NCBI GenBank assembly: GCA_964370935.1
Contig: CAYJKI010000010.1
Span: forward strand, 4,420-68,419
Direction of reading: 5' to 3'
DNA from: an uncultured Ignavibacteria bacterium
Lineage (GTDB): Bacteria > Zixibacteria > MSB-5A5 > CAIYYT01
DNA: 64,000 bases
Shown here: piece after piece, positions 1-64,000 of the stretch
Layout: the number at the start of each line of letters is the position of its first letter
Numbering within the stretch: position 1 is the first letter of the stretch
Notes under the pieces: generated by a model
What the model was told of the DNA's origin: nothing
What the model saw: only the letters and a program-made list of their open reading frames with translations
The model's database searches: none
Position numbers and translations under genes: made by a program

Positions 1-549
1 ACGTGCGTTCCCGTCCATGCTATTCTTTCGGCAACGGCGGCAAGCGAGCCGATATTCGATGCTGCGTTTATTGATCGTTTGCCACAGCGCTCAAAGCCGG
101 TAATGTGCATCGATCTGGCGATTCCGCGCGATTTCAGCAGTGTGTTTGATGATAATTCGAAAGTGAAACTGGTTGATATTCCGTACTTGCGTTCAAAATG
201 TAACGTCAATCTCCGCCAAAAGTTTGTTGAGACGAGCAAGGCGAATGAAATTGTGCGGGATGCTGTGAACCAGTATTTTTCCGACCGCATGGAAGTATCA
301 CTGAAGCCAATTTTTCACGATAGTTACCAGGAATCGATGCGGATGGCGAAGAGTGCACTTGACGACTTGTTCGCCAAGAAGGTAACGGGCCTCTCGGAGG
401 AAGAAAAGGAAGCGGTGTATCGGCTGGTAACCAAACTTGTCGCCAACTCGGCATTTCAACCTGTAAAGGTTCTTTCAAATAAACTCGTCGAAATGGGTTC
501 TGACCTCGAGATCGCAGAAATCAAGGATATTCGCAAAGAAGCAGTATGA
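1..549 (+). CDS. hemA: Glutamyl-tRNA reductase, C-terminal part (5' truncated by window edge)
   Basis: Frame open from base 1 (TCVPVHAILSATAASEPIF...), CIDLAIPRD motif; stop overlaps hemC start; heads the hem operon. Confidence 0.85.
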   Translation, partial: TCVPVHAILSATAASEPIFDAAFIDRLPQRSKPVMCIDLAIPRDFSSVFDDNSKVKLVDIPYLRSKCNVNLRQKFVETSKANEIVRDAVNQYFSDRMEVSLKPIFHDSYQESMRMAKSALDDLFAKKVTGLSEEEKEAVYRLVTKLVANSAFQPVKVLSNKLVEMGSDLEIAEIKDIRKEAV

Positions 550-1469
550 CCGCAACAAAGTTGATCATCGGATCGCGTGGCTCGGACCTCGCATTGTACC
601 AGGCAAACTTCATCCGTGATATCCTGATTCGGGAACACGGTTGTGAAGTCGAGATCAAGATCATCCAGACGGCCGGCGACAAGATTGACAATGTGTCGTT
701 CGACAAGATGGAGGGGAAGGGGTTCTTCACGAAGGAACTCGAGGAGGCATTGCTCAAGAACGAGATTGACCTGGCAGTGCACTCGCTAAAAGATCTGATG
801 ACGACGCAGCCGGCGGGGCTGAAATTGGGTGCTGCAGGGTACCGTGCTGATCGCAGTGAGATGTTGTTGGTTAGAAAAGACTCAACTTTCGGTAACGGTG
901 TCATCCCGGTTCGAGCAGGCGGAATCATCGGCACCAGTTCTGCGCGGCGCAAGGCGCAACTGCATTTCCACAATCCGACTCTGAAGATCAATGACCTTCG
1001 CGGGAATGTGCCGACGCGCATCCGCAAACTACGCGAGGGTCTTTACGATGCCATTTTGATTGCTTCGGCTGGTGTGAAGCGTTTGCAGCTTGATGTGAGC
1101 GACCTGACAGCGATTGAGCTTGATCCGCAAGTGTTCTTACCGGCGCCGGCGCAGGGGATTCTCGGAATTCAGATTAGAGACAACGACGTCCGAGTCGAGA
1201 CGGTAATCGCTAAGATGGGATCGCAGGAAGAGATGAAACAGGCTGAACTGGAGCGCGGGCTCTTGCGTAAGTTCGGTTCGGGATGCTCATTGCCACTCGG
1301 TGTATGGTCTGATAAGCAGGGAGAAGAGCATCGGCTCAAAGCGGTACTCGGCATACAGGATAAAGAAGGATGGATCGGCCTGAAGTCGGCTGATGTTCAG
1401 GGAACGAATATTGAGCGCATGGTCGACCAGGCCTACGCGACACTACATGGAGATGCAGTATGCGTATAG
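546..1469 (+). CDS. hemC: Hydroxymethylbilane synthase (porphobilinogen deaminase)
   Basis: IGSRGSDLALYQA, GKGFFTKELE, AVHSLKD, GTSSARR, LRGNVPTRIRKL, cofactor Cys in GSGCSLPLG. Confidence 0.97.
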   Translation: MTATKLIIGSRGSDLALYQANFIRDILIREHGCEVEIKIIQTAGDKIDNVSFDKMEGKGFFTKELEEALLKNEIDLAVHSLKDLMTTQPAGLKLGAAGYRADRSEMLLVRKDSTFGNGVIPVRAGGIIGTSSARRKAQLHFHNPTLKINDLRGNVPTRIRKLREGLYDAILIASAGVKRLQLDVSDLTAIELDPQVFLPAPAQGILGIQIRDNDVRVETVIAKMGSQEEMKQAELERGLLRKFGSGCSLPLGVWSDKQGEEHRLKAVLGIQDKEGWIGLKSADVQGTNIERMVDQAYATLHGDAVCV

Positions 1470-2158
1470 CAGTTACGCGGTCAAAAGAACAACTTTATGA
1501 GCTTGCCAGTCGAGCTTCGGTGCGAAACATCGAAATCGTTCCGTTGCCATTGATGGAAATCCAGAAGATTGCATTCGCGTGGCCGGATGACATTGACCTG
1601 GAAAAACTGGGTTGGGTGTTTTTCACAAGTGCTAATGGAGTTGAGGCATTTTTCCAGAGACTGGACAACGTCGGCTGCAAACTGCCCAAGCACACCAATA
1701 TCGCAGTGGTGGGAAGACAGACCGAAGCGGCGTTGCTAACGCGCGGATATGAAGCGGATTTTCAGCCGTCGGAAGCTTATGGGCGACTGTTGTTCAGTGA
1801 ATTTGTAGAGCGTCATCCGGAACGTAATCGGACTCTTGTTTATGCACGTGCCAAAGAAGTTGACTGGGATCCGGCGCCGCTCTTAGAAACGCGCAAACTT
1901 GACTACCGTGCAGTTGTCTGTTATGAATCAGTGGAGAGACCGGTAGATCAATATGCCGTGACGAGAATCAAGCGTGATGATTTGATATTGTTCACCGCAC
2001 CTTCGATGGTGCGTGCGTTTCACAAGCAGTTTGGCGATCCGGAAGCCCGTTTACTGGCGATCGGCCATACGACGGCTGCCGAAATGGACCGGCATCGCTG
2101 GGAGAATTACATTGTGCTTAAGCAGGCGGACGTGAATTCTGTATTGGAGTATGTATAA
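1460..2158 (+). CDS. hemD: Uroporphyrinogen-III synthase
   Basis: IAVTRS, FFTSANGV, AVVGRQT, FTAPS, AIGHTTA motifs; position after hemC. Confidence 0.9.
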   Translation: MRIAVTRSKEQLYELASRASVRNIEIVPLPLMEIQKIAFAWPDDIDLEKLGWVFFTSANGVEAFFQRLDNVGCKLPKHTNIAVVGRQTEAALLTRGYEADFQPSEAYGRLLFSEFVERHPERNRTLVYARAKEVDWDPAPLLETRKLDYRAVVCYESVERPVDQYAVTRIKRDDLILFTAPSMVRAFHKQFGDPEARLLAIGHTTAAEMDRHRWENYIVLKQADVNSVLEYV

Positions 2159-3136
2159 ATGGAACGGCTCAATCGGCCACGCAGGCTTCGCCGGAATCAG
2201 ATAATCCGCGACCTCACCGCACAAACACAACTCAACATCGGCGGCATGATTCAACCGTATTTTGTGACGGACGGCAGCGGAATCCATGATGAGATCAAAG
2301 GTCTTCCCGGAATCTATCGAGATTCGGTAGACTCGCTCGTGAAGACCATGGACGAGGACATCAAGCTTGGTATCAATAAGATCATACTGTTCGGCGTCAC
2401 AGACCGCAAGGATGTGTTGGCGACTTCCGGCTGGGACGACAAGAACCCCGTTATCAGAGCGACCAAGGAACTCAAGAACAACTTCGGAGAGGCATTGTTT
2501 GTCAGCGCCGACGTTTGCCTGTGCGCCTATACCGACACCGGCCACTGCGGCGTGACGCTCGAAGGCAAGATTGATAACGACAAGTCGGTCGCGGTGTTGA
2601 GCAAGATGGCAGTTAAATTGGCCGAGGCCGGATGCGACTGTGTGGGACCATCGGATATGATGGATGGCCGTATCGGTGCGATCCGCAAGGCGCTGGAATC
2701 AGAAAATTACTATGACACAATCATCCTCGCATATTCCGCTAAGTACGCCTCCGCATACTACGGCCCATTCCGGGAAGCCGCTAATTCGGCTCCCGGAAAG
2801 GGCGACCGCAAAGGTTACCAGATGGACTTCCGCAATCGCCGCGAGGCATTGCGCGAATTGCAGCTTGACGAAGACGAGGGTGCGGATATTGTGATGGTCA
2901 AACCGGCGCTGGCGTATTTGGACATCATTTCCGACTTTGCCGCGAACACCGAGTTACCGGTGGCGGCTTATAATGTGTCGGGTGAGTATACAGCGGTGAA
3001 GCTTCTGGCGCAGGCCGGACTTGCTGATGAAAAGACGATGGTATTGGAAAATCTCACGGCGATTACACGGGCCGGAGCCTCGATAATATTGACCTATCAT
3101 CTGAAGGATATTCTGAAAAATGGCTGGCATAACTAA
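2159..3136 (+). CDS. hemB: Porphobilinogen synthase (Zn-binding type)
   Basis: RPRRLR, DVCLCAYTDTGHCG, PSDMMDGR, MVKPALAYLD, AYNVSGEY. Confidence 0.98.
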   Translation: MERLNRPRRLRRNQIIRDLTAQTQLNIGGMIQPYFVTDGSGIHDEIKGLPGIYRDSVDSLVKTMDEDIKLGINKIILFGVTDRKDVLATSGWDDKNPVIRATKELKNNFGEALFVSADVCLCAYTDTGHCGVTLEGKIDNDKSVAVLSKMAVKLAEAGCDCVGPSDMMDGRIGAIRKALESENYYDTIILAYSAKYASAYYGPFREAANSAPGKGDRKGYQMDFRNRREALRELQLDEDEGADIVMVKPALAYLDIISDFAANTELPVAAYNVSGEYTAVKLLAQAGLADEKTMVLENLTAITRAGASIILTYHLKDILKNGWHN

Positions 3137-4436
3137 GGTTGGATTCGATAGCGCGAAATCGCGCAAGTTGATGGAATTGTCATCGGAGATCATTCCCGGC
3201 GGCGTGAACTCGCCGGTGCGAGCGTTTAAGTCGGTTGGCGGAACGCCGAAGTTCATTGCCAAGGGCAACGGCGCATATCTGTACGATGTCGACGGCAACA
3301 AGTATCTCGATTTCTGCAACTCATGGGGACCACTGATTCTCGGCCATGTCGACAAGGATGTCGTTGCCGCAGTCAAGGCGCAGATCGATAAGGGGATGAC
3401 ATTTGGAGCTTCGACGGAGCTCGAATACGATCTGGCGAAGTTCATAGTCCAGCATGTAGATGTCGTAGAAAAGATTCGCTTTGTCTCCTCCGGCACTGAA
3501 GCGGTCATGTCGGCAATACGCGTGGCGCGCGGATTTACCAAACGCGATTTGATTTTAAAATTCGACGGTTGTTATCACGGACACTGCGACCACTTGTTGG
3601 TCAAGGCGGGTTCAGGATTGGCGACATTTGGCCAGCCGTCTTCTGCAGGAGTACCAGATGCGATTACCAGTCAGACAGCGGTCCTGCCGCTTGATGATGA
3701 AGACGCGTTGCAGGAGTTCTTCGCCAAGCATGGTGATGAACTGGCTGCGGTCATAATTGAAGGAATTCCGGCCAACAATGGCCTGCTGATACAGCGGCAC
3801 GATTATCTGCGACTTCTGCGCGCACTAACCGAACGGCATGGGGCGTTATTGATACTCGATGAAGTAATCACCGGATTCCGCCTGGGCATGGGTGGAGCGG
3901 CAGCGTATTATGGAATTCGTCCCGACCTAGTAACTTACGGAAAGATCATCGGTGGCGGAATGCCGGTTGGAGCTTTTGGTGGACGCGCAGACATAATGAA
4001 TATGCTGTCGCCACTGGGTCCGGTGTATCAGGCAGGAACGCTTTCCGGCAATCCTGTGGCGATGACGGCGGGATTAGCGACTTTGAAGAAACTTGCCGAC
4101 GGAAAAATCTACAAAGATCTGGAAGAAAAGAATCGCCGATTTGTCACGCTGCTGATGGAGCAATTGCGTGATAACCTCGTGAATGTGGCAGGTGTTGGTT
4201 CGATTTATTGGATTGTCTTTCAAAATGATCTTCCGCGCGCGGCGCACACGATCAGCACCGACGGAATTTCGCACTATAATCGCATGCACTCGAAAATATT
4301 GGATCAGGGGATTTATCTTCCGCCGTCGGGATACGAAGTATGTTTCCTGTCAGCGGCGCATACGGATGAGCTTCTCGAGCAGGCGGCTTCGATACTTGCG
4401 ACCGCGATTAAGAAAGAAGCGCACGTATGGGCATAG
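3120..4436 (+). CDS. hemL: Glutamate-1-semialdehyde 2,1-aminomutase
   Basis: PGGVNSPVRAF, SSGTEAVMSAIR, DEVITGFR, GKIIGGGMPVGA, YQAGTLSGNP. Confidence 0.98.
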   Translation: MAGITKVGFDSAKSRKLMELSSEIIPGGVNSPVRAFKSVGGTPKFIAKGNGAYLYDVDGNKYLDFCNSWGPLILGHVDKDVVAAVKAQIDKGMTFGASTELEYDLAKFIVQHVDVVEKIRFVSSGTEAVMSAIRVARGFTKRDLILKFDGCYHGHCDHLLVKAGSGLATFGQPSSAGVPDAITSQTAVLPLDDEDALQEFFAKHGDELAAVIIEGIPANNGLLIQRHDYLRLLRALTERHGALLILDEVITGFRLGMGGAAAYYGIRPDLVTYGKIIGGGMPVGAFGGRADIMNMLSPLGPVYQAGTLSGNPVAMTAGLATLKKLADGKIYKDLEEKNRRFVTLLMEQLRDNLVNVAGVGSIYWIVFQNDLPRAAHTISTDGISHYNRMHSKILDQGIYLPPSGYEVCFLSAAHTDELLEQAASILATAIKKEAHVWA

Positions 4437-5452
4437 CTAACAGCCCGTTTATTAAAGCATGCTATGGCAAGAATGACGGCCCGATTCCGGTCTGGATCAT
4501 GCGACAAGCGGGGAGGTATCTTCCGGACTATCAGGCCGTGCGATCCAATGTGTCATTTCAGGACTTGTGCCGATCGCCGAAATTGATTGCGGAGGTTGTC
4601 CGTCAACCGGTGGAGCGATTTAATCTTGATGCTGCAATCCTGTTCTCCGATATCCTGACAATTCTCGAACCGATGGGAGTGGCGGTCAGTTTTCCGGATG
4701 GCGGACCGATTATTGGATCGCCGATCTGCAAACCGGCGGATGTGGCGACAATCAAGCACTGCAATATTGAGCGCGACTTGCATTTTGTTTTAGAAGGACT
4801 CGTTGAGATCAAGAAGATACTTCCCAACACGCCGCTCATTGGTTTTGCCGGATCACCATTTACGCTGTTCTGTTACCTTGCAGAAGGCAAGGGCTCGAAG
4901 ACATTTGATAAGGCCAAGAAGTTTATCAATCGATATCCCGACGCCGCACGTCAACTAATTGACTTGCTGGCAGATTCTGTCGGGGATTACCTGTGCGCAC
5001 AAGTTGATGCTGGAGCCGATGCCGTGCAGATATTCGATAGCTGGGGCGGGATTCTGGCGCACGATGATTATCGCGAGTGGTCGGCCAGACCGGTCGCGGC
5101 AATCCTGGCAAAATTGAAGGCAAAGAATGTGCCGCGGATTGTATTCGTCAATAACGTCGCGCCATATCTGAATACCGTGGCGGCATTTGATTGCGAGGTA
5201 ATCGGGGTAGACTATCGCATCGACCTGGCGGCTGCTGCTGCCAACTTTGATGGTAAGTCTGTGCAGGGGAATCTCGACCCAACTGTATTGTTCAATACTC
5301 CGGCAAAGATCGCAGAGAAGACAAACGCGATTCTTGCGAGTTTGCCGAAGTACAGCAATTTGATATTCAACCTTGGTCATGGCATTCTGCCGGAGACGCC
5401 GCTGGTTTCAGTGGAGACGATGATCGCAACCGTAAAGAAATTCCGTACGTAA
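4427..5452 (+). CDS. hemE: Uroporphyrinogen decarboxylase
   Basis: PVWIMRQAGRYLPDY, DAAILFSDIL, GFAGSPFTL, QIFDSW, IFNLGHGILP. Confidence 0.98.
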   Translation: MGIANSPFIKACYGKNDGPIPVWIMRQAGRYLPDYQAVRSNVSFQDLCRSPKLIAEVVRQPVERFNLDAAILFSDILTILEPMGVAVSFPDGGPIIGSPICKPADVATIKHCNIERDLHFVLEGLVEIKKILPNTPLIGFAGSPFTLFCYLAEGKGSKTFDKAKKFINRYPDAARQLIDLLADSVGDYLCAQVDAGADAVQIFDSWGGILAHDDYREWSARPVAAILAKLKAKNVPRIVFVNNVAPYLNTVAAFDCEVIGVDYRIDLAAAAANFDGKSVQGNLDPTVLFNTPAKIAEKTNAILASLPKYSNLIFNLGHGILPETPLVSVETMIATVKKFRT

Positions 5453-5454
5453 AG

Positions 5455-6852
5455 ATGTCTGCAGAAGCTTCATATACACAAGTGCCGATCGAGCTGCTAC
5501 GCAAGTACGATCGACCCGGACCGCGCTACACGAGCTATCCAACGGTGCCGGTTTGGAGCAACGAAATCGGACCAGAGCAATATGTCGCGGCATTACAGGC
5601 GACGAGCGTCAAGCGGGACTTGCCGTTGGCGCTGTATTGTCACATTCCGTTTTGCCGCAAACGGTGTTATTACTGCGGGTGCAATACCGTCATTACGAAC
5701 AATCCTGATCGAGTAAACAAGTATGTTGCGGATCTCGCCCTGGAGATAATCAACACGTCCGAGCATCTGGGCGAGCGCCGTAACGTTAGTCAACTCCATC
5801 TCGGCGGCGGAACTCCGACCTTTGTCGATTGTCGCGGTCTCGAGATTGTGCTGAAGGTAATTGATGACCGTTTCAAGTTCATCGCGGGTGCGGAGAAATC
5901 GATCGAAGTCGATCCGCGCGTAACGACGGACGAGCAGTTGGAGTTTTTGGCATCGGTGGGATTCAATCGCATTTCGATTGGCACGCAGGACTTTGATCCG
6001 GCTGTGCAGGAGGCGATCGGCAGAATTCAATCGTATGAGCGGGTGCAGCACATTATTGAAAAGGTGCGCACGATGCACTTCCGCGGAATCAATATTGATT
6101 TGATTTATGGTCTCCCGCGTCAGTCAGTCGAGAGCTTTAAAGCGACACTGGCGAAATCGATTTCCTTGCGACCCGATCGCGTGGCACTTTACTCATTTGC
6201 CTATCTTCCGCAGAATATGGCTAACCAGATGGCGATCAAATCGGAGGAGCTGCCAATGACAGAAGTCAAGTATCAGCTCTTTGCAACCGCGGTGGAAGAA
6301 TTTACTAAGGCAGGATATCGGCAGATCGGGATGGACCACTTCGCGCTGCCCGACGACGAGCTCGCTCTGGCGCAACAGGACGGGCGGCTACATCGCAATT
6401 TCATGGGTTACACGGTGCAGACAGCACCGGAGATGATTGGATTCGGCATGTCGGCAATTGGCTACGTCAATGATACGTTCTTCCAGAATTATTCCAAGCT
6501 CGACAGCTACGAAAATGCGATTCGCGAGAAGCGCTTCGCAATTTACCGAGGCATGAACCTGACCAAGGATGACCTGATCCGTCAGTATGTGATCAGTCAG
6601 TTGATGTGCAATTTCCGTCTGCATTATCAGGCTATCGAGCAGATGTTTGCAGTAAAGTATGATGAGTACTTCCGAAACGAACACCAGAGTCTCAATATCT
6701 TTCTTAATGATCATCTGATGACCGCCGACGAGAGCGGACTGCAGATTACACCGATAGGCCGCACTTTTGTCCGCAATATAGCCATGACGTTCGACGCGTA
6801 TCTCGACGGCAATGGCGAATCCAAAGGTGTCCGCTTCTCCCGTACGATATAG
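5455..6852 (+). CDS. hemN: Oxygen-independent coproporphyrinogen III oxidase (radical SAM)
   Basis: GPRYTSYPT, HIPFCRKRCYYCGC (CxxxCxxC), GGGTPT, IGMDHFA, LHRNFMGYT. Confidence 0.97.
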   Translation: MSAEASYTQVPIELLRKYDRPGPRYTSYPTVPVWSNEIGPEQYVAALQATSVKRDLPLALYCHIPFCRKRCYYCGCNTVITNNPDRVNKYVADLALEIINTSEHLGERRNVSQLHLGGGTPTFVDCRGLEIVLKVIDDRFKFIAGAEKSIEVDPRVTTDEQLEFLASVGFNRISIGTQDFDPAVQEAIGRIQSYERVQHIIEKVRTMHFRGINIDLIYGLPRQSVESFKATLAKSISLRPDRVALYSFAYLPQNMANQMAIKSEELPMTEVKYQLFATAVEEFTKAGYRQIGMDHFALPDDELALAQQDGRLHRNFMGYTVQTAPEMIGFGMSAIGYVNDTFFQNYSKLDSYENAIREKRFAIYRGMNLTKDDLIRQYVISQLMCNFRLHYQAIEQMFAVKYDEYFRNEHQSLNIFLNDHLMTADESGLQITPIGRTFVRNIAMTFDAYLDGNGESKGVRFSRTI

Positions 6853-6860
6853 GCGAAGTC

Positions 6861-7814
6861 ATGAGAAACAAGATCGCCGTCATCCTGCTCGCGATGGGCG
6901 GTCCCGATTCAACCGCCGATATTCCCGAATTTCTCTACAACATCTTCTCTGATCGCGCGATCATTCGGCTGCCGGGCGGAGCCGTTTTGCAGAAACCATT
7001 TGCCCGGCTGATCTCGCGGCTGCGCTCAAAGAACGTTGCCGCACATTATAGCCACATAGGCGGTGGATCACCGCTGCTCAAGTGGACACAGTCGCAGGCG
7101 CGACTGATTGGCGAAAATCTGCAGAAAGAGTTCGACGAGGTAACGTGCTATATCGGAATGCGTTATTTTCGACCGAGTATTGAATCGGCGATCAAGGCTG
7201 CGGTCGATGATGGTTACGAGCAACTTTGTGTCTTGCCGCTCTATCCGCAGTTCGCGACGGCGACGACGGGGTCATCGTTTGCCGTGGCACGCGAAGCATT
7301 GAAGGCATACCCACAAATTGAAGCGACCTTTATCCGAGACTTCCACGATTATCCGGAATACACACGCCTGCTGGGGGCATACATCGAGCGCAATATACAA
7401 CCCGGCGAAACGCTATTGTTTTCGGCACATTCGCTGCCGCAGAGATTTGTCGATGAAGGCGATCCGTATGTTGAGCAGGTCAAGAAGACTGCAGCGATGT
7501 CGGCTGGGAAGCGGGATTATCATCTCGCGTTTCAGAGCCGTACCGGGCCGGTGAAGTGGGTCGGGCCGGATACGGTAGTCGAAGTCAAGCGGCTGTTGGA
7601 GGACCCCATGTGCAGACTCTTCATAGTTCCAATCAGTTTTGTTTGCGATCATATCGAGACGCTCTATGAACTGGATATTCAATTGAAGGAATTGGTCGGC
7701 GCAGAAAAGGGAGCGCGGATTCGAAGGATGCCGATGTTCAACGACGATCTGAGTTTTGGCCGACTGCTGGCAGAACTCGTGTGTACGAAAGTGGGCGAGT
7801 ATGCCGGAAAATGA
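6861..7814 (+). CDS. hemH: Ferrochelatase
   Basis: LLAMGGP, IGGGSPL, LYPQF, FSAHSLP, FQSRTGPVKW, FVCDHIETLYELD. Confidence 0.96.
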   Translation: MRNKIAVILLAMGGPDSTADIPEFLYNIFSDRAIIRLPGGAVLQKPFARLISRLRSKNVAAHYSHIGGGSPLLKWTQSQARLIGENLQKEFDEVTCYIGMRYFRPSIESAIKAAVDDGYEQLCVLPLYPQFATATTGSSFAVAREALKAYPQIEATFIRDFHDYPEYTRLLGAYIERNIQPGETLLFSAHSLPQRFVDEGDPYVEQVKKTAAMSAGKRDYHLAFQSRTGPVKWVGPDTVVEVKRLLEDPMCRLFIVPISFVCDHIETLYELDIQLKELVGAEKGARIRRMPMFNDDLSFGRLLAELVCTKVGEYAGK

Positions 7815-9174
7815 TGTCATAATCATCGGCGGCGGAATATCCGGATTGGCGGCATTGCATTATCTTCGCCAGGACAAGCCAAATCTTAAAGTAAAATTGT
7901 TCGAAGCGGAACCGCGATTAGGCGGAACCATTGGGACCGACCGGATTGACGGTTACAGCTTTGACTCGGGGCCAAATGGGTTTCTTGATCGCGAGCCGTT
8001 AACGCTTCAGCTTTGCGATGAATTGGGGCTCAAGGAACAACTTGAACGCGCCAACGAGAGCGTCAACAACCGTTACATTCTCAAGGGGGGACGACTGCGC
8101 TCGGTGCCGATGTCGCCGCCGAAGTTTCTGATGGCGGATATCATTAGCTGGCCTGGGAAGATGCGAATTGCTCTGGAGCCCTTTTCCAAGAAACGTCCGG
8201 ATGGAATTGATGAATCGATTTACGACTTTGCCTGTCGGCGAATTGGCCGTGAAGCTGCAGATTATCTGGTACAGCCGATGGTCTCCGGTGTCTACGGCGG
8301 TGTCGCGCAGAAGATGTCACTGCAGTCGTGCTTTCCCATCATGCGTGAGATGGAGGACGAGCACGGCTCGCTATTCAAGGCAATGATCGCCAAAGCCAAA
8401 GCGGCAAAGGCAAAGGGCAAGAAGAGCGGTGGACCATCAGGTCCGGGCGGATGGTTAACATCATTCAAGGGCGGGCTGGACAGAATTGTCGTGCGGTTTC
8501 AGGAAACGTATGCACCGTTCATTTCAACAGGAAAGAGCGCGGAGTCGATCATGCGATCAGATGGCGGGTTCGTCGTTAAGTTTAAGGACGGTTTCAGTGA
8601 GACGACACGAAATGTCATCATGGCGACGCCTTCATACGAAACTGCGAAGATGACGGCGAAATTGTCGCCAGAGTTATCGCAGGCACTGGGATCGATTCCG
8701 TATGCGCCAATTGCGGTCGTGTGTGCAGGGTATCACGCCAAACAAGTCAAAGATCCGGTGAATGGATTTGGATTTCTAGTGCCGAAGAAGGAGAATCGGA
8801 AGATTCTCGGATCAATCTGGACCTCGTCGATATTTGCGGATCGCACCCCGCAGGGTATGGTTCAGTTTCGAACAATGGTTGGCGGCGACGGATTTCATGA
8901 GTCAGTTGACTTGACCGACGAGGAGCTGTTGACAGCAGTCAAGCAGGATTTAGGCGAGATTATGCACATCACGGGTGAGCCGGAAATGGTCAAGATGTAT
9001 CGCTGGAAATATGGCATCCCGCAGTATCGGGTCGGACATCGGAAGTTGCTTGATACCATCGAGCGGGAACTAACTTCGATTGGCGGGACTCACATTGCCG
9101 GAAACGCTTATTATGGCATCGGTCTCAATGATTGTGTGAAGCAGTCGCACAAAGTGGCGGGGCTGATTTCATAG
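7801..9174 (+). CDS. hemY: Protoporphyrinogen/coproporphyrinogen oxidase, HemY family (start placed at ATG 7801)
   Basis: IIGGGISGLAA FAD motif, GPNGFL, GFGFLVP, LGSIWTS, IPQY, GIGLNDCV. Confidence 0.93.
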   Translation: MPENDVIIIGGGISGLAALHYLRQDKPNLKVKLFEAEPRLGGTIGTDRIDGYSFDSGPNGFLDREPLTLQLCDELGLKEQLERANESVNNRYILKGGRLRSVPMSPPKFLMADIISWPGKMRIALEPFSKKRPDGIDESIYDFACRRIGREAADYLVQPMVSGVYGGVAQKMSLQSCFPIMREMEDEHGSLFKAMIAKAKAAKAKGKKSGGPSGPGGWLTSFKGGLDRIVVRFQETYAPFISTGKSAESIMRSDGGFVVKFKDGFSETTRNVIMATPSYETAKMTAKLSPELSQALGSIPYAPIAVVCAGYHAKQVKDPVNGFGFLVPKKENRKILGSIWTSSIFADRTPQGMVQFRTMVGGDGFHESVDLTDEELLTAVKQDLGEIMHITGEPEMVKMYRWKYGIPQYRVGHRKLLDTIERELTSIGGTHIAGNAYYGIGLNDCVKQSHKVAGLIS

Positions 9175-9197
9175 CTTCTGTATAGAGTCGAAACTAC

Positions 9198-9980
9198 TTA
9201 CTCCAATCCGAACTTACGCTCCTCAAGGAAATTCTTCATATGTATTCGCAAAGTCGCGGGATTGTTGGTTGCTGCCCGGCGGGCGGAGTGTTCGGTCCAG
9301 GAGTAGTCGGCTGGGACGTCGCGGCCATCGGGAGTCGTGAGCTTGCGGTGAGCACCTTCGTAGAGCCCGGTCGCGCGAACGGTATTATCGTATTCCTGCA
9401 AGAGTCGAGCCAATGTCGCATCGTTGTATTCCTCCAAATGCACCACCGCCTGTTGAGGTAGACGGGGTTTGATCATCGGCTGCTGATCTGGATAGCCGAG
9501 GCAGATTCCCATTAAGGGGAAGACTCTTTGAGGCAGCTTAAGCAACTCGCAGACCTTGTCGGGATTGTTACGAATGCCGCCGATCATACAGATTCCCAGA
9601 CCCGCCGCTTCTGCCGCGACGGCGATGTTCTGGGCGACAAGTGCGGTATCGACGATTGACACGATGGAGATTTCGATATGGCGATCCTTGAATTGGTAGC
9701 AGCGTAACTTGCAGATTTCGTTTAGACGACGAAGATCCGGACACATCACGAGGAAAACCGGGCATTGTTCGATTTGAGCCTGATTGCCGCAATATTGTGC
9801 AAGCAGTTGTTTTTTTGCTGCGTCGCGGACGACGATAATCGAATACGGCTGAAGGTTTGACGAAGTTGGAGCTTGGCGAGCACACCCGAGAATTTTAACA
9901 AGCAACTCTTCTTCGACCGGGCGATTGGTGTAGCGACGGATTGACTTGTGTGATTGCAGCAACTCGAATATTTCCTGCAT
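9198..9980 (-). CDS. NADPH-dependent nitroreductase/flavin oxidoreductase, NfsA/NfrA1 family
   Basis: SHKSIRRY, APTSSNLQPYSII, GLGICMIGGIRN, KPRLP. Confidence 0.9.
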   Translation of the reverse strand: MQEIFELLQSHKSIRRYTNRPVEEELLVKILGCARQAPTSSNLQPYSIIVVRDAAKKQLLAQYCGNQAQIEQCPVFLVMCPDLRRLNEICKLRCYQFKDRHIEISIVSIVDTALVAQNIAVAAEAAGLGICMIGGIRNNPDKVCELLKLPQRVFPLMGICLGYPDQQPMIKPRLPQQAVVHLEEYNDATLARLLQEYDNTVRATGLYEGAHRKLTTPDGRDVPADYSWTEHSARRAATNNPATLRIHMKNFLEERKFGLE

Positions 9981-10044
9981 TGGATTCCTATGATCGAGTT
10001 AAAAGGTGTTCCCAAATCTCACTTACTGTGGCGGCAGAAAGCGG

Positions 10045-10423
10045 TCAGACAGTCAGGTAGACGATAATAGTAAAAGCCAGCGCGACAGCAAACGACTTAG
10101 TAAAGATTCCCAAGGCTTTCTGACGTAATTCAGAAGCTTGATTTTCGTCGGTGATTTGTTCTTCGATCTTGTCCTGTTTGCGCCGACCACGCACCGCCAA
10201 GGCGACTCACGTCTTCTCTCGTGCTTGTAGTAGTCCAAGCACAGCGATCCATGCCGGAACCAATAATAAGAGGTACCAACTGCGCTCAACGGCTGCAGCC
10301 CGCAGCCCGCAGAGCGACGAATATCAATACCGTCAATGCGAATGCAGTGACCGAAATGCGCTCGCGTTTGCGGCATTCAGCTACGCCGATATTAGTTACC
10401 GTTTGCCCGGCATTTCTGCTCAC
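10045..10423 (-). pseudogene. Small membrane protein (~123 aa after correction) with in-frame TGA (candidate selenocysteine) and a frameshifting 7-bp tandem duplication
   Basis: Manual translation from GTG 10423: SRNAGQTVTNIGVAECRKRERISVTAFALTVLIFVALR / [remove one CTGCGGG] / AAAVERSWYLLLLVPAWIAVLGLLQAREKT-TGA(10209-10207)-VALAVRGRRKQDKIEEQITDENQASELRQKALGIFTKSFAVALAFTIIVYLTV-stop; 379-7=372 nt restores the frame. Confidence 0.7.
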
Positions 10424-10491
10424 AATATAAGATACTCAACAGACATCGTAACAAGATTGCAGCGTTGATCGTTGCACGCAACCAAAACTAA

Positions 10492-10519
10492 AAAGGCGGC
10501 CCGGGATCGGGTCGCCTTT
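10492..10519 (-). terminator. Intrinsic terminator downstream of gdhA
   Basis: Minus strand AAAGGCGACCCG-ATCC-CGGGCCGCCTTT followed by TTAGTTTT. Confidence 0.75.
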
Positions 10520-10559
10520 GCAAGTAAGAACATGGATACCCTGTCGGTACCCGAAGAGA

Positions 10560-11918
10560 CTAAACTACACCTTGGTCGAGCATAGCATCGGCGACTTTTA
10601 CAAATCCGCCGATATTTGCACCATTGACGTAGTTAATATAATTGCCTTCGCGGCCGTAAGTCACGCAAGTCGTGTGGATTGCTTTCATGATGCCATGCAA
10701 TCTCTTGTCGACCTCTTCGCGCGACCAGGAAAGTCGGAGACTGTTCTGCGACATTTCCAATCCAGAGGTGGCAACACCACCGGCGTTTGCAGCCTTTCCG
10801 GGACCATAGAGAATCTTGTTGTCGATGAAGTGCTTAATGGCCTCGGGCGAGGATGGCATATTCGCGCCTTCGCTGACAACGTAGATACCATTGTTGATGA
10901 GGTTTTGGGCGTCTTTGCCGCTGATCTCATTCTGTGTTGCGGATGGGAAGGCACACTGGGCTTTGTGATTCCAGAGCGGATTGTGATCGCTTCCCGACTG
11001 GAGCGGCGAATAGACGGCGGTCTTGTATTTGTCCGCATACTCTTTGATGCGGCCGCGGCGATTGTTCTTGAGATCAAGCACGAATGCGAGTTTGTCGCGG
11101 TCAATTCCGGCCTCGTCATAGATGTAACCGGAAGAATCCGAGAGGGTCATCGGTTTGGCGCCGAGGTCAAGAAGTTTCTCGATCGTGTATTGCGCGACAT
11201 TGCCCGAGCCTGACACGAGACAACTCTTCCCTTGCAGCGATTCATTCCGAGTACCCAACATTTCGGCGGCGAAGTATACCGCTCCGTAACCAGTGGCTTC
11301 GGGCCGGATGAGACTGCCGCCCCAACCCAATCCCTTGCCGGTGAGGACACCGGTGAACTCATTACGGAGTTTCTTGTATTGGCCGAACAAGAAACCGATT
11401 TCGCGACCGCCCACGCCGATATCGCCTGCAGGTACGTCCGTGTCGGGCCCGATATGACGGCAGAGTTCGCTCATGAAGGCTTGGCAGAAGCGCATTACTT
11501 CCATATCCGATTTGCCTTTGGGGTCAAAGTCGGATCCGCCCTTGCCACCACCCATCGGCAGAGTAGTCAGACTGTTCTTAAATACTTGTTCGAAGGCGAG
11601 AAATTTCAGAATGCCAAGATTAACGGTAGGATGGAAACGCAGGCCGCCTTTATATGGCCCGATGGCAGAATTCATTTCAATCCGAAAGCCGCGGTTGACT
11701 CTGATTTCGCCGGAATCATCGACCCAGGGGACGCGGAACATCAGGACGCGCTCCGGTTCGACGACGCGCTCAAGGATTTTCGCTTCGCGATAAACCGGGT
11801 GCCGATCGAGGAACGGCATTAACGACTCCACGACTTCTTGTACCGCTTGGTGGAACTCTTTCTCGCCAGAATTCTTGGCTTTGACCTGCTCCATAAAGGC
11901 AGCAACGTTGCTCGACAT
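10560..11918 (-). CDS. gdhA: NADP-specific-type glutamate dehydrogenase (start placed at ATG 11918)
   Basis: EKEFHQAVQEV, GPYKGGLRFHP, FLAFEQVFKNSLT, PMGGGKGGSDFDPKGKS, GSGNVAQY; AAGGAGA RBS before MSSNVAAF. Confidence 0.95.
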   Translation of the reverse strand: MSSNVAAFMEQVKAKNSGEKEFHQAVQEVVESLMPFLDRHPVYREAKILERVVEPERVLMFRVPWVDDSGEIRVNRGFRIEMNSAIGPYKGGLRFHPTVNLGILKFLAFEQVFKNSLTTLPMGGGKGGSDFDPKGKSDMEVMRFCQAFMSELCRHIGPDTDVPAGDIGVGGREIGFLFGQYKKLRNEFTGVLTGKGLGWGGSLIRPEATGYGAVYFAAEMLGTRNESLQGKSCLVSGSGNVAQYTIEKLLDLGAKPMTLSDSSGYIYDEAGIDRDKLAFVLDLKNNRRGRIKEYADKYKTAVYSPLQSGSDHNPLWNHKAQCAFPSATQNEISGKDAQNLINNGIYVVSEGANMPSSPEAIKHFIDNKILYGPGKAANAGGVATSGLEMSQNSLRLSWSREEVDKRLHGIMKAIHTTCVTYGREGNYINYVNGANIGGFVKVADAMLDQGVV

Positions 11919-12014
11919 CGAGGTCTCCTTCGTTGGAATGTTTTTGTCGCGACACAAAAATAGAACAAACACTCTATATTTGTGTCGAAAATCTACCGAG
12001 GTGTCGATCAAAGC

Positions 12015-12032
12015 TTGTTATTGATTTCACAA
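12015..12032. promoter_or_regulatory. Rex-like operator between divergent gdhA and metallophosphoesterase
   Basis: TTGTTAT-TGAT-TTCACAA versus Rex consensus TTGTGAA-N4-TTCACAA (2 mismatches). Confidence 0.5.
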
Positions 12033-12169
12033 ACAAGTAACTCGTAATCGCAAGGATGGTCAAGACTAATGCCTTTCGATTTTCCTGAAAAGCTGCTTCG
12101 GTTTTCCTTAGAAGGATTTCTACATTGTTGCATCGCGCTTGCTGCGATTGAGAGTATATTACGAATCGT

Positions 12170-13057
12170 ATGCAATTGAAGAGCTCCGAGTGCATGTTCG
12201 TGTCTGACCTGCATGGCAGCGTTGACAAATATCATCGACTTTTTGCTGCAATCGAACGCGAAAAGCCAATGGCAGTCTTTGTCGGGGGTGATGTACTTCC
12301 GTCGGGAATTGGCACGCTGGTTTCGAAGCAGCCGGGAAGTCGGGACTTTTTGACACAGTTTGTTGCGCCGCGGCTGGAGCAAGTGCGCAAGAACCTCGGC
12401 GAAGATTATCCGGAGATATTTGTCATTTTGGGAAACGATGACGGCGCTTCATTGGAGCAAGTCATGCATGATCTCGACCATTTGGGATTGTGGCATTATA
12501 TGCACAACCGGATGGTTGAATTCGCAGGATACAAGATATTTGGTTATTCATTTGTCCCGCCAACGCCGTTCATGCTTAAAGATTGGGAGCGATATGATGT
12601 ATCGCGGTTTCTCGAAGCAGGCTGCATTGCTCCCGAAGAAGGTATTCACTCGTCTTCCTTCACGGTTGAAGAAGTTCTGTACGCGACGATTGAAAAGGAT
12701 CTCAAGAGCCTAAGCAATGGAATGGATATGACCCAATCGATATTTCTCTTTCACACTCCGCCATATCAGACGAAGCTTGACCGTGCCGCTTTGGATGGCA
12801 AATGCATAGACGGCGTCAGTCTCGACTTATTTGTTGGCTCGATAGCGGTAAGGCGGTTCATAGAGCGTCGGCAGCCATTTTTGACACTGCATGGACATGT
12901 TCACGAGTCAGCCCGACTAACCGGGTCATGGCAGGACGAAATCGGCCGCACGCGAATGTTTTCAGCAGCTCATGACGGTCCTGAATTGGCGGTGGTTTAT
13001 TTTGATCCGGGCAGGATCGACTTGGTCCGCCGCGAGCTTATGGGCGAAGTTAGATGA
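12170..13057 (+). CDS. Metallophosphoesterase (calcineurin-like)
   Basis: SDLHG, GGDVLP, LGNDD, FHTPP, LHGHVHE motifs. Confidence 0.88.
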   Translation: MQLKSSECMFVSDLHGSVDKYHRLFAAIEREKPMAVFVGGDVLPSGIGTLVSKQPGSRDFLTQFVAPRLEQVRKNLGEDYPEIFVILGNDDGASLEQVMHDLDHLGLWHYMHNRMVEFAGYKIFGYSFVPPTPFMLKDWERYDVSRFLEAGCIAPEEGIHSSSFTVEEVLYATIEKDLKSLSNGMDMTQSIFLFHTPPYQTKLDRAALDGKCIDGVSLDLFVGSIAVRRFIERRQPFLTLHGHVHESARLTGSWQDEIGRTRMFSAAHDGPELAVVYFDPGRIDLVRRELMGEVR

Positions 13058-13069
13058 GAGTATCCGATG

Positions 13070-16000
13070 CTATTTAGCAATTCTCCCCATCGGCAGGGGG
13101 CGAGCGGCATCGGTGACTGCACTTATCTTGAGTGCGTAGCTGTCCTGGTTAGCGATGTCCTGGTCGGTAACGATGTGGATATCGAGCATTCGTTCACTCT
13201 TCATACCGGTCCGTTCATAATTAATCTCCGACAAACAGAGGCTCCAACCGTCCAGCCAACTTTCTAATTCCCGCCTCTGTTCAGGCGTTCCGGCAAAGTG
13301 AATAAGCAGATCGATGTCGCTTCCCGGCCCGGCAGTAGCGTTCTTGGTTGAACCGAAGACATAGAAACCCTTGACGCCGAATTTTACCGGATTGAGCATC
13401 GCCGCAATCTGTTCGGCGATATTGAAGCGCCAGCGCCAGTAGTGTTCACCCGATGATCCGGTCAAGAGGGGCTCTTCCCACTGACCTTGGACCACAGAAC
13501 GCGGGGCAGCGAGTATGGCCATTGCCTGATCCAGATCGGAGTTCATCAGTACGTGGACAACCTGTCCGGAAGCAGTTTGCGGCACGTCGATCAGCCGCAC
13601 CACACCGGCGAGCTGTTCGAATTCAGGCAGAACCTCCAGCAGGATATTTCGGGACTGTTGCAGGAAAGTTTCATTGAGAATATTTGCACCGTCATCGGGA
13701 TATAACGGCAGATAACGAATCTTCGCTTCCACAAGGTCCTGGAAGAAGTGAGTTCCAAAGGACAGGTCGGGAACATAGTGTCCACTTTGACGGGCAATCT
13801 CGATCAGCATTGCGGTATTATTAATATCCGAATAAGTAACGCTGACGCCAAGTTTGATATCTCCGCGACTACCCCATCGGCCGGGTCCCATGAGAACGAA
13901 CTGTCGTTTTGGCAGAATTTGATTCAGTCGACTGATACAGCGACCCACCGACAATAGTTGTTGCCGATCCTTAATTGCGCCATACTTTTGCGGGTCAACG
14001 TACACCAAATGCGTGATGTCAGGCACTCTTCCGTTGGTGACATAGCGATTAGCCGTGAAGATGATCTTCTCCGGTGAAACATCTTTTGGGATCGACGCGG
14101 GAGCGCTGTCGTCGGAGTGGCTTTGCGGACGACATTGGAGCAGGTAAAAGTCGGTACCGTCGTGAGCAAATTCAAGATCCACCGGCGTACCGAGCTTTTC
14201 TTCCAGAGTTTTGAGTATTGATCGAACCTGCGCAATGAAATCCGTCTTGGTTAACAACCCTTCAAATGTGACGACTAAGCGTTCACTCTTGAAGTCGATA
14301 TGGCCGAGCGGACGTTGAATGTGATCGCCTTTATCGATCGACACGATCTGGTCGATCAACGGGATTTCATCGCCGAATTCATGCAGAAGTTCATCAATAT
14401 GATGTGTTTCAAAAGTGTTGGTTTCTAGATTTATGACATCAATCATCTTCGGCGAATAGCGCACCATTTCATCGACTGTGACATTAACCCGCAGCCCCGG
14501 CTGTCCAGGTGAAATCAAGATGGGATAGTCGTCGCTGGTGCGGTCAACGGCGCGGGTACCTAGTCCGGGCACGATTCGGATCAGACCATCATCGCGGTGA
14601 ATGCGCGGCGACCAGCGCAATTCATTGTGACTAAACGCCACTCCGGCAAAGGTGGGGAGGAAGTATTTGCCGGCCTTGGTTCCGATCACTTGTTGGATGA
14701 TGATGCCCATCTCTTCATGGAAGTCGAGCAGGCCGCGCTCGGCGCGGTACTCGATCGGGTCAGGTCCAAAGATAGAGGCATACACTTCAGCAATCGCATC
14801 CAACAGAGCTTCGAGGCGTTCTTCCTTTGTCCCTTGATTGGCCAGAAAGAGACTTTTGTATTTTCCCGAAAATGACGCGGCGGCGCGATCTTCGAGAAGG
14901 CTTGAACTGCGAACGATCAGGGGGTGATCGCTGAAGTCATCCAGCACGACGGAGAGGGCTTTCACAATTTCCGTTGGAAATACAGCATTCTTGAAAGTCT
15001 GAACGACGTTGGGATATTCCAGGCGGATCTGTTCGACATCCTTGTACTTTTGCTCGATTACTTCATCGAAATTGTTGTAGCTCATGAAGTGCAAGACAAC
15101 ATCGGAGCTGATGTACCAGGCTTTCGGTGTCTTGATATGTGCGAGCAATGGGTCGCTCTCAACAGATTTCTTTAAGATTTGTCCGGCGAGGAAAATACCT
15201 GCGGCTTTTCCACCCAACTTTCCGTGAGAGCCCGGAAGATAGATCACATTTTGCAGCAACTCGAAGATGTCGTAGACATCAGTGTAGTTTTTCGCAATGT
15301 TGATATACTGCAGATCTTCGGAAAAGATGCGCCGGATGAGCGATACCAGGAGTCCGCGCTTGGTGTTAATCGGAATATCGATTCCTTCCGGCGCCATACG
15401 ATGAAAACGGCGGATGGCTTCGTTCAGTTCCGAAAGCGGCGTATTGATATTCGCCAGAGTCTTGATCAGAAAGCTTAGTTTGTCCTGCTGGATCCATCTC
15501 TGAATGAAGGAAAGGATCTCGGCGGGCGTCAGATTATCGGAGGCAATCTTGAAAGTTTCGTCGCTGATAAAATCATTGCCCTGAAGCGCAACGCGTTTGC
15601 GATGCGGGACATTGGAGTCCGACAAGAGTGAAGCTGCTTCGGACGACTGTTCAGGGTCATAGTATTGCGTCAGGACTTTAGCCTCTTCGACGCCGCTCCA
15701 ACAAAGGTAGTTCAACATCTTGCTCGAAATCGTCAGAAAAAGATTGCGATCGGTTCGCCTAAGCAAATCAAGCACGACGCGCCATTCGGGCCGGGCATGC
15801 TCAACCAGTTCTTTTTCCGCGGTATTATACTGATTGTAGACCGATCGCATTTTCTGGAAGGCAATGTGGCTTGCCAGTCGTTCCGCGATGGTGGTGAGGA
15901 GTTTGCGTTCTTCCTTGAGGAATGGTCCGTCGTCTTCAGTCGGCATTTGTTGGGTATAATAGACGCTTAGTGTGCCGAGGACTTGATCAAAGACCTTTAA

Positions 16001-16258
16001 CGGCGCCGTCATAACCCACGGAGACTCTCGAAGACCGGAAGTTGTGTAGGTGGCGTCCTCAAGGACAATGCGCGCCTGACAGCACTCGGGGTGTTGCCAG
16101 CCCGCCGGGATCGCCTCGATAATTGCCATGCAAACCTGTTCGAGAGAGGCATCCGACTTGTTGAGCCATTCTTCAATCCGATAGAGGCAGTTGAGTTCTT
16201 TGGCACGCTCGCGCAGAAACCAGAGCAGTTTGTCGGTCGGCGGTGTGTGATCGCTCAT
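13070..16258 (-). CDS. PEP-synthase/PPDK nucleotide-binding (ATP-grasp) domain protein with N-terminal GAF-like segment and C-terminal nucleotidyltransferase domain
   Basis: KLGGKAAGI, VRSSSLLED, FSGKYKS, VPGLGTRAV, DLEFA, LLQCRP, FGTHFFQDLV; C-terminal VFGSTKNATAGPGSDIDL (GS...DxD); N-terminal LRERAKELNCLY. Confidence 0.82.
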   Translation of the reverse strand: MSDHTPPTDKLLWFLRERAKELNCLYRIEEWLNKSDASLEQVCMAIIEAIPAGWQHPECCQARIVLEDATYTTSGLRESPWVMTAPLKVFDQVLGTLSVYYTQQMPTEDDGPFLKEERKLLTTIAERLASHIAFQKMRSVYNQYNTAEKELVEHARPEWRVVLDLLRRTDRNLFLTISSKMLNYLCWSGVEEAKVLTQYYDPEQSSEAASLLSDSNVPHRKRVALQGNDFISDETFKIASDNLTPAEILSFIQRWIQQDKLSFLIKTLANINTPLSELNEAIRRFHRMAPEGIDIPINTKRGLLVSLIRRIFSEDLQYINIAKNYTDVYDIFELLQNVIYLPGSHGKLGGKAAGIFLAGQILKKSVESDPLLAHIKTPKAWYISSDVVLHFMSYNNFDEVIEQKYKDVEQIRLEYPNVVQTFKNAVFPTEIVKALSVVLDDFSDHPLIVRSSSLLEDRAAASFSGKYKSLFLANQGTKEERLEALLDAIAEVYASIFGPDPIEYRAERGLLDFHEEMGIIIQQVIGTKAGKYFLPTFAGVAFSHNELRWSPRIHRDDGLIRIVPGLGTRAVDRTSDDYPILISPGQPGLRVNVTVDEMVRYSPKMIDVINLETNTFETHHIDELLHEFGDEIPLIDQIVSIDKGDHIQRPLGHIDFKSERLVVTFEGLLTKTDFIAQVRSILKTLEEKLGTPVDLEFAHDGTDFYLLQCRPQSHSDDSAPASIPKDVSPEKIIFTANRYVTNGRVPDITHLVYVDPQKYGAIKDRQQLLSVGRCISRLNQILPKRQFVLMGPGRWGSRGDIKLGVSVTYSDINNTAMLIEIARQSGHYVPDLSFGTHFFQDLVEAKIRYLPLYPDDGANILNETFLQQSRNILLEVLPEFEQLAGVVRLIDVPQTASGQVVHVLMNSDLDQAMAILAAPRSVVQGQWEEPLLTGSSGEHYWRWRFNIAEQIAAMLNPVKFGVKGFYVFGSTKNATAGPGSDIDLLIHFAGTPEQRRELESWLDGWSLCLSEINYERTGMKSERMLDIHIVTDQDIANQDSYALKISAVTDAARPLPMGRIAK

Positions 16259-17991
16259 GCCTTGATCAATCCTCGCCCATTGCGGCCATCGATTTTGATG
16301 CGCAATGGCATACTAAGTTTGACATAACGTACAAATTCGGTTTCGCTGACGGTTGTCTGGCGATTAAGCCAGTCCCAATCTATACTAAACCGACTGCTAT
16401 GTGGTATCGAAAAATACCCAACCTGCGAACTTATCACATTGTGGAAGAAATGTGATCCCTGGGAGAGTTCGACGTCCATTCCCGGCAGCGAAGTTTCGAT
16501 GATGACCTTTGCTCCTGAAACCTGCCACCAACTGACGGGAATCCCGGCAGGAGGATCGGTCGTTCCCAGCCGGCCAAAAGTTATCATGAGATACGGGTGT
16601 CCCATAGCGACAAGTTTGTGATTCAGTTCCTCCAGTTCGGCGGCGATCCTCCATGACTCTTTGTCGGTAAATGACAGCGGTTTTTGAAAGACAACATCGC
16701 GAATCGTGTCGATTGCGCCGTTGCCGAGTACCCTTTCCGATGCGGCGATATTGTCAGTTTCAAGCAGCTCATCAACGGAGACATCAACGCGAGAGTGGGA
16801 AACGAACATGGGGCGTATCTGAAGAATCCAGAACTTGGCCTGCGGATCGCCTTCGGTATTGATGGTTACGGCAAACTCCATTTCGATTTCGTGGCCCTCG
16901 GCCGCCTCGGATAATTTGAGCAGATAACGAATCGCATCGTTGAGGCCAAGCTGATTTGACTTGAGCATTGGCGCGAAGTTCACCAACCGGGGACCATTGG
17001 CGTTGATGCCGGTAACGACGCGGTCATTGTCGGAAATGTATGTGGAAGCAACAAATTGAAGAGAACCATCCTGCTCGGCAGCTTCAAGAGGACACTGAAT
17101 CAGGTACTCGGTTTCGTTTAACGGATCATAGGGGACATGACCAAGATTCACGGCCCAAAACGAGGTCTGTGTATCAGACAACATGGCTTTAGTCGATTTG
17201 TAAGGAGGATTCGCCAGAGGAAATGTCGGGGAATACGTCCAACACTTGCCGCCTTCAACGACAGTCTTCCCTAATCCAAGTGCGAGGCTGACAATTCCGT
17301 CTTCCGGCTTGGCGTTTCCGGAACGGTAGAAGTTGTAAGAGCGCACGACACCGGATATGACAGGGTAAAAGCGATAATTCCTGCCGAAGCCAACGACCTT
17401 TTGGATGATGACGGCCATCTTCTCCTGATCGGGCGATTGGTGCGTCGTTCTAATATAATTCCGCGCGTCGCGGAAGAAGGTTGAAGCATAGACGTATTTG
17501 ATGGCTTCGGTCAAAGCGCGGAAACGGTAGTCGGGATCCTCACTGTGATGCGGAATCATTTTCGTGGCGTAGACGCCGGCAAACGGCTCGCGCAAGGCAT
17601 CTTCGAACAGGCTCGAAGAGCGAATGGCCAGAGGGTTGCGAACTTTGTTCGAGAGGGCGCGAAGATCGCCGACAACTTTGGCGGGTAGGCTGGCCTCAAG
17701 AAAGTAGTGGGCGATTTGGTCATCGCGCAAACTTTCATCATGAACAACATCATAAAGGCGATTTTCAGCCATGAACTCATCAAAGAGTTCGGTCGCCAGT
17801 ACGGTCATTGTCGGCATGTTGACGCTTAACGAGGGCAGCAGCGATTGGTCAATCTTGGGAATGACCAAGTCTTTCACAAGCGCAAGACCTTGAGCTTTGC
17901 CACCGATAGAGCCAGACCCGATGAAGGAAATGGTGCCGGTAGATTCGAAAGTCTGTCGATCGAAAGGAGTTAGTTTGTGCTGTTGCATCAA
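16255..17991 (-). CDS. PEP-synthase/PPDK nucleotide-binding domain protein (second paralogue)
   Basis: SIGGKAQGL, IRSSSLFED, FAGVYATK, LGLGKTVVEG, EMEFA, ILQIRP, QGSHFFHN; stop overlaps next start (ATGA). Confidence 0.82.
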   Translation of the reverse strand: MMQQHKLTPFDRQTFESTGTISFIGSGSIGGKAQGLALVKDLVIPKIDQSLLPSLSVNMPTMTVLATELFDEFMAENRLYDVVHDESLRDDQIAHYFLEASLPAKVVGDLRALSNKVRNPLAIRSSSLFEDALREPFAGVYATKMIPHHSEDPDYRFRALTEAIKYVYASTFFRDARNYIRTTHQSPDQEKMAVIIQKVVGFGRNYRFYPVISGVVRSYNFYRSGNAKPEDGIVSLALGLGKTVVEGGKCWTYSPTFPLANPPYKSTKAMLSDTQTSFWAVNLGHVPYDPLNETEYLIQCPLEAAEQDGSLQFVASTYISDNDRVVTGINANGPRLVNFAPMLKSNQLGLNDAIRYLLKLSEAAEGHEIEMEFAVTINTEGDPQAKFWILQIRPMFVSHSRVDVSVDELLETDNIAASERVLGNGAIDTIRDVVFQKPLSFTDKESWRIAAELEELNHKLVAMGHPYLMITFGRLGTTDPPAGIPVSWWQVSGAKVIIETSLPGMDVELSQGSHFFHNVISSQVGYFSIPHSSRFSIDWDWLNRQTTVSETEFVRYVKLSMPLRIKIDGRNGRGLIKA

Positions 17992-18050
17992 AACCTCTTG
18001 TAGCGCGTCGGGCTTAATCCAAAGAGGTGCGAATTGACTCGCTCGCCAAC

Positions 18051-18104
18051 AAAAACAATCGGGTTCCGCGCAAAGACTGATTGTCCGGCGCGAAACCCGA
18101 ATTG
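18051..18104 (-). terminator. Hairpin plus T-tract between the Glu/Leu/Phe/Val dehydrogenase and the PPDK-like genes
   Basis: Imperfect inverted repeat CAATCGGGTTCCGCGC...GCGCGAAACCCGAATTG; minus strand ends GATTGTTTTT. Confidence 0.55.
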
Positions 18105-18120
18105 CTATCTGACTATAGAA

Positions 18121-19407
18121 TTAGACCCAGCCGCGATCGCGACAGGCCTGTGCCACGCGGCTGACGGCGATCATATACGCCGCATCCCGCATGTACAGTT
18201 TCTTCTTTTTAGCAAGATCGCTGACATCGGAGAATGCCGACGTCATCTTTATATCGAGCTTTCCAAGAACTTCATCTTTTTCCCAGAAGTAGTTCATGTT
18301 GCTCTGAACCTGTTCGAAGTAGCTGCAAGTCACTCCGCCGGCGTTGGCAAGGAAATCAGGGATCATGAAGATTCCGCGATCTTCAAAAACCTTGTCAGCT
18401 TCCGGAGTAGTCGGTCCGTTGGCGCCTTCGGCGACAATGCGAACCTTCTTGGAGATCTTCTGCACTGTTTCAGCAGTTACCTGGTTTTCGATCGCTGCCG
18501 GAACCAGGATATCGACATCCTGCTCAATCCAGGCACCGCCCGGAAGGATTTCGTAGCCGAGGTCTTTGGCTTTCGTCTTGTCGATGCCGCCGAAGCGATC
18601 GACGATGCCCATGAGTTCGTCGAAGCTGATACCCGACATCTTGCGATAGGTGTAAGAGACCTGGTCCTTTTGGTCCCAGCAGGAAACGCAGATCGCGTGG
18701 CCACCCATGCGTTGGTACAGTTGGAGTGCGTATTGCGATACGTTTCCGAATCCCTGAAACGCCGCGGTGGTGTTTTCGGGCTTGATATTCATGAGCTTGA
18801 GGGCTTCGCGAACGGTGTACATTACGCCATAACCGGTGGCTTCAGTGCGGCCCAGTGAACCGCCCATGCCGACCGGTTTGCCGGTGATCAGTCCCGGGCT
18901 CTTTTCGCCGACGATAGCTTCGTATTCATCGAGCATCCAAAGCATATGCTGGGCATTGGTCATAACATCGGGAGCGGGGACGTCGGCCAATGGACCGACA
19001 TTGCGCCAGAGCTGGCGGATCCAACCGCGGCAGATTTGCTGCTGTTCGTGCTGGCTAAGATTGTGCGGATCGCAAATGACGCCGCCCTTGCCGCCACCGA
19101 GCGGAATATTGACGACGGAGCATTTCCAAGTCATCCACATTGAAAGCGCACGAACCGTGTCCACGGTTTCTTGCGGGTGGAATCGAATACCGCCTTTGCT
19201 CGGGCCTCTGGCGTCATTGTGCTGGACCCGGAATCCGCGAAATATCTTTGTCTTGCCGTCGTCCATGCGGACGGGGATGCTGAATTGATATTCGCGCAAC
19301 GGCCAGCGCAGTAGTTCGCGAGTGCCGCTGTCGAGATTCAGGAACTCCGCAGCTTTGTCAAACTGCTGCTGCGCCATCGCAAAGGGGTTAAACGAATCGC
19401 TCTTCAT
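18121..19407 (-). CDS. Glu/Leu/Phe/Val dehydrogenase, probable catabolic NAD(P) glutamate dehydrogenase
   Basis: VQHNDARGPSKGGIRFHP, MTWKC, GGGKGG, DVPAPD, ITGKP, ATGYGV, QGFGNV, EGANGP, ANAGGVTCSYFE. Confidence 0.93.
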   Translation of the reverse strand: MKSDSFNPFAMAQQQFDKAAEFLNLDSGTRELLRWPLREYQFSIPVRMDDGKTKIFRGFRVQHNDARGPSKGGIRFHPQETVDTVRALSMWMTWKCSVVNIPLGGGKGGVICDPHNLSQHEQQQICRGWIRQLWRNVGPLADVPAPDVMTNAQHMLWMLDEYEAIVGEKSPGLITGKPVGMGGSLGRTEATGYGVMYTVREALKLMNIKPENTTAAFQGFGNVSQYALQLYQRMGGHAICVSCWDQKDQVSYTYRKMSGISFDELMGIVDRFGGIDKTKAKDLGYEILPGGAWIEQDVDILVPAAIENQVTAETVQKISKKVRIVAEGANGPTTPEADKVFEDRGIFMIPDFLANAGGVTCSYFEQVQSNMNYFWEKDEVLGKLDIKMTSAFSDVSDLAKKKKLYMRDAAYMIAVSRVAQACRDRGWV

Positions 19408-19606
19408 GAAAGTTCTCCCTTCCCGTAACCAAACGGAAAATCGGTATCTTGATCATTGGAGGCTCGCTGCAACGGATGTGCAGTAGGGGAAAATCCCCCT
19501 TCACAAAAAAGAGCCGCAACATCGTTTCGAAGGTGAATGTACATGCCGGGCTCTCTGTGTCACTCCTGTAACTTAAAGGGGAGTACCTCTCCCCTCATAT
19601 CGCCGC

Positions 19607-19635
19607 AAATTAGACAAACGAGAGCGGTTTGTCAA
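19607..19635 (-). promoter_or_regulatory. Sigma70-type promoter for the dehydrogenase operon
   Basis: Minus strand TTGACA-17 nt-TAATTT. Confidence 0.55.
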
Positions 19636-19662
19636 GGATTTGCGAGCAATGCACGGCAAATT

Positions 19663-19680
19663 TTGTGAATTATTTCACTA
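19663..19680. promoter_or_regulatory. Rex-like operator
   Basis: TTGTGAA-TTAT-TTCACTA, one mismatch from TTGTGAA-N4-TTCACAA. Confidence 0.65.
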
Positions 19681-19736
19681 TATCCTGTTTCGGACAAAAT
19701 GAAGACTTAATTAATGGGAGTTGTAGTGCGGCAAAC

Positions 19737-19763
19737 AAAAAAGCAGCCGGTTGGCTGCCTTTC
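19737..19763 (-). terminator. Intrinsic terminator after the PEP-CTERM gene
   Basis: Minus strand GCAGCC-AACC-GGCTGC followed by a T-run. Confidence 0.7.
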
Positions 19764-19788
19764 GGAAATTCAAAGATATCGGAATCAA

Positions 19789-20457
19789 TTACTTGCGGAA
19801 TCTGCGAGCGATCCCGGCGCCTACAAGGCCCATTCCCAGAAGAACGATTGTGGCCGGTTCCGGCACTTCATCACTGCTGGCAATTTTACCGCCAACTACC
19901 ATATCATTGTGGTCGTAGTTGCCGTAACCGCCGCGATAATCATCGATGAAGAGAAGGAAATCATAGTCGCCAGAGAAGGAAATATTGCCTTCTTCAAAGA
20001 AGTAGTTGGCATTTCCGAACGGCGTATTGTAGCCGCGGAAGAACTGGTAACCGTTGTAAGGAGCGGTTAATGAACGGTCGGAGAAAAGCCAGCGATCGCC
20101 TTCGTAAGAGCGATAGCGTCCATTGTCGTTCTGGTCGCTAAAAAGCGAAAATCCATAGTTACCGTTTAAATTGAAGCTGCGAGTTGTACCGGCGCCGTCG
20201 TTGTCGTCAAAGATCGTTTGATAGATTGACGGACTTTCCCAGTTATGGAGAAACAGTGTGTTACGGTTTGCGTACGAAGTCGCTTCAGCCAAAAGCGTGA
20301 ATTGAATCTCGTTGTAGGCTGACAGATAGAGGTCCTGATAGTTGTTGGCAACCGGGGTTTCCGACACCAACGAACCATTGACGAACAAATTGGGAGCAGC
20401 AAAGGCCTGGCTAGAGATCCCTGCCAGCACCGCCGCGATTATCAGAAATTTTCTCAT
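19789..20457 (-). CDS. Secreted PEP-CTERM (exosortase-sorted) surface protein
   Basis: Signal peptide MRKFLIIAAVLAGISSQAFA; C-terminal VPEPATIVLLGMGLVGAGIARRFRK; DYDHNDMVV DUF4114-like motif; GAGGAGG upstream. Confidence 0.92.
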   Translation of the reverse strand: MRKFLIIAAVLAGISSQAFAAPNLFVNGSLVSETPVANNYQDLYLSAYNEIQFTLLAEATSYANRNTLFLHNWESPSIYQTIFDDNDGAGTTRSFNLNGNYGFSLFSDQNDNGRYRSYEGDRWLFSDRSLTAPYNGYQFFRGYNTPFGNANYFFEEGNISFSGDYDFLLFIDDYRGGYGNYDHNDMVVGGKIASSDEVPEPATIVLLGMGLVGAGIARRFRK

Positions 20458-20514
20458 CGGTAGAGATGACCTCCTCGTCATTTGACGCACATACTATTAA
20501 CCAAACACAAATTA

Positions 20515-20531
20515 AGCAACAACCTTGCCGA
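20515..20531 (-). promoter_or_regulatory. Sigma54 (-24/-12) promoter of the PEP-CTERM gene
   Basis: Minus strand TCGGCAAGGTTGTTGCT: GG-N10-GC spacing. Confidence 0.7.
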
Positions 20532-20587
20532 AAATCGTTAAGTCGTTGTTATGAAGTAAGATAACTAGAATTGCGTACATAGTCATT

Positions 20588-20604
20588 TGTACGGAATTCC
20601 GACA
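20588..20604. promoter_or_regulatory. Putative enhancer-binding protein site (PrsR-like) upstream of the sigma54 promoter
   Basis: TGT-N11-ACA palindromic box TGTACGGAATTCCGACA about 60 bp upstream of -24. Confidence 0.5.
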
Positions 20605-20835
20605 GTCACAGACAGGGGTCTTGACGTAATGTGTTGTTGGATAACATGATATGACTGGAGGCTCAGTGTTCACGAATACGACATCATCTACTAACTTGGT
20701 CTCTGTTGATGGTTGGGTGCCGAGGAAATGTCTCGAATCGAGACAAGCAATGCGAATTCAAGCAATCTCCGCTTGTCGCCCGTGCAAGGATACCGTATAA
20801 GGATACTTCTTTAGCAACAGACACAGGAGCATGGA

Positions 20836-21630
20836 ATGGAAGTTAGCAAATATACTGAATCGAATCGGCGCGCCTGGAACGAAGTTACTCCGATGCACCA
20901 GGAAGCAAAACAGGAGAAGTTCTTCAAGGCGTTCAAGAACGCGGGATATGTCTCCTGCGACCGACTCATCGCGAACAAAATCCGGGAAATTGGACTGACT
21001 GGGAAACGGGTCGCTCAACTGGGCTGTAACGATGGTCGGGAGACGTTGTCGTTGAAAAATCTCGGGGCGGAGACGGCGACCGGCTTTGATATTTCCGACG
21101 CGGCGATAGCGGAAGCGATTCGCTTGAGTGAATCAACCGGGGTCAAGTGCGAGTTTGTTCGAAGCGATGTTTACGAGATTCCAGATTCATACAACGGGTC
21201 TTTCGACTTCATCTACATTTCAATCGGAGTTTTCGGTTGGATGCCGGATTTGTCGTCATTTTTCACGGTTGTGGCGCGGCTGCCTGCGCCCGGCGGTGAG
21301 GTTCTGATCTACGAGCAACATCCAATTGCGGAGATTTTCGATGCCGAAAATCGCATTGACCCGTTGAAGATCGTTAATCGGTACTTCAATGATGAGCCGA
21401 TGGCGGACGACACCGGATTTGACTACTGGGGCGGCAAGAGCTATCGCGGGGAAGTCTCCTACTGGTTTTTTCACACGATGGGGACGATCATCACCGAATT
21501 GATAAAGAGCGGCATCCAGATTAAGTCGTTCAGAGAGTATCCGCATGACATTTCCTCGATGTGGGAGCATATCGAAAAGACGGGTAAGATGCTGCCATTA
21601 AGCTACATACTTCACGCGCAAAAGGCGTAG
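20836..21630 (+). CDS. Class I SAM-dependent methyltransferase
   Basis: VAQLGCNDGRETLSL, GFDIS, FDFIYISIGVFGWMPDL. Confidence 0.88.
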   Translation: MEVSKYTESNRRAWNEVTPMHQEAKQEKFFKAFKNAGYVSCDRLIANKIREIGLTGKRVAQLGCNDGRETLSLKNLGAETATGFDISDAAIAEAIRLSESTGVKCEFVRSDVYEIPDSYNGSFDFIYISIGVFGWMPDLSSFFTVVARLPAPGGEVLIYEQHPIAEIFDAENRIDPLKIVNRYFNDEPMADDTGFDYWGGKSYRGEVSYWFFHTMGTIITELIKSGIQIKSFREYPHDISSMWEHIEKTGKMLPLSYILHAQKA

Positions 21631-21653
21631 CACGAAGGTATCAGCGCCGTTCA

Positions 21654-22568
21654 ATGATCAAAATTGCCTACACCTCGGATCTTCACGTTGATTACTCAAA
21701 CGAGAATCGCGAACTGGTCGCGCGTTTGACGGAGTCAGCGGTCGCTGCAAAGCCGGATGTGCTGATCATCGGCGGAGATATTGCGGCGTCGCCGACCGAT
21801 TTCGGATGGGCATTGGGAAGCTTTGCGGAAGTGAAATGCCGGAAGTTGGTAGTTGCTGGAAATCATGACATTTGGATTGAATCGAAGTCAGATATTCTCA
21901 ACGGCAAAGACTCGGGCGCCAAGTACCAGCAGATGCTGCCGAAGGTTGCTGCTGATAACGGATTTGAGTTTCTCTTCGAAAAGGCAGTTGTGATTGATGA
22001 TGTCGGATTCGCGGGTTGTATGGGGTGGTTTGACTACTCGTTTCGAAATCACAAATTCGACGATTCGACACCATTGGAGCAGTATCGTATCGGTAAATGG
22101 CAAAGCCCAAGCAGCGGGAAGAACTTCCTTTGGAATGACATGCAATACGTGTGGTGGTTGAAAGATCTGTCGGCGAAAATGAGCGGATTTACGCGCAACG
22201 ACTTGTGTTTGTCTGACAGCGAAATTGCGAATTTGATGGCCAAGTCGCTTTCGCAACAACTTGATCAACTGGCGGGAGAATCGGTACGCCAAATTGTGGT
22301 GGTTACGCATTTCGTCCCGAATCGTGGGTTGCTGGAATATCGCGATTCGATACCGCATGATTACTTCAATGCCTATCACGGCAGCGTGGGAGTCGAGCGC
22401 TTAATTGGCGGACAGAGCAACATATCCAATGTGTTCTTTGGACATTCGCATGTCGCGAAGGATGCCACATTAGATGGTATTCGGTATGTATCGCGCCCGG
22501 TGGGATATTTGGGATCAGGTCGCACGGTTGCGGATGCTTCCGCCAAGTTGGCGATTGTCGAAATTTAG
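21654..22568 (+). CDS. Metallophosphoesterase (calcineurin-like)
   Basis: SDLHVD, GGDIA, AGNHD, VTHFVP, FGHSH. Confidence 0.88.
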   Translation: MIKIAYTSDLHVDYSNENRELVARLTESAVAAKPDVLIIGGDIAASPTDFGWALGSFAEVKCRKLVVAGNHDIWIESKSDILNGKDSGAKYQQMLPKVAADNGFEFLFEKAVVIDDVGFAGCMGWFDYSFRNHKFDDSTPLEQYRIGKWQSPSSGKNFLWNDMQYVWWLKDLSAKMSGFTRNDLCLSDSEIANLMAKSLSQQLDQLAGESVRQIVVVTHFVPNRGLLEYRDSIPHDYFNAYHGSVGVERLIGGQSNISNVFFGHSHVAKDATLDGIRYVSRPVGYLGSGRTVADASAKLAIVEI

Positions 22569-23341
22569 CGAATGGGGGCTTTCGTCAAGGCTTGAATCGC
22601 CCGCTGTTCGATGTCGAGAGCGATAAGGGGGTTGATTTTCTGGCGGGTACCGAGGATGTCGGTCAGATCGCGACGGATGATATCGCGCAAGCCGATTTGC
22701 CAGGGCGCGGGATCGATAGCGACGCCGCGAGACCCGAGTGAGCGGTTTTCCTGCGCTGGACCCATGAACAAGTTATCAAGATGATTGAACATATTCAGTT
22801 GCCATTTGCGGGCTGCCTGCTGGATACTTCCGCCAAAATTGTCAGGATCACAGCCGACTTCGCATAGGTAGTCACACTGCTGATCGCCATCGCGAAGGCT
22901 GTTGAGCAGGTCTTGGATGAAATTCTTTGAGAAGAAATCGGCAAAGACGTGGCGGCGGTCGTGGTCGCTTGGCGCACCGACTTCTTTAAGGGGCGACTTG
23001 GTTGTCGAGCGGAAATTGCCGCGTTCCGGCAGTGAGACATAGACTTTGGAGATGGTGCGGCCTTTGACGGCTTGCTCGATTTCGTTGTAGAGCATCGCGA
23101 GGGCGCGGCGGCCGCCGGAGCGCTCGGCGTCGGAGCTGGAGTGGACTTCGCGCATCAAAACGGGCAGACACTTCTCGAGCAACTTCTTGCCCGCGCGGCT
23201 TTGTAGTGCGATGTTGCGGATCGCCGTCGATGCGACAGTGCGGTTCACCGAGGGAGAGAGCCAATAGTCGACGAGGCTCTGGTAGAAGAGCATAAAGTCG
23301 AATTCGCTTGATGAGTCGAAAGTCCAATTGGCCGTTTTCAA
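22565..23341 (-). CDS. Hypothetical protein with possible His-Me finger (HNH-like) C-terminal motif
   Basis: 258-aa ORF; DRRH...NHLDNLFMGPAQENRSLG pattern. Confidence 0.55.
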   Translation of the reverse strand: MKTANWTFDSSSEFDFMLFYQSLVDYWLSPSVNRTVASTAIRNIALQSRAGKKLLEKCLPVLMREVHSSSDAERSGGRRALAMLYNEIEQAVKGRTISKVYVSLPERGNFRSTTKSPLKEVGAPSDHDRRHVFADFFSKNFIQDLLNSLRDGDQQCDYLCEVGCDPDNFGGSIQQAARKWQLNMFNHLDNLFMGPAQENRSLGSRGVAIDPAPWQIGLRDIIRRDLTDILGTRQKINPLIALDIEQRAIQALTKAPIR

Positions 23342-23539
23342 GGAATGATTCTCCAGTGTACGAGTACAAGTCTATTGTCGGCGGTAAGGATAACGAGTTC
23401 GGGGGGAAATAGCAAATGGGGGGAGAACCATCAGCGAGAGCCACGTTTTGGTTCGAGTTCGGTTTTGGATGACTTGCTCGCACTCTTTTAGCCGACAACA
23501 TTAAGTCTACTGGCTTAGCCCTTGTTTCCCCCAATTTGA

Positions 23540-23568
23540 TTGACACAAACCCTCAAATATCTTAATCT
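23540..23568 (+). promoter_or_regulatory. Sigma70-type promoter of the partner-switching operon
   Basis: TTGACA-17 nt-TAATCT. Confidence 0.6.
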
Positions 23569-23639
23569 TACAGGCAGTAAAGTGCGCCCGGTCGGTTTCA
23601 ACCCGGTCGGTTCCAGATTTCCACAATTGAAAGGATAAT

Positions 23640-23978
23640 ATGAAGCTGAACAGTCGCGAACAGGATGGTGTCGTTGTACTTGAGCCGAAAGGCAAAATTA
23701 TGGGCGGACCTGACGCCACCGCTCTGAAAGAATCGATCCGTGACTACGTTAATGCCAACAAGAAGAAGGTTGTCATCGATCTTGCCGAAGTTGATTGGAT
23801 GAACTCGACCGGTTTGGGAATCATGATTTCCTGCCTGAAGACAGTAAAAGAAGCCGGCGGCGATCTGAAGCTTGCCAACGTTACCGACAAGATTAAGTCG
23901 CTGTTGACGATCACCAAGCTGGTCACTGTGTTTGATTCCTACGATTCGGCTGAAGAAGCAGTCAACGCCGCCAAGTAG
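23640..23978 (+). CDS. STAS-domain anti-sigma factor antagonist (RsbV/SpoIIAA-like)
   Basis: VIDLAEVDWMNSTGLG with the phosphorylatable Ser; ITKLVTVF. Confidence 0.93.
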   Translation: MKLNSREQDGVVVLEPKGKIMGGPDATALKESIRDYVNANKKKVVIDLAEVDWMNSTGLGIMISCLKTVKEAGGDLKLANVTDKIKSLLTITKLVTVFDSYDSAEEAVNAAK

Positions 23979-23996
23979 CGTTAGCGCATAGCGTTT

Positions 23997-24422
23997 ATGC
24001 TGAAGCCGGAGATCAAGGGCGACACGATTGTCGTGCCGTCCGACCCCAGTTTAATTGGGGAGATTGATGAGTTTGTCGAGTCGCGATTGCGTTCACGCAA
24101 TATCGACGACTCGATCATTGCCGACATAGCGATTTGTGCCACGGAGATTGCCAACAATGGCATCATCCACGGCAACAAAGAAGACCCTGACAAAACCGTC
24201 ACACTGACAATGAGCTTCTCGAACGGGGAAGTTGTGATTGTCATTAGCGATCAGGGAAGCTACTTCAATCCGGAGACGATCGAAAATCCTCTCGATGAGA
24301 AGAACCTTTTGCGCGAGGTCGGGCGCGGCATATTCATTGTGCGTAGCCTGATGGACCGCCTCGAAATCACACCCGCGAACGGCGGCGGCACGACAGTGAC
24401 ACTCGTGAAGAAGATCACCTAA
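23997..24422 (+). CDS. Anti-sigma factor Ser kinase (RsbW-like, HATPase_c)
   Basis: EIANNGIIHGN, ISDQG, GRGIFIVRSLMD. Confidence 0.92.
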   Translation: MLKPEIKGDTIVVPSDPSLIGEIDEFVESRLRSRNIDDSIIADIAICATEIANNGIIHGNKEDPDKTVTLTMSFSNGEVVIVISDQGSYFNPETIENPLDEKNLLREVGRGIFIVRSLMDRLEITPANGGGTTVTLVKKIT

Positions 24423-24442
24423 TCCCGGTTTCGGGAGGGGAT

Positions 24443-26662
24443 GTGAATCTCGAATTGATCATAGCGGTCGTCTACCTCGCGTGTGCGACCCTGTTGTTCA
24501 TAATATCCGTATTGATATTCCGGGAAGACCCACGCAAGCGCATCAACCGTGTGACGGCATTGATGTTCGGCTTTGCGGCGTTCGGCCCGTTGTTCTACGG
24601 ATTCGGGATTTTCATCGGTGATGCCATCACCAGCCGCGGACCGATTTACAATCTAGTTTACGTCTGGGAATTGTTCTTTCCGCAGTTAGTGTTCTTCGCA
24701 CTGGTATTTCCTTCGACGTTGCGTTTCTACAACCGCTTCGCGCGTTTGAAGTACCTTATCTTCGTACCACACTTATTCCATCTGGCCTTGACGACGATCT
24801 TGAGCGATCCCGACGAGTTGGTACGTCTTGTGGATCCCAAGAAGATGGGTGCTTTCGGTAAGGCAATTTTTGAGCCGTTGGAGACGGTGTTCACACTGAT
24901 CGCCACCGGTTTCTCGATCTTGCTCGACAGCCATATCAAGCTGTTCTCGATCGTGAACTTTGTCTATGTCATTATCGCCGCAGTGATTCTTTACTATGCC
25001 ACCAAACGGGTGATGGCGGTGCAGCTGCGCAAGCAGGTGCAGATCGTCATTTACGGAATCATCACAGCTCTGGCGATGTATGTCATAGCATTCATCATGC
25101 CGGCGATCGGCGTTCTGACTTTGAGCAACGAGTGGCAGAATTTCATCACGATACTCGCGTTGGTGATTGGTTGCGGATCGATCGTGTTTGCGATCGTACG
25201 CTACCGGTTTATGGATGTGCGCCTGATTGTACGGCAGTCGCTGGTGTATACGGTGTCTTCCGCGATGGTGGTCGGCGCCTACGTGCTGATCATCCGGCAA
25301 TTCGAAGATATCGTAAAGTACCTGTTCGGTTTTGATGTTCCCGGTCTGGATATTGTCTTTATCATTATTGCGTTGATACTTTTCCCGTCGGTAATGAGCC
25401 AAGTCGATGAACTGATCCGGAAATTTTTCATTCGCGACAAGTCGGATTATCGCAATATCTCGCAAACCTTCAGCCGCAAGGTAGCCTCGGTATTCAAGCT
25501 CGACGAGGTGTTCGCGCTGGCGCACGAAGTACTTTCGCGGCAACTTCTCTTGGAAAGAGTCTATATATTCGCGCGAACGGCGAGCCACAACGGAGTCACC
25601 AATGTGACCGCTTCCGCTGATGAAGAAGAATGGGAGGCGATGGACATTGAAGCGCCGTTGATGGCGGAATTGGCCCGGCGCAGCGGCGTGAACAACATTG
25701 ATGAGTTATCGGGTGCGTTTCCGCAGTCGATTTTCCTTAAGCAACTGGCGTCGCGACGGGCACGTTTTGTGGCGCCGATGATTTCGGGAGACGAGATTCT
25801 AGGGTGTCTGGCAGTCTCGGATAAGGTTTCCGGGTATCGGCTGAACTACGAAGACGTGACAACGATTTCGATTATCGCCGATCAGCTCTCGCTGGCGATT
25901 AACACGTCGCGCCTTTATCGAGAGTCGATTGAAAAACAGCGTCTCGAAGAAGAGATGAACATTGCCCGCACGATTCAGATCGACCTCTTGCCGAAGGTCT
26001 TTCCGTCGGGTGACGACTTTCATTTCTCGGCATTCTCCGATCCATCGCTGGAAGTCGGGGGAGACTATTTCGATTTCATTAAGACGCGGCGCGGAACAAT
26101 CGCTATGGTTATAGCGGATGCTTCGGGCAAGGGTGTTCCGGCGGCGTTGCTCATCAGCCAGATTCACGCGGCGATTCGTACTGAAATCCGCCACGATTTG
26201 CCGTTGGGGCAGATTCTGGTCAATGTCAACGAACTCTTGCAGAAGGAAGAGATCACCGACAAATTTGCGACTCTGTTTGTTGCCGATTATGATCCACGCA
26301 CCAAAATTCTGCATTATGCCAATGCCGGCCACAACTATCCAATATTGATCTCGCGCAACGGAGATGTCGAACTTGACCGCGGCGGGCTGCTGTTGGGAGC
26401 ATTCCGTGATGTCGCCTATGACGAGGGAGAAGTCCAGCTGCAGAGCAATGACATACTTTTCCTATACACGGATGGATTGAACGAGTGTATAAACAGCAAA
26501 GACGAGCAGTATGGCGAAGGGCGAGCAGTGGACCTGATCAAGCTTCATCATGCCCTGACGGCGCCGGAGATACAGCAACGGATAATTGATGACGTTCATG
26601 AGTTCGCGGCACCGATGGCGCTGCAGGACGATATGACGCTGGTATTGTTGAAGGTTCATTAG
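24443..26662 (+). CDS. Multi-TM sensor + GAF + SpoIIE/PP2C phosphatase (RsbU-like)
   Basis: Many N-terminal TM helices; GAF region; ARTIQIDLLP, VGGDYFD, IADASGKGVPAAL, NAGHNYP, YTDGLNE, QDDMTLV. Confidence 0.92.
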   Translation: MNLELIIAVVYLACATLLFIISVLIFREDPRKRINRVTALMFGFAAFGPLFYGFGIFIGDAITSRGPIYNLVYVWELFFPQLVFFALVFPSTLRFYNRFARLKYLIFVPHLFHLALTTILSDPDELVRLVDPKKMGAFGKAIFEPLETVFTLIATGFSILLDSHIKLFSIVNFVYVIIAAVILYYATKRVMAVQLRKQVQIVIYGIITALAMYVIAFIMPAIGVLTLSNEWQNFITILALVIGCGSIVFAIVRYRFMDVRLIVRQSLVYTVSSAMVVGAYVLIIRQFEDIVKYLFGFDVPGLDIVFIIIALILFPSVMSQVDELIRKFFIRDKSDYRNISQTFSRKVASVFKLDEVFALAHEVLSRQLLLERVYIFARTASHNGVTNVTASADEEEWEAMDIEAPLMAELARRSGVNNIDELSGAFPQSIFLKQLASRRARFVAPMISGDEILGCLAVSDKVSGYRLNYEDVTTISIIADQLSLAINTSRLYRESIEKQRLEEEMNIARTIQIDLLPKVFPSGDDFHFSAFSDPSLEVGGDYFDFIKTRRGTIAMVIADASGKGVPAALLISQIHAAIRTEIRHDLPLGQILVNVNELLQKEEITDKFATLFVADYDPRTKILHYANAGHNYPILISRNGDVELDRGGLLLGAFRDVAYDEGEVQLQSNDILFLYTDGLNECINSKDEQYGEGRAVDLIKLHHALTAPEIQQRIIDDVHEFAAPMALQDDMTLVLLKVH

Positions 26663-26663
26663 A

Positions 26664-27194
26664 ATGCAGATTAAGGATCCGATATCGAGTTTTACTTTCT
26701 GTCCCAAATGCCGGGCAGAGCTGGTTCTGGAACACTATGATCACAGGCAGCGCAAAATCTGTCCCTCCTGCGGTTTTGTCGATTATCACAACCCGGTACC
26801 GGCAGCCGGAGCGATTGTGGTGCGCGACGGTAAACTACTGCTCGTGAAACGCGCTGAGAATCCTTATAAAGGAGACTGGTGCATACCGGCTGGATATATG
26901 GAATGGGACGAATCTCCCAGCCATTGTGCCGAGAGGGAACTGAAAGAAGAGACCGGTCTGGAGATTCGCGCCAAGTCGATATTCGAGGTATACTCCGGCA
27001 CAGATGACCCGCGCACGAATGCAGTATTGATTCTTTACTTCTGCGATGAAGTCGGAGGAGAAGCTGTTGCGGGAGATGATGCCGCCGAACTGCGGTTTTT
27101 TAGTCTGGCAGAGATTCCCGGCAATATTGCCTTTGAGGCGCATCGGCAGGCTTTGCGCGACTTGCAGGACTGTTTTCCAGGACTACTGAAATAG
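26664..27194 (+). CDS. Nudix hydrolase with N-terminal zinc ribbon
   Basis: FCPKC...CPSCG, HNPVPA, Nudix box GYMEWDESPSHCAERELKEETGL. Confidence 0.92.
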   Translation: MQIKDPISSFTFCPKCRAELVLEHYDHRQRKICPSCGFVDYHNPVPAAGAIVVRDGKLLLVKRAENPYKGDWCIPAGYMEWDESPSHCAERELKEETGLEIRAKSIFEVYSGTDDPRTNAVLILYFCDEVGGEAVAGDDAAELRFFSLAEIPGNIAFEAHRQALRDLQDCFPGLLK

Positions 27195-27195
27195 G

Positions 27196-28905
27196 ATGAA
27201 GATGTTTATACCGAGATTTCTGATTATCGCAATTGCATTGTTAGGAACTTCTGTATCGGCGGTCGCGCAAACACAGCCTGACGTAAAAATCTCATTTGAT
27301 AAGAAGCAGTGCAGTATTGCGGTTGACACCGGATCTACAGCGACCAATATCTCATTCGAATTCTCGGAAGTGCGGATAAGCGGGAACTCGGTTTCAGTCG
27401 GGTCACACCGACTGATAGCGGGAGATAGTTTATTTGTCGGCGAATCGGTAGTGGATCTCTCGAAGGTTGCGATTCAGGGCGTAGTTCAGCGAGAAGGATA
27501 CTACGACATATCACTGGGTGATGCGGCGTCGACATCGCGACGGGGCCGTGCGGACGCCAATCGATATGGATCATTCTCCCAGCTCAAACTCGCAACCGGG
27601 GAATTCGTTCGAGGTAGTGCGTTAATTGTTGGCGGGGAATTGGAATCGAATGCCGAGGTCAACGGCTATGTCATTGCCCTATTTGGTGACATCAAGTTGG
27701 GTTCGGCGGCGACCTGTCACAGGGATGTACTTGCGGTCGGTGGCAGGATTCAGCGCGATCGCAAGGCACGGATTTATGGGGCATTTCAATCCACGGAGTC
27801 GTGGAAACGGTCGGATATATTCAGACGAAGACAACGTAATTATGGTTATCAGCCGATAACGTGGTCGAAGGGGATGTCGTACAATCGAGTGGATGGTTTG
27901 ACGCTCAATGCCGGAGTGGCATTCCAATCGGAAGAGAACTTCGTGCCACGATTCTTTGCCGAAGTGGGTTACGGCGCGTCATCGAATATATGGAAGTATC
28001 GGCTGGGTTTCGATCATCGATTCTTTGACTATCACCAACTTTCATATGGCGGGGCTGTCTATCGCCAGACCAAGACCGCCGACGATTGGATCTGCACCAG
28101 CGGAGAAAATACCGTTTATGCCTTATTGCGTCGTGAGGATTTTCGCGACTACTATCAGGGCGAGGGTGCCGAGCTATTTGTCGAACAGCAGATCAATGGC
28201 CGTCACACAATTCGCGCAGACTACTTTGTCGAAGTGCTCGACTCCATGCCGGCGCATCCGCGATTGTGGGCATTGTTCGGTGGCAGTAAGGACTTCCGTT
28301 CGAACTTCTCCTCAATAGCAGAGAATGAGCGCGGCATCGGTCTGCAGGCATTTACAGATCACGAGGCTGCATTGAAGCTCAATTACAAGTACCAGAGTGT
28401 ACTGGATCCTGAACGCGGCGCTCCGCAAGGCTGGTGGCTGGCGTTTCAATATGAACACTCGTCCGGTGCGATTGCATCTGATTTCAATTATGATCGCTTC
28501 ACTTTTGAAGCCCGGCGTTATCAACGGGTGAACGAGTATCTCAATGTCAACGTACGCGCGATTTACGGAGAAGTCACCGGAGTTGTACCGATCCACCGGT
28601 TGTTCTACTTGGGCGGTATTCGCTCTTTGCGGGGACACGAGATCAAACAATACTATGGCACCGAAATGGGGCTTATTAATGTCGAGTATGTGGTTAATCC
28701 TGACCGGACGATCCTCGATTTTGCGGCGGTTGCTGATATCGGCGGAGTCGGATCCAGCGACCGTTCCTTATCGGAGTCTCGCTGGCGCGGTGACGTCGGA
28801 GTGGCGGTCATTATCGGTGAGTTGATTCGCATTGAGCTCACACGGCCGTTTAATGGCGACACGAGTGAACTGCAGCCCAGCGTCTTAATTGGAAGGTCGT
28901 TTTAG
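27196..28905 (+). CDS. Outer-membrane beta-barrel protein (Omp85/BamA-TamA-like C-terminus) with N-terminal beta-helix-like segment
   Basis: Signal peptide; YNRVDGL; FYLGGIRSLRG loop motif; terminal Phe (IGRSF). Confidence 0.7.
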   Translation: MKMFIPRFLIIAIALLGTSVSAVAQTQPDVKISFDKKQCSIAVDTGSTATNISFEFSEVRISGNSVSVGSHRLIAGDSLFVGESVVDLSKVAIQGVVQREGYYDISLGDAASTSRRGRADANRYGSFSQLKLATGEFVRGSALIVGGELESNAEVNGYVIALFGDIKLGSAATCHRDVLAVGGRIQRDRKARIYGAFQSTESWKRSDIFRRRQRNYGYQPITWSKGMSYNRVDGLTLNAGVAFQSEENFVPRFFAEVGYGASSNIWKYRLGFDHRFFDYHQLSYGGAVYRQTKTADDWICTSGENTVYALLRREDFRDYYQGEGAELFVEQQINGRHTIRADYFVEVLDSMPAHPRLWALFGGSKDFRSNFSSIAENERGIGLQAFTDHEAALKLNYKYQSVLDPERGAPQGWWLAFQYEHSSGAIASDFNYDRFTFEARRYQRVNEYLNVNVRAIYGEVTGVVPIHRLFYLGGIRSLRGHEIKQYYGTEMGLINVEYVVNPDRTILDFAAVADIGGVGSSDRSLSESRWRGDVGVAVIIGELIRIELTRPFNGDTSELQPSVLIGRSF

Positions 28906-29133
28906 GGAATCGAGCACGGTTTTCGTCTGCCTGTAATTGCCGTACCAGTTATTTGTTTCAAATTGCATCACCAAATTGGCGCATTGTCTGCGCAATTCCT
29001 TTCCACATATATCTTTCCTGTGACTTCTTTCATACCCATTCCCGCGTTTGGGCAGTTAACTAATTGCCGAATCATCCGATACCTAACATGACGACTTGGA
29101 CAGATAATATTTTGCGTCACCGAGGTATAGACT

Positions 29134-30873
29134 ATGCCGTTTAATTCAAAAGATTCCAAAGGACTGGAACGAACCGACAAGTTTATCATTCCGGTAAGCG
29201 AAGAAGTCGATAGCGAAGACGCGTTGTCGAGTTTCGAAGACTTGTTGGAGAGTGGGGCCAGTTCAATTGCGGCAATTCACGCCGCCCGACCGCATCTGGA
29301 ACCGGCGAAAGCGAATTCGACGGAAATCAACAATTACAAGACACTGCTTGAGATTGCAGCGTTTGTCAACAGTTCACTGGTGACGGATCAGATTCTTCAG
29401 AATGTGATGAAACGCGCGATTGAGTTATTGAAGGCAGAACGCGGATTCCTGATGCTGCTGGACGAAAACAACAAGCTTCAATTCCGCACAGTCTATAATC
29501 TTTGCAAAGAAGAACTCATGCAGGAGGACTTCAAGTATTCCGGCACGGTCGCCAATCGCGTCGCGGCGTCCGGTGTTCCCGAATATACCTCGGATGCCCA
29601 GAATGATGAGAGGTTTTCCAAGCAGGAGTCGATCCGCAGCTTGAATTTGCGCTCGATCGTCTGTGTGCCTTTGAAGATTCAGGAAAAAGTCATTGGTGTC
29701 ATATATCTCGACAGTTCCAGTGAAGGCCGTCTCTTTTTTGAAAGCGACCTTTACCTTTTCGAGTTATTCGCGACCCAGGCGGCAATTGCCATCAACAACT
29801 CGCGGCTGTATGAGCGTATCCTGCGGCTCAAGCGGTTCAATGAAAACATCGTGACCAATACTCCGGTCGGACTAGTCGTGGTCAATGGCGAGTTCAGCGT
29901 CATTACCATGAATGCATCAGCCGAACGGATATTCAAGAAGAGCGGTCAAGTCGGAGCTTCCTTTGCCTCGTTGTTCGAAAACAACAACGTCGAACGCTGG
30001 GAGCAGAGCCTGAAGAACGTGCTTGCAACCGGCGTGGCGGAGAATCTGCCGCGTTGTTATCTCACGTTTGGCGACGAAGAGAAAGTCGTGTCGTCAAAGA
30101 TATCGCCGCTTGAAGATGCCGACCAACATGGCCGCGGACTGATTGTCGTGCTTGAAGACATTACCGAAAAGACGATCCTGGAAAACTATGTGACGATATC
30201 GGAGAAGCTCATCGCCAAGGGAGAAATGGCGGCTTCGATCGGGCACGAACTGAACAACTTCCTGGCAATCATTTCGAACAATGCCGAACTACTGCAAATT
30301 CGCGTTAAGAAGAATGAGTACGACAAACTCGATAAGTCAGTGCAGGCGATTTTGGATAATATCAGCAAGATCAAACGCTTCACCGACAACCTGATGGATC
30401 TCTCGAAACTTGACCAGGAACTGGTCAATTACAATATTAATCACTTGATCGACGATCTGCTGTTCAACATCAAGTCGCAGCAGCGCTTCAAAAAGGTCGG
30501 CTTCGTAGTGCGGATGAGCCCCGAGATTCCGGATCTGGAAATTGATGTCGGCCAGATTCAACAGGTATTCTTAAATCTGCTGTACAATGCGGCAGACGCA
30601 TTGGAAGGATGTTCTGGTAAGAGCGAGATTCTGCTGACAACACGCCGTGAAGGTGAAAAAGTTGTGGCGACAGTTCGCGATTCCGGCTCCGGCATACCGG
30701 CAGAGCATCTTGAGAAAATCTTTGAACCGCATTTCTCAACCAAACCGCACGGGCACGGGCTGGGCCTGTCGAACTGCAAACGCATCATCGAGAATCACGG
30801 CGGAGAGATTTCAGTCCAGAGCAGATCGGGAGAGTACACTGAATTTAAGATCATACTGCCGATAAAGCGATAG
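29134..30873 (+). CDS. Cytoplasmic GAF-PAS sensor histidine kinase
   Basis: GAF (SIVCVPL...GVIYLDS), PAS (NTPVGLVVV), H-box [43 protein letters not shown]. Confidence 0.93.
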
Positions 30874-30882
30874 TACGCCGAT

Positions 30883-33800
30883 ATGGAGCCCAGGTTTCCC
30901 GCATCGTCACTCCTCGACGGGGCGCAACGTATCGGAGCCGGCGGATGCGGAGAGGTCTTTTTCGCCAGTCACGCCAGGTGGGGCAAAGTTGCAGTAAAAG
31001 TAGCCTTCAGTCCGGATGAGGAAACGCGACGTCTTTTTCTGGCGGAGTACTCACGTCTGCGCAGTTTTCGCCACCGAGCCATTCTCAAAGCCCACGATCT
31101 TTTCTTTCTTGATGACCAGCGCCCGGCAATAGTCATGCAATTATGCGACGGCGGTGACTTGTATCAGTCGACTGATCCGCTGCCGGTACGCGAACGATTT
31201 CGCTGTCTCGGCCAGGTGCTGTCGGCGATCCAGTATCTGCATTTGCTTGGCCTTATCCATCGAGATCTCAAGGGGGAGAATGTACTAATCAGCACGAGCA
31301 CCGGCGCGCAGCTTTCTGATTTGGGATTAGCGGCTGCAAAGAGCGACGACAGCCGCGAGCGAGGGGGTACGCTTGAGTATATGGCGCCAGAGGTGATCGC
31401 GAACAAAGGTGCAACAATCGAATCCGATATCTACTCGTTGGGAATCATGCTCTATCGGCTTGCGACCGGGACCTTGCCATTTGAGTCATCCGATCCGGTG
31501 CAGGTCATTTCGCGGAAACAACAGCCGGATGCACTGCCACTGGATTCGTTGGCGACTTTGGTGTCACCGCGTTTTGCGAAGTTGGTCCGTCAATGTATTG
31601 ACCCTGACCCTGCCGAGCGCCCGAAGAGCGCGAAGGATGTCGCAGAGCAACTAATAATTGACAAGCTAGTCAATTCGTCAGATTTTGGCGAGCACAAGTT
31701 CGCCGATCTCTTTCATCATTACATCTTCAGTTATAATGCCGGTTTCTGTAAGCAGGAATTGAAGTCTCCATCCAATCATCTTGAGATTTCGCACGAATAT
31801 CAGGACGAAGCGGGAGAACTACGCGAATCAGTTTCGGACTTTCTCAAGCAAAGTGGTTTCGTAGTACTGGAATCGGCCGAAGGACTGCAGTTCTCTCGAG
31901 AGGGAGAACCCAATCCGGGGACGGTACTTCTAACTCCGCAGTTGAATGATGGGCGACAGATCCGTTACGCCGAGTTAGATCGTTTCGCCTTTGACGCGAT
32001 ACTCGGCAAAATCATTACCAGAGAAATCGACACTTCGACAGCAGATTTAATCTACGGACTTTCGTCGGGCAACCTGGCATTGGTGACTATACTGTTGAAT
32101 CAACTTGAACAAGAGAATCGATTCGACGTCAGCAGCGGTAAGCTCAAGTTGTCGCCATTGGAGCGGTCACATTTCCAACCCGCAGATTCTTACTTTCAAC
32201 TTGCTGCGAAGTTGTTACCGCAACTGCCGCCGCAATTGGTCGAGGTTGCCGGATTCCTGGCAGCCGACACCGGCGAGTTTCCAATACCGGAACTTCTGGC
32301 GATGGGTCGCCTGTCGCAGACAGAGTTTGATGACCTGGTTACAAGCGGGTTGCTGCAGGCTCAAACCGGGTCATTCGCTCGCGGTTACTATCGGAGTTGC
32401 CTATATCACTCGCTAGACCGTTCAACTGTACAGCGTTATCACTTTGGCTGGACCAAGGTCATCGACGAAACTGACGAGCTGCCGCCTGCAACGCGCGAAA
32501 GGCTTTTGCTCCATCACCACTATCGGGCAGGGGCGACCCGAGAAGCAATTGAGGCGGCCATGAGGCTGGCGGATCTTCGGCAGGATGAACAGAACTTAGA
32601 GGAGGCCGCCTCGGTGCTGGACTTCGCCTGCAGTATGGAGGGCAACCGCGCAGATTTGCGTTTGTATGTGACGATGCTAATGAAGCAGGCCGATTTGCTG
32701 AACAAGCTCGGCGACTTCACTGCTGCGTTGTCAGCCTACTCGCGTGTGGTCAGATTTGGACGCCGCATCGATTTCACCGAGATGGTGGCGGCGGCCTACA
32801 AGCGACTTGGCGATGTCTACAAAGGTAAGCGGGATTACCGGCGCGGCAATCGGGCTCTGGACCGGGCGGTGAAGTTCTACGGTGAAAAAGGCAACGAGCT
32901 GGAGCTTTCGCACTGCTATAACAATATTGGCAATATCTGTTGGATCAACGGCGACCTCGTCAATGCAGCGACTAACTATGAGAAGGCATTGACAATTCAA
33001 CGAGAACTGGGTGTCATGCGCGACATCGCTTCGACATTGAGTAATCTGGGTTCGATTCGCTGCATCCTGCATGGATATGATAATGGTATACCGCTATTCA
33101 AAGAGTCGATCGAGATCAAGAAGAAGCTCAATGATCTTCCGGAATTGGCGCGCACCTATAATAATCTGGCGGTAGCTTACTTCGAGTTGGATGAACTTGC
33201 CACTGCGCATGAGTACTTGAAACAGTCATTTGAGATCAATCAGAAGATCGGGGCAAATTCAGAATTGCACTACAACTACGATAATTTCCACGAAATTGAG
33301 ATTCGCCGCGGCAACTACAGCAAGGCGCGGGAGTGGTTGATTGAGGGGCTCAAGAATTCGGCGCGTGAGGCGCATTCCGCTCGCGGCGGTTTTATTACAT
33401 CGTTAGCCGCACTCTCGATTCTCGAAGGCCGTTATTCCAAGGCGGGGGCATTACTTGCCGCAGCGCGGGCGCGAGAAGAGAAGGTTACGGATCGCCAATT
33501 TTCGATGAGACTAGCGGCCACGTACGCTGACTACTTCTATTGTCTGCAGGATTATGGGCATGCGTATGACTATATCCAAACCGCCATCGAGTACGCGCAG
33601 AAAATCGGTGAAACCAAAGGCAATGCCATTTTCCTGATCAGGCGGGCGCGAATCGAACGCGCCATCTCTCGTCCATTGGCGGAAGTTCAGGCAACGCTGG
33701 ATGAAGCGGAGCGCTTTCTGGCGCCGCTTCCCGGCAAGCGTGAAAAGCACGAGTTGATTCTCGACCGGGCCGAACTAGCTTTAGTGACGGGCGATATTCG

Positions 33801-34194
33801 TGGAGCCGAGAACCGCCTGGCGCAGGCCATCGACTATCCAGAATTTGACGGTATTGTGACTTTCCGGGCGAGGTTATACTTGATCCGCGGACAATTTGAA
33901 ATGCAGCGGGAGAATTACGGACGGGCAATTCCGTTGCTCAATGACGCCGTTCTGGCAGCCAAATCTTCGCGAATGATGGAGATGTTGTGGTTTGGCCTTT
34001 TGGCGCTGGGAGACTGTCAACGTCAGCAGAGTCAGTTGGAGCAGTCGCTGAAGTCGTACATTGAGGCCTTCAATACCGTGAAGCAGCTTGCTGGAGAAAT
34101 CACCGACAAGCGCCTGCGGAAACTTTACCTGTCGGACAGACGCAAAGCACTGTTGGGAAAACGTCTCGAGGAGATGTCGTCACTGGTTGCCTAA
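30883..34194 (+). CDS. Hanks-type Ser/Thr kinase fused to a long TPR array
   Basis: IGAGGCGEV, VAVK, HRDLKGEN, SDLG, GTLEYMAPE, SDIYSLG; TPRs such as YNNIGNI, LSNLGSI, YNNLAVAY. Confidence 0.9.
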   Translation: MEPRFPASSLLDGAQRIGAGGCGEVFFASHARWGKVAVKVAFSPDEETRRLFLAEYSRLRSFRHRAILKAHDLFFLDDQRPAIVMQLCDGGDLYQSTDPLPVRERFRCLGQVLSAIQYLHLLGLIHRDLKGENVLISTSTGAQLSDLGLAAAKSDDSRERGGTLEYMAPEVIANKGATIESDIYSLGIMLYRLATGTLPFESSDPVQVISRKQQPDALPLDSLATLVSPRFAKLVRQCIDPDPAERPKSAKDVAEQLIIDKLVNSSDFGEHKFADLFHHYIFSYNAGFCKQELKSPSNHLEISHEYQDEAGELRESVSDFLKQSGFVVLESAEGLQFSREGEPNPGTVLLTPQLNDGRQIRYAELDRFAFDAILGKIITREIDTSTADLIYGLSSGNLALVTILLNQLEQENRFDVSSGKLKLSPLERSHFQPADSYFQLAAKLLPQLPPQLVEVAGFLAADTGEFPIPELLAMGRLSQTEFDDLVTSGLLQAQTGSFARGYYRSCLYHSLDRSTVQRYHFGWTKVIDETDELPPATRERLLLHHHYRAGATREAIEAAMRLADLRQDEQNLEEAASVLDFACSMEGNRADLRLYVTMLMKQADLLNKLGDFTAALSAYSRVVRFGRRIDFTEMVAAAYKRLGDVYKGKRDYRRGNRALDRAVKFYGEKGNELELSHCYNNIGNICWINGDLVNAATNYEKALTIQRELGVMRDIASTLSNLGSIRCILHGYDNGIPLFKESIEIKKKLNDLPELARTYNNLAVAYFELDELATAHEYLKQSFEINQKIGANSELHYNYDNFHEIEIRRGNYSKAREWLIEGLKNSAREAHSARGGFITSLAALSILEGRYSKAGALLAAARAREEKVTDRQFSMRLAATYADYFYCLQDYGHAYDYIQTAIEYAQKIGETKGNAIFLIRRARIERAISRPLAEVQATLDEAERFLAPLPGKREKHELILDRAELALVTGDIRGAENRLAQAIDYPEFDGIVTFRARLYLIRGQFEMQRENYGRAIPLLNDAVLAAKSSRMMEMLWFGLLALGDCQRQQSQLEQSLKSYIEAFNTVKQLAGEITDKRLRKLYLSDRRKALLGKRLEEMSSLVA

Positions 34195-34224
34195 AAAGCA
34201 GAAGGACCGCGTTGCGGCGGTCCT
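34193..34224 (-). terminator. Intrinsic terminator after the 23-aa peptide gene (may also serve the convergent kinase gene)
   Basis: Minus strand AGGACCGC-CGCAAC-GCGGTCCT followed by TCTGCTTTTT. Confidence 0.75.
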
Positions 34225-34250
34225 CCATGCAAACCGGTTAAGAGGTCGAG

Positions 34251-34322
34251 TTATTGACCACCCTGGCTGAAACCTGCTGGGGCGACTTTCTCCTCGAGCA
34301 CTTCGATGATGAGATTATACAT
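34251..34322 (-). CDS. 23-aa RiPP-like precursor/signalling peptide MYNLIIEVLEEKVAPAGFSQGGQ (not in the ORF track)
   Basis: AGGAGGAGGTG Shine-Dalgarno just upstream of ATG 34322; TAA at 34253-34251; own terminator; IExLEExxAP leader-like motif; lies next to an RRE-peptidase gene. Confidence 0.85.
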   Translation of the reverse strand: MYNLIIEVLEEKVAPAGFSQGGQ

Positions 34323-34652
34323 AGCGTCACCTCCTCCTATGAAGTTAAGGTAACCGGTTACCACGACACCGGCAACGCCGGTGACCTTCTATCAGTTAAG
34401 CCGACAACATCGGCTAACATTTCTGCCGTGACCCAAAAACCTACATCCGTGTAGTGTTCAACTTTTATCTCATCAATAGCTTTAAGTTAACTGTTAAAGT
34501 ATACGTTCAAAGTCCATATAAGTCAAATTAATTTTGGACAGGATTGGCTATTTCTTGGGTGCAAACTTGCACCAGGACAAACTCTGATACTATATGTAGT
34601 GTGCCAGTTCGAGGTTCCTCCACGAGATATTGTGTCTGCTGACAGATTTTGT

Positions 34653-36908
34653 CTAAAACCAGGACCAAAACTCGAGACGGAAGAATCGGGTGACTTTTCG
34701 CAAGGACAAACCCGCAAGTGAGACTTTGCCGCAGTCAACCTTGGCATACCCCGTCATTTCGGGCAAGAGGAAGTTGTTGGCATTAGGGACGGTTGCGACC
34801 GCCATCAAACTCGGAGACAGCTTGAGTTTGATGACTTTGCCGAAATTCTTGATCGAAGGAAAGGCATGGACGCGCAACTGCATGTCCGACCCGGGCGACA
34901 GGATGTCCAGATCAGACTCATCGAGCTTGACTTCGACAACCAGTGAATCGGTGCGAGCCAGATGGAGAATGTCGTTGGGGTTGGATGTTCCGACCATTGT
35001 TCCGGCAAACGGACTCACAATTACCGACGCATTGAGTTGCTCATCCAAGTAGGCGACGCGGGATCGTAGCTTTTCGATTTCGGCGTCGATTTTCTCAACT
35101 TCTTCGGCTTTAGGCGCAGAGCGCAACAGCTTTAGTTCTGATTTGCGCGAGTTCCACACTGACGTTGCGACGTTAAAGGCAGCAGAAGCTCTTTCAAACT
35201 CATCTTCAGAAATCAGCTGCTGTTTGTGAAGTTCCTTGACACGATTGAGTTCTTTGCGTGCGGCCTCGTAGACGGCTTCGGCCTCTTTGATTTCAGACCG
35301 TTTGGTGGCAACGGCTTCGACTTTGGGATCGGAAAGCAGCAGGCGGCGATCGGCCTCGGCCTTCTTGAGATCAGAAGCAGCTTCAGCCAGAAGGCCGCGG
35401 TTAAGAGTCGAGTTAATTACCAGCAGCGTATCTCCGGCGGCAACGGTCTCGCCGACGGAAACGCTGGGGCGAATCTGGGTGACGGCATTATCCGACTGCG
35501 AGAGCTGGAAGAGCTTGGAGATGCTCTCTTCTATGACGCCGCCGCGAAAATAAGAACTTTCGAGCGAGCTGGGTCCGATGCGGGTGACGACAAACGATTC
35601 GGTGGCGATTAAACGCGCTTCACCGCCCGATGTCTGCTCAACCTTGACCAAAATAGCGAGCGCAAGGATAATGACCAGCGCCACGCCATAAAACACGATG
35701 CGCTTTGGCTTCATCCAATCCACTTTCCTTTCACGCCACACTTCCATGATGCGGCTCCCACTCGTTTTAAACAGTCTTTTAAAAATAAGGAATACCAGTG
35801 CCAGGAACAACAGAAATCCAATGCCTGCCCAATGTTCGACAAAGAACTGGCCGCCGCGATAAACGATGAAGATTATCAGCAGGGCCGAGTAGAGCAGAGC
35901 GAAGGCGCCATAGCGGCGATAGATTTTCCGCTCGCGCGCAGAAGGCTTGACCAGGGTATCGTCGAGGCACCCGAAGAAGATCACCTTGGTGCGGGTCCAC
36001 ATATAGGAGAAAGCTTTTTGGCGCAAGTTAGGAATCTGTAGGTAGTCAGCGAGCAGATAGTAGCCGTCCAGCTTGATTGCCGGATTCAGGTTAAATACCA
36101 GGGTGGCGAAGCAAACGGCAGAGGTCCAATAGAAGATGCGGTTGAGCGGGTAGCCTTCCATGGTCATTCGCCAGAGCACTGTGAACAACGCCCAGAGAAA
36201 CAGCTGGAAGAATATTCCGGCGAACATCACGACGAAGCGCTGGCGCTTATTCGGGAAGAGATAGGCATCGGATAGATTGCAGTAGAACGCCGGCTGGAAG
36301 TAGATCAACAGGAATCCCATTTCGTGGACTGCCCCGCCGTAGCGCTTGCAAGCGAATGCGTGAGCATACTCGTGAATTGTGGTGATGATGAAGATTCCGG
36401 CAATAATGGAGACAACGTCAGCCGCCGAAAAGATTGTCATCAGGTTGAACGGAAACTTGCTGATATTGGCGAAGAACACCGCCATGCCGACTACGGTGAA
36501 TATTATGAGCAAAGTCACCGCCGGAGGAGAGAAGAGCCAGCCGATACGCGGATACCAGCGGTTAAGGAATCTGTCGGGATCAAAGGCCTTCAGTTTGATG
36601 AATAGAACCGATTTCCCGCCGTCTTTGCGGGTCGCCTCGACTCCTTCAAGGAATCCCAGTTGGCCGAGTTGTTTAGCGAATTGGGCGATAGCTTCGCCGG
36701 TGATCGTGGTGTTGAAAGTACGAACGAAGTCTTCTGCGGCGTCGTCCGGTGTACGGGTGCCGTCGAGTAGATTGACAAGGTAGTATTCCGGTTCGCGCAG
36801 GCGGATGAACTTGCCGGTATCGGGCGACTTGACAGTGTAGTAGTCGACGCCTTCGACTTTCTCTACCTGAACTTGGAGATCAGTTCTGCGTTTCGGGTAT
36901 TCGCTCAT
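34653..36908 (-). CDS. PqqD/RRE domain - M50 (site-2-like) intramembrane zinc peptidase - HlyD-type periplasmic adaptor fusion
   Basis: N-terminal 3-strand/3-helix RRE pattern (YYTVKSPDTGKFIRLREPEYYLVNLLDGTRT...QLGQLGFLE); HEYAH; FNLNPAIKLDGYY; many TMs; VGETVAAGDTLL lipoyl-like half, coiled coil, IVSPFAGTM. Confidence 0.88.
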   Translation of the reverse strand: MSEYPKRRTDLQVQVEKVEGVDYYTVKSPDTGKFIRLREPEYYLVNLLDGTRTPDDAAEDFVRTFNTTITGEAIAQFAKQLGQLGFLEGVEATRKDGGKSVLFIKLKAFDPDRFLNRWYPRIGWLFSPPAVTLLIIFTVVGMAVFFANISKFPFNLMTIFSAADVVSIIAGIFIITTIHEYAHAFACKRYGGAVHEMGFLLIYFQPAFYCNLSDAYLFPNKRQRFVVMFAGIFFQLFLWALFTVLWRMTMEGYPLNRIFYWTSAVCFATLVFNLNPAIKLDGYYLLADYLQIPNLRQKAFSYMWTRTKVIFFGCLDDTLVKPSARERKIYRRYGAFALLYSALLIIFIVYRGGQFFVEHWAGIGFLLFLALVFLIFKRLFKTSGSRIMEVWRERKVDWMKPKRIVFYGVALVIILALAILVKVEQTSGGEARLIATESFVVTRIGPSSLESSYFRGGVIEESISKLFQLSQSDNAVTQIRPSVSVGETVAAGDTLLVINSTLNRGLLAEAASDLKKAEADRRLLLSDPKVEAVATKRSEIKEAEAVYEAARKELNRVKELHKQQLISEDEFERASAAFNVATSVWNSRKSELKLLRSAPKAEEVEKIDAEIEKLRSRVAYLDEQLNASVIVSPFAGTMVGTSNPNDILHLARTDSLVVEVKLDESDLDILSPGSDMQLRVHAFPSIKNFGKVIKLKLSPSLMAVATVPNANNFLLPEMTGYAKVDCGKVSLAGLSLRKVTRFFRLEFWSWF

Positions 36909-36955
36909 GCGGGAGCAATATTGGAATCGTGAAGACTAAGTGCAAGCGCAATGCT

Positions 36956-36980
36956 AAAAGGGCAAGCTTGCGCTTGCCCT
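36956..36980 (-). terminator. Intrinsic terminator after the vWA gene
   Basis: Minus strand AGGGCAAGC-GCAA-GCTTGCCCT followed by TTT. Confidence 0.7.
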
Positions 36981-37036
36981 CATTGTCTGCCCCTTTGTTC
37001 ACCGCTGGAAGGAGCCAGTCATCTCTTAAATACTCA

Positions 37037-39034
37037 TTATTCACCCATACCAAGCGGTTCGGGAATAAGACTCTTTTCCTTTTCCGAACGCAATTTATCC
37101 GCCTTGGCGATGAGATTCATCAGTTCGATGACCTGATCGTTCTGTTCTTCCTGATCGATATTGCGAACTACGGAGAGCACGTCCGCCAGATTGCTGTCCT
37201 TGGCCCAGAAGCTGGCGCGCAAGATCTCAGCAAATTCCGCGCCGGCAGCTGCCAGACGGAAGTCCATTGACGAAAGTTCAAAGCTCGTCTTGAAAATGCT
37301 GGGGCTGATTTTCACAGCGATTTCCGAGACTTCGAAGGAATCGGGATTTTTGTGGCGGATAAAGACGGTTCCAACATCGCCACGGGCGCCGTCCTTGAAC
37401 TTGATTTCATAAAGTGCGGTCACGGTATGACCAGATCCGATCTCGCCGCCATCTTCCTTGTCGTCGCGGAACTTGTCATCGGCGACGTCGCGGTTTTCAT
37501 AACCCAGCAGGCGGTAACGCTCGACGACGTTCGGGTCGAAATCGACCTGTATCTTGACATCGCGGGCAATGACCTGCAGCATCCCGGTGAGATTCTCCAT
37601 GAACACCCGCTGTGACTCTTCCCAGCTGTCGACGTAGGCATAGTGGCCATTGCCTTTGTCGCCGAGCTTCTCCATCAGGATGTCGTTGTAATTGCCCATG
37701 CCGAATCCGATGGCGGAAAGAGTAATACCCTTGTCTGCATAGCCCTTAATGAACTTCATGAATTCCTCTGCCGAAGTGCGCCCAACATTGGCGACGCCAT
37801 CGGAGCAAAGGATGATGCGGTTGATAGAACTCGGATTGAAATGGCGATTAGCCATATCGTAGCCCAAGCGGATTCCTTCTTCGGCATTGGTCGAACCTTC
37901 GGATACAAGCTGCTCAATTGCCCGGATGATTTTGTCTTTGTTGCGAATTGACGTCGGTTCAAGCACAACCCACGCGACGGATCCGTAGACGACGATGCCG
38001 ACATTGTCGCGCGGGGTGAGTTGGTCAACCAACATGCGCAGACTGCGGCGGACGAGACCAAGACGGTCCTCACGCGCCATCGAGCCAGAGACATCGACGA
38101 CGAAGGTAAGATTGGCGTCTTTGCGATTCTCGGCACGAATCTTCTTACCGACGACACCAATCTTGAGGAGTTCGTAACCCTTGCCGAAGCGGGAGGGCGC
38201 GCCTTCCATCTCGACATCGAAAGCCCGGTCGCTGGGATGATTATATGTGTACTTGAAATTATTAATGAACTCCTCAACACGAACAGCTTCTTCCGGCGGC
38301 AGGTTGCCGTCATTGAGATAGGCACGCGTCATCGTGTAGGAGGCGTTGTCGCAATCGATGGCGAAGGTTGACAGGTGGTCGTCATCAGTTGAGATGAAAG
38401 GGTTGGTGCCGTAGTTCTTGAAGAACATGGCATCGACCGGTTCGCCGTTGGGAGGAGTATTGCCGCCGTGGGCGGGGGGGACCGAGCCGTCAGTATAGCT
38501 GCTCATCTCGTTCGACCTACCTCCGCGCAGCTTCACTTCTCCGAATCGTTCGACCACACCGACCTGTGCTTTGAGGAGGTCAGCGACCGTAGCAACTGGC
38601 ATAGTCTTGATGTCGGCGGGACTGATCTGGCGGAGATGGGTGGTCTCGGTCTTCTTGAGTAGATCGCGTTCAGCTATACAGAGTTGAGCGTCGGTCTGAA
38701 CGATACTCTCTGTGAGCGCGAAGTCCTGGGTCGTGGTCACATTAGCCGTCACGGTGAGTTCTTTGACGCAGCTCGAAGTCCAGCCAGTGAGCATGGCGCA
38801 AAGTTCGTACTTGCCGGGCGGTACGTTGATGATCATGTACTCGCCGTTCTGGTCAGCCTGGGCTCCCATGGTTGTGCCTGAAATCTGGATGACAGCAAAG
38901 GCGATGGGGTCTTTGGTTTTGGCGTCAGTGACTTTGCCTTTGATTCTGCCGGTGTTGGTGGAGAAGACCTGCGTGGTCACGACGACCAGCACATAGATCA
39001 CCAGCACGATTCCGCTTAAGAGAAGGCGTTTCAT
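37037..39034 (-). CDS. Secreted YfbK-like von Willebrand factor A protein with carboxypeptidase-regulatory-like and plug-like N-terminal domains
   Basis: Signal peptide; GRIKGKVTDAKTKDPI; STFAIDCDNASY; VRVEEFINNF; MIDAS VDVSGSM; CSDGVANVG; YRLLGYENR; GHTVTALYE. Confidence 0.88.
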   Translation of the reverse strand: MKRLLLSGIVLVIYVLVVVTTQVFSTNTGRIKGKVTDAKTKDPIAFAVIQISGTTMGAQADQNGEYMIINVPPGKYELCAMLTGWTSSCVKELTVTANVTTTQDFALTESIVQTDAQLCIAERDLLKKTETTHLRQISPADIKTMPVATVADLLKAQVGVVERFGEVKLRGGRSNEMSSYTDGSVPPAHGGNTPPNGEPVDAMFFKNYGTNPFISTDDDHLSTFAIDCDNASYTMTRAYLNDGNLPPEEAVRVEEFINNFKYTYNHPSDRAFDVEMEGAPSRFGKGYELLKIGVVGKKIRAENRKDANLTFVVDVSGSMAREDRLGLVRRSLRMLVDQLTPRDNVGIVVYGSVAWVVLEPTSIRNKDKIIRAIEQLVSEGSTNAEEGIRLGYDMANRHFNPSSINRIILCSDGVANVGRTSAEEFMKFIKGYADKGITLSAIGFGMGNYNDILMEKLGDKGNGHYAYVDSWEESQRVFMENLTGMLQVIARDVKIQVDFDPNVVERYRLLGYENRDVADDKFRDDKEDGGEIGSGHTVTALYEIKFKDGARGDVGTVFIRHKNPDSFEVSEIAVKISPSIFKTSFELSSMDFRLAAAGAEFAEILRASFWAKDSNLADVLSVVRNIDQEEQNDQVIELMNLIAKADKLRSEKEKSLIPEPLGMGE

Positions 39035-39230
39035 AGATCCTCCGATTGGATTGAGGTTTAACTAAGTACCTTTGTCTTCAATACAGGCGGTATAGGTGCT
39101 TATTCCCGAAATGCAAAAAAAAGTAAATGAGGTTGGCAGACAGGGCGGGAATCCCCATTCCCGATTGCTAAAACCTCGATAAGTCGGTATATTATTGGCG
39201 GCTAAACCCAACCTCGCCCTGGAGGGCAAA

Positions 39231-42176
39231 GTGAATCCACGAGCAATTGTGTTAATATTCGCCACGCTGGTATTTTTGGGCTTTTGCGGCGTATCTGCTG
39301 CAAATTTCGGATACAACTCCTCGCCCGGATTCCAGATTGGTTCGACCTATCAGGATCTACAACATAACGCCCGCATGGCCAGACAGATCGTGGTCGGCGG
39401 CGGGTGGGTGCATAATATCTGGACACATCTGCCGGGGCCGAGCACAGCCAACCGCGCTGTTCAGTACTACGCCTGGCAGATTGGCGGTCCGGGAGTGGTA
39501 TTTAACGCCAATGTTGATTCGAGCATTGGCGCAGGATACAGTGCCATTGACTTTGATCCGACGAACGTTGGAGCAGCGGTGGTCGGGTATCATCATGTTG
39601 CTTCGGGAGGAACAAGATTTTCACGAGATACAGGAGTCGGGGTTGGTGCGTTTTCGCTGCGGTACACGTTTCCAGCGGCGAATTGTCAGGGGATCGTAAG
39701 TGGTTCAGATGCAACAGAAGGACTCTATTATTGGCCGGTCATCGCAACGGATGTCGATGGCTCCGGTAATGGCGTTGTGCATGCAGTCTCAACGGAAAGC
39801 CCGGCAACTGCGAGTGATGTGATGTCGATCATCTATTACAGGTCGAACAGCGGAATTACCGGAGTTGGCGCGACTTGCGGCATCTGGATTGACTCGGTTG
39901 ACAATATTGCGGCTACGGTAGTGGCTGATCCGAATTCGGACAATGTTGCCATCGTGTATTTAGTACCGGCAGACTATGCATTCAACGCCGGTCTTCAGCA
40001 ACACAATCAGGATGTCGTGTACCGCGAGTCGATTGATCTGGGCGAAAGCTGGGGGCCGGTGATTAATGTCAGCAACTACACTGGTGCAGATCCAGAGCGC
40101 GCCTATTCAGACGTCAGCGCAATGTATACTTCGGACGGTTGTCTGCACATCGCCTGGGTCGCTGCAAATTTCGATTCGTCTACAGGGTCCTCGGCAGACG
40201 ACGCATGTAAATTGCGCCACTGGGATGATTGCGGTCAGTGCATTTCGACGATCCTGAATGCACAACACGCCGAAGTATCCTGTGATCGCGGATCCTGGCA
40301 GAATAATATTGCTCGCGTCAATCTCACTGAATGCGAAGCAGCGTCTCAGAAGAATCTCTATGCTACTTACACTTATTTTCTCGGCTCGGATACGGGAATT
40401 CCCGGACCGTCAGACTGCTCGATGAAGGGATATGCAAATGGCGAACTATTCATGCAGGTTTCTTCGACCGATGGACTGACCTGGGGTCCGCAGATCAACC
40501 TGACGAATACAGCCTCTCCAGGCTGTAACGGCGATTGCGCCTCCGAAAATTGGTCATCGAGTGCCATGTACGTAACCGACTCGTTGCGTCTTCAGTATCT
40601 TCTAGACCTTGACGCCGGTCGTGTCAGCGGTGCCGAGGGCTCTTGGACCAATAATCCGATCATGAACATGGCGGTACCGTGTGTGGCAGCTGCTCCATAC
40701 GCATCAATCTCAATCAACCCGGCTCAGATAGTTTATCCCGAGATCTATCTGATGCCTGATAGCGTCACCAGCAAGACGCTGACGCTGACCAATGCGGGCA
40801 ACTTTAATACGGTTGTGACCCGCAAGGTCGAGTACCTCGACGGGAATGGCTGGCTGTCATTTCCGGACTTGGATAGCGTCTTCGTCGTACCTGCAGGATG
40901 CGCAAATGCGCAGTCGATGACGATGGTTGTCACAGCTCCACATGATGAAGGCAACTACGATGTCAACGTCCATTTCATCTATGACAATGGCGCCGCCCTT
41001 GACACGGCGACACTGTCGTTTCGGCTGTGGGATTTCTGTCCATTTATCGATGATTTTTCAACGTTTAGGACCACCTGTAACCGGCTTGAAATCTTGCGCA
41101 CGGCTCGTGCCAGAGACTTTTATGACTATAGCGACAGCAATGAGTATTTGTACGACGCTTCGCTGATCCTGGGAAACGGCCCCAGCAAACTTTGCTGGTC
41201 GATATACAAGGATTATGAGAACTATTGCCGCCCGACGTTTCCAGCGGGACATCTATTCGGACTCAGTGGGTTCTATGTGATAACTAACGAGAACGATTAT
41301 CCCAGCTACTGCAAAGGGTCGGCTTACGGAAGGAACGATGACTCTACGCTAGGATACTCGGTGGATTTCTACGCTCCGAAGCACCCGGATAGCTGTGATT
41401 TTTTCGTAGCGAGTTTCAAGATTTACAAGGGTGCCAACGATTCCTTGGGTGTTGTCAGCAACCTCACGGTCGGGTTTGCCTGTGATTGGGATGCGCCGGC
41501 TGACACCGGTTCAGACAATACCGGCGGATTTGATGCGGGAAGACAAATGCTGTACCAGCGCGGGTTGGAATTTGGTCCGACGGAAGAGAATTATGGAGCT
41601 GTTGCGGCTTACCGCGACGACGGAGTGCCGATTGTCGGCGGATTTATCTGGGACAGTCCGACGCATGTTTACCCTACGGCTGACTATGTGGCGGCCGATC
41701 TTTGGAATCAAATGGAGTCTTTGTCAACCGGCGAGTACACGACATATGGGTTGGTCGATGACCTTAGTAGTGTTCTGACGATTTACCGCGATGCGAGCAT
41801 CAATGGGGCAACTCATGACACATTGAAGTTTGTCGTTATTCTGGCGGCGGAGAATTCGGGGCCATTGACCGACTTGAAGCACACAGTCGACAAGGCAATA
41901 AGCTTCGTTAACAACCATGGAATAGGCTCAATTGTGCCGACAAACTGCTGCCTTCACGGCGATGCCGATAATAGCGGGTTTCTGAACATTTCCGACGTAG
42001 TTTACTTAATTAACTACATCTTTGTCGGTGGTCCGGCCCCGGTGAGTGAATGTGAGGGCGACAACAACTGTGACTGCGTTGTTTCAATTTCCGACGCTGT
42101 CTATTCGATCATTTATATTTTCGGTGGCGGACAGCCGCCGCCACAGTGTTGTCCGGGCTGTATCTACGACTGGTAG
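39231..42176 (+). CDS. Large secreted Cys-rich protein with propeller-like N-terminal region and C-terminal dockerin-like repeat pair (start placed at GTG 39231)
   Basis: GGAGG RBS; signal peptide; SIDLGESW and STDGLTWG Asp-box-like motifs; GDADNSGFLNISDVVYLINYIF...GDNNCDCVVSISDAVY. Confidence 0.8.
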   Translation: MNPRAIVLIFATLVFLGFCGVSAANFGYNSSPGFQIGSTYQDLQHNARMARQIVVGGGWVHNIWTHLPGPSTANRAVQYYAWQIGGPGVVFNANVDSSIGAGYSAIDFDPTNVGAAVVGYHHVASGGTRFSRDTGVGVGAFSLRYTFPAANCQGIVSGSDATEGLYYWPVIATDVDGSGNGVVHAVSTESPATASDVMSIIYYRSNSGITGVGATCGIWIDSVDNIAATVVADPNSDNVAIVYLVPADYAFNAGLQQHNQDVVYRESIDLGESWGPVINVSNYTGADPERAYSDVSAMYTSDGCLHIAWVAANFDSSTGSSADDACKLRHWDDCGQCISTILNAQHAEVSCDRGSWQNNIARVNLTECEAASQKNLYATYTYFLGSDTGIPGPSDCSMKGYANGELFMQVSSTDGLTWGPQINLTNTASPGCNGDCASENWSSSAMYVTDSLRLQYLLDLDAGRVSGAEGSWTNNPIMNMAVPCVAAAPYASISINPAQIVYPEIYLMPDSVTSKTLTLTNAGNFNTVVTRKVEYLDGNGWLSFPDLDSVFVVPAGCANAQSMTMVVTAPHDEGNYDVNVHFIYDNGAALDTATLSFRLWDFCPFIDDFSTFRTTCNRLEILRTARARDFYDYSDSNEYLYDASLILGNGPSKLCWSIYKDYENYCRPTFPAGHLFGLSGFYVITNENDYPSYCKGSAYGRNDDSTLGYSVDFYAPKHPDSCDFFVASFKIYKGANDSLGVVSNLTVGFACDWDAPADTGSDNTGGFDAGRQMLYQRGLEFGPTEENYGAVAAYRDDGVPIVGGFIWDSPTHVYPTADYVAADLWNQMESLSTGEYTTYGLVDDLSSVLTIYRDASINGATHDTLKFVVILAAENSGPLTDLKHTVDKAISFVNNHGIGSIVPTNCCLHGDADNSGFLNISDVVYLINYIFVGGPAPVSECEGDNNCDCVVSISDAVYSIIYIFGGGQPPPQCCPGCIYDW

Positions 42177-42180
42177 CTGA

Positions 42181-42930
42181 CTACTTCAACGCGGCTACGT
42201 AAAGCTTATTGACAGCGTCCCAATTCACGACGTTCCACCAGGCGCCGAGGTAATCTGCGCGGCGATTTTGGTACTTCAGGTAGTAAGCGTGTTCCCAGAC
42301 GTCGATACCGATAATCGGGGTTTGTCCGTAAGTTAACGGGCAATCCTGATTGGCGGTCGAAGTGATTTTCAGATTGCCGTCGCTGACGACCAGCCAAGCC
42401 CAGCCGGAACCAAAACGACCCGCAGCGAATTTACCGAACTCCTCACGAAATTTGGCGACATCACCGAATTTGGCAATGATCGCGGCGGCGACCTCGCCGC
42501 CCGGATCTCCGCCGGCATTCGGTCCCATGATATTCCAGAAAAAGGTATGGTTCACATGTCCGCCGCCGTGATCGCGGACGGCCGAGTGAATGGCATCGGG
42601 CATAGTTCCGAGTTTGCGCACGAGATCTTCGGGCGATTGCTTCTTAAGCTCGGGGAATTTCTCTAAAGCTTTGTTCAAATTGTTGACATAAGCGGCGTGG
42701 TGTTTGTCGTGGTGGATTTCCATGGTCATTTTGTCGATGTGCGGTTCGAGGGCGTCATAGGCGTAAGGCAACGGCGGTAAGGTATAGGCGTCAGCCGTTT
42801 GGGCTTGTGCCAACTGCTCGCCGAGCATACCGGGCAAGATTATAGCGGCAGTGCTGATGATGGCGGCGTTTTCGATGAATTCCCGGCGATTCATCCCTGA
42901 ATCATTGGCGATGGGACTCTTTGTGGACAC
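42181..42930 (-). CDS. sodA: Mn/Fe superoxide dismutase with twin-arginine signal peptide
   Basis: NRREFIE...AQA; [48 protein letters not shown]. Confidence 0.9.
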
Positions 42931-43000
42931 GATGTACTCCTGTATGTTTCAAGTATCTAAATTCGACTTTAAAGCTCGACTATAAATCGGCTACAAGTTT

Positions 43001-43027
43001 TTAACATTGGAGGGAAGGAATCGTTCC
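43001..43027 (-). promoter_or_regulatory. ECF-sigma-like promoter upstream of SOD
   Basis: Minus strand GGAAC-N17-GTTAA. Confidence 0.4.
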
Positions 43028-43047
43028 GGAGAAAGCTTGCGGATATG

Positions 43048-43078
43048 AAAAAGCCCCTCTCCGAAGGAAGAGAGGGGC
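43048..43078 (-). terminator. Intrinsic terminator after pruA
   Basis: GCCCCTCT...AGAGGGGC stem followed on minus strand by TTTTT. Confidence 0.7.
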
Positions 43079-43092
43079 CTTGGACGAGCAAT

Positions 43093-44727
43093 CTATTTCT
43101 CCCGCAAGAACGGATACTTGTAGTCCGCCGGCGGGACGAAGTTCTCTTTGATGGTTCGGGGCGATGTCCAGCGAATCATATTGTGCAAAGCACCAGCTTT
43201 GTCATTAGTGCCGGAAGCTCTGGCACCGCCAAACGGTTGTTGTCCCACAACGGCGCCGGTCGGTTTGTCGTTGATGTAGAAATTGCCGGCCGCCTGACGC
43301 AGGGTTTTCTCGGCGAGCAAAATGGCATCGCGATCCGTGGCAAAGACTGCGCCGGTCAGGGCATAGGGTGATGTTTCGTCGCAGAGTTTGAGCGTCTTCT
43401 CATAGTCGCTGTCTTTGTAGACATAGACGGTCATGACAGGTCCGAAGATTTCCTCTTCCATGGTCTTGAACTTGGGATTGGAAGTCTCGATCAATGTGGC
43501 GTCGATGTAGTAGCCCTTCGAATCGTCGCAGTTGCCGCCGGAGATGATTTCGGCATCGGTGGCTTTCTTTGCGAAGTCGACATACTTCTTGATGCTGTCA
43601 TAAGCTCCGCGATCGATGACGGCATTCATGAAGTTGGAGAAGTCGGTAGGGTCGCCGAGCTTGATTTCGGAGAGTTGCTTGAGAACCGTCTTCTTGATCG
43701 AGGGCCAAAGCGACTTGGGAATATAGGCTCGCGAAGCGGCCGAACATTTTTGGCCTTGGTACTCGAATGCACCGCGGGTGATGGCGGTAGCGACTTGATC
43801 GGGCATAGCCGACTTATGAACGAATATGAAATCCTTGCCGCCGGTTTCGCCGACGAGGCGCGGATAACCCTTGTACTTGTTTTTCGCAATGTTCTCGCCT
43901 ACGGTCTTCCACATGGTTTGGAACACCGGTGTTGAGCCGGTGAAATGAATTCCGGCGAGGTATTCGTGGTTCAGAACAACGTCAGAGATCTCGGAGGCTT
44001 TGCCAGTGACCATGTTGATAACGCCAGCAGGGAGCCCGGCTTCTATGAAGATCTTCATTAGGAAGTGAGAAGTGTACATCACGCTTGAGGCAGGTTTCCA
44101 GACCGCAACATTACCCCACATTGCCGGAGCGCTGGGGAGATTGCCGTTGATTGAGACAAAGTTGAAGGGCGAAACGGCGAAGATGAAGCCCTCCAAGGGG
44201 CGGTAATCGATGCGATTCCAAATGGTCGGATCAGGATTGATCGGCTGGATATCGGCGATTTGCTGCATGAAATACGCGTTGAAGCGGAAAAAGTCGACCA
44301 GTTCGCAGACGGCATCGATTTCCGCCTGGAACGGATTCTTGGAGTGAGCCAGCATGGTTGCGGCATTGACGATATAGCGATAGGGGCCAGCGAGCAGGTC
44401 GGCGGCTTTGAGGAAAATGGCGATGCGGTGATGCATTGGAACTTCAGACCATGCCTGCTGTGCTGCCAAAGCGGCGGCGATGGCATCCTGGGTTTCTTTC
44501 TTGGTGCCTTTGTAAGTATATCCAAGCACCAGCGAATGGTCGTGCGGCGCCGTGAGTTTGAACTTCTCGCCGACGCGGACTTCCTTGCCGTCGATGATCA
44601 GCGGTATATCGATCTGTTTGGACTTGAGTTCGACGATAGCGGCCTGCAGTTTTGCCCGCTCGGGTGTCCCAGGTCCATAGCTATAAATCGGCTCGTTAGC
44701 GGGATGAGCCATGCGAAAGTTGCCCAT
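43093..44727 (-). CDS. pruA: Delta-1-pyrroline-5-carboxylate dehydrogenase (start placed at ATG 44727)
   Basis: PANEPI, QAEIDAVCEL, SPFNF, FTGST, GETGGKD, FEYQGQKCSA, EEIFGP, NDKPTGAVVGQQPFGG. Confidence 0.95.
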   Translation of the reverse strand: MGNFRMAHPANEPIYSYGPGTPERAKLQAAIVELKSKQIDIPLIIDGKEVRVGEKFKLTAPHDHSLVLGYTYKGTKKETQDAIAAALAAQQAWSEVPMHHRIAIFLKAADLLAGPYRYIVNAATMLAHSKNPFQAEIDAVCELVDFFRFNAYFMQQIADIQPINPDPTIWNRIDYRPLEGFIFAVSPFNFVSINGNLPSAPAMWGNVAVWKPASSVMYTSHFLMKIFIEAGLPAGVINMVTGKASEISDVVLNHEYLAGIHFTGSTPVFQTMWKTVGENIAKNKYKGYPRLVGETGGKDFIFVHKSAMPDQVATAITRGAFEYQGQKCSAASRAYIPKSLWPSIKKTVLKQLSEIKLGDPTDFSNFMNAVIDRGAYDSIKKYVDFAKKATDAEIISGGNCDDSKGYYIDATLIETSNPKFKTMEEEIFGPVMTVYVYKDSDYEKTLKLCDETSPYALTGAVFATDRDAILLAEKTLRQAAGNFYINDKPTGAVVGQQPFGGARASGTNDKAGALHNMIRWTSPRTIKENFVPPADYKYPFLREK

Positions 44728-44780
44728 TAAATTCCCTCCGTGTATGTATTGCAGAATATTTGTGAATTCATAGTGAGAAA

Positions 44781-44818
44781 ACAGGGACACGCCGCCATTG
44801 GTGGAAGCATGTCCCTGT
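44781..44818 (-). terminator. Hairpin between the ferritin-like gene and pruA
   Basis: ACAGGGACA...TGTCCCTGT inverted repeat followed on minus strand by TTTC. Confidence 0.5.
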
Positions 44819-44853
44819 ACAGATTATTCAGATCGTCAGAGCCTTGCCGCCGG

Positions 44854-45351
44854 TTACTGGGCGATATTGCTCCATTCGGCATCATCGAGCCAGCTCTTGG
44901 GCTGGTGCAGGAATTCAAGCACATGCTCTATTAATACGACGTGCTTGTGCTCTTCGTCGGCAAGAAGACTGAAGGCGCGCTTGACTTCCTGAACTTTTTC
45001 TTCGCCGGACTTTTCGCGGTAGAATTTTTCCGTGTCGGTCTCCAAATGCTGCGCCTTGGTCCAGGCGGCAATGACATCATCGCCAAAGTTGAAGTCAGTC
45101 CCGGTTTTCGGCAATAACTCGAAGACCGTTTTGGCCGTACTTAGAATCTGGGTACCGAGTTCGGACATGGCTTTGGCTTCGTGAACGTCGCCATCGCGGA
45201 AGCGCTTGAAGATTTCATAGTGCTTCACTTCGTCGCTGGCTAATTGCAGCCAGATCTTCTTGAGGGCCGGGTTATTGGTTTTTTCAGCTTCACTCTCATA
45301 GAAGTGCTGCCCATCTTTTTCCATTTTCATCGCAAATTCGAAGACATTCAT
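44854..45351 (-). CDS. Rubrerythrin/ferritin-like di-iron protein
   Basis: AMKMEKDGQHFY, LASDEVKH, ETDTEKFY, LADEEHKH (two ExxH motifs). Confidence 0.88.
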   Translation of the reverse strand: MNVFEFAMKMEKDGQHFYESEAEKTNNPALKKIWLQLASDEVKHYEIFKRFRDGDVHEAKAMSELGTQILSTAKTVFELLPKTGTDFNFGDDVIAAWTKAQHLETDTEKFYREKSGEEKVQEVKRAFSLLADEEHKHVVLIEHVLEFLHQPKSWLDDAEWSNIAQ

Positions 45352-45503
45352 AGCAACTCCTTATTGTGGCGTCGTAGCCAACATATCGCGAATATAGCGA
45401 AATTGTCCGGGACAATCAAATGAAAGTGCAAGAATCGGGAGAATTTGGTCAATATAGGGGGGTTACGGGAAGCTACTTAAAATCAACAATTTAGGCAGCA
45501 GAA

Positions 45504-46136
45504 TCAGAATGTCACGGCTGGGTTGGCAGTCGAAGCAATGAATCGTACACGAATCTTAATCGTTTCGGCAAGCTTCAGCAAGAGCATCTTGGGGCGAGGA
45601 ACGCCATAGTCGTCCAGTTTGATTTCGAATGAAGCGGTAACAGTCATATCCTGACTGTCTTCACTTTTTCCCGGCAACAACTCAACAGTCGCGGGCGCGG
45701 TGATAGGCAGAGTCTTTCCATGGACGGTGAAGTCGCCGGAGATCGAAAAACTGTCCCTGGTCGCTATGGCAAGCTGCGGCGGGAGCCCGGTGACAGATTT
45801 GAGCACAAATTCGATGTAAGGAAACTGCGCCGTATGGAGATGGCGTTCGCGCATGTGTTCATCACGCAGTTCGATTCCTGTCTTCAGCGACGCGGCATCG
45901 ACGCGTAGACGGCCACTGGCAGGACTTTGAGTATTTGCCGGATCGAAAGTAATCATGCCGATAATCGAATTGGTCTTGCCCTCGATGAACTCCAATTTGG
46001 CGTCCGAAGCAAAGACGACGCTGTCACTTTCTGGCGCACCGATGATATAATATGTTGCAGAATGGACTTTGGGAGAAGTCGTCAAAAGTAATGCCGAAGC
46101 GGCAAGAATTAAAATCGTGGTGTTATGTCTCATCAT
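45504..46136 (-). CDS. YceI-family periplasmic (polyisoprenoid-binding) protein
   Basis: Signal peptide; SLKTGIELRDEHMR; FPYIEF; GDFTVHGKT; DDYGV. Confidence 0.9.
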   Translation of the reverse strand: MMRHNTTILILAASALLLTTSPKVHSATYYIIGAPESDSVVFASDAKLEFIEGKTNSIIGMITFDPANTQSPASGRLRVDAASLKTGIELRDEHMRERHLHTAQFPYIEFVLKSVTGLPPQLAIATRDSFSISGDFTVHGKTLPITAPATVELLPGKSEDSQDMTVTASFEIKLDDYGVPRPKMLLLKLAETIKIRVRFIASTANPAVTF

Positions 46137-46148
46137 GTCCTCTCTGGA

Positions 46149-46616
46149 CTAATTGTCAAGTGCGCCTTCATTGATCCAGATGCGAATCGTGTCTTGCTCG
46201 GCAGTGGTCAGTGAATCTGAAAAACGCGGCATGCGAAAATCGAGGCCCAGCTCCCGATAGCGGGGGCTGATGGAAATGTACAGTGCGCTGACTCCCGCAT
46301 CGCCGGGGACGACGATGCGACCGTGCAGCGGGCTGACTCTCGTGATGTCATCATAGCTGGTGACCTTGAGATCGTGTTGGGGGTTGACGTCCCCATGGCA
46401 ACTGTTGAATGCGCAGGAACGCAGCAAGATCGGATGAACGTCGGTGCTAAAGAATACGGTCGGATCGGGAGGCGGAGGACCGCCGCCGTTGTCGTCCTTC
46501 AGGACGGCGCCGTGGTCGCTACAGGCCGAGAGAGACGCTGCAAGCAAGCACATGACAGCAAGCTTGAGCGCGAACGAGAGCCAATTCAATTTCTGATTCG
46601 ACGGTAGAATTTTCAT
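46149..46616 (-). CDS. Lipoprotein c-type cytochrome with atypical CX4CH heme motif (planctomycete cytochrome c-like)
   Basis: Lipobox LSAC; VHPILLRSCAFNSCHG; VVPGDAGVSALY; RMP axial Met; IRIWINEGALDN. Confidence 0.78.
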   Translation of the reverse strand: MKILPSNQKLNWLSFALKLAVMCLLAASLSACSDHGAVLKDDNGGGPPPPDPTVFFSTDVHPILLRSCAFNSCHGDVNPQHDLKVTSYDDITRVSPLHGRIVVPGDAGVSALYISISPRYRELGLDFRMPRFSDSLTTAEQDTIRIWINEGALDN

Positions 46617-47660
46617 TTAGTAACTCACATGAAGTTGAACAAAGAAATCGACTTGGTTTTTGCGTTGACCTTCACCAATGTAGGTCATTGCCGGGCGCAG
46701 CTCGACAAACGGAATCGGGAAGAATTCAAAGGAAAACCGCCAGAACTCGTTGGTGCCGGTCTTGGCGCTCCAATCCGGGTCGTGGAAATTGTATTCGCTG
46801 ATGAAGTAGAGTCCGTAGATGATTCGCGAAGCCATTTGTGCGTAGAGTGTACGTTGTTCGTTGCCTTTACCAACTGAACCGACCTCACCCATGAGAGTGA
46901 AGCGGTCATAAGATAATCCCCCGAACAGTGACTTGGAAATCGGATAGCCGCGATAGCTGCCGTTGATCGCTTCTGATTGACGCCACGAGAGGCCGGTCAA
47001 AAAGCCGACTGAACCGAAGGCACCGGCACGGAACGAGTGAAGCACGGCAACGCGCTGTCCGTCCGGTTCGTAAAATTCGAGAGAAACGTTGGAGCCCTCG
47101 AAGAAATTTCCGCCAACGGAAAGACCGTCGACATTCAGTTCGGGACCAAGGAGGGGCACGGTACGAACATAGGCATTGTGGTCGGAGTCGCGCAGGCCAT
47201 AAGCGGGATAGAAGCGGCCCGCCTTAAGCCAATAGTGTTCATCCTTGAACTTCAGCAGCAAGTAGCTGTCTTTGACGTAGGTTTGTCCGAAGGTCAAGTT
47301 ATAGCTGACATTCTTGAGCAGTTCGATATTGAGGTAAAGGTCGGTTTGCATTCGGAAGAATCTGCCCTGTTCGAGATATAACATCCGATAGTCGATGCCG
47401 TAGGTCAAGTTGTCGGAAATTCGCGGCTTCAAGCGATACGGTTCGACCAGTTTCTTGGTACTTTGCAGACAAAGCTCGTTAAAGGACACAGCAAAATTCC
47501 CGAATTCGTTGCGCATCCCGCCGCCATTGGGGCTGACATGGCAGGTAACGCATGGTGTGGCATGTTCGAGCGACAACCTGGGAATACTGTATATCGTAAT
47601 CGAAGTCATAATCAGGAACGAGAACAAAAAGAATGCAAAAATGCGCAGTTTCGAAGTCAT
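46617..47660 (-). CDS. Monoheme cytochrome c - beta-barrel fusion (Cyc2-like architecture)
   Basis: Signal peptide then IPRLSLEHATPCVTCHVSPNGGGMRNEFG; amphipathic beta-strands; GRFYPAYGL; C-terminal QLHVSY barrel signal. Confidence 0.72.
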   Translation of the reverse strand: MTSKLRIFAFFLFSFLIMTSITIYSIPRLSLEHATPCVTCHVSPNGGGMRNEFGNFAVSFNELCLQSTKKLVEPYRLKPRISDNLTYGIDYRMLYLEQGRFFRMQTDLYLNIELLKNVSYNLTFGQTYVKDSYLLLKFKDEHYWLKAGRFYPAYGLRDSDHNAYVRTVPLLGPELNVDGLSVGGNFFEGSNVSLEFYEPDGQRVAVLHSFRAGAFGSVGFLTGLSWRQSEAINGSYRGYPISKSLFGGLSYDRFTLMGEVGSVGKGNEQRTLYAQMASRIIYGLYFISEYNFHDPDWSAKTGTNEFWRFSFEFFPIPFVELRPAMTYIGEGQRKNQVDFFVQLHVSY

Positions 47661-47877
47661 AGATCCTCAACCCGCAGCGGGGGCTGCTGTGGTACAAATA
47701 AAATAGCCTACATAGATAGAGACGTGGGTGTCTCGCTATCGTACACTGAATGGGTCAATTTTCTACAATTGCGACATGATTGTCAAGCTGAGTTCATTGA
47801 TTGGCAGCAATCATTGCAGTCTGACAGTTGGGCTAACTGTCACGGTTTTGTCACGGAAGCGGCGGTCGTGGGTAGAA

Positions 47878-49347
47878 TCAAGCGAAAGACTGAAGTATGT
47901 AGTTGGACAGATTGACCGGCAGTTCCTGCGGCTCGACGGCGCGGACGATTTGTCGGCCGAACTCTCCCACCTCGTTTCGACGGCTCAAGTCAACTTCTTC
48001 AGCGATTTCATATAGGTGATCGAGGTTGCCGATGACTTTCACGATCGGGTGGAAGAGATCATCTGCATTGCGGGCAATTACGAGTCCCAGACTCTGATCG
48101 TCGAGCAGCAGCAGCGACCCGGGCGGATAGACGGAGACGGTCTTGACAAACATCTTCAGCAATAGCGAGTCAAACTTGTGGCCTGCCTGCTCGAGCATGT
48201 TTCGCAGAACGTGTTCGGGTGACATTGGATCGCGGCGATATACGCGACCGGACGTGAGCGCATCGAATACATCGCAGATTGCGACAATCTTGCTGTAGAG
48301 ATTGAGATTTCGACGGAAACGAACCAGCGGGTAACCGGTGCCGTCAAGATTGAAGTGATGTTCAAATGCCACCAACATGGCACGGCAGCTGTTCTCATCA
48401 AAGGGCATTGTCTTGGCGAGAGCCAGGACGCCATAAGTCGGGTGCTTACGCATCAATTCCCACTCGGCATCGTCGAATTCGGTCGGTTTATTGAGTATTT
48501 GAAGAGGCAGGCGGGTCTTGCCGATGTCATGAAACAACGCGGCAAAGCCCAGATTCGCCAATTCAGTCTTAGTCAGCTGGAGAGCTGATCCCAGGCAGAT
48601 TGAGTATACGCAGACATTGGTAGAGTGGAGGTAGGTGTATTCGTCGTGAGCACGCAACGCAGTCAATTCGAGCAGGTAGCGATCATCAGAAACAACCTGG
48701 TCAACCAGGGAGTGAACAATGCGGTTGGTACGTGCGAGGTCGATAGTGCGATTGGCGCTGATGTTTCCGACTACGGACTTGAGATTGTTGATTGCCGAGA
48801 AGAAGGTTCGTTTGGCGAACTGGCGCCGCAAACGTGACTCATCCATGTTTTCCGAAGTCTCGTGTACGGGCGGGAGGACTTCGATATAGTCCAACCGTTG
48901 CCGGGCGAATTGCTGGTTCAACCGGTCGTAGTCAGCGATTCCGGCGTCTTCGGCGTCGTTAAGTAGTTTGGCCAAGGTAACCAGATGCTCCTCGCTGACG
49001 CCGACGTCAATCATCAGTCCGGAGATATGCAGTTTCTGGAACAGGTAAAGGAGGTATCCGGAATTGGACTCGATGTCATACTCGGTCTTGATGCGAATGC
49101 CGCAAAAGAACAAGTAGCCGGACTGGACCTGGATGGTGAGGTCGCCATATTCTTCCAGCAGTTCGTTCAGGAGCCGATTAAGCGACTCTTTCTGGTGTAC
49201 GAAATTGTTGTTGTCGCGCTCATAAAGGCGGGACGTCTTGAGGAAGATTCGCAGTTGATTGACCAGCGCAGTGCCGTGCTTCGAATAGGCGGCTTCCTGG
49301 GCGGGAGTGAGAAGACCGTTGGTAACGGGATCGTTGGCTGCGGACAT
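47878..49347 (-). CDS. HD-GYP domain cyclic-dinucleotide phosphodiesterase
   Basis: YTYLHSTNV, HDIGK, EHH, DGTGYP, ICDVFDALTSGRVYR. Confidence 0.9.
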   Translation of the reverse strand: MSAANDPVTNGLLTPAQEAAYSKHGTALVNQLRIFLKTSRLYERDNNNFVHQKESLNRLLNELLEEYGDLTIQVQSGYLFFCGIRIKTEYDIESNSGYLLYLFQKLHISGLMIDVGVSEEHLVTLAKLLNDAEDAGIADYDRLNQQFARQRLDYIEVLPPVHETSENMDESRLRRQFAKRTFFSAINNLKSVVGNISANRTIDLARTNRIVHSLVDQVVSDDRYLLELTALRAHDEYTYLHSTNVCVYSICLGSALQLTKTELANLGFAALFHDIGKTRLPLQILNKPTEFDDAEWELMRKHPTYGVLALAKTMPFDENSCRAMLVAFEHHFNLDGTGYPLVRFRRNLNLYSKIVAICDVFDALTSGRVYRRDPMSPEHVLRNMLEQAGHKFDSLLLKMFVKTVSVYPPGSLLLLDDQSLGLVIARNADDLFHPIVKVIGNLDHLYEIAEEVDLSRRNEVGEFGRQIVRAVEPQELPVNLSNYILQSFA

Positions 49348-51131
49348 CAGACTTCCTCCCGGCGCTTATTGATCTGTGACTTCGCTCGCCGGGCGGCAGC
49401 GGCGATGTGGCTGCGACTGTCATTTGACAGGTGATCGAGCATCCTTGTGACTTGCTCCACCGGCGATACGGCCAAAGCAAGAACGGTTGCTTCCTGAAGA
49501 CGATGCAGGCGCGCTTTGTTGAACAACGCGGTTTTCGCGATGATTTCACCACAAACTGCCAGAGACTCTTCACCTCCGCAGGTAACCAGAGACTCGAGGA
49601 TTTGCCGCATCTCTGTCGCCGGGGCATCGGGAAAATCCTTTTCACGGACGACATCAGTTAGACCCTGGCAGGCAGCGCGAGTATGGTTTTGCCCCAGTTC
49701 CCGTGCAGCTTGCATCCGGATTTTCTCCGATTCGTCGCGGAGCATGGTTTGCAGAACACCGGCCGCTTTATCTCCGCCAAGTTTTCCGAGTGCCTTGATG
49801 ACCTCGGTTTTGACCCGGGGTTCATTGTGTTTGGCCGCCTTGGTTAGAAACGGTATTGCCTGAAGAGTCTTCATCTCTCCCAACACCCAAACAACATTGC
49901 GGGCGACAAACCATCGGCTGTCGTAAACGGCGCCGCCGAGGATGTCGATCTTTTCGAATCCTTTCTTCACCAACAGATCACAGACCATCTTGCGCGCCGG
50001 ATAATGAGAAAGTTCGCCAAGCATCCACAGGAGGTTGTTGAGTGATTCCCAGCCAAGCAAGGAAAGGTAGGCTTCGACGGAAGTCAGGTCGATCTCCTGA
50101 TCCTTGTTGAGGATTGTGGTGATCATTTTTATACGAACACCGTCACCGCAGCGAGTTTCGAATTCTTTGACTCGTTTCTTGACAATGTGCGATTCAAACT
50201 GATCTTGTTCCAGGATCCGGCGAACGCTGATCACGATATCGCACAATGTCATGAAGTTGCCATCGTCGATGAGCCGGTCAAACGTTGATTGCAGAGCTTC
50301 GGCGGTCAGACGCATATCCTGCGGTCCGGAATTTTCCGAACAGAGCTGGAGCAGGAGATCGACAACTTCCCGCTTGGTATCTTTGGCGCGGTCTTCACTG
50401 ATCAGAGCCTCGAGACCTTGCTGCTCCTGTTGGCTAACAGTTTCAATTCCGCCAAACGAGTCGATCATGAATTGCCGGGTTTCTTCGGCTTGAGCCTGCA
50501 GAGTTTGGCCACTCATAGGCCAGGAGATCTTGCTGCCGGGAATATATGATGCACGGGTTCCGGCAAAAGTATGCTGTGATTGTTCGTTGGCGAACTCGGG
50601 AAACATTCCGGTAACCTCGCCAGACTCAAACGAGTCGATGACCTGGTAATGGATATTCTCGAAGGCCGCCTTCCAGAAGTAATTCACGATGTCTTGTGGT
50701 TCATCATTTTGCTCCGAGCAGGCAACGAAGGCGTCGAAAAGAGAGTCAATTTCGCTCGCGCTGACCGAGGGCTGAATTTCCAGCAGGCGGATGCCGCTAC
50801 GGTGTAAGATATGCGCGATGTTGTCATTGCTGGTGGGACCGCGAAACACGCTTTCGTCCCCGGCATCAAATCCATCAATCGAAACCGACAGTGAAATGCG
50901 CTCCGAGTGTTCGAAATACCGAGCCAATTGATCGCGGAAAATTCGTTTGAACTGCTGGGGAATTGGATGTTCGGACGGATATTGTCGCGAAGCCCGCAAT
51001 CCCTTGCCGAGACTTATTATCAAGTCGCGCAGTTCGGCTATCTCACCGACGCCGTAGGAGATGTTGGACGGCTGATGCAGATTCTCCAGATCGATATCCT
51101 TTTCGCTGATGTTTACATCCTTGTTCGTCAA
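49347..51131 (-). CDS. HEAT-repeat protein coupled to the HD-GYP gene
   Basis: YPSEHP N-terminal motif; DSRWFVARNVVWVLG, RVKTEVIKALG, DESEKIRMQAARELG. Confidence 0.82.
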   Translation of the reverse strand: MTNKDVNISEKDIDLENLHQPSNISYGVGEIAELRDLIISLGKGLRASRQYPSEHPIPQQFKRIFRDQLARYFEHSERISLSVSIDGFDAGDESVFRGPTSNDNIAHILHRSGIRLLEIQPSVSASEIDSLFDAFVACSEQNDEPQDIVNYFWKAAFENIHYQVIDSFESGEVTGMFPEFANEQSQHTFAGTRASYIPGSKISWPMSGQTLQAQAEETRQFMIDSFGGIETVSQQEQQGLEALISEDRAKDTKREVVDLLLQLCSENSGPQDMRLTAEALQSTFDRLIDDGNFMTLCDIVISVRRILEQDQFESHIVKKRVKEFETRCGDGVRIKMITTILNKDQEIDLTSVEAYLSLLGWESLNNLLWMLGELSHYPARKMVCDLLVKKGFEKIDILGGAVYDSRWFVARNVVWVLGEMKTLQAIPFLTKAAKHNEPRVKTEVIKALGKLGGDKAAGVLQTMLRDESEKIRMQAARELGQNHTRAACQGLTDVVREKDFPDAPATEMRQILESLVTCGGEESLAVCGEIIAKTALFNKARLHRLQEATVLALAVSPVEQVTRMLDHLSNDSRSHIAAAARRAKSQINKRREEV

Positions 51132-51252
51132 AGACGTGATTACGCTTTAGCAGCGCCTGAAGAAGTCACAATCGATCGAGGCTTTTCGTGAAACGAAAAC
51201 GGGATGATTCATTACGAAACAGGACCGCGAAGGAACTGGTAACGAGGAATAT

Positions 51253-52170
51253 CTAGAAATGAGGATCCAACGCGCGCGAGAGTTTGCCGCCGGCGCGCTC
51301 TAATTGACGCTTGGCGGTTTCATAGTTAGCCGGCAGTAAATGCATCGCAATGGCGGTCTTGACTTCACCATGTGACCGTTTGAGGAGCATACCGGCCGCG
51401 ATGTAGCTGATTCCCAGTGTTTCGACCAGAATTCGGCGTGAGCGTTCGGCGAGTTTTCGCGACGTCGCGCGCAGGTCCACCATCAGATTGCCGTAGGTCT
51501 TTCCGACCTGCACCATGGCGGTTGTAGTAATCATGTTAAGAATCAACTTCGTCGCTGTACCGGCCTTGAGGCGGGTAGAACCAGTGAGAATTTCCGGGCC
51601 AAGCACGGGAGCAATCAGACAGTCAACATAGCGAGGTTTCCGAGGCAGGTTGTTGCAGACGATGAGCGCCGTTTTTGCCCTGTTGGCTTTGGCGTATTTC
51701 AATACCGCCAGAGGATAGGGAGTTCGACCGGAAGCTGCGATTCCAATGACCGTGTCGCGACGTGTCGGTTTGAGTTTCGCGATGTCCTTGACCGCCGCCG
51801 CCTCGTCATCTTCAACACCTTCACGAGAACGCACCAGTGTTTGCCGTCCACCGGCGATAACCGCCTGAACCATTCGTGGGGAAACTCCAAAAGTGGGTGG
51901 ACATTCGGCGGCATCGAGAACCCCCAAGCGCCCGGAAGTGCCTGCACCTGCATAGATCAGCCGACCGCCACTGCGGAAGGAGTTAGCGACGATGTCGACG
52001 ACGCGCGAGATTTCGGGAATAACTTTGGAGACAGCGACTGGAACAGCACGGTCTTCGCGGTTCATAAGGTTGAGGACGGCACGTGTGTCAAGGCGATCGA
52101 GGCTCTGCGAAAACTTGTTTCGCGACTCGGTCGTTAAGGTTCGAAGTTGTTCGTATAGTTTCTTGCCCAT
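51253..52170 (-). CDS. murQ: N-acetylmuramic acid 6-phosphate etherase
   Basis: GAGTSGRLGVLDAAECPPTFG, GIAASGRTPY, GPEILTGSTRLKAGTATKLILNM, GNLMVD. Confidence 0.97.
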   Translation of the reverse strand: MGKKLYEQLRTLTTESRNKFSQSLDRLDTRAVLNLMNREDRAVPVAVSKVIPEISRVVDIVANSFRSGGRLIYAGAGTSGRLGVLDAAECPPTFGVSPRMVQAVIAGGRQTLVRSREGVEDDEAAAVKDIAKLKPTRRDTVIGIAASGRTPYPLAVLKYAKANRAKTALIVCNNLPRKPRYVDCLIAPVLGPEILTGSTRLKAGTATKLILNMITTTAMVQVGKTYGNLMVDLRATSRKLAERSRRILVETLGISYIAAGMLLKRSHGEVKTAIAMHLLPANYETAKRQLERAGGKLSRALDPHF

Positions 52171-52172
52171 TC

Positions 52173-52943
52173 CTATGAGCCGGCTACTGCCGTAATCGTT
52201 TTGCGCGGCGAGATATAGATTGCTCCGAACTTGCCAGTAACGCCGACCCGATCAATGTTCTCGATGAATACATCGCCGGGAATCGTAAACGGAATGTATG
52301 GCGACGAAATCGGCTGTTCGATGCGGGAGACGACCCAGACATTGTAGGTGCCAGTCTTGTAGTTGCCTTGCGAATCGCGGAAGGCATCGAGGGGGATCGT
52401 CCCTTGTGTCCCGGAAAACAAGTTGAATGAACCGACAGCATCATTCAACGATGAACTTGGTTCAGTCACGATGAAGTAGCCGCCAGCGACGTTTTCAAAA
52501 TCTGAAGCCGTCCAGCGGACATTTACAATATTGGTTGAACTGAATACCTGATTGTTCGGCAGTTGTTCAAAGTCGAATGAAAACGTATCGGGAACAACGA
52601 TCAACTGCTGAAACTGGAACGGATCCAGCGGGGTCGTGATTGAGATCAGCGAAGTGTCGGATAGCAGGGCCGGATCGAGATTGGCGGTATACCTGCCGTT
52701 TCCAAGCGATTGCACGCCTTGATCGTCTACCTTGAGGACGGCGGACACGAAAGCAGCGGAGTCCTTAAATATCTCGGCATAGACATTGACGGATCCGGTT
52801 TCACCGTTTCGAGCAAGTAAGATGTTGATTATCCAGTTGCTCTTGGTGTTTCCGTCAGTGCTGGTGTCGCCACAGGATGTCAATACAAGAGCAGAAACGA
52901 GTGTCATACCCGCAATAGTCAGCAAAAGCAGCGTCTTTCTCAT
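52173..52943 (-). CDS. Lipoprotein of unknown function
   Basis: Lipobox LTSC after hydrophobic signal peptide. Confidence 0.7.
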   Translation of the reverse strand: MRKTLLLLTIAGMTLVSALVLTSCGDTSTDGNTKSNWIINILLARNGETGSVNVYAEIFKDSAAFVSAVLKVDDQGVQSLGNGRYTANLDPALLSDTSLISITTPLDPFQFQQLIVVPDTFSFDFEQLPNNQVFSSTNIVNVRWTASDFENVAGGYFIVTEPSSSLNDAVGSFNLFSGTQGTIPLDAFRDSQGNYKTGTYNVWVVSRIEQPISSPYIPFTIPGDVFIENIDRVGVTGKFGAIYISPRKTITAVAGS

Positions 52944-53087
52944 TGTTATCTCGCAATTCTTTTAGGCTTAGAGTTGGCAAACAGGTCAAGCGACTCTCAT
53001 TATATACTTATCGGCAAAACCTGCGCCATTCTGAAACATGATATCCTCTGTGGTTACACGGCTCAACAAAAATCTGGCCGAGCACCA

Positions 53088-53741
53088 TTATTCGGGCAAT
53101 TTCGGAGTCTCAATACCATCGATAATTGCGAGATTGAGAAACAAATCGCCGTCGTCAATCATGCCGATTCCCTTTGCCCAGATCTCCGAGTAAACAGTAG
53201 TATCCTCTGCGACAGTGCCGTTTTTGAGATAAACCTTGCTGACGTAGTTGTAATCGAGCTTGAAACAACTATCAAGCGTGACTTGATTGAGTGTGCGAGT
53301 GATATAGCCGTCAAACGAGAGAGTTCCATATGTCCGGATCGAGTCAGCGTCGGAAACAAACGCATCACTGATTCGTCCGAGGGAAGAGAATTGGAGAGGA
53401 GTTTCTTTGACCATATTCAGCGGTATCTGAAGCGGTGGGTCAAACCAGAGGAAACCCTCGAATAGATGCTGGGAAAAGCTCTGCGCATTGATCGACCAAG
53501 CCTGATCAGTGTCTGGTCCCTTGAGGATTCGCTTGCAAAGAACACCATTCACGGTTGTGTCGCCGTCGACTTTGCGGATAATGTTACCGCTATTATAATA
53601 CCAAGTATCGCCGTTGTGCATTGGGAAGTAGGCGGCGGCATCGACCATTTCAACCTTCTTCTCGGGTTCAACCGGATCGCTGCAGCCAAGAATGTAGGCT
53701 ACGACAACGAATACTGCGAGAAAGGGGACAAGAATTCTCAA
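53088..53741 (-). CDS. Lipoprotein of unknown function
   Basis: Lipobox ILGC; YFPMHNGDTWYY and WAKGIGMI motifs typical of beta-rich FCB lipoproteins. Confidence 0.75.
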   Translation of the reverse strand: MRILVPFLAVFVVVAYILGCSDPVEPEKKVEMVDAAAYFPMHNGDTWYYNSGNIIRKVDGDTTVNGVLCKRILKGPDTDQAWSINAQSFSQHLFEGFLWFDPPLQIPLNMVKETPLQFSSLGRISDAFVSDADSIRTYGTLSFDGYITRTLNQVTLDSCFKLDYNYVSKVYLKNGTVAEDTTVYSEIWAKGIGMIDDGDLFLNLAIIDGIETPKLPE

Positions 53742-53883
53742 TCATCCTCCGGGGAAAGAACTATAATATCACTACAATTATCGGCTCCAAAGTTCAACAA
53801 CCTATAGACGTATAAGTTTCGTTATAATCGAGGGAATTCTATTTGAGAATGGCTGGGGTTCCCGCCCGCCGTTATATTAAAGG

Positions 53884-55080
53884 ATGGAAATGCAGAGCCC
53901 TCTTGACCAAAAAATCCACTCATTGGCGCATGCACTGCATAGGCGTTCGGTCACAATCCGCCGTGATTTGCATCGTATTCCGGAAACGGCTTGGCAAGAA
54001 CACAAGACATCGGCGTACCTAAAGAAAGCGCTGGCCGACAGTGGCATCAAGTTCAAATCTGTCGCAGGTACCGGTATTTTGGCGGAAATCTCCTCGGGCA
54101 AGGGTAAATGCGTAGCCATCCGCACCGATATTGATGCGCTGCCGATAGAGGAACAAACCGGCTATTCGTTCAAATCGATTCACCTGGGTCGGATGCACGC
54201 CTGTGGCCATGATATGCACATGGCGACCGTAACGACGACGGCCATCATGCTATCGCGACTAAAAGCACATTTCCACGGTTCGGTCAAGATCTTGTATCAA
54301 CCTTCCGAAGAGGAACCTCCGGGTGGTGCGCTGCAACTTATCAAAGAAGGAGTGCTTTCACGTCCTCGGGTAGATATGATTTTCGGCATGCACGTGAATT
54401 CAGCCTATCCAACCGGGACGATTGCAGTCCGCGATGGGGCGTTTTTTGCAGGTGTGCTGGATTTCGACGTTACGGTCATTGGAATTGGCGGGCACGGAGC
54501 GATTCCGCATCGAACAGCCGATCCGATCATCTGCACTTCTGCAATCGTAACAGCGCTTCAGACGATTGTCGCACGAAACATCGATCCGTTTGAACCGGCT
54601 GTGGTCACCATTGGTAGAATTGAAGGGGGTACTGCGCGGAACATTATCCCGCCGACCTGCCGAATTCAAGGCACAGCGCGGGCGCAAAGCGCGGTAACAC
54701 TGCAACTGCTAAAGAAAAGAATCGCAATGATCGTGAGCGGAATCGCACGCAGCCACAGATGCAAAGCCACAATCAGCTGGATTGCCAGCTATCCTCCGCT
54801 CATCAATCATTTATCGGCAAATAGATTGATAACCGGCTCGGCAAGTACGCTGTTTGGCGCCAAAAGCATCAAGAAGATACTCCATCCATCGATGGGTGGC
54901 GAGGACTTCGCACGTTATGTGCAGGCTGTTCCCGGTGCGATGTTCTTCCTGGGTGTCGGCAATGCCAAGCTCGGAGCGGTCCACGCCTGGCACCATCCGA
55001 AGTTCAAAGCCGACGAGAAGGCGATACCGATGGGAGCTGCCGTTTTGACCAAGTCAGCGATTGATTTTTTGAATGAGTAA
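53884..55080 (+). CDS. M20D amidohydrolase
   Basis: RRDLHRIPE, RTDIDALP, MHACGHD, QPSEE, GGHGA, MGGEDF, HHPKF. Confidence 0.93.
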   Translation: MEMQSPLDQKIHSLAHALHRRSVTIRRDLHRIPETAWQEHKTSAYLKKALADSGIKFKSVAGTGILAEISSGKGKCVAIRTDIDALPIEEQTGYSFKSIHLGRMHACGHDMHMATVTTTAIMLSRLKAHFHGSVKILYQPSEEEPPGGALQLIKEGVLSRPRVDMIFGMHVNSAYPTGTIAVRDGAFFAGVLDFDVTVIGIGGHGAIPHRTADPIICTSAIVTALQTIVARNIDPFEPAVVTIGRIEGGTARNIIPPTCRIQGTARAQSAVTLQLLKKRIAMIVSGIARSHRCKATISWIASYPPLINHLSANRLITGSASTLFGAKSIKKILHPSMGGEDFARYVQAVPGAMFFLGVGNAKLGAVHAWHHPKFKADEKAIPMGAAVLTKSAIDFLNE

Positions 55081-56557
55081 GCTGCTGCTAATAGTCTTCC
55101 TGTTTGGCCCGACCGTTTCCGCCAGCGGACAGCGGGTTTATAATTATTATCGCCCCGGTGACTGGGTAAGCTTCACCAACACCCGCTATGTGACCGGAAT
55201 CGCCCGCGGTTTCAACACGATCTATTTTGCCACCACCGGGGGAATACTGCGCTACGACAAGGCGTTTGAGGAATGGCTCGATCCGCTGACCGTTTCGGAC
55301 GGAATGCCCGACAACCGCGTCAGGCGGATTGCCGTCGATCGATTGACGGACGATATCTGGGTTGATACGCCGAGCGGAGCGAGTTATTACAATCCGGGTT
55401 TTCAGGACTGGTCTACGATTGCCAACTTCCCAACCGAGAAATTGCAGCAATCCAGCATTTCTGCAGCACAATTGCCCCAGTTCTTCGTTCCACCGGGCTA
55501 CTCCTACTTTGCGCCGGGAATACTCACCGACCGTGAGTTGGCACAATTTCGCATCACGCAAATTCTCGAGGATGACAACGATATCGCCTGGATGGGGATT
55601 TGGGGTATTGGTCCGGCCAAAGGCGACCTGGCAATTAATGATCTGGCAGTAATGCCACAGGGAATCTACGACGATGACGTTGCCACAATGGACTCCGATG
55701 GCGACGAATTCTGGTTTCTCGGCGGCGGGGACGGTTTGCCGGGGACAATAACAGCCTACAATCGATCCCAAAGTGAATGGGAGTATTTCGATTCACGTCT
55801 TGATCGCGGGATTAATTCAGATCAGTACTACGCCATTGCGCATGATGCCAAAAGTGTTTGGATCGGGACCGAGAGGGGACTGGTCCGAATGGACCGCAAA
55901 TCGCGGACTTTTCGATCGTACGGCCAGTTCGACGGCATTTCCGGCGAACGAGTAACGGCGCTATTGGCTGTAAAGAACAATCTGATCATCGGCACTGATC
56001 GTGGCGTATCGGTGTTTGATATCCGCCGCGACTCAATTTACGATGCCAATACCGACATCATGCTGCCTCGAGTGATCTACGATTTTGCCAAGGGTGATTC
56101 GATCATTTATGCGGCGACTGACATTGGAGTGTTCTCGCTGGTTTGGGGAGGAAGCGAATGGCGGCGATTTCTGCTCGATTCTCCGCATTTGCGTTCTGGC
56201 GTCTACCAGATTCAGGTCGTTGACTCGCTGCTGTACACTGTCGGCGACGACGGAGTAGTCGTCGTTGACCTCAAGAGTGCGGCAAACACAATATTTGATC
56301 GGAGCACCGTGTTCAAGAACGCTGATTTGACAGCGCTGTTAGTCCACGACAACGTCATCTGGGCTGGTGGAGTAAGCGGACTCTATCGCTACAATAGCCG
56401 TAAGGATAACTGGTATCGTTATACGCCGAGTGATGGCCTGATTGGAATCCGCGTCAGGTCGATCATCGCCGACGGCGACTTCGTGTGGATCGGCACCGAC
56501 CGCGGCGTTAGCAGATTTCGTTGGAACGATTTTGATCGCAGCGATTGGCTGCAATAG
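55073..56557 (+). CDS. Secreted beta-propeller protein
   Basis: Signal peptide; repeated W-I-G-T-x-x-G blades (VWIGTERGL, LIIGTDRGV, VWIGTDRGV). Confidence 0.8.
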   Translation: MSKLLLIVFLFGPTVSASGQRVYNYYRPGDWVSFTNTRYVTGIARGFNTIYFATTGGILRYDKAFEEWLDPLTVSDGMPDNRVRRIAVDRLTDDIWVDTPSGASYYNPGFQDWSTIANFPTEKLQQSSISAAQLPQFFVPPGYSYFAPGILTDRELAQFRITQILEDDNDIAWMGIWGIGPAKGDLAINDLAVMPQGIYDDDVATMDSDGDEFWFLGGGDGLPGTITAYNRSQSEWEYFDSRLDRGINSDQYYAIAHDAKSVWIGTERGLVRMDRKSRTFRSYGQFDGISGERVTALLAVKNNLIIGTDRGVSVFDIRRDSIYDANTDIMLPRVIYDFAKGDSIIYAATDIGVFSLVWGGSEWRRFLLDSPHLRSGVYQIQVVDSLLYTVGDDGVVVVDLKSAANTIFDRSTVFKNADLTALLVHDNVIWAGGVSGLYRYNSRKDNWYRYTPSDGLIGIRVRSIIADGDFVWIGTDRGVSRFRWNDFDRSDWLQ

Positions 56558-56704
56558 GCAGAAGTCTGAATAGTGCAAGTGCTGCGCATCAGATCATGCA
56601 AAAAAATAAGCAACCTCTTCACTCGCTTTTGAGTAAATTATAACCTAACAGGGCGAGTGGAAAAAATCCCACTGTCCGCGGGTAAACACCTGAAGGCAGG
56701 ATAA

Positions 56705-58225
56705 GTGAACGTTGAGTTACAGGGCGGACTCCACAAAGTGACCAAAATTGCAGGATTCATAAGAACCATAGCGGCAACGGCTGTGTTTCTGGGTCTGTTG
56801 ATATTTGCAAATGTCAATGCAGCAGACACCGATAATTTTTCCGCACAGACGATAGTCCCCGAAGGGAAGATTCTCGCGACAATTCCTTTCCAATTTGATG
56901 GCGTTGGCGCTCGGGAACTGGCAATAGTTGTTAGCAGTGAGCAGCGCGGATTGCGGCTGCTGGTGCACAGGGAATCGGCCGCCAAAATCTATGACGCCGT
57001 TCCTGCATTGTCGATGGATTTGCCGGCGTCGGTCTTTGCCATTCAGGCGGTCGATCTCGACGGCGACAATCGTGTTGAAATTGCGTTACTTGGGCTGGAA
57101 GCGCTGTATGTCGTCGACTTTGACGAGGGCGGATTCGCCGCGCGGGCCAAAGAGCTTGTTCGCTTCGAGCGCCTTTTCGCCGTTCCCCGGCCAGATTTTG
57201 TCGTTGAGTATGAGTTTCTCTTTGATCTCAACAATGACCGCAGCTATGACGCAGTTTTGCCATGCTGGGACGGAGTGCGCGTTCTCAAGCGCGACCGAAC
57301 CGGATTCACGCTCGTGCGACTTGTTAAGATTGAGCATGGATCGATAGCCAATCTGGGCAAGAATCTTCTTTCGGCCGGAGCAACGTGCGGTCTGGCGATA
57401 ACTCTTCCGACAATCGCTGTCTCTGACTTGAATACCGACAGGACTCCGGACGTTCTCGTGGCATCGGGGAGTGGATTGGCCGTTTGTTATCAGATTGGCG
57501 ATTTTCAGTTTTCCGAGGTTCCGAGTCAGCTTTTGGAGGTACGCGCAGCATTTCTCGACAATCTCAAGTTCATGTCTTGGGGATTTGGCGATTTGAACAA
57601 TGATAAGATCGTTGACTACTGCCGTGTCTTCACGCAAGGCGAGCAGGACGAGTTTAAGACAGTGCTGGAGATTTATCTTGCCGGCGGGCAGGCTGGTTTT
57701 GCACAGAGACCGTCGAAGAGAATCGTCCTCGATCAATATTGCCTCGGATTAGTGGTTACAGATCTGGATGGCGATGGTGTCGCCTCGGCGGTTTTAGCGA
57801 CTGTAAACGTTAGTCCGACGAGTCTGATGAAGTCGCTTTTGGTAAAGAGAATGCAGGTAGATTTGAATATATTCCAGCCTCAAGGGGGAGTGCTGTCGGA
57901 GCAGCCGACTTCGGTCAAGAAGATCAGCTGTGCCATCGACTACTTTGGCAGCGGAGTTCCAACTCGATTGATTGGCTGTCTTCATGGCGACTTTGACAAA
58001 GACCGTATCAATGACCTGATCAGTTTGAATGATGACGATGAGATCGAAGTCTTCAAGGGTGCCCAGAATCCTCATTTCTCCGACAAGCCCGTCTCGTCAC
58101 GGCAAGCCGGACGCTGCAACTGGCTGGACGCGACTGACCTGAATCTCGATGGCAAATCCGACTTGATTCTGCACTCGGTCGACGAGACCGGCCGTGATGT
58201 TGCGACCTTGCTCTGGTCAAAATAA
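56705..58225 (+). CDS. Secreted FG-GAP/VCBS-repeat protein
   Basis: Repeated DxDGD/DLNxD Ca-binding motifs (DLDGDNRVE, DLNNDRSYD, DLNTDRTPD, DLDGDGVA, DLNLDGKSD). Confidence 0.82.
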   Translation: MNVELQGGLHKVTKIAGFIRTIAATAVFLGLLIFANVNAADTDNFSAQTIVPEGKILATIPFQFDGVGARELAIVVSSEQRGLRLLVHRESAAKIYDAVPALSMDLPASVFAIQAVDLDGDNRVEIALLGLEALYVVDFDEGGFAARAKELVRFERLFAVPRPDFVVEYEFLFDLNNDRSYDAVLPCWDGVRVLKRDRTGFTLVRLVKIEHGSIANLGKNLLSAGATCGLAITLPTIAVSDLNTDRTPDVLVASGSGLAVCYQIGDFQFSEVPSQLLEVRAAFLDNLKFMSWGFGDLNNDKIVDYCRVFTQGEQDEFKTVLEIYLAGGQAGFAQRPSKRIVLDQYCLGLVVTDLDGDGVASAVLATVNVSPTSLMKSLLVKRMQVDLNIFQPQGGVLSEQPTSVKKISCAIDYFGSGVPTRLIGCLHGDFDKDRINDLISLNDDDEIEVFKGAQNPHFSDKPVSSRQAGRCNWLDATDLNLDGKSDLILHSVDETGRDVATLLWSK

Positions 58226-58314
58226 TCAATTCATTTGACTTCATCGTCGGCTGCAGTTAATTTGCCCTGTGACTCAAAGAAGAGCAACTGCAACCGCCAA
58301 AGGAATGTAGCGTT

Positions 58315-58506
58315 ATGGACACTCAACTTCCCGAATGTCTCAAATGCAAGGTCGGCCGCCTGCTCCCGCTTTCCGATTACGGGCGTGAAGGCGCCGCGAT
58401 TCGCTTCAAAGCCTGGGCCTGTTCAAACCCGGAGTGTGGCTTTAATCTGCGGATTGATAACGGTGAAATTTCATTCGGCAAGACGATTCTGCCGTCCAAC
58501 AAGTAG
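58315..58506 (+). CDS. Small zinc-ribbon protein (63 aa)
   Basis: CLKC...CSNPEC; AAGGA upstream; fits the intergenic gap. Confidence 0.75.
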   Translation: MDTQLPECLKCKVGRLLPLSDYGREGAAIRFKAWACSNPECGFNLRIDNGEISFGKTILPSNK

Positions 58507-58531
58507 TCGTTTCCGCCGCGCGTGAGGTGAC

Positions 58532-59452
58532 ATGCGCTTTAACCCTTTCAACAATCTGACCTTGAAAATCGGGGCTGTTTTGCTTGCCCTGTTGCTATGG
58601 GTACACGTGGCGACTAACAAGGCATATGAATACCAGCTTGAGGGGACGTTGAGCCTAAGCAATGTTCCCGCCGGATTAGTCCTGGTCAGCGATTTCCCCT
58701 CGACAGTGACACTTCGTGTAAAAGCGACCGGCAAACAATTGATCGCGCTTGCGGCCAAGGATATTGTGGTTTATGTCGACGCATCCGAATTTCGCGAAGG
58801 TTCGATTGAACACGACTTGACCGATCGCATTGCGGCAGCGGCTTTCGACCAAGTCTATGAGCGCGTGGAAATCGCGTTTCCGAGAAAACTCTTCCTCCGG
58901 TTTGAACGCGTGTCCGAGAAGAATGTGCTGATTGAGAGCGAAGTCAAAGCGAAGCCGGCGGAAGGATTCTTGATTGCCGGCAGGCCGAGGATTGAGCCGG
59001 AGATGATTCGTGTCTCGGGTCCGGCGACCATCATACGGAATCTCAAGAAGATCTCGACAGCAGCCGTTGAACTGAATGGCCTAACGACATCCACGTCACA
59101 CAAGGTGAGGCTGATGGTTCCTGACTCGCTCCATCTCTCTTTGAGCGACTCTTCGGTTACCATATCACTCAACGTCGAGCCGATGGCAGAAAGGCTTCTG
59201 GATAGTCTGGCAATCCGTGCACCGCTTGATTTTGACGCTTCGCGATTAACCTATTACCCCAGGCTGACCTCGGTGCGGGTTGGATTCCCATCGTCGATGC
59301 GCGATTCGGTGGACTGGCGGCAGATCCGCGCCAGTTTCGAGGCTGATGACGGCTATCGTGACTCCACCCGTGTTGCCATCAAATATACTCTCCCGGTTAA
59401 CGTGGTACTGGTCGGCACTCCATTAGACTCGGTACAAATCCACCACCGCTGA
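58532..59452 (+). CDS. YbbR/CdaR-like domain membrane-anchored protein
   Basis: NNLTLKIGAVLLALLLWVHV anchor; PSTVTLRVKA and PEMIRVSGP repeats. Confidence 0.82.
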   Translation: MRFNPFNNLTLKIGAVLLALLLWVHVATNKAYEYQLEGTLSLSNVPAGLVLVSDFPSTVTLRVKATGKQLIALAAKDIVVYVDASEFREGSIEHDLTDRIAAAAFDQVYERVEIAFPRKLFLRFERVSEKNVLIESEVKAKPAEGFLIAGRPRIEPEMIRVSGPATIIRNLKKISTAAVELNGLTTSTSHKVRLMVPDSLHLSLSDSSVTISLNVEPMAERLLDSLAIRAPLDFDASRLTYYPRLTSVRVGFPSSMRDSVDWRQIRASFEADDGYRDSTRVAIKYTLPVNVVLVGTPLDSVQIHHR

Positions 59453-60453
59453 TGAAAATTCTTGGCATCGAAACCTCGTGCGACGAAACGGCGGTTGCCG
59501 TTGTAGAAAACGGCAAGCTCGTCCTGGCCGACTTTGTTTATTCGCAGGTCGAGCACTCGGAGTTTGGCGGCATTGTACCGGAAATTGCCTCGCGCCAGCA
59601 ATTGCGCAAGATTACGCCGGTGTTTGAAACCTGCAAGAAAGCCTACGATATTTCGCCGTCGACAATCGATGCTATTGCCGTAACGCGAGGTCCGGGTTTG
59701 ATCGGTTCGCTGATGGTTGGACTGAACTTCGCTAAGGCGCTGTCCTTCGGGTGGAATCTGCCGCTTATCGGAGTCAATCACTTGGAAGGGCATATCTTCG
59801 CCAATTTGCTTGCGGATAACTCGCTGAAACCGCCGTTCATCACGCTGATCGTGTCTGGCGGGCACACGTTACTTGTGAAGGTCGAAGATTGGTGCCACTA
59901 CACAATCCTTGGTTCGACTCGCGACGATGCCGCCGGGGAAGCATTCGACAAGGTTGCCAAATTGCTTGGACTAGGATATCCGGGTGGTTATATGATCGAC
60001 CAGTTGGCGAAGGTCGGTGATCGCGAGTTTCATCGTTTCCCCAGATCTCATTTCAAGAAGGGCGAGTATCAATTTTCGTTTTCGGGCCTGAAAACATCAG
60101 TCGCCGTTTATTTGCGCGATAAATCGGATGACTTTCGCAGTCAGTACCTGAATGACATTTGCGCCTCGTTTCAGGAGCGGGTCATCGATATGCTGGTGAC
60201 GCCGTCGCTCAATGCGGCGCTTGACCACGGAATCGACCTGGTTGCTGTCGGTGGAGGGGTAGCCGCCAATTCGAGATTGCGGGAAGCATTTGTCGAGCGA
60301 GCGACCCAGAAGGGTATCCGAGTGCTGTTCCCCGCATTCAAGTATTGCACCGACAATGCAGCAATGATTGCTTCTGCGGGTTTCTTCAGGTTAGCGCGGG
60401 GCGAGCAATCGGATCATTCGTTAGTTGCGGTGCCGTACTTGCCGCTGGCGTAG
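59452..60453 (+). CDS. tsaD: tRNA N6-adenosine threonylcarbamoyltransferase
   Basis: ILGIETSCDETA, GPGLIGSL, NHLEGH, VSGGHT, DDAAGEAFDKVA, FSFSGLKT, GGVAANS, CTDNAAMI. Confidence 0.98.
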   Translation: MKILGIETSCDETAVAVVENGKLVLADFVYSQVEHSEFGGIVPEIASRQQLRKITPVFETCKKAYDISPSTIDAIAVTRGPGLIGSLMVGLNFAKALSFGWNLPLIGVNHLEGHIFANLLADNSLKPPFITLIVSGGHTLLVKVEDWCHYTILGSTRDDAAGEAFDKVAKLLGLGYPGGYMIDQLAKVGDREFHRFPRSHFKKGEYQFSFSGLKTSVAVYLRDKSDDFRSQYLNDICASFQERVIDMLVTPSLNAALDHGIDLVAVGGGVAANSRLREAFVERATQKGIRVLFPAFKYCTDNAAMIASAGFFRLARGEQSDHSLVAVPYLPLA

Positions 60454-60462
60454 AGTCTGAAG

Positions 60463-61302
60463 CTATACGTTGTAGGGGCAATAGCGGTAGTCAGCCACAC
60501 CTTTGGTACAGTACATCAGTCTCCGCGGCTGGGAACGACCATCTCCATTAACAGAATCAATCAAGAGCCCGTGCTGACAGCGCAGGCACTTTGCCGGTTG
60601 ACCATCAATCAATGTGCCGGTGAATTTCGCTTGGCGAAAGTGACTGGTTTCGACCGGGTCGTTACCGGCGTCGTGCAATTTCTCGATTGAGCCTACCCGT
60701 TCGAATACGAATCTGCCACGATCGATCTCCAATTGTCCCTTCATATCGATTTCATCGCCCACAGCGACCTCGGAGCGCTCGTAAACGTCAAATGACAGCC
60801 GTGCATAGAACGGATCAAGGAATTTGTCATAACCGAAGATCCCATTGCGGAAATAGAGTAGGACACCGCGACCGGCGATGCGCAGATTCCCATTTTCGCC
60901 GTGGTTGACAAGGAGTGGAATGATCGATTTAACGGTGCCGCGCACTTCGATTCGTTTTCCCTTGATGTCATTTACCCAATCCTCGAACTCCTCGAATTGG
61001 CGCACAAATTTGTCGTACTCGGTCCGTTCGATCTGTAGTTCCGGCTGATGCGCTTCCTTGAGATCGAAGAAAAAGGGGCAAGAGAAGCAGTCCTTGCCAA
61101 CGTGCTTCTTGTCGCGGTGGCATTTCTGTCCGTTCTCGAATTTCTGGCAACGCCAGCGAAATAACATGCATCCTTCTGGAAAGCAGCCTTTGTTCTTGAG
61201 AATGTGCCATGCGGAAGTGCCGCTTTCGCGGTGCTTGTGCAGTCGATGCGGACAGAAGAAGATGTCGGACCGCTTGTAGAGATTGCGCCATTCGGTCTGC
61301 AT
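60463..61302 (-). CDS. Cys/His-rich hypothetical protein with possible central OB-fold (start placed at ATG 61302)
   Basis: N-terminal Cys/His cluster, VRGTV...VGDEIDMKG, C-terminal CLRC...YCTKG...YCPY. Confidence 0.65.
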   Translation of the reverse strand: MQTEWRNLYKRSDIFFCPHRLHKHRESGTSAWHILKNKGCFPEGCMLFRWRCQKFENGQKCHRDKKHVGKDCFSCPFFFDLKEAHQPELQIERTEYDKFVRQFEEFEDWVNDIKGKRIEVRGTVKSIIPLLVNHGENGNLRIAGRGVLLYFRNGIFGYDKFLDPFYARLSFDVYERSEVAVGDEIDMKGQLEIDRGRFVFERVGSIEKLHDAGNDPVETSHFRQAKFTGTLIDGQPAKCLRCQHGLLIDSVNGDGRSQPRRLMYCTKGVADYRYCPYNV

Positions 61303-61535
61303 AACAAGAGTATATACGCGATATCCGAAAGTGACATAAGGACTTTCTCCCCACGATATGGGGAACTCCCCACAAAAACACCCATGCAAAATAGTCGCGC
61401 AAGTGCTGTTTCCTTTTGAACAGGCACTCAAGCCCAAATCTGCCAACGGTATAACCCCCGTCAAAAACTTCAGAACAGCTCGGCAATGTATCTGCACAGA
61501 GAGATGCCAGATAAAGTGCCGAAGGAGGAAGCTCG

Positions 61536-61772
61536 ATGCGCGTGAAGTTCACACTGACGATGGACGACCTGACGGTTGACGACCAGCATTACGATTCTGT
61601 CGTGATTGACTGGATTACCGAGGTCGAGCAGCAAGAGGTTCTCGACTTATCGCAGAAGTGGATTACATCGCAGAACTTTCTTACCCGACGCATGATCGGG
61701 TTGCAGCGAGTTGGGGAGTCCTCTCTGACGATCGAGCCGATGGACGAGACGATTTCATCAGATTACGAATAG
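61536..61772 (+). CDS. Small acidic hypothetical protein (78 aa)
   Basis: AAGGAGGA RBS; clean ORF. Confidence 0.7.
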   Translation: MRVKFTLTMDDLTVDDQHYDSVVIDWITEVEQQEVLDLSQKWITSQNFLTRRMIGLQRVGESSLTIEPMDETISSDYE

Positions 61773-61783
61773 GGGAAGTTGGA

Positions 61784-62107
61784 ATGTTCGCAGGGTTGAA
61801 AGCGCAGTTCTCGCAATTAGTAGTCGATATGCCTGGGCGGCTGTCGGAGATGGCAGTGACGTTCCACGGTTACCTGACCGCACAGTACGGGCCGGTGACG
61901 GCCTGGGCGGTGTATCTGGCCATGGCCGCGTTAACGGTGCTCGTGCTCTGGCGGCTGGTTACGCTCTCGTTCGACATTGTACGCTGCGTGGCCATACCAT
62001 CAGTGGCAGTTGCCCTGGTAGGGGCGTGGTTATCGCCACTTAGCTTCATGCACATCCTGCCGGTGGCAGCAGCGCTGTTTGCCGGTGTGATGATGTTCCG
62101 GGGATAA
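61784..62107 (+). CDS. Small membrane protein
   Basis: ATG 61784 after AGGGGA; three hydrophobic segments. Confidence 0.6.
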   Translation: MFAGLKAQFSQLVVDMPGRLSEMAVTFHGYLTAQYGPVTAWAVYLAMAALTVLVLWRLVTLSFDIVRCVAIPSVAVALVGAWLSPLSFMHILPVAAALFAGVMMFRG

Positions 62108-62175
62108 GCACGTTCTGGCAGATCGCTTGAGTCAAAGAACTTTGAGGCGGGCGCACCGCCCGACGGGGAGAGAGT

Positions 62176-62352
62176 ATGAGGCCATTCAAGCGCCGTAAAA
62201 GAACGAACTGTCCGCTCTGCAGCGGAAAGTTGATCAAGGCACGCGGGACGATGCGCTGTCCGGCATGTCGTATCGAGGTCGTCGGCGACTCTTGCCGATT
62301 CCTCAACCTGCCTTCATCAGTCCATGGCGTCGCCGACGGCGGCAAGAGATAG
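62176..62352 (+). CDS. 58-aa zinc-ribbon protein (not in the ORF track): MRPFKRRKRTNCPLCSGKLIKARGTMRCPACRIEVVGDSCRFLNLPSSVHGVADGGKR
   Basis: GGGGAGAGAG RBS; CPLC...CPAC; stop 5 nt before the next ATG. Confidence 0.65.
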   Translation: MRPFKRRKRTNCPLCSGKLIKARGTMRCPACRIEVVGDSCRFLNLPSSVHGVADGGKR

Positions 62353-62357
62353 GCGAT

Positions 62358-62837
62358 ATGGACGACAAGTCCCAGCGCTGCCATATCTGTGGCAAGGTCA
62401 TGCGCGAATACAAAGGGGTTTACCTGTGTTTGCCGTGTAACGAGAGGTATGGCGATTTCTACGGTTTTTTCAACTCGGCCTCGCGCGACTATCACGAAGA
62501 AAAGGAATACGTCATCATTGACTGCCCGGGTGTGACGATCTATGACGAAAGCAACCAACGCGTGGTCCAGGGAGTTAAGTGGAACGACGACCGCGATCAT
62601 GCCAAGGGCTACGAGGTCATAGGTAAGCAAATTTTCGCTCCCAATCACACCAAGACTCGGCGGGTTCCAAAAGACAAAGCCAACAATATCAGCCGATGTC
62701 AGTCCTGTCAGGATTTTACCGTTCGTATGCGAATCTACAATTCCCAGGTGGGCAAGTCAGATTACCAGCAGAGCTCTCCATTAATGCCGAAAGACGGCGA
62801 CAAGTTCGCCCGTCCTGATATTCACGGCAAGCGCTAG
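62358..62837 (+). CDS. Hypothetical protein with Zn-finger-like Cys pairs (start placed at ATG 62358)
   Basis: CHICG...CLPC and CQSCQ. Confidence 0.6.
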   Translation: MDDKSQRCHICGKVMREYKGVYLCLPCNERYGDFYGFFNSASRDYHEEKEYVIIDCPGVTIYDESNQRVVQGVKWNDDRDHAKGYEVIGKQIFAPNHTKTRRVPKDKANNISRCQSCQDFTVRMRIYNSQVGKSDYQQSSPLMPKDGDKFARPDIHGKR

Positions 62838-63976
62838 TCTCCGATCGTCAGGGATACCACTTCGCAAGGCGACAACGCCCGCAATCCTTCAATCTCACTT
62901 TCCCGGTAAGTATATACCCGCATCATTTCAGGAGGGATGTCCTGCAAGTTCAGATCCCCGACGTGTCGCCATTCGGCTTCCGGCCGCCACTCGGCAACTT
63001 CTGAACCTGCGCTCTGGAAGAATGGCCGGTCAGGATCGGGGAGCGAGTCGAAATCCGTAACGGTGCCATACGATACGGGCTGGATGCCGAGCCGGTGGGC
63101 AAAGGAGGCATCAATGCTAATTCCGTAAGGTTCGAAGCTGTAATAGGCGTATCGCTTTCGCCAACGCATTAGTCTGATGGCTTCGGTTGGGTCTTGCGCG
63201 GTGAAAGATACGACCTGGTATCCTCTGCGAATGAACCGACTGGAGGCGAGGATTCTGCCGTCCTGCAGGATTCGCTCGAGGACATGTAAAGCAGACAACG
63301 GATAGTTGTCCGAGTCCAGTATTGCATTGTAGAAATCGTAATGATCTTCCGTTTCAAGGGGGCGAAAGGAGGATCTTGTCCAATGAGTCAGACCATCCCA
63401 ACCATCACCGATCCGTGGATTGAGGTTTATGTGGTTCCAATCATAGTGCGCCCGGTCGATCGGTTTGCGATAGGGAGTACGAAACGAGCTGTCAATTGTC
63501 GCTCCAGACTGCTCAATGAGCGAATTGAGGCGACCAGAGGGCCGAACTGATACTGGCACTAGAATGCGGGCACTAGAAATAAGAAATTCATCGCGTGCCT
63601 GCACCCGTTCCCGGGAAGTCTGGTTTTTGAAATTGTCCAAGATCAGGAGGGAAATACGCTGTTCATCGAGTCTGAAGCTTCGCAGAAAATCACTGATCGA
63701 AGCGCAGCCGTATTCAGTTATTTCCGGAGGAATGACAATGATCTGCCGGCCGCCAAGGATATTCACGAGGTGCAAGGCCAATTCCCAGCTGTTCATACCA
63801 ATCGAAGTAAGAAAGAGGCAGTCTTGCGAGCAATAATGGCTGATAGCGCGTTTGGTCGCTGTCACCCACTCATCCGCACGGCATGGTCGTTTCGACTGAC
63901 GAGAGTTAAGAATGAGACAGGTCTTGTCTCGTGAAACTGCCGATTGAAACTCTTCGAGATTGATTACGACGCCCAT
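62834..63976 (-). CDS. Hypothetical protein; possible SLOG/DprA-like N-terminus plus AbiGi/ART-like C-terminus
   Basis: RDEFLISSARILVPVSVRPSG; THWTR...VVSFT...YGISI...EAEWR. Confidence 0.55.
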   Translation of the reverse strand: MGVVINLEEFQSAVSRDKTCLILNSRQSKRPCRADEWVTATKRAISHYCSQDCLFLTSIGMNSWELALHLVNILGGRQIIVIPPEITEYGCASISDFLRSFRLDEQRISLLILDNFKNQTSRERVQARDEFLISSARILVPVSVRPSGRLNSLIEQSGATIDSSFRTPYRKPIDRAHYDWNHINLNPRIGDGWDGLTHWTRSSFRPLETEDHYDFYNAILDSDNYPLSALHVLERILQDGRILASSRFIRRGYQVVSFTAQDPTEAIRLMRWRKRYAYYSFEPYGISIDASFAHRLGIQPVSYGTVTDFDSLPDPDRPFFQSAGSEVAEWRPEAEWRHVGDLNLQDIPPEMMRVYTYRESEIEGLRALSPCEVVSLTIGD

Positions 63977-64000
63977 TTTCGAATGCCCGCTTGTTTGAAT

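Follow-up and report, generated by a model that had tools for sequence, protein, structure and literature searches.

The window (i.e., the whole 64,000-nt stretch of DNA analysed here) carries on its minus strand, between a glutamate dehydrogenase gene and a nitroreductase-family gene, the pieces of a small membrane protein gene (Table 1). An earlier note on this DNA had described here a coherent three-transmembrane protein that crosses an in-frame TGA, and its local elements were all found, since the strand reads ...GLLQAREKT-TGA-VALAVRGRR... with 53 sense codons (10206-10048) before the next stop. The coherent frame, however, does not exist: the GTG frame differs from that of the TGA and ends early, the QAREKT-TGA frame has stops further upstream (10335-10333 and 10326-10324), and the halves join only on removal of one copy of a duplicated heptamer, a frameshift that the note had overlooked. 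The N-terminal fragment MSRNAGQTVTNIGVAECRKRERISVTAFALTVLIFVALRAAGCSR contains the N-I-G-x-x-E-C-R-K-R-E motif and the first transmembrane helix (TM1), corresponds to positions 3-49 of the family HMM, and lies out of frame with the remaining gene downstream of the duplication. The middle fragment (A)AAVERSWYLLLLVPAWIAVLGLLQAREKT comprises a periplasmic loop, TM2 and the conserved G-L-L-Q-A-R-E-K-T motif, and the C-terminal half VALAVRGRRKQDKIEEQITDENQASELRQKALGIFTKSFAVALAFTIIVYLTV comprises a short helix, a beta-hairpin, an amphipathic helix and TM3, as modelled for the closest intact relative. A terminator-like hairpin (10552-10534) follows the glutamate dehydrogenase gene, and a sigma-70 consensus scan gave no promoter-like site directly upstream of 10423, where only this terminator-like site was seen. 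The nitroreductase gene faces a convergent plus-strand gene (7756-9174) for a 472-aa protein of the flavin amine-oxidase family (Amino_oxidase, NAD_binding_8), a pairing that recurs at one locus of the same genus (L025).

Table 1. Features at the locus (window positions).
Feature	Position	Strand	Details
Nitroreductase-family protein, 260 aa	9198..9980	-	Downstream neighbour, same strand
C-terminal half, 53 codons, VALAVRGRRKQDKIEEQITDENQASELRQKALGIFTKSFAVALAFTIIVYLTV	10045..10206	-	Ends at stop TGA 10047-10045; frame translation and relative's model
SECIS-like apical hairpin UGCGU-GGUCG-GCGCA	10179..10193	-	+17..+31 from the U of UGA
In-frame TGA at the invariant Cys column	10207..10209	-	Putative Sec codon of intact relatives; family alignment
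Middle fragment, second frame, (A)AAVERSWYLLLLVPAWIAVLGLLQAREKT	10210..10298	-	HMM match
7-nt tandem duplication, CTGCGGG x2	10299..10312	-	Copies 10312-10306 and 10305-10299; Tandem Repeats Finder and alignment
N-terminal fragment, 45 codons, MSRNAGQTVTNIGVAECRKRERISVTAFALTVLIFVALRAAGCSR	10286..10423	-	GTG start at 10423, stop TGA 10288-10286
Glutamate dehydrogenase (gdhA)	10560..12011	-	Upstream neighbour, same strand

The duplication was recognized both as a period-7 repeat at 10295-10312 (Tandem Repeats Finder) and by DNA alignment with three relatives, in which the window holds exactly 7 extra bases, i.e., the second CTGCGGG copy; without one copy, the two frames fuse into ...FVALRAAAVERSWYLLLL.... 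Logan contigs of two sequencing runs (X1 and X3, depth 6.3 and 10.1) match the window without a difference over 9990-10600 and include the duplication; both runs come from a single study and may themselves have supplied the assembly, and four runs of that study carry every sampled word of the stretch. Since contigs of separate runs reproduce the repeat, the duplication appears as a feature of the population and not of one assembler, even if contigs hide minor variants, so that an intact allele may coexist. A contig from an unrelated activated-sludge run (X7) holds a close relative with 9 mismatches over 219 nt that is without exactly 7 nt at 10299, and a contig of a third study shows 173 letters in place of 180 window letters. 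In the sampled-word search of sequencing runs, the stretch was absent from RNA runs. A profile search of the own genome found no second gene copy, no damage other than the duplication was seen in the window's copy, and its pN/pS against the closest relative (0.211/0.384), compared with that between two intact relatives (0.17/0.364), gave no clear relaxation of constraint. The inactivation would thus be recent, given that the remainder of the gene is undamaged and that its pN/pS resembles that of intact pairs. Note that at 10151-10185 (minus strand) the N-x-D-x-G-E-E of relatives is replaced by KQDKIEE in the window's copy, with isoleucine in place of the glycine of the predicted beta-hairpin; this could be either an early indication that constraint has relaxed or mere lineage variation.

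It might be argued that the gene is still functional here, the duplication being an assembly or consensus artefact, or a reversible slipped-strand switch with a coexisting intact allele, since a two-copy tandem repeat can arise and revert by slippage, the downstream part bears no further disabling change, pN/pS against the closest relative is similar to that of the intact pair, and minor alleles are invisible in contigs. However, the contigs of the two runs reproduce the duplication exactly, two heptamer copies make a poor phase-variation tract, and none of the 23 other genomes with a TGA form shows such a repeat state, which leaves a functional gene unlikely and recent inactivation as the preferred reading.

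The relatives provide the context in which the window's copy can be understood. By DNA search, the region is present in 8 of 40 related genomes, and in 8/8 the same TGA lies in one unbroken frame, in which N-I-G-x-x-E-C-R-K-R-E, two hydrophobic helices and G-L-L-Q-A-R-E-K-T precede the TGA, while x-A-L-A-x-R-G-R-R-N-x-D-x-G-E-E, a third hydrophobic helix and a stop follow it. A profile built from these eight loci detected an intact form with one TGA in 12 of the 21 genomes in the taxonomic family, and a scan of the phylum gave matches in 32/285 genomes, i.e., 23 with the intact one-TGA form, 7 with a stop-free gene (Cys forms), one broken by three TGAs (G036) and the source genome, whose match is split in two pieces. 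Intact relatives display one frame of ~122 aa through the TGA (HMM positions 1-123, E-values down to 5e-57), a conservation that the window itself fails owing to its 7-nt duplication. A metagenome scan with a degenerate pattern for G-L-L-Q-A-R-E-K-T-TGA returned 101 matches, of which 80 loci were fetched; 75 of these (72 distinct proteins) match the family HMM beyond position 100, and among the other five, three run off the fetched DNA, one (L193) stops five codons past the TGA and one (L158) is unrelated. Sequence is therefore conserved on either side of the TGA in 23 phylum genomes and 75 metagenome loci, the kind of conservation that the earlier note had proposed to look for, the recurrence of the TGA in one unbroken frame in 8/8 loci and 23 genomes goes beyond chance, and both halves evolve under purifying selection (pN/pS of 0.43 upstream and 0.59 downstream).

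Homologues with an ordinary codon at the TGA column are far from rare. A word-indexed protein search returned 480 proteins at E <= 0.01, nearly all of ~120 aa, and an exhaustive profile search returned 1519 at E <= 1e-3 and 400 at E <= 1e-10. Among the 269 sequences returned by the profile search and aligned to the profile, the TGA column holds Cys in 261, another residue in five (G twice, W, D and S) and the protein end in three, so that Cys is present in 261 of the 266 with a residue there; Trp at this column and an end at K-T thus account for one and three of the 269, and the downstream sequence is conserved. The note had suggested that proteins with N-I-G-x-x-E-x-R-x-R and Q-A-R-x-x-x-C-V motifs carry Cys at this position, and both motifs proved to be genuine family features. 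The three proteins that end (P0124, P0209 and P0223, at ...EKT or ...TKT, and unnamed in their records) are truncated gene calls of TGA forms, and the best full-length public protein in the word-indexed search shares no more than 54% identity with a TGA form, which indicates that public gene calls hold TGA forms only as stubs. In species genomes, Cys forms were found at 53 loci, mostly in Pyrinomonadaceae and other Acidobacteriota, with a few in Gemmatimonadota, Myxococcota, Omnitrophota and Eiseniibacteriota and one in the cultured Melghirimyces thermohalophilus DSM 45514, in a scan that was blind to TGA forms because its pattern included the Cys. In the window's own genus, one genome (G003, loci L025 and L026) has a Cys form (TGC) matched in two pieces around an N stretch; both pieces repeat the same ~17 residues (LLFIPSWIAVLGLLQVK), which suggests an artefact of scaffolding more than a biological feature.

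If the TGA were a true stop everywhere, the product would be a two-helix protein of ~69 residues, and the downstream part a decaying remnant or a separate peptide. The three public gene calls that end there, the metagenome locus that stops shortly afterwards and one genome without detectable SelA and SelB (G274, see below) would fit such a view, yet the 53 downstream codons remain open, in frame and homologous to the Cys forms across the genomes and metagenome loci counted above, their pN/pS is that of a constrained sequence, the alignment of TGA forms contains no conserved start codon or ribosome-binding signal past the TGA, and the TGA coincides exactly with the invariant Cys, all of which make termination very improbable compared with decoding of the UGA as selenocysteine (Sec) in intact relatives.

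The machinery for Sec was sought in the source genome, as suggested by the earlier note, and selA, selB, selD and tRNA-Sec are all present: tRNA-Sec adjoins selA, selB is adjacent (313 bits, above cut-off) and selD scores 411 bits. SelA is so common in the phylum (264/285 genomes) that finding it has no discriminating value there. One genome with a TGA form (G274, locus L040; 100% complete by markers, 110 contigs) gave no SelA or SelB over cut-off, while G278, whose TGA form (L039) is near-identical, carries selA and selB side by side; either the selA/selB locus of G274 is unbinned, or the trait was lost very recently. Judging from the family tally, a further genome with a TGA form (G284, 88% complete) probably lacks SelA. 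Outside the window, the selD of the own genome (C10:126631-127560) sits in an open frame of 739 codons, far beyond a plain SelD, which suggests a fusion with another domain. Decoding of the TGA as one of the usual amino acids, through an altered genetic code or near-cognate read-through, is scarcely credible, since nothing specific speaks for it beyond one homologue with Trp and two with Gly at the column, whereas TGA terminates this gene and its relatives, the SelA, SelB and SelD frames are free of internal stops, Cys dominates the column and the Sec machinery is present.

The hairpin that the note had placed 13 nt past the TGA was found there with one base pair more than drawn (spacing 18, -5.3 kcal/mol), and the lower stem it had proposed between GTC and GAC also appears in the ViennaRNA MFE fold, where GUC (+4..6) pairs with a downstream GAC. 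Rfam gave no match for 9900-10600, even with E-values up to 10 allowed. The published bacterial SECIS (bSECIS) model (PMC13188914) calls for 3-9 nt in the loop, a G within its first two positions, no fewer than 4 bp in the stem, a UGA-to-loop spacing of 16-37 nt and an MFE <= -7.5 kcal/mol. All 23 TGA forms considered, window included, fit this model, yet 52 of 60 Cys forms fit it as well, and these criteria are thus non-discriminating between the two. Indeed, arms and loop are formed by the codons GCG-CGC-GGN-NNN-CGC of A-A-R-G-x-R (or TGC where position 79 is Cys), the loop GG being the codon of the near-invariant Gly77, so that the conserved motif itself builds the hairpin in most Cys forms. 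Folding energy of the 24-nt core (-7.9 kcal/mol for Sec versus -6.5 for Cys forms, at a GC content of 0.57 versus 0.66) was rejected as a discriminator, TGA forms being no better once GC is considered.

Covariation gave a clearer picture. Because the 22 genome-derived TGA forms alone (4-5 bp) showed no covariation above shuffles by RNAalifold and pair counts, the metagenome scan was added, and the helix +16..+20 with +26..+30 was compared with 500 shuffles over 86 distinct TGA forms. With a shuffle control that ignores sequence relatedness, 89.8% of cells were paired (81.7 +/- 0.9 shuffled), 30 cells were changed on both sides (8.7 +/- 2.3 shuffled) and the covariation score reached 0.288 (0.152 +/- 0.013 shuffled), none of these values being attained in any of the 500 shuffles. 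The innermost pair is GC in 38, GU in 11, UA in 11, CG in 7 and UG in 3 TGA forms, and several changes swap amino acids yet keep pairing (e.g., CGC/ACG to CTC/CAG). In contrast, the 60 Cys forms, a set that differs in make-up from the TGA forms, displayed no significant covariation (0.226 vs 0.214; 141/500 shuffles), although 82.7% of their cells were paired (4/500 shuffles), and one position was unpaired in 18/60 of them versus 0/86 TGA forms. Note that a 3' arm slid by -2 is still 65% paired because the arms are GC repeats. The description of the hairpin as SECIS-like is thus consistent both with the published bacterial model and with covariation across the 86 TGA forms.

Altogether, we consider, with a probability of roughly 0.75, that the locus is a recently inactivated gene of a ~122-residue three-transmembrane family in whose relatives the UGA encodes Sec. 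Intact relatives would be translated in one frame through the UGA at the sole invariant cysteine of the family, in the motif G-L-L-Q-A-R-E-K-T-[C/U] at the predicted cytoplasmic end of TM2, and SelB would decode this UGA as selenocysteine, guided by the hairpin +16..+30, whose arms and GG loop would at the same time be the A-A-R-G-x-R codons. In the source genome, slippage between TM1 and TM2 has duplicated 7 nt and thereby shifts the frame, which leaves at most a 45-residue N-terminal stub, so that the selenoprotein is probably not made there. The Sec incorporation proposed by the earlier note would consequently hold for the UGA of intact relatives, where comparative sequence evidence makes it most likely, while in the window the gene is split and insertion is unlikely. 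The window locus would probably be a recent pseudogene of a well-supported and apparently uncatalogued selenoprotein family.

The distribution of Sec and Cys forms suggests repeated exchange between them. In a maximum-likelihood tree of 47 rows (21 Sec, 26 Cys; the broken L042 and the N-gap-split L025 were left out), 7 changes of the Sec/Cys label are required, and the well-supported branches force at least five, the deep branches being weak because the protein is short. As Cys forms owe a SECIS-like hairpin to the A-A-R-G-x-R motif from the outset, one TGY-to-TGA substitution can suffice to convert the gene, which has apparently occurred repeatedly; the hairpin in Cys forms fits the at least five switches of the tree.

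Regarding the protein itself, an AlphaFold2 model (133 sequences; query, the closest intact relative with the TGA read as C) gave three helices with a pLDDT of 94 and a pTM of 0.83, its elements being helices 14-40, 45-67 and 71-75, a beta-hairpin (78-80/85-87) and a helix 91-122. From hydropathy and charge (positive-inside rule), we infer that the N-terminus and residues 66-104 are cytoplasmic, which would bring residue 70 to the inner membrane face. No Pfam or NCBIfam family was found over cut-off for 4 TGA forms and 30 members, a PDB sequence search gave nothing below E 3.6, Foldseek against PDB gave nothing at E <= 1e-3, and a search of the ESM Atlas with a Cys form led only to unnamed 'hypothetical protein' clusters. 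Fold matches were confined to generic three-helix bundles; the best VIA-align match, MrpG (7d3u_G, Z 7.3), was rejected as within noise for helical bundles, and homodimer prediction of a Cys form scored 0.00. A second, 'resolving' Cys as a family feature was likewise rejected, as 39/75 metagenome TGA forms are without any other Cys; Cys at position 17 occurs in 15/25 TGA forms, all in the window's own taxonomic family, and is absent from the metagenome TGA forms, and Cys at position 79 occurs in 121/268 Cys forms. Our best guess, at somewhat less than even odds, is that a single selenol or thiol acts on the cytoplasmic side of the membrane, together with an external partner, in redox chemistry or in the handling of sulfur, selenium or metals.

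The gene neighbourhood differs among lineages, and no universal gene partner emerged among those scanned. The position upstream of the nitroreductase gene, mentioned by the earlier note, holds for the window and its genus, in which a nitroreductase gene lies 3' on the same strand in 8 loci, but the link fails in other lineages, so that the nitroreductase was rejected as a general partner. In another family of the phylum (L030 and L033-L036), a Toast_rack_N (DUF2154) protein of ~270-300 aa is encoded ~110 nt upstream on the same strand in 5/5 loci, for Sec and Cys forms alike. In Pyrinomonadaceae, 21 of 25 scanned upstream neighbours are short Biotin_lipoyl/HlyD-like proteins, with a TolC-like outer-membrane efflux protein ahead of them in 7/7 scanned cases; for the Cys forms of this group (L044-L085), the order is thus TolC-like (690-770 aa), Biotin_lipoyl/HlyD-like (212-280 aa) and then the family gene, with no recognisable transporter gene inside it. 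In Acidobacteriota, these adjacent TolC-like and HlyD-like envelope proteins might be the partner of the lone Sec.

The family is, judged on main texts, apparently uncatalogued, although the supplements of large screens could list it unnamed. Table 1 of PMC13188914 (2026) gives 119 prokaryotic selenoprotein families or subfamilies, each with a domain identifier, and none of them is a small three-helix membrane protein; the models of these 119 families gave no Pfam or NCBIfam match, the few defined by cd or PTHR identifiers (thioredoxin-like, BtuF, CopZ and Fe-S proteins) being compared by name only. Deep-Sep (PMC12013277) describes nine new families in a main text from which the word 'membrane' is absent, the literature covered also includes the Sargasso paper (PMC1088965) and the preprint 10.1101/2022.07.06.499078, look-ups of earlier findings yielded nothing on this family, and our search found no paper naming both 'DUF2892' and 'selenocysteine'. 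In a broader reading, to which we give slightly less than even odds, this is a widespread single-Sec membrane family of soil and sediment bacteria with a SECIS coded by its own motif, a one-base Cys/Sec switch and, for a lone Sec at the inner membrane face that is without a resolving Cys in half of the members, an external partner; it would have been missed by catalogues because gene callers cut at the UGA, and would show at least five switches on the tree because one base toggles Cys and Sec.

If Sec insertion is true, the family would add to the ~119 known prokaryotic selenoprotein families and would be among the few integral-membrane selenoproteins, without a thioredoxin-like motif, thereby pointing to an unstudied membrane selenium chemistry. 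It would also offer a clean natural case of a SECIS pre-existing in Cys homologues as a by-product of the coding sequence, which bears on the ease of selenoprotein gain and loss in bacteria, and hundreds of public family records truncated at the UGA could be re-annotated. For the source genome itself, the message is modest, i.e., a fresh pseudogene.

Compared with known systems, the hairpin resembles the SECIS of E. coli fdhF as a small hairpin near the UGA with GGU in the apical loop of the window's element. Numbered from the first base of the UGA, the window's loop bases G22, G23 and U24 correspond to positions that we take to be those contacted by SelB in fdhF. Unlike the fdhF element, the stem has only 4-5 bp and is without a bulged U, 56/75 metagenome TGA forms have GGG instead of GGU, and the loop register varies by lineage. 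At the protein level, DUF2892 (PF11127, the YgaP-like transmembrane domain) is similar in that an N-x-G-x-x-[DE]-R-x-x-R motif at the N-terminus comes before two transmembrane helices, which have an S-W-W/Y turn, and TM2 is closely followed by a conserved Cys, but the present family adds a beta-hairpin, an amphipathic helix and a third transmembrane helix. By hhalign, the similarity to PF11127 has a probability of 28% (E 6e-4) over 47 columns that cover the motif and TM1-TM2 and end before the Cys, PF11127 gave no match against family members at E up to 10 or 1, and true DUF2892 genes were found at other loci of the same genomes, so that we regard the resemblance as a lead, not as membership. 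Stand-alone DUF2892 proteins of two subtypes (...GWCPAY... and ...FTGFCPAE...) occur in 20/21 related genomes, all with Cys and without TGA (own genome, C1:108322-108489; relatives, L109-L128).

A close parallel is provided by computationally predicted bacterial selenoprotein families derived from Cys homologues, among them membrane families such as the YeeE/YedE-type, MerT-like and SaoP families (PMC13188914), which likewise show a UGA on a conserved Cys, conserved flanks, a hairpin right after the UGA, several Sec-using lineages and Cys forms that outnumber Sec forms. These features are the criteria used by the field (PMC13188914 and PMC12013277). In contrast to the catalogued Cys-derived families, the present one has no UxxC or CxxU redox motif, and it differs from catalogued families in general as a small three-helix membrane protein with its putative Sec at the cytoplasmic membrane face.

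Follow-up and report, generated by a model that had tools for sequence, protein, structure and literature searches.

What do two dikinase-like proteins, here called A and B, and a phosphoesterase do beside a glutamate dehydrogenase (GDH)? The question is raised by a locus in a window of 64,000 nucleotides, the whole stretch of DNA that was analysed. A sequence-only reading had suggested that an A/B complex writes phospho or nucleotidyl marks on a GDH, or makes a signal, and that the phosphoesterase erases it. In our analysis, the two proteins and the phosphoesterase probably form a hitherto undescribed device that controls a central enzyme, the GDH. The cassette is widespread, adjoining a special type of GDH in hundreds of bacterial species, and we found no published description of it in the literature. 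Its features are the following.

18121..19407, minus strand: GDH of the B-linked subfamily, 428 aa, first gene of the cassette (Pfam ELFV_dehydrog_N and ELFV_dehydrog)
18640..18681, minus strand: inserted loop specific to this GDH subfamily, residues 243-256, [CS]-W-D-Q-x-D-Q-x-S-Y-x-[FY]-[RK]-K
18045..18113, minus strand: strong hairpin with a downstream U-run in the GDH-A spacer, resembling a terminator or attenuator (RNA fold)
16255..17991, minus strand: protein A, 578 aa, PPDK_N ATP-grasp and C-terminal histidine module
16774-17910, minus strand: PPDK_N ATP-grasp of A, residues 28-406 (Pfam)
16258-16779, minus strand: histidine module of A, residues 405-578, with invariant H514 in S-Q-G-S-H-F-F-H-N
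13070..16258, minus strand: protein B, 1062 aa (Pfam, structure model, invariant residues)
15239-16258, minus strand: GAF-like and helical N-terminus of B, residues 1-340
14078-15220, minus strand: PPDK_N of B, residues 347-727 (Pfam)
13454-14086, minus strand: histidine module of B, residues 725-935, with invariant H837
13073-13441, minus strand: Pol-beta nucleotidyltransferase of B, residues 940-1062
12170..13057, plus strand: metallophosphoesterase, 295 aa, convergent with B (Pfam Metallophos)
10560..12011, minus strand: NADP-type gdhA, divergent from the phosphoesterase, an accessory neighbour (NCBIfam PRK09414)

The five open reading frames are exactly where the sequence-only reading had placed them, and Pfam recovered the domains of all five genes as it had assigned them. 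Consistent with the translational coupling noted earlier for A and B, the stop codon of A and the start codon of B overlap in ATGA. ELFV_dehydrog_N and ELFV_dehydrog were found by Pfam in both GDHs, and the gdhA gene is an NADP-specific GDH equivalog (PRK09414, 747.6 bits vs a cut-off of 536). Since this NCBIfam alignment begins at residue 32, the ATG at 11918 is the probable true start. The hairpin between GDH and A has a folding energy of -36.7 kcal/mol (z -5.83, none of 200 shuffles as good), and a crude scan found a hairpin (<= -10 kcal/mol) with a U-tail after the GDH in 14 of 64 related loci.

Architecture and relatives of A and B

A and B are paralogous in two parts, the ATP-grasp and the C-terminal module, with 24% identity across 529 aligned residues (E 1e-27). 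The PPDK_N domain was found by Pfam with an E-value of 4.9e-33 in A and 7.8e-60 in B, and the ATP-grasp motifs are conserved in both. The C-terminal G-S/T-H-F-F histidine noticed earlier was recovered, with GSHFF of A aligning to GTHFF of B. The nucleotidyltransferase of B (NTP_transf_2, 3.2e-07, residues 960-997) has the expected motif at G969-S970-x10-D981-x-D983, as read from the translation, and G-S-x10-D-x-D is invariant in 20 homologues. This domain is of the minimal type, its best NCBIfam match being MntA with 19.1 bits; characterised members of this type modify proteins. At the other end of B, the GAF match has 21.2 bits in the whole protein, just below the cut-off of 22.4, and 22.4 bits when the N-terminus is searched in isolation. 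The structure model of B (pLDDT 71.3, under 50 for residues 793-858 within the histidine module) matches dikinase ATP-grasp domains, the GAF domains 3p01 and 3cit, and the small nucleotidyltransferase 2rff. Among the matches listed, full-length identity to B ranges from 53 to 87% across phyla.

Natural fusions support the proposal that A and B may form a complex. They account for 8 of the 120 listed B homologues (1629-1648 aa), and two PPDK_N stretches and two histidine modules were found in one of them, P0175 (1639 aa), whose A-like part is N-terminal. There are also A-like paralogues of about 1000 aa, with receiver-like and DUF5752-like N-termini. Together with the GAF-like N-terminus of B, these domains suggest a regulatory flavour. 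The conserved ATP-grasp motifs, the G-S-x10-D-x-D motif and the metal ligands of the phosphoesterase suggest catalytic competence.

Many records annotate these proteins as ordinary enzymes, under names such as "pyruvate, water dikinase" or "phosphoenolpyruvate synthase", and the PPDK_N match is indeed strong. A and B share with PpsA and PPDK the ATP-grasp with conserved nucleotide-site motifs and a histidine-bearing domain in the same position after it. However, they lack the PEP-utilizers swivel domain and the PEP/pyruvate TIM barrel: Pfam found neither PEP-utilizers nor PEP-utilizers_C, not even when the C-terminal parts were searched separately at E<=10. All equivalog cut-offs were failed, about 10-fold for PEP synthase (61 bits vs 598 in NCBIfam), and the same genome has a separate, canonical 989-aa dikinase with the PEP-utilizers domain. 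We thus agree with the earlier reading that this is not an ordinary PEP synthase or pyruvate phosphate dikinase, an assignment whose probability we consider negligible.

The histidine module directly follows PPDK_N in all 16 sampled architectures. Pfam and PDB gave no match to it, and its comparison with the PEP-utilizers phosphohistidine domain by hhalign detected no homology (probability 0.8%). Hence, phosphorylation of its histidine in A and B is proposed by analogy. Comparisons with other dikinases also reveal differences. A and B score 45-60 bits against NCBIfam cut-offs of 999-1350 for rifampin phosphotransferase and the PigC/RedH-type dikinases, and equivalents of their substrate-binding domain and C-terminal swivel histidine domain were not detected in A or B. 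HpeHI has a relative in phenylphosphate synthase. It is reported to be a two-component hydroxyphenylethanone dikinase (PMC12167813), with one ATP subunit and one histidine subunit, whereas the paralogues A and B each carry both the ATP-grasp and the histidine module.

By analogy, VadK (Rv1127c) of Mycobacterium tuberculosis may offer the best guide to the way A and B work. According to its report (PMC13400623), it is a truncated PPDK that serves as a regulatory kinase: it phosphorylates itself on His422 and binds and adjusts metabolic enzymes, its targets being those of the methylcitrate cycle. In that account, its histidine part is a phospho-transfer histidine domain and was superposed on solved PPDK structures. 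Like A and B, it is dikinase-derived and has retained the ATP-grasp and the histidine part but lost the PEP/pyruvate barrel. In contrast, the module of A and B has no detectable similarity to the classical histidine domain, and VadK, as reported, is one protein that lacks GAF and nucleotidyltransferase domains as well as a paralogous partner and a phosphoesterase, and GDH is not among its targets.

Conservation of the cassette

We compared 80 related loci with 13 phylum labels; a relative occurs in at least 587 species. The linkage to gdh holds in this comparison: 61 of the 68 assessable loci have a GDH of the P0003 subfamily upstream of B, on its strand and no more than 2.3 kb away. In three of the seven exceptions it is not far off, lying 5 kb upstream in L023 and being divergently oriented in L047 and L078; B has no adjacent GDH in the planctomycete loci L026 and L048, nor in L056 and L073. 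A is present in 56 of 73 assessable loci; downstream of B, the phosphoesterase follows at no more than 600 bp in 39 of 67. Only these four families (B, GDH, A and phosphoesterase) recur around B; mobility genes are not among them. The order and spacing of GDH-(A)-B are kept across the 13 phylum labels, and the recurrence of the arrangement across phyla goes far beyond chance.

In the 13 loci without A, the median distance from GDH to B is 195 bp. The phosphoesterase is found in 34 of 46 loci with A, and in none of the 12 that lack both A and an A-like paralogue. The fixed core is thus GDH and B, while A and the phosphoesterase are an optional pair travelling together. The sequence-only reading had missed both this core and the optional pair.

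Seven genomes have two B genes; there are two cassettes in them, in most cases each with a GDH paralogue of its own. The full ones have A and the phosphoesterase in 7/7 cases, with a GDH at least 66% identical to P0003 directly upstream in 6/7. The nine short ones never have A or the phosphoesterase, and their own GDH is directly upstream of B in eight. The nucleotidyltransferase is missing from B in six of these nine. This loss in second copies of B means that nucleotidylation cannot be the core chemistry, another point absent from the sequence-only reading.

These duplications bear on the possibility that A and B are a two-subunit small-molecule dikinase in a GDH pathway. The substrate, product or coenzyme of GDH would be phosphorylated, ATP giving AMP, the phosphoesterase would hydrolyse a product or intermediate, and the N-terminus of B would be a substrate-binding domain rather than a sensor. 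In structure, the ATP-grasp comes closest to rifampin phosphotransferase, HpeI and PEP synthase, and all of these phosphorylate small molecules rather than proteins, which speaks against the protein-level switch proposed below. Yet a pathway enzyme would need no copy per GDH paralogue, and the duplicates are pairs of GDH and B. Furthermore, GAF-like and receiver-like domains and a nucleotidyltransferase are typical of regulators, and the predicted hairpin and U-run after GDH would fit an expression of A and B below that of GDH. One genome retains the GDH without B (see below). We regard this explanation as unlikely.

The phosphoesterase has a Metallophos match of 30.8 bits (cut-off 21.5), and its metal-site motifs D13-x-H15, G-D41, G-N89-D-D, H195 and H241-G-H243-x-H245 are kept in at least 95% of 36 orthologues. 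Its third motif, G-N-D-D, resembles that of phosphodiesterase-type members, and its sole NCBIfam match is a phosphodiesterase, at 21.2 bits, far below the cut-off of 117. With an intact Pol-beta domain next to such an enzyme, and a GDH loop adjoining the nucleotide pocket, one may imagine a local second-messenger loop instead of a protein mark, as in the "signal" option of the earlier reading: the nucleotidyltransferase, perhaps primed by the dikinase part, would make a nucleotide that acts allosterically on GDH and is degraded by the phosphoesterase. However, the short cassettes that lost the transferase retain GDH and B, and the phosphoesterase tracks A instead of the transferase, being absent from the 12 loci without A or an A-like paralogue, where B retains it. 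The minimal type of the transferase, with its protein-modifying members, also speaks against a signal, which we find quite improbable.

A GDH subfamily and a possible switch

The GDH at 18121-19407 is under every NCBIfam equivalog cut-off (best GdhA_Arch, 477.5 vs 750), hence "catabolic-type" was an inference of the earlier reading and not a test result. Its closest solved structures are the hexameric GDHs of Thermococcus and Pyrococcus (1euz and 1gtm, E 1e-123), and it is 63-82% identical to the GDHs upstream of B in related loci. The inserted loop aligns without gaps in all 84 GDHs of at least 60% identity (W244 is kept in 82, D245 in 80, Q246 in 82, S251 in 73 and Y252 in 78), and its motif is in none of 21 matches below 60%. 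It is also not found in the GDHs of the B-less genomes compared, nor in the gdhA of the window. Read against 1euz and 1gtm and the general layout of Rossmann folds, it follows directly on strand two of the dinucleotide fold, beside the coenzyme site. Judged from these alignments, the B-linked GDHs are a subfamily marked by a loop at this site.

Among 285 genomes of the window's phylum, which are related and not independent, 145 have both the subfamily GDH and B, 14 only B, 3 only the GDH, and 123 neither. Two of five inspected "B only" genomes do have the GDH, split in G261 and cut by the contig end in G120; in G265 the contig starts inside A, so that its presence cannot be judged there. In genome G060 (99% complete), a GDH of 77% identity carries the loop, but B gave no match at E<=1e-100 and neither A nor B lies within 8 kb; this indicates that the GDH works without B.

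The cassette might also control something besides GDH activity, such as gdh transcription or another nitrogen enzyme, or the linkage might reflect only co-transfer of a mobile block. The phyla are mixed in the B tree, which suggests horizontal spread of the block, and the receiver-like paralogues could feed a transcription circuit. Moreover, no GDH-PPDK_N fusion, and hence no physical link, was found among 50 longer GDH homologues, which is weak evidence. Yet domain searches found no DNA-binding domain in A, B or the A-like paralogues, the recurring families include no mobility genes, and the order and spacing are conserved. The matched GDH subfamily with its signature loop argues for coupling at the protein level. 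We therefore see only a slender chance for this explanation.

We propose that B is an ATP-using enzyme derived from dikinases and coupled to a sensor, and that the cassette is a GDH-dedicated, sensor-driven modification switch, a scheme with, in our view, an even chance of being right. It rests on the linkage, the domains, the intact catalytic motifs, the paired duplication with GDH, the co-occurrence with the subfamily and the A-B fusions; we infer which enzyme is targeted (GDH) and at which site, in which direction control runs, and that the phosphoesterase is an eraser. First, the GAF-like N-terminus of B would sense a metabolite. Second, the ATP-grasp would put a phosphate on the invariant histidine of the C-terminal module, which is specific to this family, by analogy with PpsA, PPDK and VadK, each of which charges its own histidine domain; B would act as a dimer, with its paralogue A here and with itself elsewhere. 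Third, charged B would act on its cognate GDH and switch it, either by binding or by covalently transferring the phosphate on the histidine or a nucleotide supplied by the Pol-beta domain. The best candidate site would be the loop, with its conserved Ser-Tyr beside the coenzyme pocket. Fourth, the metallophosphoesterase that travels with A would reverse a mark.

Covalent-modification switches of central enzymes include GlnE with glutamine synthetase, GlnD with PII, and AceK with isocitrate dehydrogenase. In mammals, the mitochondrial GDH is inactivated by AMPylation via SelO, according to one report (PMC12375108). We found no bacterial GDH switch of this type in the literature. The proposed cassette would resemble these systems in having a dedicated writer and eraser for one central enzyme, but those belong to other protein families, GlnE and GlnD being larger nucleotidyltransferases, AceK a kinase/phosphatase and SelO a pseudokinase.

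Finally, the sequence-only reading saw the switch as balancing an anabolic and a catabolic GDH. This has modest comparative support, as a gdhA-type gene (at least 55% identical) flanks the cassette in 11 of 80 loci; the gdhA itself is, however, accessory. Such a gene is also found at L081, L083, L090, L136, L139 and L141, and in a few variants within the phylum the NADP-type gdhA occupies the upstream position.

Genes of the cassette and their conservation

The sequence-only reading had placed five genes between positions 10560 and 19407 of the window, and a comparison of ORF positions found all five at exactly those coordinates. They are listed here with their surroundings.

Genes of the cassette and neighbouring genes in the window
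5455-6852, HemN-like radical SAM protein
6861-7814, ferrochelatase
7756-9174, protoporphyrinogen-oxidase-like flavin amine oxidase
9198-9980, minus strand, nitroreductase-family gene, after the haem-type run
10560-12011, minus strand, NADP-type gdhA; passes the NCBIfam curated cut-off; true start probably at 11918
12170-13057, plus strand, metallophosphoesterase (Pfam), convergent to B
13070-16258, minus strand, protein B, 1062 aa; four parts (Pfam, structure matches)
16255-17991, minus strand, protein A, 578 aa; PPDK_N ATP-grasp, then about 170 residues without Pfam match
18121-19407, minus strand, GDH, 428 aa; both Pfam GDH domains
19789-20490, minus strand, 233-aa protein whose C-terminus has a PEP-CTERM sorting motif; adjoins the GDH gene upstream
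21654-22568, plus strand, second metallophosphoesterase (Metallophos 44 bits), 2 kb past GDH
24443-26662, plus strand, GAF + SpoIIE (PP2C-type phosphatase) sensor-phosphatase, 739 aa, 5 kb from the cassette

The stop codon of A overlaps the start codon of B (ATGA), and a strong hairpin (-36.7 kcal/mol, z -5.8), after which comes a U-run, lies in the gap between GDH and A. Protein B starts with an N-terminus of about 340 residues that is GAF-like and helical, followed by PPDK_N, the module that also ends A, and a Pol-beta nucleotidyltransferase. In their ATP-grasp and module, A and B are paralogous, with 24% identity in a 529-residue alignment (E 1e-27). A canonical dikinase with a PEP-utilizers domain is encoded separately, elsewhere in the same genome.

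Around the cassette, a run of genes of haem-biosynthesis type (5455-9174) lies upstream. The second metallophosphoesterase was considered as a paralogue of the one in the cassette and set aside, as their similarity is not meaningful (E 0.027). ORF clustering found no recurrence of the GAF + SpoIIE gene in related loci.

Relatives of B were scanned at one genome per species, which gave at least 587 of them, and 80 loci were kept. Among the matches listed, proteins of many phyla are 53-87% identical to B over its full length. The related loci include L038, labelled Melioribacter roseus, a cultured species. Flanking genes were tallied with tblastn in those loci whose flanks were long enough.

Neighbours of B in related loci
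A directly upstream of B: 56/73
GDH at least 55% identical to that of the window, same strand, at most 2.3 kb upstream of B: 61/68
Phosphoesterase at most 600 bp downstream of B: 39/67
Orientation of the phosphoesterase: 38 convergent, 4 co-directional
NADP-type gdhA anywhere in the locus: 11/80

Exceptions to the GDH linkage are of several kinds: the GDH may lie 5 kb upstream of B with one gene between (L023), be divergent in a locus that has a long A-like paralogue (L047, L078), or not be adjacent to B (L026, L048, L056, L073). All-against-all ORF clustering of the related loci returned only four recurring families, namely GDH, A, B and the phosphoesterase. A fifth cluster, seen in 12 loci, maps opposite the gene that tblastn identifies as GDH and was discarded, since it looks like an antisense artefact of the crude ORF caller.

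The core of the cassette is GDH plus B; A and the phosphoesterase are optional and linked to each other. In the 13 loci without A, the GDH lies a median of 195 bp ahead of B. The phosphoesterase is present in 34 of the 46 loci with A that could be assessed for both, and in 2 of the 14 loci without an adjacent A. Both of the latter have an A-like paralogue nearby, so the phosphoesterase occurs in 0 of the 12 loci lacking any A-type gene. We considered whether the A-less B genes form a separate old lineage and rejected this, as they are scattered on the B tree (built with FastTree) and require at least 3 changes. The record labels on this tree name 13 phyla, with the proviso that labels of metagenome bins may be unreliable.

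A variant cassette was seen in three loci, L136 (G068:C5), L141 (G063:C85) and L081 (G037:C7), where the subfamily GDH is absent. Its upstream slot is taken by an NADP-type gdhA, 76-77% identical to that of the window, which is co-directional in L136; in L141 and L081 it is divergent. A GDH-family gene of 40-45% identity lies past the phosphoesterase.

Domain composition of A, B and the phosphoesterase

The ATP-grasp assignment is clear, with PF01326 (PPDK_N) scoring 203.3 bits on B and 115.2 bits on A (cut-off 27) and structural matches to 2ols, 1kbl and 1vbg. The A model is confident (pLDDT 87.8) and the B model moderate (71.3, below 50 in its histidine module); further structural matches of the latter are to GAF domains and to a small nucleotidyltransferase. 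The other parts of classical dikinases were not found: PF00391 (PEP-utilizers swivel) had no Pfam match at E<=10 in the isolated C-terminal parts of A and B, and PF02896 (the C-terminal PEP/pyruvate-binding TIM barrel) had none in A or B. The NCBIfam PEP synthase models reached 61 bits (cut-off 598) and 60.4 bits (cut-off 739.75). Two further models also failed, RIF_Ptrans_rph (51.2 bits vs 999) and PigC (44.8-47 vs 1300), their matches being confined to part of the ATP-grasp. The VIA alignment to 5hv1 stops at chain residue 750, ahead of the histidine domain of that structure. Public records name the genes PEP synthase, dikinase or nucleotidyltransferase. The names PEP synthase and pyruvate phosphate dikinase, which cassette genes routinely receive, are a common annotation error that this analysis corrects.

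The module that follows the ATP-grasp contains an invariant histidine (H837 in B, H514 in A), and both proteins have N, G-R-(W)-G, E and S-x-G-x-H-F-F in common. Among 1.8 billion representatives searched, 2325 proteins matched the module at E<=0.001, and in 16 of 16 sampled architectures it stands directly after PPDK_N, where PEP synthase has its phosphohistidine domain. We compared its profile with 17 PEP-utilizers domains from related genomes (hhalign), using GDH as a control; the result (probability 0.8%, E 0.066, histidine unaligned) was no better than that of the control, and homology to the classical domain is not detectable. Pfam returned nothing for the module at E<=10, its HMM retrieved only a repeat-protein artefact among PDB sequences, the ESM Atlas gave no usable match to the module, and the whole-model Foldseek and VIA lists were taken up by ATP-grasp matches. 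An alignment by eye to classical histidine-domain motifs was dropped, being unsupported by Pfam, PDB, Atlas and hhalign alike. The module may be a very diverged analogue of the PEP-utilizers domain.

A-like paralogues of about 700-1550 aa have additional receiver-like and DUF5752-like N-termini, the receiver matches being at or under the Pfam cut-off. The long ones, of about 990-1560 aa, are found in L015, L046, L064 and L078 and as proteins P0238, P0261 and P0250; some have more than 900 residues without assignment ahead of PPDK_N. Natural fusions are known, in the order A then B.

The nucleotidyltransferase of B has the Pol-beta motif G969-S970-x10-D981-x-D983, invariant in 20 sequences, and is recognised by PF01909 (31.1 bits, or 35.2 for the domain alone; cut-off 21). 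Foldseek matches it to 2rff; a single-sequence PDB search gave nothing useful, and the MntA-type antitoxin model NF047752 scored 19.1 bits vs a cut-off of 60. The phosphoesterase is recognised by PF00149 (30.8 bits; cut-off 21.5), and at least 95% of 36 orthologues retain its motifs D-x-H, G-D, G-N-D-D, H and G-H-x-H. The YfcE-like model PRK09453 scored 21.2 bits vs a cut-off of 117, and a PDB sequence search with this protein returned no match. Conservation extends to the ATP-grasp motifs at the nucleotide site, to the triad of the transferase and to the metal ligands of the phosphoesterase, so that all cassette enzymes look active, a prediction from their motifs. A role in anti-phage defence was rejected, as PADLOC gave only weak matches to generic domains (the nucleotidyltransferase with PDC-S09 at 26.1 bits, the phosphoesterase with PDC-S10 at 29.9 bits; A had none).

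The B-linked GDH subfamily

The GDH at 18121-19407 matches PF02812 (182.8 bits) and PF00208 (236.2 bits), its translation contains the active-site lysine motif G-G-G-K-G-G, invariant in 25 sequences, and its nearest solved structures are the hexameric GDHs of Thermococcus and Pyrococcus (E 1e-123). It falls under every NCBIfam equivalog cut-off, so that "catabolic", as it has been called, is a presumed label. Relative to solved archaeal GDHs and to GDHs from genomes without B, the linked GDHs have two insertions: one of six residues, which creates the loop [CS]-W-D-Q-x-D-Q-x-S-Y-x-[FY]-[RK]-K at residues 243-256, and a second, small one, G-G-I-D-K...G-Y-E. Residues 238-260 are free of gaps in all 84 GDH matches of at least 60% identity in the related loci, where W244 is conserved in 82, Q246 in 82, S251 in 73 and Y252 in 78; the loop motif is found in 0 of the 21 weaker matches. 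Judging by the alignment and the general layout of Rossmann folds, the loop presumably follows the second strand of the dinucleotide fold, at the adenosine-ribose site, which would put it beside the coenzyme pocket.

We then counted B (E<=1e-100) and the GDH subfamily (E<=1e-185) in 285 genomes of the window's phylum: 145 have both, 14 only B, 3 only the GDH and 123 neither, counts that overstate independence because the genomes are mutually related. Among the genomes with only the GDH, one has a fragment of A at a contig end (G018) and one is 58% complete (G058). The third, G060, is 99% complete and genuinely has neither A nor B near the GDH gene; the GDH can thus stand alone, which counts against a device dedicated to it. 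Five of the 14 genomes with only B were inspected. In G261, the GDH is split into two overlapping tblastn pieces of 76% and 80% identity (L137, G261:C7, 11555-12839), for which a frameshift or misassembly may account. In G120, one GDH is truncated at a contig end and another has 58% identity, the contig of G265 begins inside A, and in G068 and G063 an NADP-type gdhA fills the upstream slot.

The search of the phylum also revealed genomes with two B genes. We examined both B copies from seven of them, and two further second copies. In each of the seven genomes, a full cassette (GDH-A-B-phosphoesterase) is accompanied by a short one (GDH-B). All 7 full cassettes contain both A and the phosphoesterase, and none of the 9 short ones contains either. 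A GDH of its own lies directly upstream in 6/7 full cassettes, at least 66% identical to that of the window (P0003), and in 8/9 short ones (61-77% identical to P0003). In the full cassette that lacks a subfamily GDH, an NADP-type gdhA and a GDH of 41% lie alongside, and the short cassette of G045, with no adjacent GDH, has a 75% GDH about 18 kb off on the same contig. These matched pairs of GDH and B point to a protein-specific relation. They bear on a live alternative, in which the cassette encodes a small-molecule dikinase of the GDH pathway: a pathway enzyme would have no need of a copy per GDH paralogue. Six of the nine short-cassette B copies stop near residue 920 and miss the nucleotidyltransferase, which shows that nucleotidyl transfer is not the core chemistry. 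A local nucleotide signal is the other live alternative.

Beside one full cassette (L139, G120:C165), a further B-like gene was found at 10993-13779 (52% identity, query residues 11-941). It is convergent and lies just past the phosphoesterase, placing two B genes back to back.

A possible device for GDH control

GDH stands at the junction of carbon and nitrogen metabolism, and dedicated covalent control is textbook knowledge for glutamine synthetase and isocitrate dehydrogenase. In the literature, we found no dedicated covalent control of a bacterial GDH described, nor any description of the cassette. A regulatory device dedicated to GDH fits the data best. The sensor domain would steer an ATP-driven histidine relay in B, which would be paired with A or with itself, and the relay would act on the cognate GDH; in the full cassette, the nucleotidyltransferase, A and the phosphoesterase would add an optional layer. 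Against this reading stand the solved relatives, all of which act on small molecules, and the putative nature of any contact of A or B with GDH. In addition, a Rosetta-stone search found no GDH fused to PPDK_N in 50 longer GDH homologues. A complex prediction of B(1-345) with GDH, run without controls (score 0.00, mark 0.32), speaks neither for nor against contact.

A more specific version of the GDH-dedicated device, which we hold to be possible and on balance doubtful, is a covalent GDH switch present in many phyla. Its writer would be an enzyme derived from a dikinase and equipped with a histidine module of a novel type; it would modify the Ser-Tyr loop and so gate coenzyme binding according to the metabolite sensed by the GAF-like domain. 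The full version would add the nucleotidyltransferase, the paralogous partner and the phosphoesterase as eraser. The boldest step is to take the loop as the modification site; being found only on B-linked GDHs, it is a candidate beside the putative coenzyme pocket. Such a switch would resemble in function the pairs AceK/isocitrate dehydrogenase and GlnE/glutamine synthetase.

There are precedents for parts of this proposal. One report describes VadK of Mycobacterium tuberculosis as a truncated dikinase turned autophosphorylating regulator that binds metabolic enzymes (PMC13400623). The architecture of A and B is analogous (an ATP-grasp and a histidine part, no PEP/pyruvate domain), but unlike in VadK their histidine module is not classical; the likeness seen is one of architecture. 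Another report describes a GDH switched off by AMPylation by SelO (PMC12375108).

If the device exists, the cassette would add a dedicated layer of GDH control in hundreds of species of many phyla, together with a new phosphate-carrying module on a dikinase ATP-grasp. The signature loop of the linked GDHs offers a concrete candidate site that is testable. The lineages that carry the cassette are mostly uncultured and come from sediment, sludge and subsurface samples.

Follow-up and report, generated by a model that had tools for sequence, protein, structure and literature searches.

The locus studied here raises the question of what a 23-codon open reading frame (ORF) does beside a gene whose product joins a RiPP recognition element (RRE), an M50 protease and a periplasmic adaptor, and whether these two genes act alone. 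The window, that is, the whole stretch of DNA that was analysed, comprises 64,000 nt from an uncultured Ignavibacteria bacterium (assembly GCA_964370935.1, contig CAYJKI010000010.1, positions 4,420 to 68,419, forward strand).

Table 1. Features of the locus, in positions of the window.
Feature	Position	Strand	Remarks
GAF-PAS histidine kinase, cytoplasmic	29134..30873	+	10 nt upstream of kinase-TPR gene; Pfam domains
Ser/Thr kinase-TPR gene, cytoplasmic	30883..34194	+	convergent with peptide gene
Intrinsic terminator hairpin	34201..34226	-	10 pairs (7 G-C) and T run; between convergent peptide and kinase genes
Precursor peptide gene	34251..34322	-	23 codons and stop; ATG at 34322, stop 34253-34251
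Putative core	34254-34277	-	residues 16-23
Leader	34278-34322	-	residues 1-15; Ala-Pro at its end
Shine-Dalgarno sequence AGGAGGAGGTGA	34327..34338	-	ends 4 nt ahead of ATG
Own sigma-70-type promoter	34498..34526	-	TTGACT, 17 nt spacer, TATACT; scan match 10/12 positions
RRE-M50 protease-periplasmic adaptor fusion	34653..36908	-	751 aa, about 7 transmembrane segments, N-terminus cytoplasmic
MacA/EmrA/HlyD-type periplasmic adaptor domain	34656..35561	-	residues about 450-751
Daptide intramembrane leader peptidase homology region	35766..36869	-	residues 14-381; NF041824, E 1.9e-63
NPAIKLDG (within NLNPAIKLDG)	36063-36086	-	
HEYAH	36360-36374	-	residues 179-183
PqqD-like RRE, cytoplasmic	36648..36827	-	residues 28-87

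The 23-codon ORF is a genuine gene selected at the protein level, as conservation, ribosome-binding site and codon statistics indicate. In an alignment of 51 peptides, L4, E7, L9 and E10 are invariant and A14, P15, S19 and G21 are conserved at 90% or more; the leader motif reads L-x-h-E-x-L-E-x-K/R-h-A-P and the putative core, eight residues rich in Gly and Ser, has the consensus x-G-h-S-x-G-G-Q. Differences among the peptide genes number 8616, 7396 and 17466 at codon positions 1, 2 and 3, respectively; pN/pS amounts to 0.39 when every pair is counted and to 0.18 within a group of 11 close relatives. The original prediction of a real peptide gene with a very strong Shine-Dalgarno sequence and its own terminator is borne out: GGAGGT is matched at no fewer than five of six positions before all 55 peptide genes examined (at all six in 54), the Shine-Dalgarno sequence is strictly kept in a 14-sequence DNA alignment, and the terminator stem, which belongs to the minimum-free-energy fold, is retained in relatives with changes. 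The terminator probably acts in both directions. The promoter, placed so that the 5′ UTR would measure about 165 nt, keeps both hexamers in 11 of the 14 aligned relatives, and a CTTGACAA −35 box lies 110–215 nt upstream in all nine of the more distant loci displayed. In two clades, the ribosome-binding site might be masked by 3′ elements, a hint that translation is tightly controlled.

The peptide gene is the sole part of the locus recovered near-identically (0–2 differences) in metatranscriptomes of at least two studies. Such RNA contigs, from four runs in three studies, cover only 34131–34473 (UTR, ORF and terminator), those of the three studies stopping at 34462–34473, and the fusion ORF is reached by two divergent pieces only. 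The peptide gene is transcribed separately from the fusion, according to assembled contigs from which strand, ends and level are not readable and whose libraries may contain DNA.

As predicted, 330 nt separate the peptide ORF from the stop codon of the 751-residue ORF, and the proposed composition of the latter agrees with its profile matches. Pfam Peptidase_M50 matches with 34.6 bits (cut-off, 27.2), and 15 relatives all share H179, E180, H183, N273, N275, P276 and D281. PqqD matches the window's own fusion weakly (E 0.026 at full length, 0.0022 for residues 1–125) and is matched by 18 of 20 N-termini of the family (best, 8.8e-8); the RRE region, which gives weak PDB profile matches (PqqD, 0.43; lasso RRE TfuB1, 0.71), is covered by the alignment with the daptide RRE-peptidase model. 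Beyond the last transmembrane segment (residues 404–422), a profile of the C-terminal half matches MacA (8.9e-15), EmrA (4.3e-12) and HlyD (0.021) in the PDB, NCBIfam HlyD model PRK03598 matches the adaptor domain at 5e-17, and the domain ends in an invariant E-x-W-S-W tail. The fusion gene is present once in the genome, and has more than 834 full-length relatives, every one with a complete MacA-type adaptor, and 1172 representative clusters matching at E ≤ 1e-30. When homologous loci were scanned for peptides, as had been proposed, an HMM built from relatives located one on the fusion gene's strand, 150–450 nt downstream, in 45 of 72 loci (those with at least 450 nt downstream among 80 fetched, eight being too short).

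Evidence on what the fusion does with the peptide comes from a distant subfamily (33–35% identical) from soil metagenomes, in which the leader motif precedes unrelated cargo. Among 80 metagenome loci, 57 had at least 400 nt upstream, and in 48 of these a same-strand ORF with the leader stands immediately upstream of the fusion gene. All 69 leader-motif ORFs of this subfamily lie on the fusion gene's strand; their cores span 23 to 213 residues, 65 of the 69 are distinct, and the cargo includes long low-complexity cores. Tandem precursor arrays also exist, for instance in G147, where seven copies, with cores of a different type (S-R-Y-G-A-E), follow the fusion gene. The leader motif is characteristic of the substrates whose genes neighbour RRE-M50-adaptor fusions, and the pairing of a constant leader with changing cargo is sound evidence for recognition and cutting, and probably export, of such peptides by the fusion. 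The predicted recognition and processing of the leader are supported by this pattern, and processing of the window's peptide by the fusion is likely. The cytoplasmic RRE would bind the leader and the membrane-embedded zinc site would cut after Ala-Pro, yielding a free 8-residue Gly/Ser-rich peptide; we infer the position of the cut solely from daptides.

In the daptide paper, the RRE is fused N-terminally to a site-2 protease, the leader, with the motif ELExMEAP, ends in A-P(−1), and the peptidase removes it. The predicted likeness to daptides (DapA/MpaA with DapP/MpaP) extends to the leader, which is acidic and shares L(−7), E/D(−6), A(−2) and P(−1), and also to the RRE at the N-terminus of an intramembrane M50 peptidase. 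It was equally correct that the peptide is not a daptide: its core has eight residues and ends in Gln, whereas the daptide core is a hydrophobic helix ending in Thr; DapB, DapC, DapD and DapM genes are absent near the peptide; the fusion scores below the NF041824 family cut-off (214.9 versus 300 bits); its peptidase is joined to a periplasmic adaptor without an ABC exporter; and the host belongs to a double-membraned phylum, whereas daptide hosts are Actinomycetota or Bacillota. Epipeptides (YydF/EpeX with YydH/EpeP) offer a second parallel, in that maturation of a small peptide falls to a membrane-bound M50 enzyme, which according to a review is believed to do the cutting and the exporting alike; the fusion matches the NCBIfam YydH/LiaK model at 2.4e-13, and JGI gives its relatives a YydH-type name. 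By contrast, the present locus has neither radical-SAM epimerase nor ABC transporter, and adds the RRE and adaptor domains.

Linkage of the peptide is tighter with the convergent kinase-TPR gene, its constant partner, and with the histidine kinase gene that precedes this gene than with the fusion. Of the 46 fusion loci that bear the peptide, 43 have kinase-TPR and 38 the histidine kinase; kinase-TPR is absent from all 35 other fetched loci (eight of them too short downstream to score). In further loci, the histidine kinase directly precedes the kinase-TPR gene every time (14 of 14), and kinase-TPR is convergent with the peptide in 14 of 19. Ten of the 27 fusion loci without an adjacent peptide were tested, and all ten genomes carry it elsewhere: in seven beside a convergent TPR-containing gene (demonstrably kinase-TPR in six of them, the seventh being truncated at the contig end), in two beside a co-directional TPR-sigma54 activator and in one about 3 kb from a TPR protein. 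Among 151 Zixibacteria genomes, 121 hold a kinase-TPR orthologue (E ≤ 1e-25), at a single locus each, and all of these carry the fusion, while the 16 fusion-less genomes also lack the orthologue; fusion and motif co-occur in 121, with fusion only in 14, motif only in six and neither in ten (a reversed control pattern matches about 51 genomes), although such tables overstate the support because related genomes are not independent. Most of the six motif-only genomes resemble chance matches. The predicted minimal two-gene system, which left the kinase-TPR gene out of account, does not hold: peptide, fusion, kinase-TPR protein and histidine kinase occur jointly in Zixibacteria, adjacent in most cases, and are best explained as a single four-gene module kept across the phylum, with a larger family of leader-dependent peptidase-exporters, itself undescribed, as its basis. 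We did not find a system of this kind described in the published literature.

The kinase-TPR gene, which ends 57 nt from the peptide stop, presumably shares one operon with the histidine kinase. Its product combines a kinase domain (residues 15–257; Pkinase, 2.3e-44), a degenerate STAND middle and a TPR sensor (about 561–1103; TPR_12, 1e-25; MalT-like TPR, 9.1e-9), and is predicted to be an active kinase, the catalytic residues being invariant across 34 orthologues. Distant orthologues retain an AAA_16 NTPase, and hhalign aligns the protein with a kinase-AAA_16-TPR orthologue at probability 100, the P-loop core missing. The order effector, NOD, TPR is that of STAND proteins with TPR sensors (MalT-like; kinase-AAA-TPR), from which the window's protein differs in this loss and in having a gene-encoded peptide as proposed inducer. 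This kinase would have as its ligand or regulator the peptide itself, or else the cytoplasmic precursor or leader, and would signal jointly with the co-transcribed histidine kinase; we give a role as ligand even odds.

The adjacency could instead reflect a substrate or regulation. Kinase domains of class III/IV lanthipeptide synthetases phosphorylate peptide cores, and here the TPR might hold the leader while the kinase phosphorylates the core Ser, the fusion then removing the leader and exporting a phosphopeptide. Ser19 is found in 48 of 51 peptides, every catalytic residue of the closely adjacent kinase gene's product is invariant, and generic kinase matches to LanL (1.7e-20) and LanKC (2.5e-6) occur in NCBIfam; nevertheless, the protein has no lyase or cyclase domain, its effector-degenerate NOD-TPR layout is that of STAND signalling proteins, its gene shares transcription with a sensor histidine kinase, the Ser is kept where the kinase is unlinked (family f9, 60–120 kb away) or not found (G147, at E ≤ 1e-15), and the soil subfamily has the same leader but no such kinase nearby. 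We regard such tailoring as unlikely. An anti-phage module centred on the STAND-like kinase is suggested by matches to the PADLOC models mad6 (1.3e-59) and PD-T4-6, but these are confined to the generic kinase domain, and neither the fusion nor the histidine kinase has a PADLOC match. Defence genes are typically mobile and patchy, unlike this single-locus, near-universal orthologue, and defence is extremely improbable.

Since the putative receptor has no membrane segment, an exported peptide would need to re-enter the cell, and neither an Opp-type binding protein nor a PTR2 transporter was found in the genome (100% complete), which holds one OPT oligopeptide transporter. The core is near-constant throughout Zixibacteria; pheromones usually diversify, and such phylum-wide conservation is unusual for one. 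These points, with the absence of membrane segments from both kinases, the possible masking of the ribosome-binding site and the leader being the best conserved portion of the peptide, would suit a regulator acting inside the cell, the 23-mer or freed leader working on the TPR kinase, the fusion destroying or titrating the peptide by regulated intramembrane proteolysis and the adaptor serving as envelope sensor or scaffold. We consider this improbable, given that tandem arrays with varied cores and long low-complexity cargo resemble exported products and that the full adaptor is universal among relatives.

MacA docks to TolC. The fused adaptor would hand the 8-residue peptide outward, probably via a TolC-type channel, and the genome holds about ten TolC-like genes; export through the adaptor is slightly favoured. 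As predicted, none of the 17 neighbouring ORFs (20.8–47.7 kb) encodes an ABC ATPase, C39 peptidase or classical tailoring enzyme. Around the fusion gene, neither an energy source nor a partner transporter in the inner membrane is conserved, and the adaptor may have some other role. The adaptor recalls MacAB-TolC and HlyBD-TolC, and the joining of leader peptidase to export machinery recalls double-glycine peptidase-containing ABC transporters; unlike in those systems, however, an M50 enzyme serves as peptidase and is joined to the adaptor itself, conserved partner genes of the ABC, RND or MFS type are absent from the surroundings, and the leader ends in Ala-Pro rather than Gly-Gly. The layout of leader, peptidase and exporter also resembles that of bacteriocin systems, precursor arrays exist, and the product might be a bacteriocin or RiPP toxin, the kinases merely regulating production. 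Yet a core of eight unmodified residues, rich in Gly and Ser, would make a very small toxin, the neighbourhood has no conserved gene for immunity, an ABC transporter or tailoring, and some 90% of the phylum carries a near-constant core, whereas bacteriocins are typically patchy and diversifying; an antimicrobial role is very unlikely.

The peptide-kinase pairing has a counterpart among RRNPP systems, in which Rgg/SHP signalling likewise employs a peptide matured by an M50 protease, Eep: a short unmodified peptide gene adjoins that of its cytoplasmic TPR protein, and the peptides presumed to be active are similarly long. The present system differs in its output (Ser/Thr and histidine kinases, not an HTH domain or phosphatase), in an acidic RRE-type leader instead of a signal-like or Sec-type sequence, in the missing Opp system, in a host that is not a Firmicute and in a TPR partner that is putative. 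The term RRNPP is used here as PMC10075063 defines it. For the complete series, a cut after Ala-Pro, release of the 8-residue peptide and its functional coupling to the TPR kinase, we see about an equal chance either way. The module points to an undescribed route by which bacteria with two membranes would produce very small peptides, set them free and probably sense them.

The small ORF downstream of the gene for the 751-aa protein that fuses an RRE (PqqD) domain, an M50 protease and a MacA/HlyD-type adaptor (hereafter, the fusion) has the properties of a genuine gene (see table). As the original prediction had proposed, flanks of fusion homologues were scanned for leader-bearing ORFs, using 80 loci from species-representative genomes, 72 of which had enough downstream sequence to be scored. 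An HMM seeded from regular-expression matches located the peptide on the fusion strand, 150–450 nt past the fusion stop, in 45 of the 72; in the window the spacing is 330 nt. All 55 peptide genes collected are preceded by a GGAGGT-type ribosome-binding site, and in an alignment of 51 peptides L4, E7, L9 and E10 are invariant, with A14, P15, S19 and G21 each conserved in at least 90%. Nucleotide differences pile up at codon position 3 (17466 vs 8616 and 7396) and pN/pS among close relatives is 0.18, so that the predicted status of the ORF as a gene is borne out. A DNA alignment of relatives shows conservation of a promoter (TTGACA, 17-nt spacer, TATACT) about 175 nt upstream of the peptide gene and of the terminator following it, and an upstream CTTGACAA box occurs in all nine distant loci printed.

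Features of the peptide locus and its surroundings (window positions)
Feature	Position	Strand	Remarks
Peptide ORF	34322–34251	minus	23 residues, sequence as originally predicted
Ribosome-binding site AGGAGGAGGTGA	upstream of peptide ORF	minus	ends 4 nt before ATG
Terminator hairpin	34226–34201	minus	10 pairs and T run, downstream of peptide ORF
Perfect 14-nt palindrome GGTAACCGGTTACC	34349–34362	minus	27 nt 5' of peptide start codon
AACCGGTT repeat	34232–34239	minus	12 nt past peptide stop
Fusion	34653–36908	minus	751 aa, upstream of peptide ORF
Fusion C-terminus, E-x-W-S-W-F/W	34656–34679		invariant in 15 relatives
Kinase-TPR gene	30883–34194	plus	1103 aa, convergent with peptide
Histidine kinase gene	29134–30873	plus	579 aa, 10 nt upstream of kinase-TPR gene
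RsbW-like HATPase_c_2 protein, then GAF-SpoIIE (PP2C) phosphatase	23997–26662	plus	partner-switching-type pair
993-aa ORF	39195–42176	plus	no Pfam match at E ≤ 0.01; Cys/Asp-rich C-terminal tail

Metatranscriptome contigs from four runs in three studies were compared with positions 34000–37000. They span 34096–34473, the subset with 0–2 differences covering 34131–34473 and three contigs ending at 34462–34473; two contigs over the peptide region are more divergent, apparently originating from relatives, and the fusion ORF is touched only by two divergent pieces. Assembled contigs are no proof of strand, transcript ends or level, and the pattern is a weak but consistent hint at a separate, abundant small peptide transcript. 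Missing contig cover over the rest of the locus was not read as silence, the absence of contigs not being evidence, and sequencing-run shares (0.05–0.10) were set aside as uninformative on habitat. An Rfam search of 34100–34700 returned no match at E ≤ 1.

In the window's clade, some 14 loci retain CCGG boxes on either side of the peptide gene, one near -35 and the other at +13 to +16. These boxes pair with each other in the minimum-free-energy fold, so that the ribosome-binding site and the peptide ORF lie between them, and they could serve as paired operators or as a helix that controls translation; the fold energy of the region is itself unremarkable (z = -1.5). Another clade (L025, L042, L053 and L104–L107) carries CACCTC, complementary to the Shine-Dalgarno sequence, 29–44 nt past the peptide stop; such anti-SD hexamers were counted in the peptide 3' UTRs of 9–10 of 51 loci, against 26 of 1020 random control windows.

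The composition assigned to the 751-aa protein, an RRE followed by an M50 peptidase and an adaptor, was confirmed for each part. The PqqD-like N-terminus is weak in the window's own protein and clear at the family level, where 18 of 20 N-termini match (best 8.8e-8). PF02163 matches at 34.6 bits, above its cut-off of 27.2, and the HEYAH and NLNPAIKLDG sequences carry the HExxH and NPxxxLDG zinc motifs, which are invariant in 15 relatives and lie within membrane segments; motif placement and Pfam score together assign this part to the M50 (site-2) proteases. As a profile against solved structures, the C-terminal half matches MacA (8.9e-15), EmrA (4.3e-12) and also HlyD, and NCBIfam adaptor models match the fusion at 5e-17 to 1e-8, every one of them below its equivalog cut-off; with this homology to solved MFP adaptors and its place after a membrane anchor, the half qualifies as an adaptor. 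Hydropathy indicates about seven membrane segments, which fits a cytoplasmic N-terminus and a periplasmic adaptor. Residues 556–567 carry an R-x3-L-x6-S pattern that we take to resemble the hairpin-tip motif of adaptors. The E-x-W-S-W-F/W tail, kept also in the distant 850–950-aa subfamily, is unusual for periplasmic adaptors.

No cognate pump gene (ABC, RND or MFS) was found among the window neighbours or in the conserved neighbour clusters of the 80 loci, in agreement with the predicted lack of an ABC transporter nearby; lacking such a gene, the module does not qualify as a classical tripartite pump. The genome encodes about ten TolC-like OEP genes, none of them adjacent to the fusion locus. 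Shorter, unfused homologues of the fusion were sought and rejected, most of the 106 matches being fragments on short contigs. In one 94%-identical relative (L015, 6001–8254) shorter frames stand in place of an intact fusion gene, and the locus exceeds that of its relatives by one base, probably as a result of an assembly frameshift.

The strongest evidence on what the fusion does comes from its wider family, which comprises 1172 representative clusters at E ≤ 1e-30, mostly of 700–950 aa and labelled ‘multidrug efflux pump’ or ‘hypothetical’ in databases. When metagenomes were scanned with an alignment of the distant 850–950-aa members, 57 loci extended far enough upstream to be scored, 48 of which had a small same-strand leader ORF directly before the fusion gene, and all 69 leader ORFs recovered lie on the strand of the fusion gene. 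Their leader reads L(-12), h(-10), E(-9), L(-7), E(-6), K/R(-4), I/V(-3), A(-2), P(-1); part of this motif is preset by the regular expression, with L(-12) falling outside it, and an HMM built from the Zixibacteria peptides alone also detects these ORFs, which match no model in Pfam or NCBIfam. The cores that follow, of 23–213 residues, are Gly/Ser/Lys/His-rich and nearly all distinct. Because a conserved leader joined to unrelated cargo is the logic of leader-guided maturation, we infer from these sequences that the fusion recognizes and processes leader peptides.

Several further features of the family were recorded. The long soil cores (L135–L214, metagenome loci) are of low complexity, with GSKSH-type repeats, ATQATH repeats, His-rich tails and Cys-rich segments, and one is weakly similar to His-Xaa-Ser repeat proteins (E 0.36); in 30 metagenome loci the next gene after that of the fusion encodes a 325-aa protein assigned to no Pfam family. 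In the single-contig, 96% complete phylum genome G147 (L109, G147:C1:1290000-1303000), seven tandem precursor genes with short cores unlike the window type follow the fusion gene, and no kinase-TPR orthologue was found.

Among the described systems closest to this machinery are the daptide systems, which likewise have an N-terminal RRE fused to an intramembrane site-2 peptidase. Residues 14–381 of the fusion match NF041824, the model for the intramembrane peptidase of daptide leaders, with an E-value of 1.9e-63 and 214.9 bits, which falls short of the 300-bit equivalog cut-off. The daptide leader motif, given as ELExMEAP and ending in Pro(-1) in the published description, has L(-7), E(-6), A(-2) and P(-1) in common with the leader of the window family, whereas positions -8, -4 and -3 differ. 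The same description gives the daptide precursor an invariant C-terminal Thr, whereas the window peptide ends in Gln, and among the 51 peptides the alignment column of this Gln contains 34 Q, 5 E, 2 S, 1 G, 1 L, 6 gaps and 2 unlisted residues, some peptides extending further. Daptide modifying enzymes are missing from the 17 ORFs between 20.8 and 47.7 kb and from the conserved neighbour clusters; as expected from the prediction that no tailoring enzyme lies nearby, these ORFs include only one generic, non-conserved methyltransferase 13 kb away. Judged by its genes, lacking both the C-terminal Thr and the modifying enzymes, the module is therefore not a daptide system, a distinction that the original prediction had already drawn.

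The notion of a minimal two-gene system, however, did not survive neighbour clustering across the 80 loci and the window. Of the 46 peptide-bearing loci, 43 have the convergent kinase-TPR gene, which no peptide-less locus has, and 38 have the histidine kinase gene. In the 10 cases in which peptide and fusion are not linked, the peptide is convergent with a kinase-TPR gene in six and otherwise lies beside a truncated TPR gene (one), beside a TPR-sigma54 activator (two) or 3 kb from a TPR protein (one). A further 19 peptide loci, from 11 families, include 14 in which the kinase-TPR gene is again convergent and in every case preceded by that of the histidine kinase. The partner-switching-type pair lies upstream of the two kinase genes on the same strand and belongs to no annotated conserved cluster.

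In a set of 151 genomes from the phylum, which contains the window's own and consists of related rather than independent members, fusion residues 1–430 (E ≤ 1e-20) were compared with a degenerate leader DNA pattern, which is present in 127. The motif occurs in 121 of the 135 genomes with the fusion (absent in 14) and in 6 of the 16 without it (absent in 10). These six are at background level, since the reversed pattern used as a control matches about 51 of the 151 genomes, and most of them translate to unrelated words. In the five of the 14 fusion-only genomes that were inspected, the peptide is still there, and the TPR gene convergent with it is more diverged; all 10 genomes tested among those behind the 27 fusion loci without an adjoining peptide encode one elsewhere. 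An orthologue of the kinase TPR region (E ≤ 1e-25) is found in 121 genomes, always at one locus, which in one genome is split; every one of these genomes has the fusion, and none of the 16 without the fusion has the orthologue. Many records of the fusion loci (L004–L083) are labelled Ignavibacteria, Terriglobales, Acidobacteriota or Deferrimicrobium. NCBI labels pointing to organisms outside Zixibacteria are doubtful: one ‘Terriglobales’ record is identical in its matches to phylum genome G102, and deposited organism labels are therefore unreliable here.

The 1103-aa protein has a Pkinase domain (2.3e-44) followed by a TPR region and no membrane segment, with all catalytic residues invariant in 34 orthologues, and domain matches and hydropathy identify the 579-aa protein as a cytoplasmic GAF-PAS histidine kinase. 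In hhalign, the kinase-TPR protein aligns with a kinase-AAA_16-TPR orthologue at probability 100, the P-loop core falling opposite gaps in the window's family. Distant orthologues retain this P-loop NTPase, whereas the central P-loop NOD typical of STAND proteins is missing from the window's protein, and the alignment shows a STAND-type protein without its P-loop core. Class III/IV lanthipeptide synthetases, which combine lyase, kinase and cyclase in one protein, resemble it in the kinase domain only.

The TPR end of STAND proteins binds the inducer. Because the kinase has the effector-NOD-TPR order of these proteins and a co-transcribed sensor kinase, its link with the peptide is best read, by analogy, as that of ligand and sensor. 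Conserved Asn residues of the TPR region presumably belong to the general TPR_10/12 consensus and are therefore not evidence for peptide binding, and comparing divergence domain by domain along the kinase revealed no clear co-variation of receptor and peptide. The two loci with a TPR-sigma54 activator beside the peptide, considered as an output-domain swap proving the TPR region to be the receptor, were dropped: in one phylum genome (G008) a kinase-TPR orthologue lies about 6 kb beyond the activator, and the window's genome has a separate orthologue of the activator's TPR elsewhere. As in RRNPP systems, a propeptide gene adjoins a cytoplasmic TPR protein; whereas RRNPP receptors have an HTH or phosphatase output and their peptides re-enter the cell through Opp, the output here is a protein kinase. 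Since output, export route and phylum all differ, the module is not an RRNPP system. Three facts speak against ligand and sensor. The putative receptor is cytoplasmic; in the 100% complete genome no Opp-type SBP_bac_5 match (a control search matches 11 of 14 reference genomes) and no PTR2 was found, with a single OPT transporter being present; and the core is conserved phylum-wide, unlike typical pheromones. On these grounds the conserved core Ser may instead be a substrate of the Ser/Thr kinase, or the peptide may have a purely intracellular, regulatory role.

[quoted passage not shown] The cytoplasmic RRE of the fusion would bind the leader, the zinc site would cut after Pro15, and the MacA-like adaptor would pass the 8-mer to one of the TolC-like channels. 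We consider it rather unlikely that all elements hold jointly, namely that an unmodified 8-mer, delivered by a daptide-type leader, is cut and extruded via TolC without an ABC transporter, re-imported and read by a cytoplasmic, STAND-derived TPR Ser/Thr kinase wired to a histidine kinase in a phylum-wide circuit, and that the machine family exports hundreds of unrelated leader-tagged peptides in soil bacteria. We found no description of this architecture in the literature searched; the supplementary RRE-family lists of the daptide paper, outside that search, may include it.

Peptide signals with cytoplasmic TPR receptors are seen, in one account (PMC10075063), as a speciality of Firmicutes, and a comparable, near-universal module in an uncultured double-membraned phylum would widen this Firmicute-centred picture. 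If real, the circuit would be without known parallel in double-membraned bacteria, and the RRE-protease-adaptor machine family would represent a new secretion route; if export needs no ABC partner, it would be a new way of moving peptides across two membranes. The common leader motif would also offer an easy means of finding many small, so far unannotated peptides near this large family of fusion proteins.
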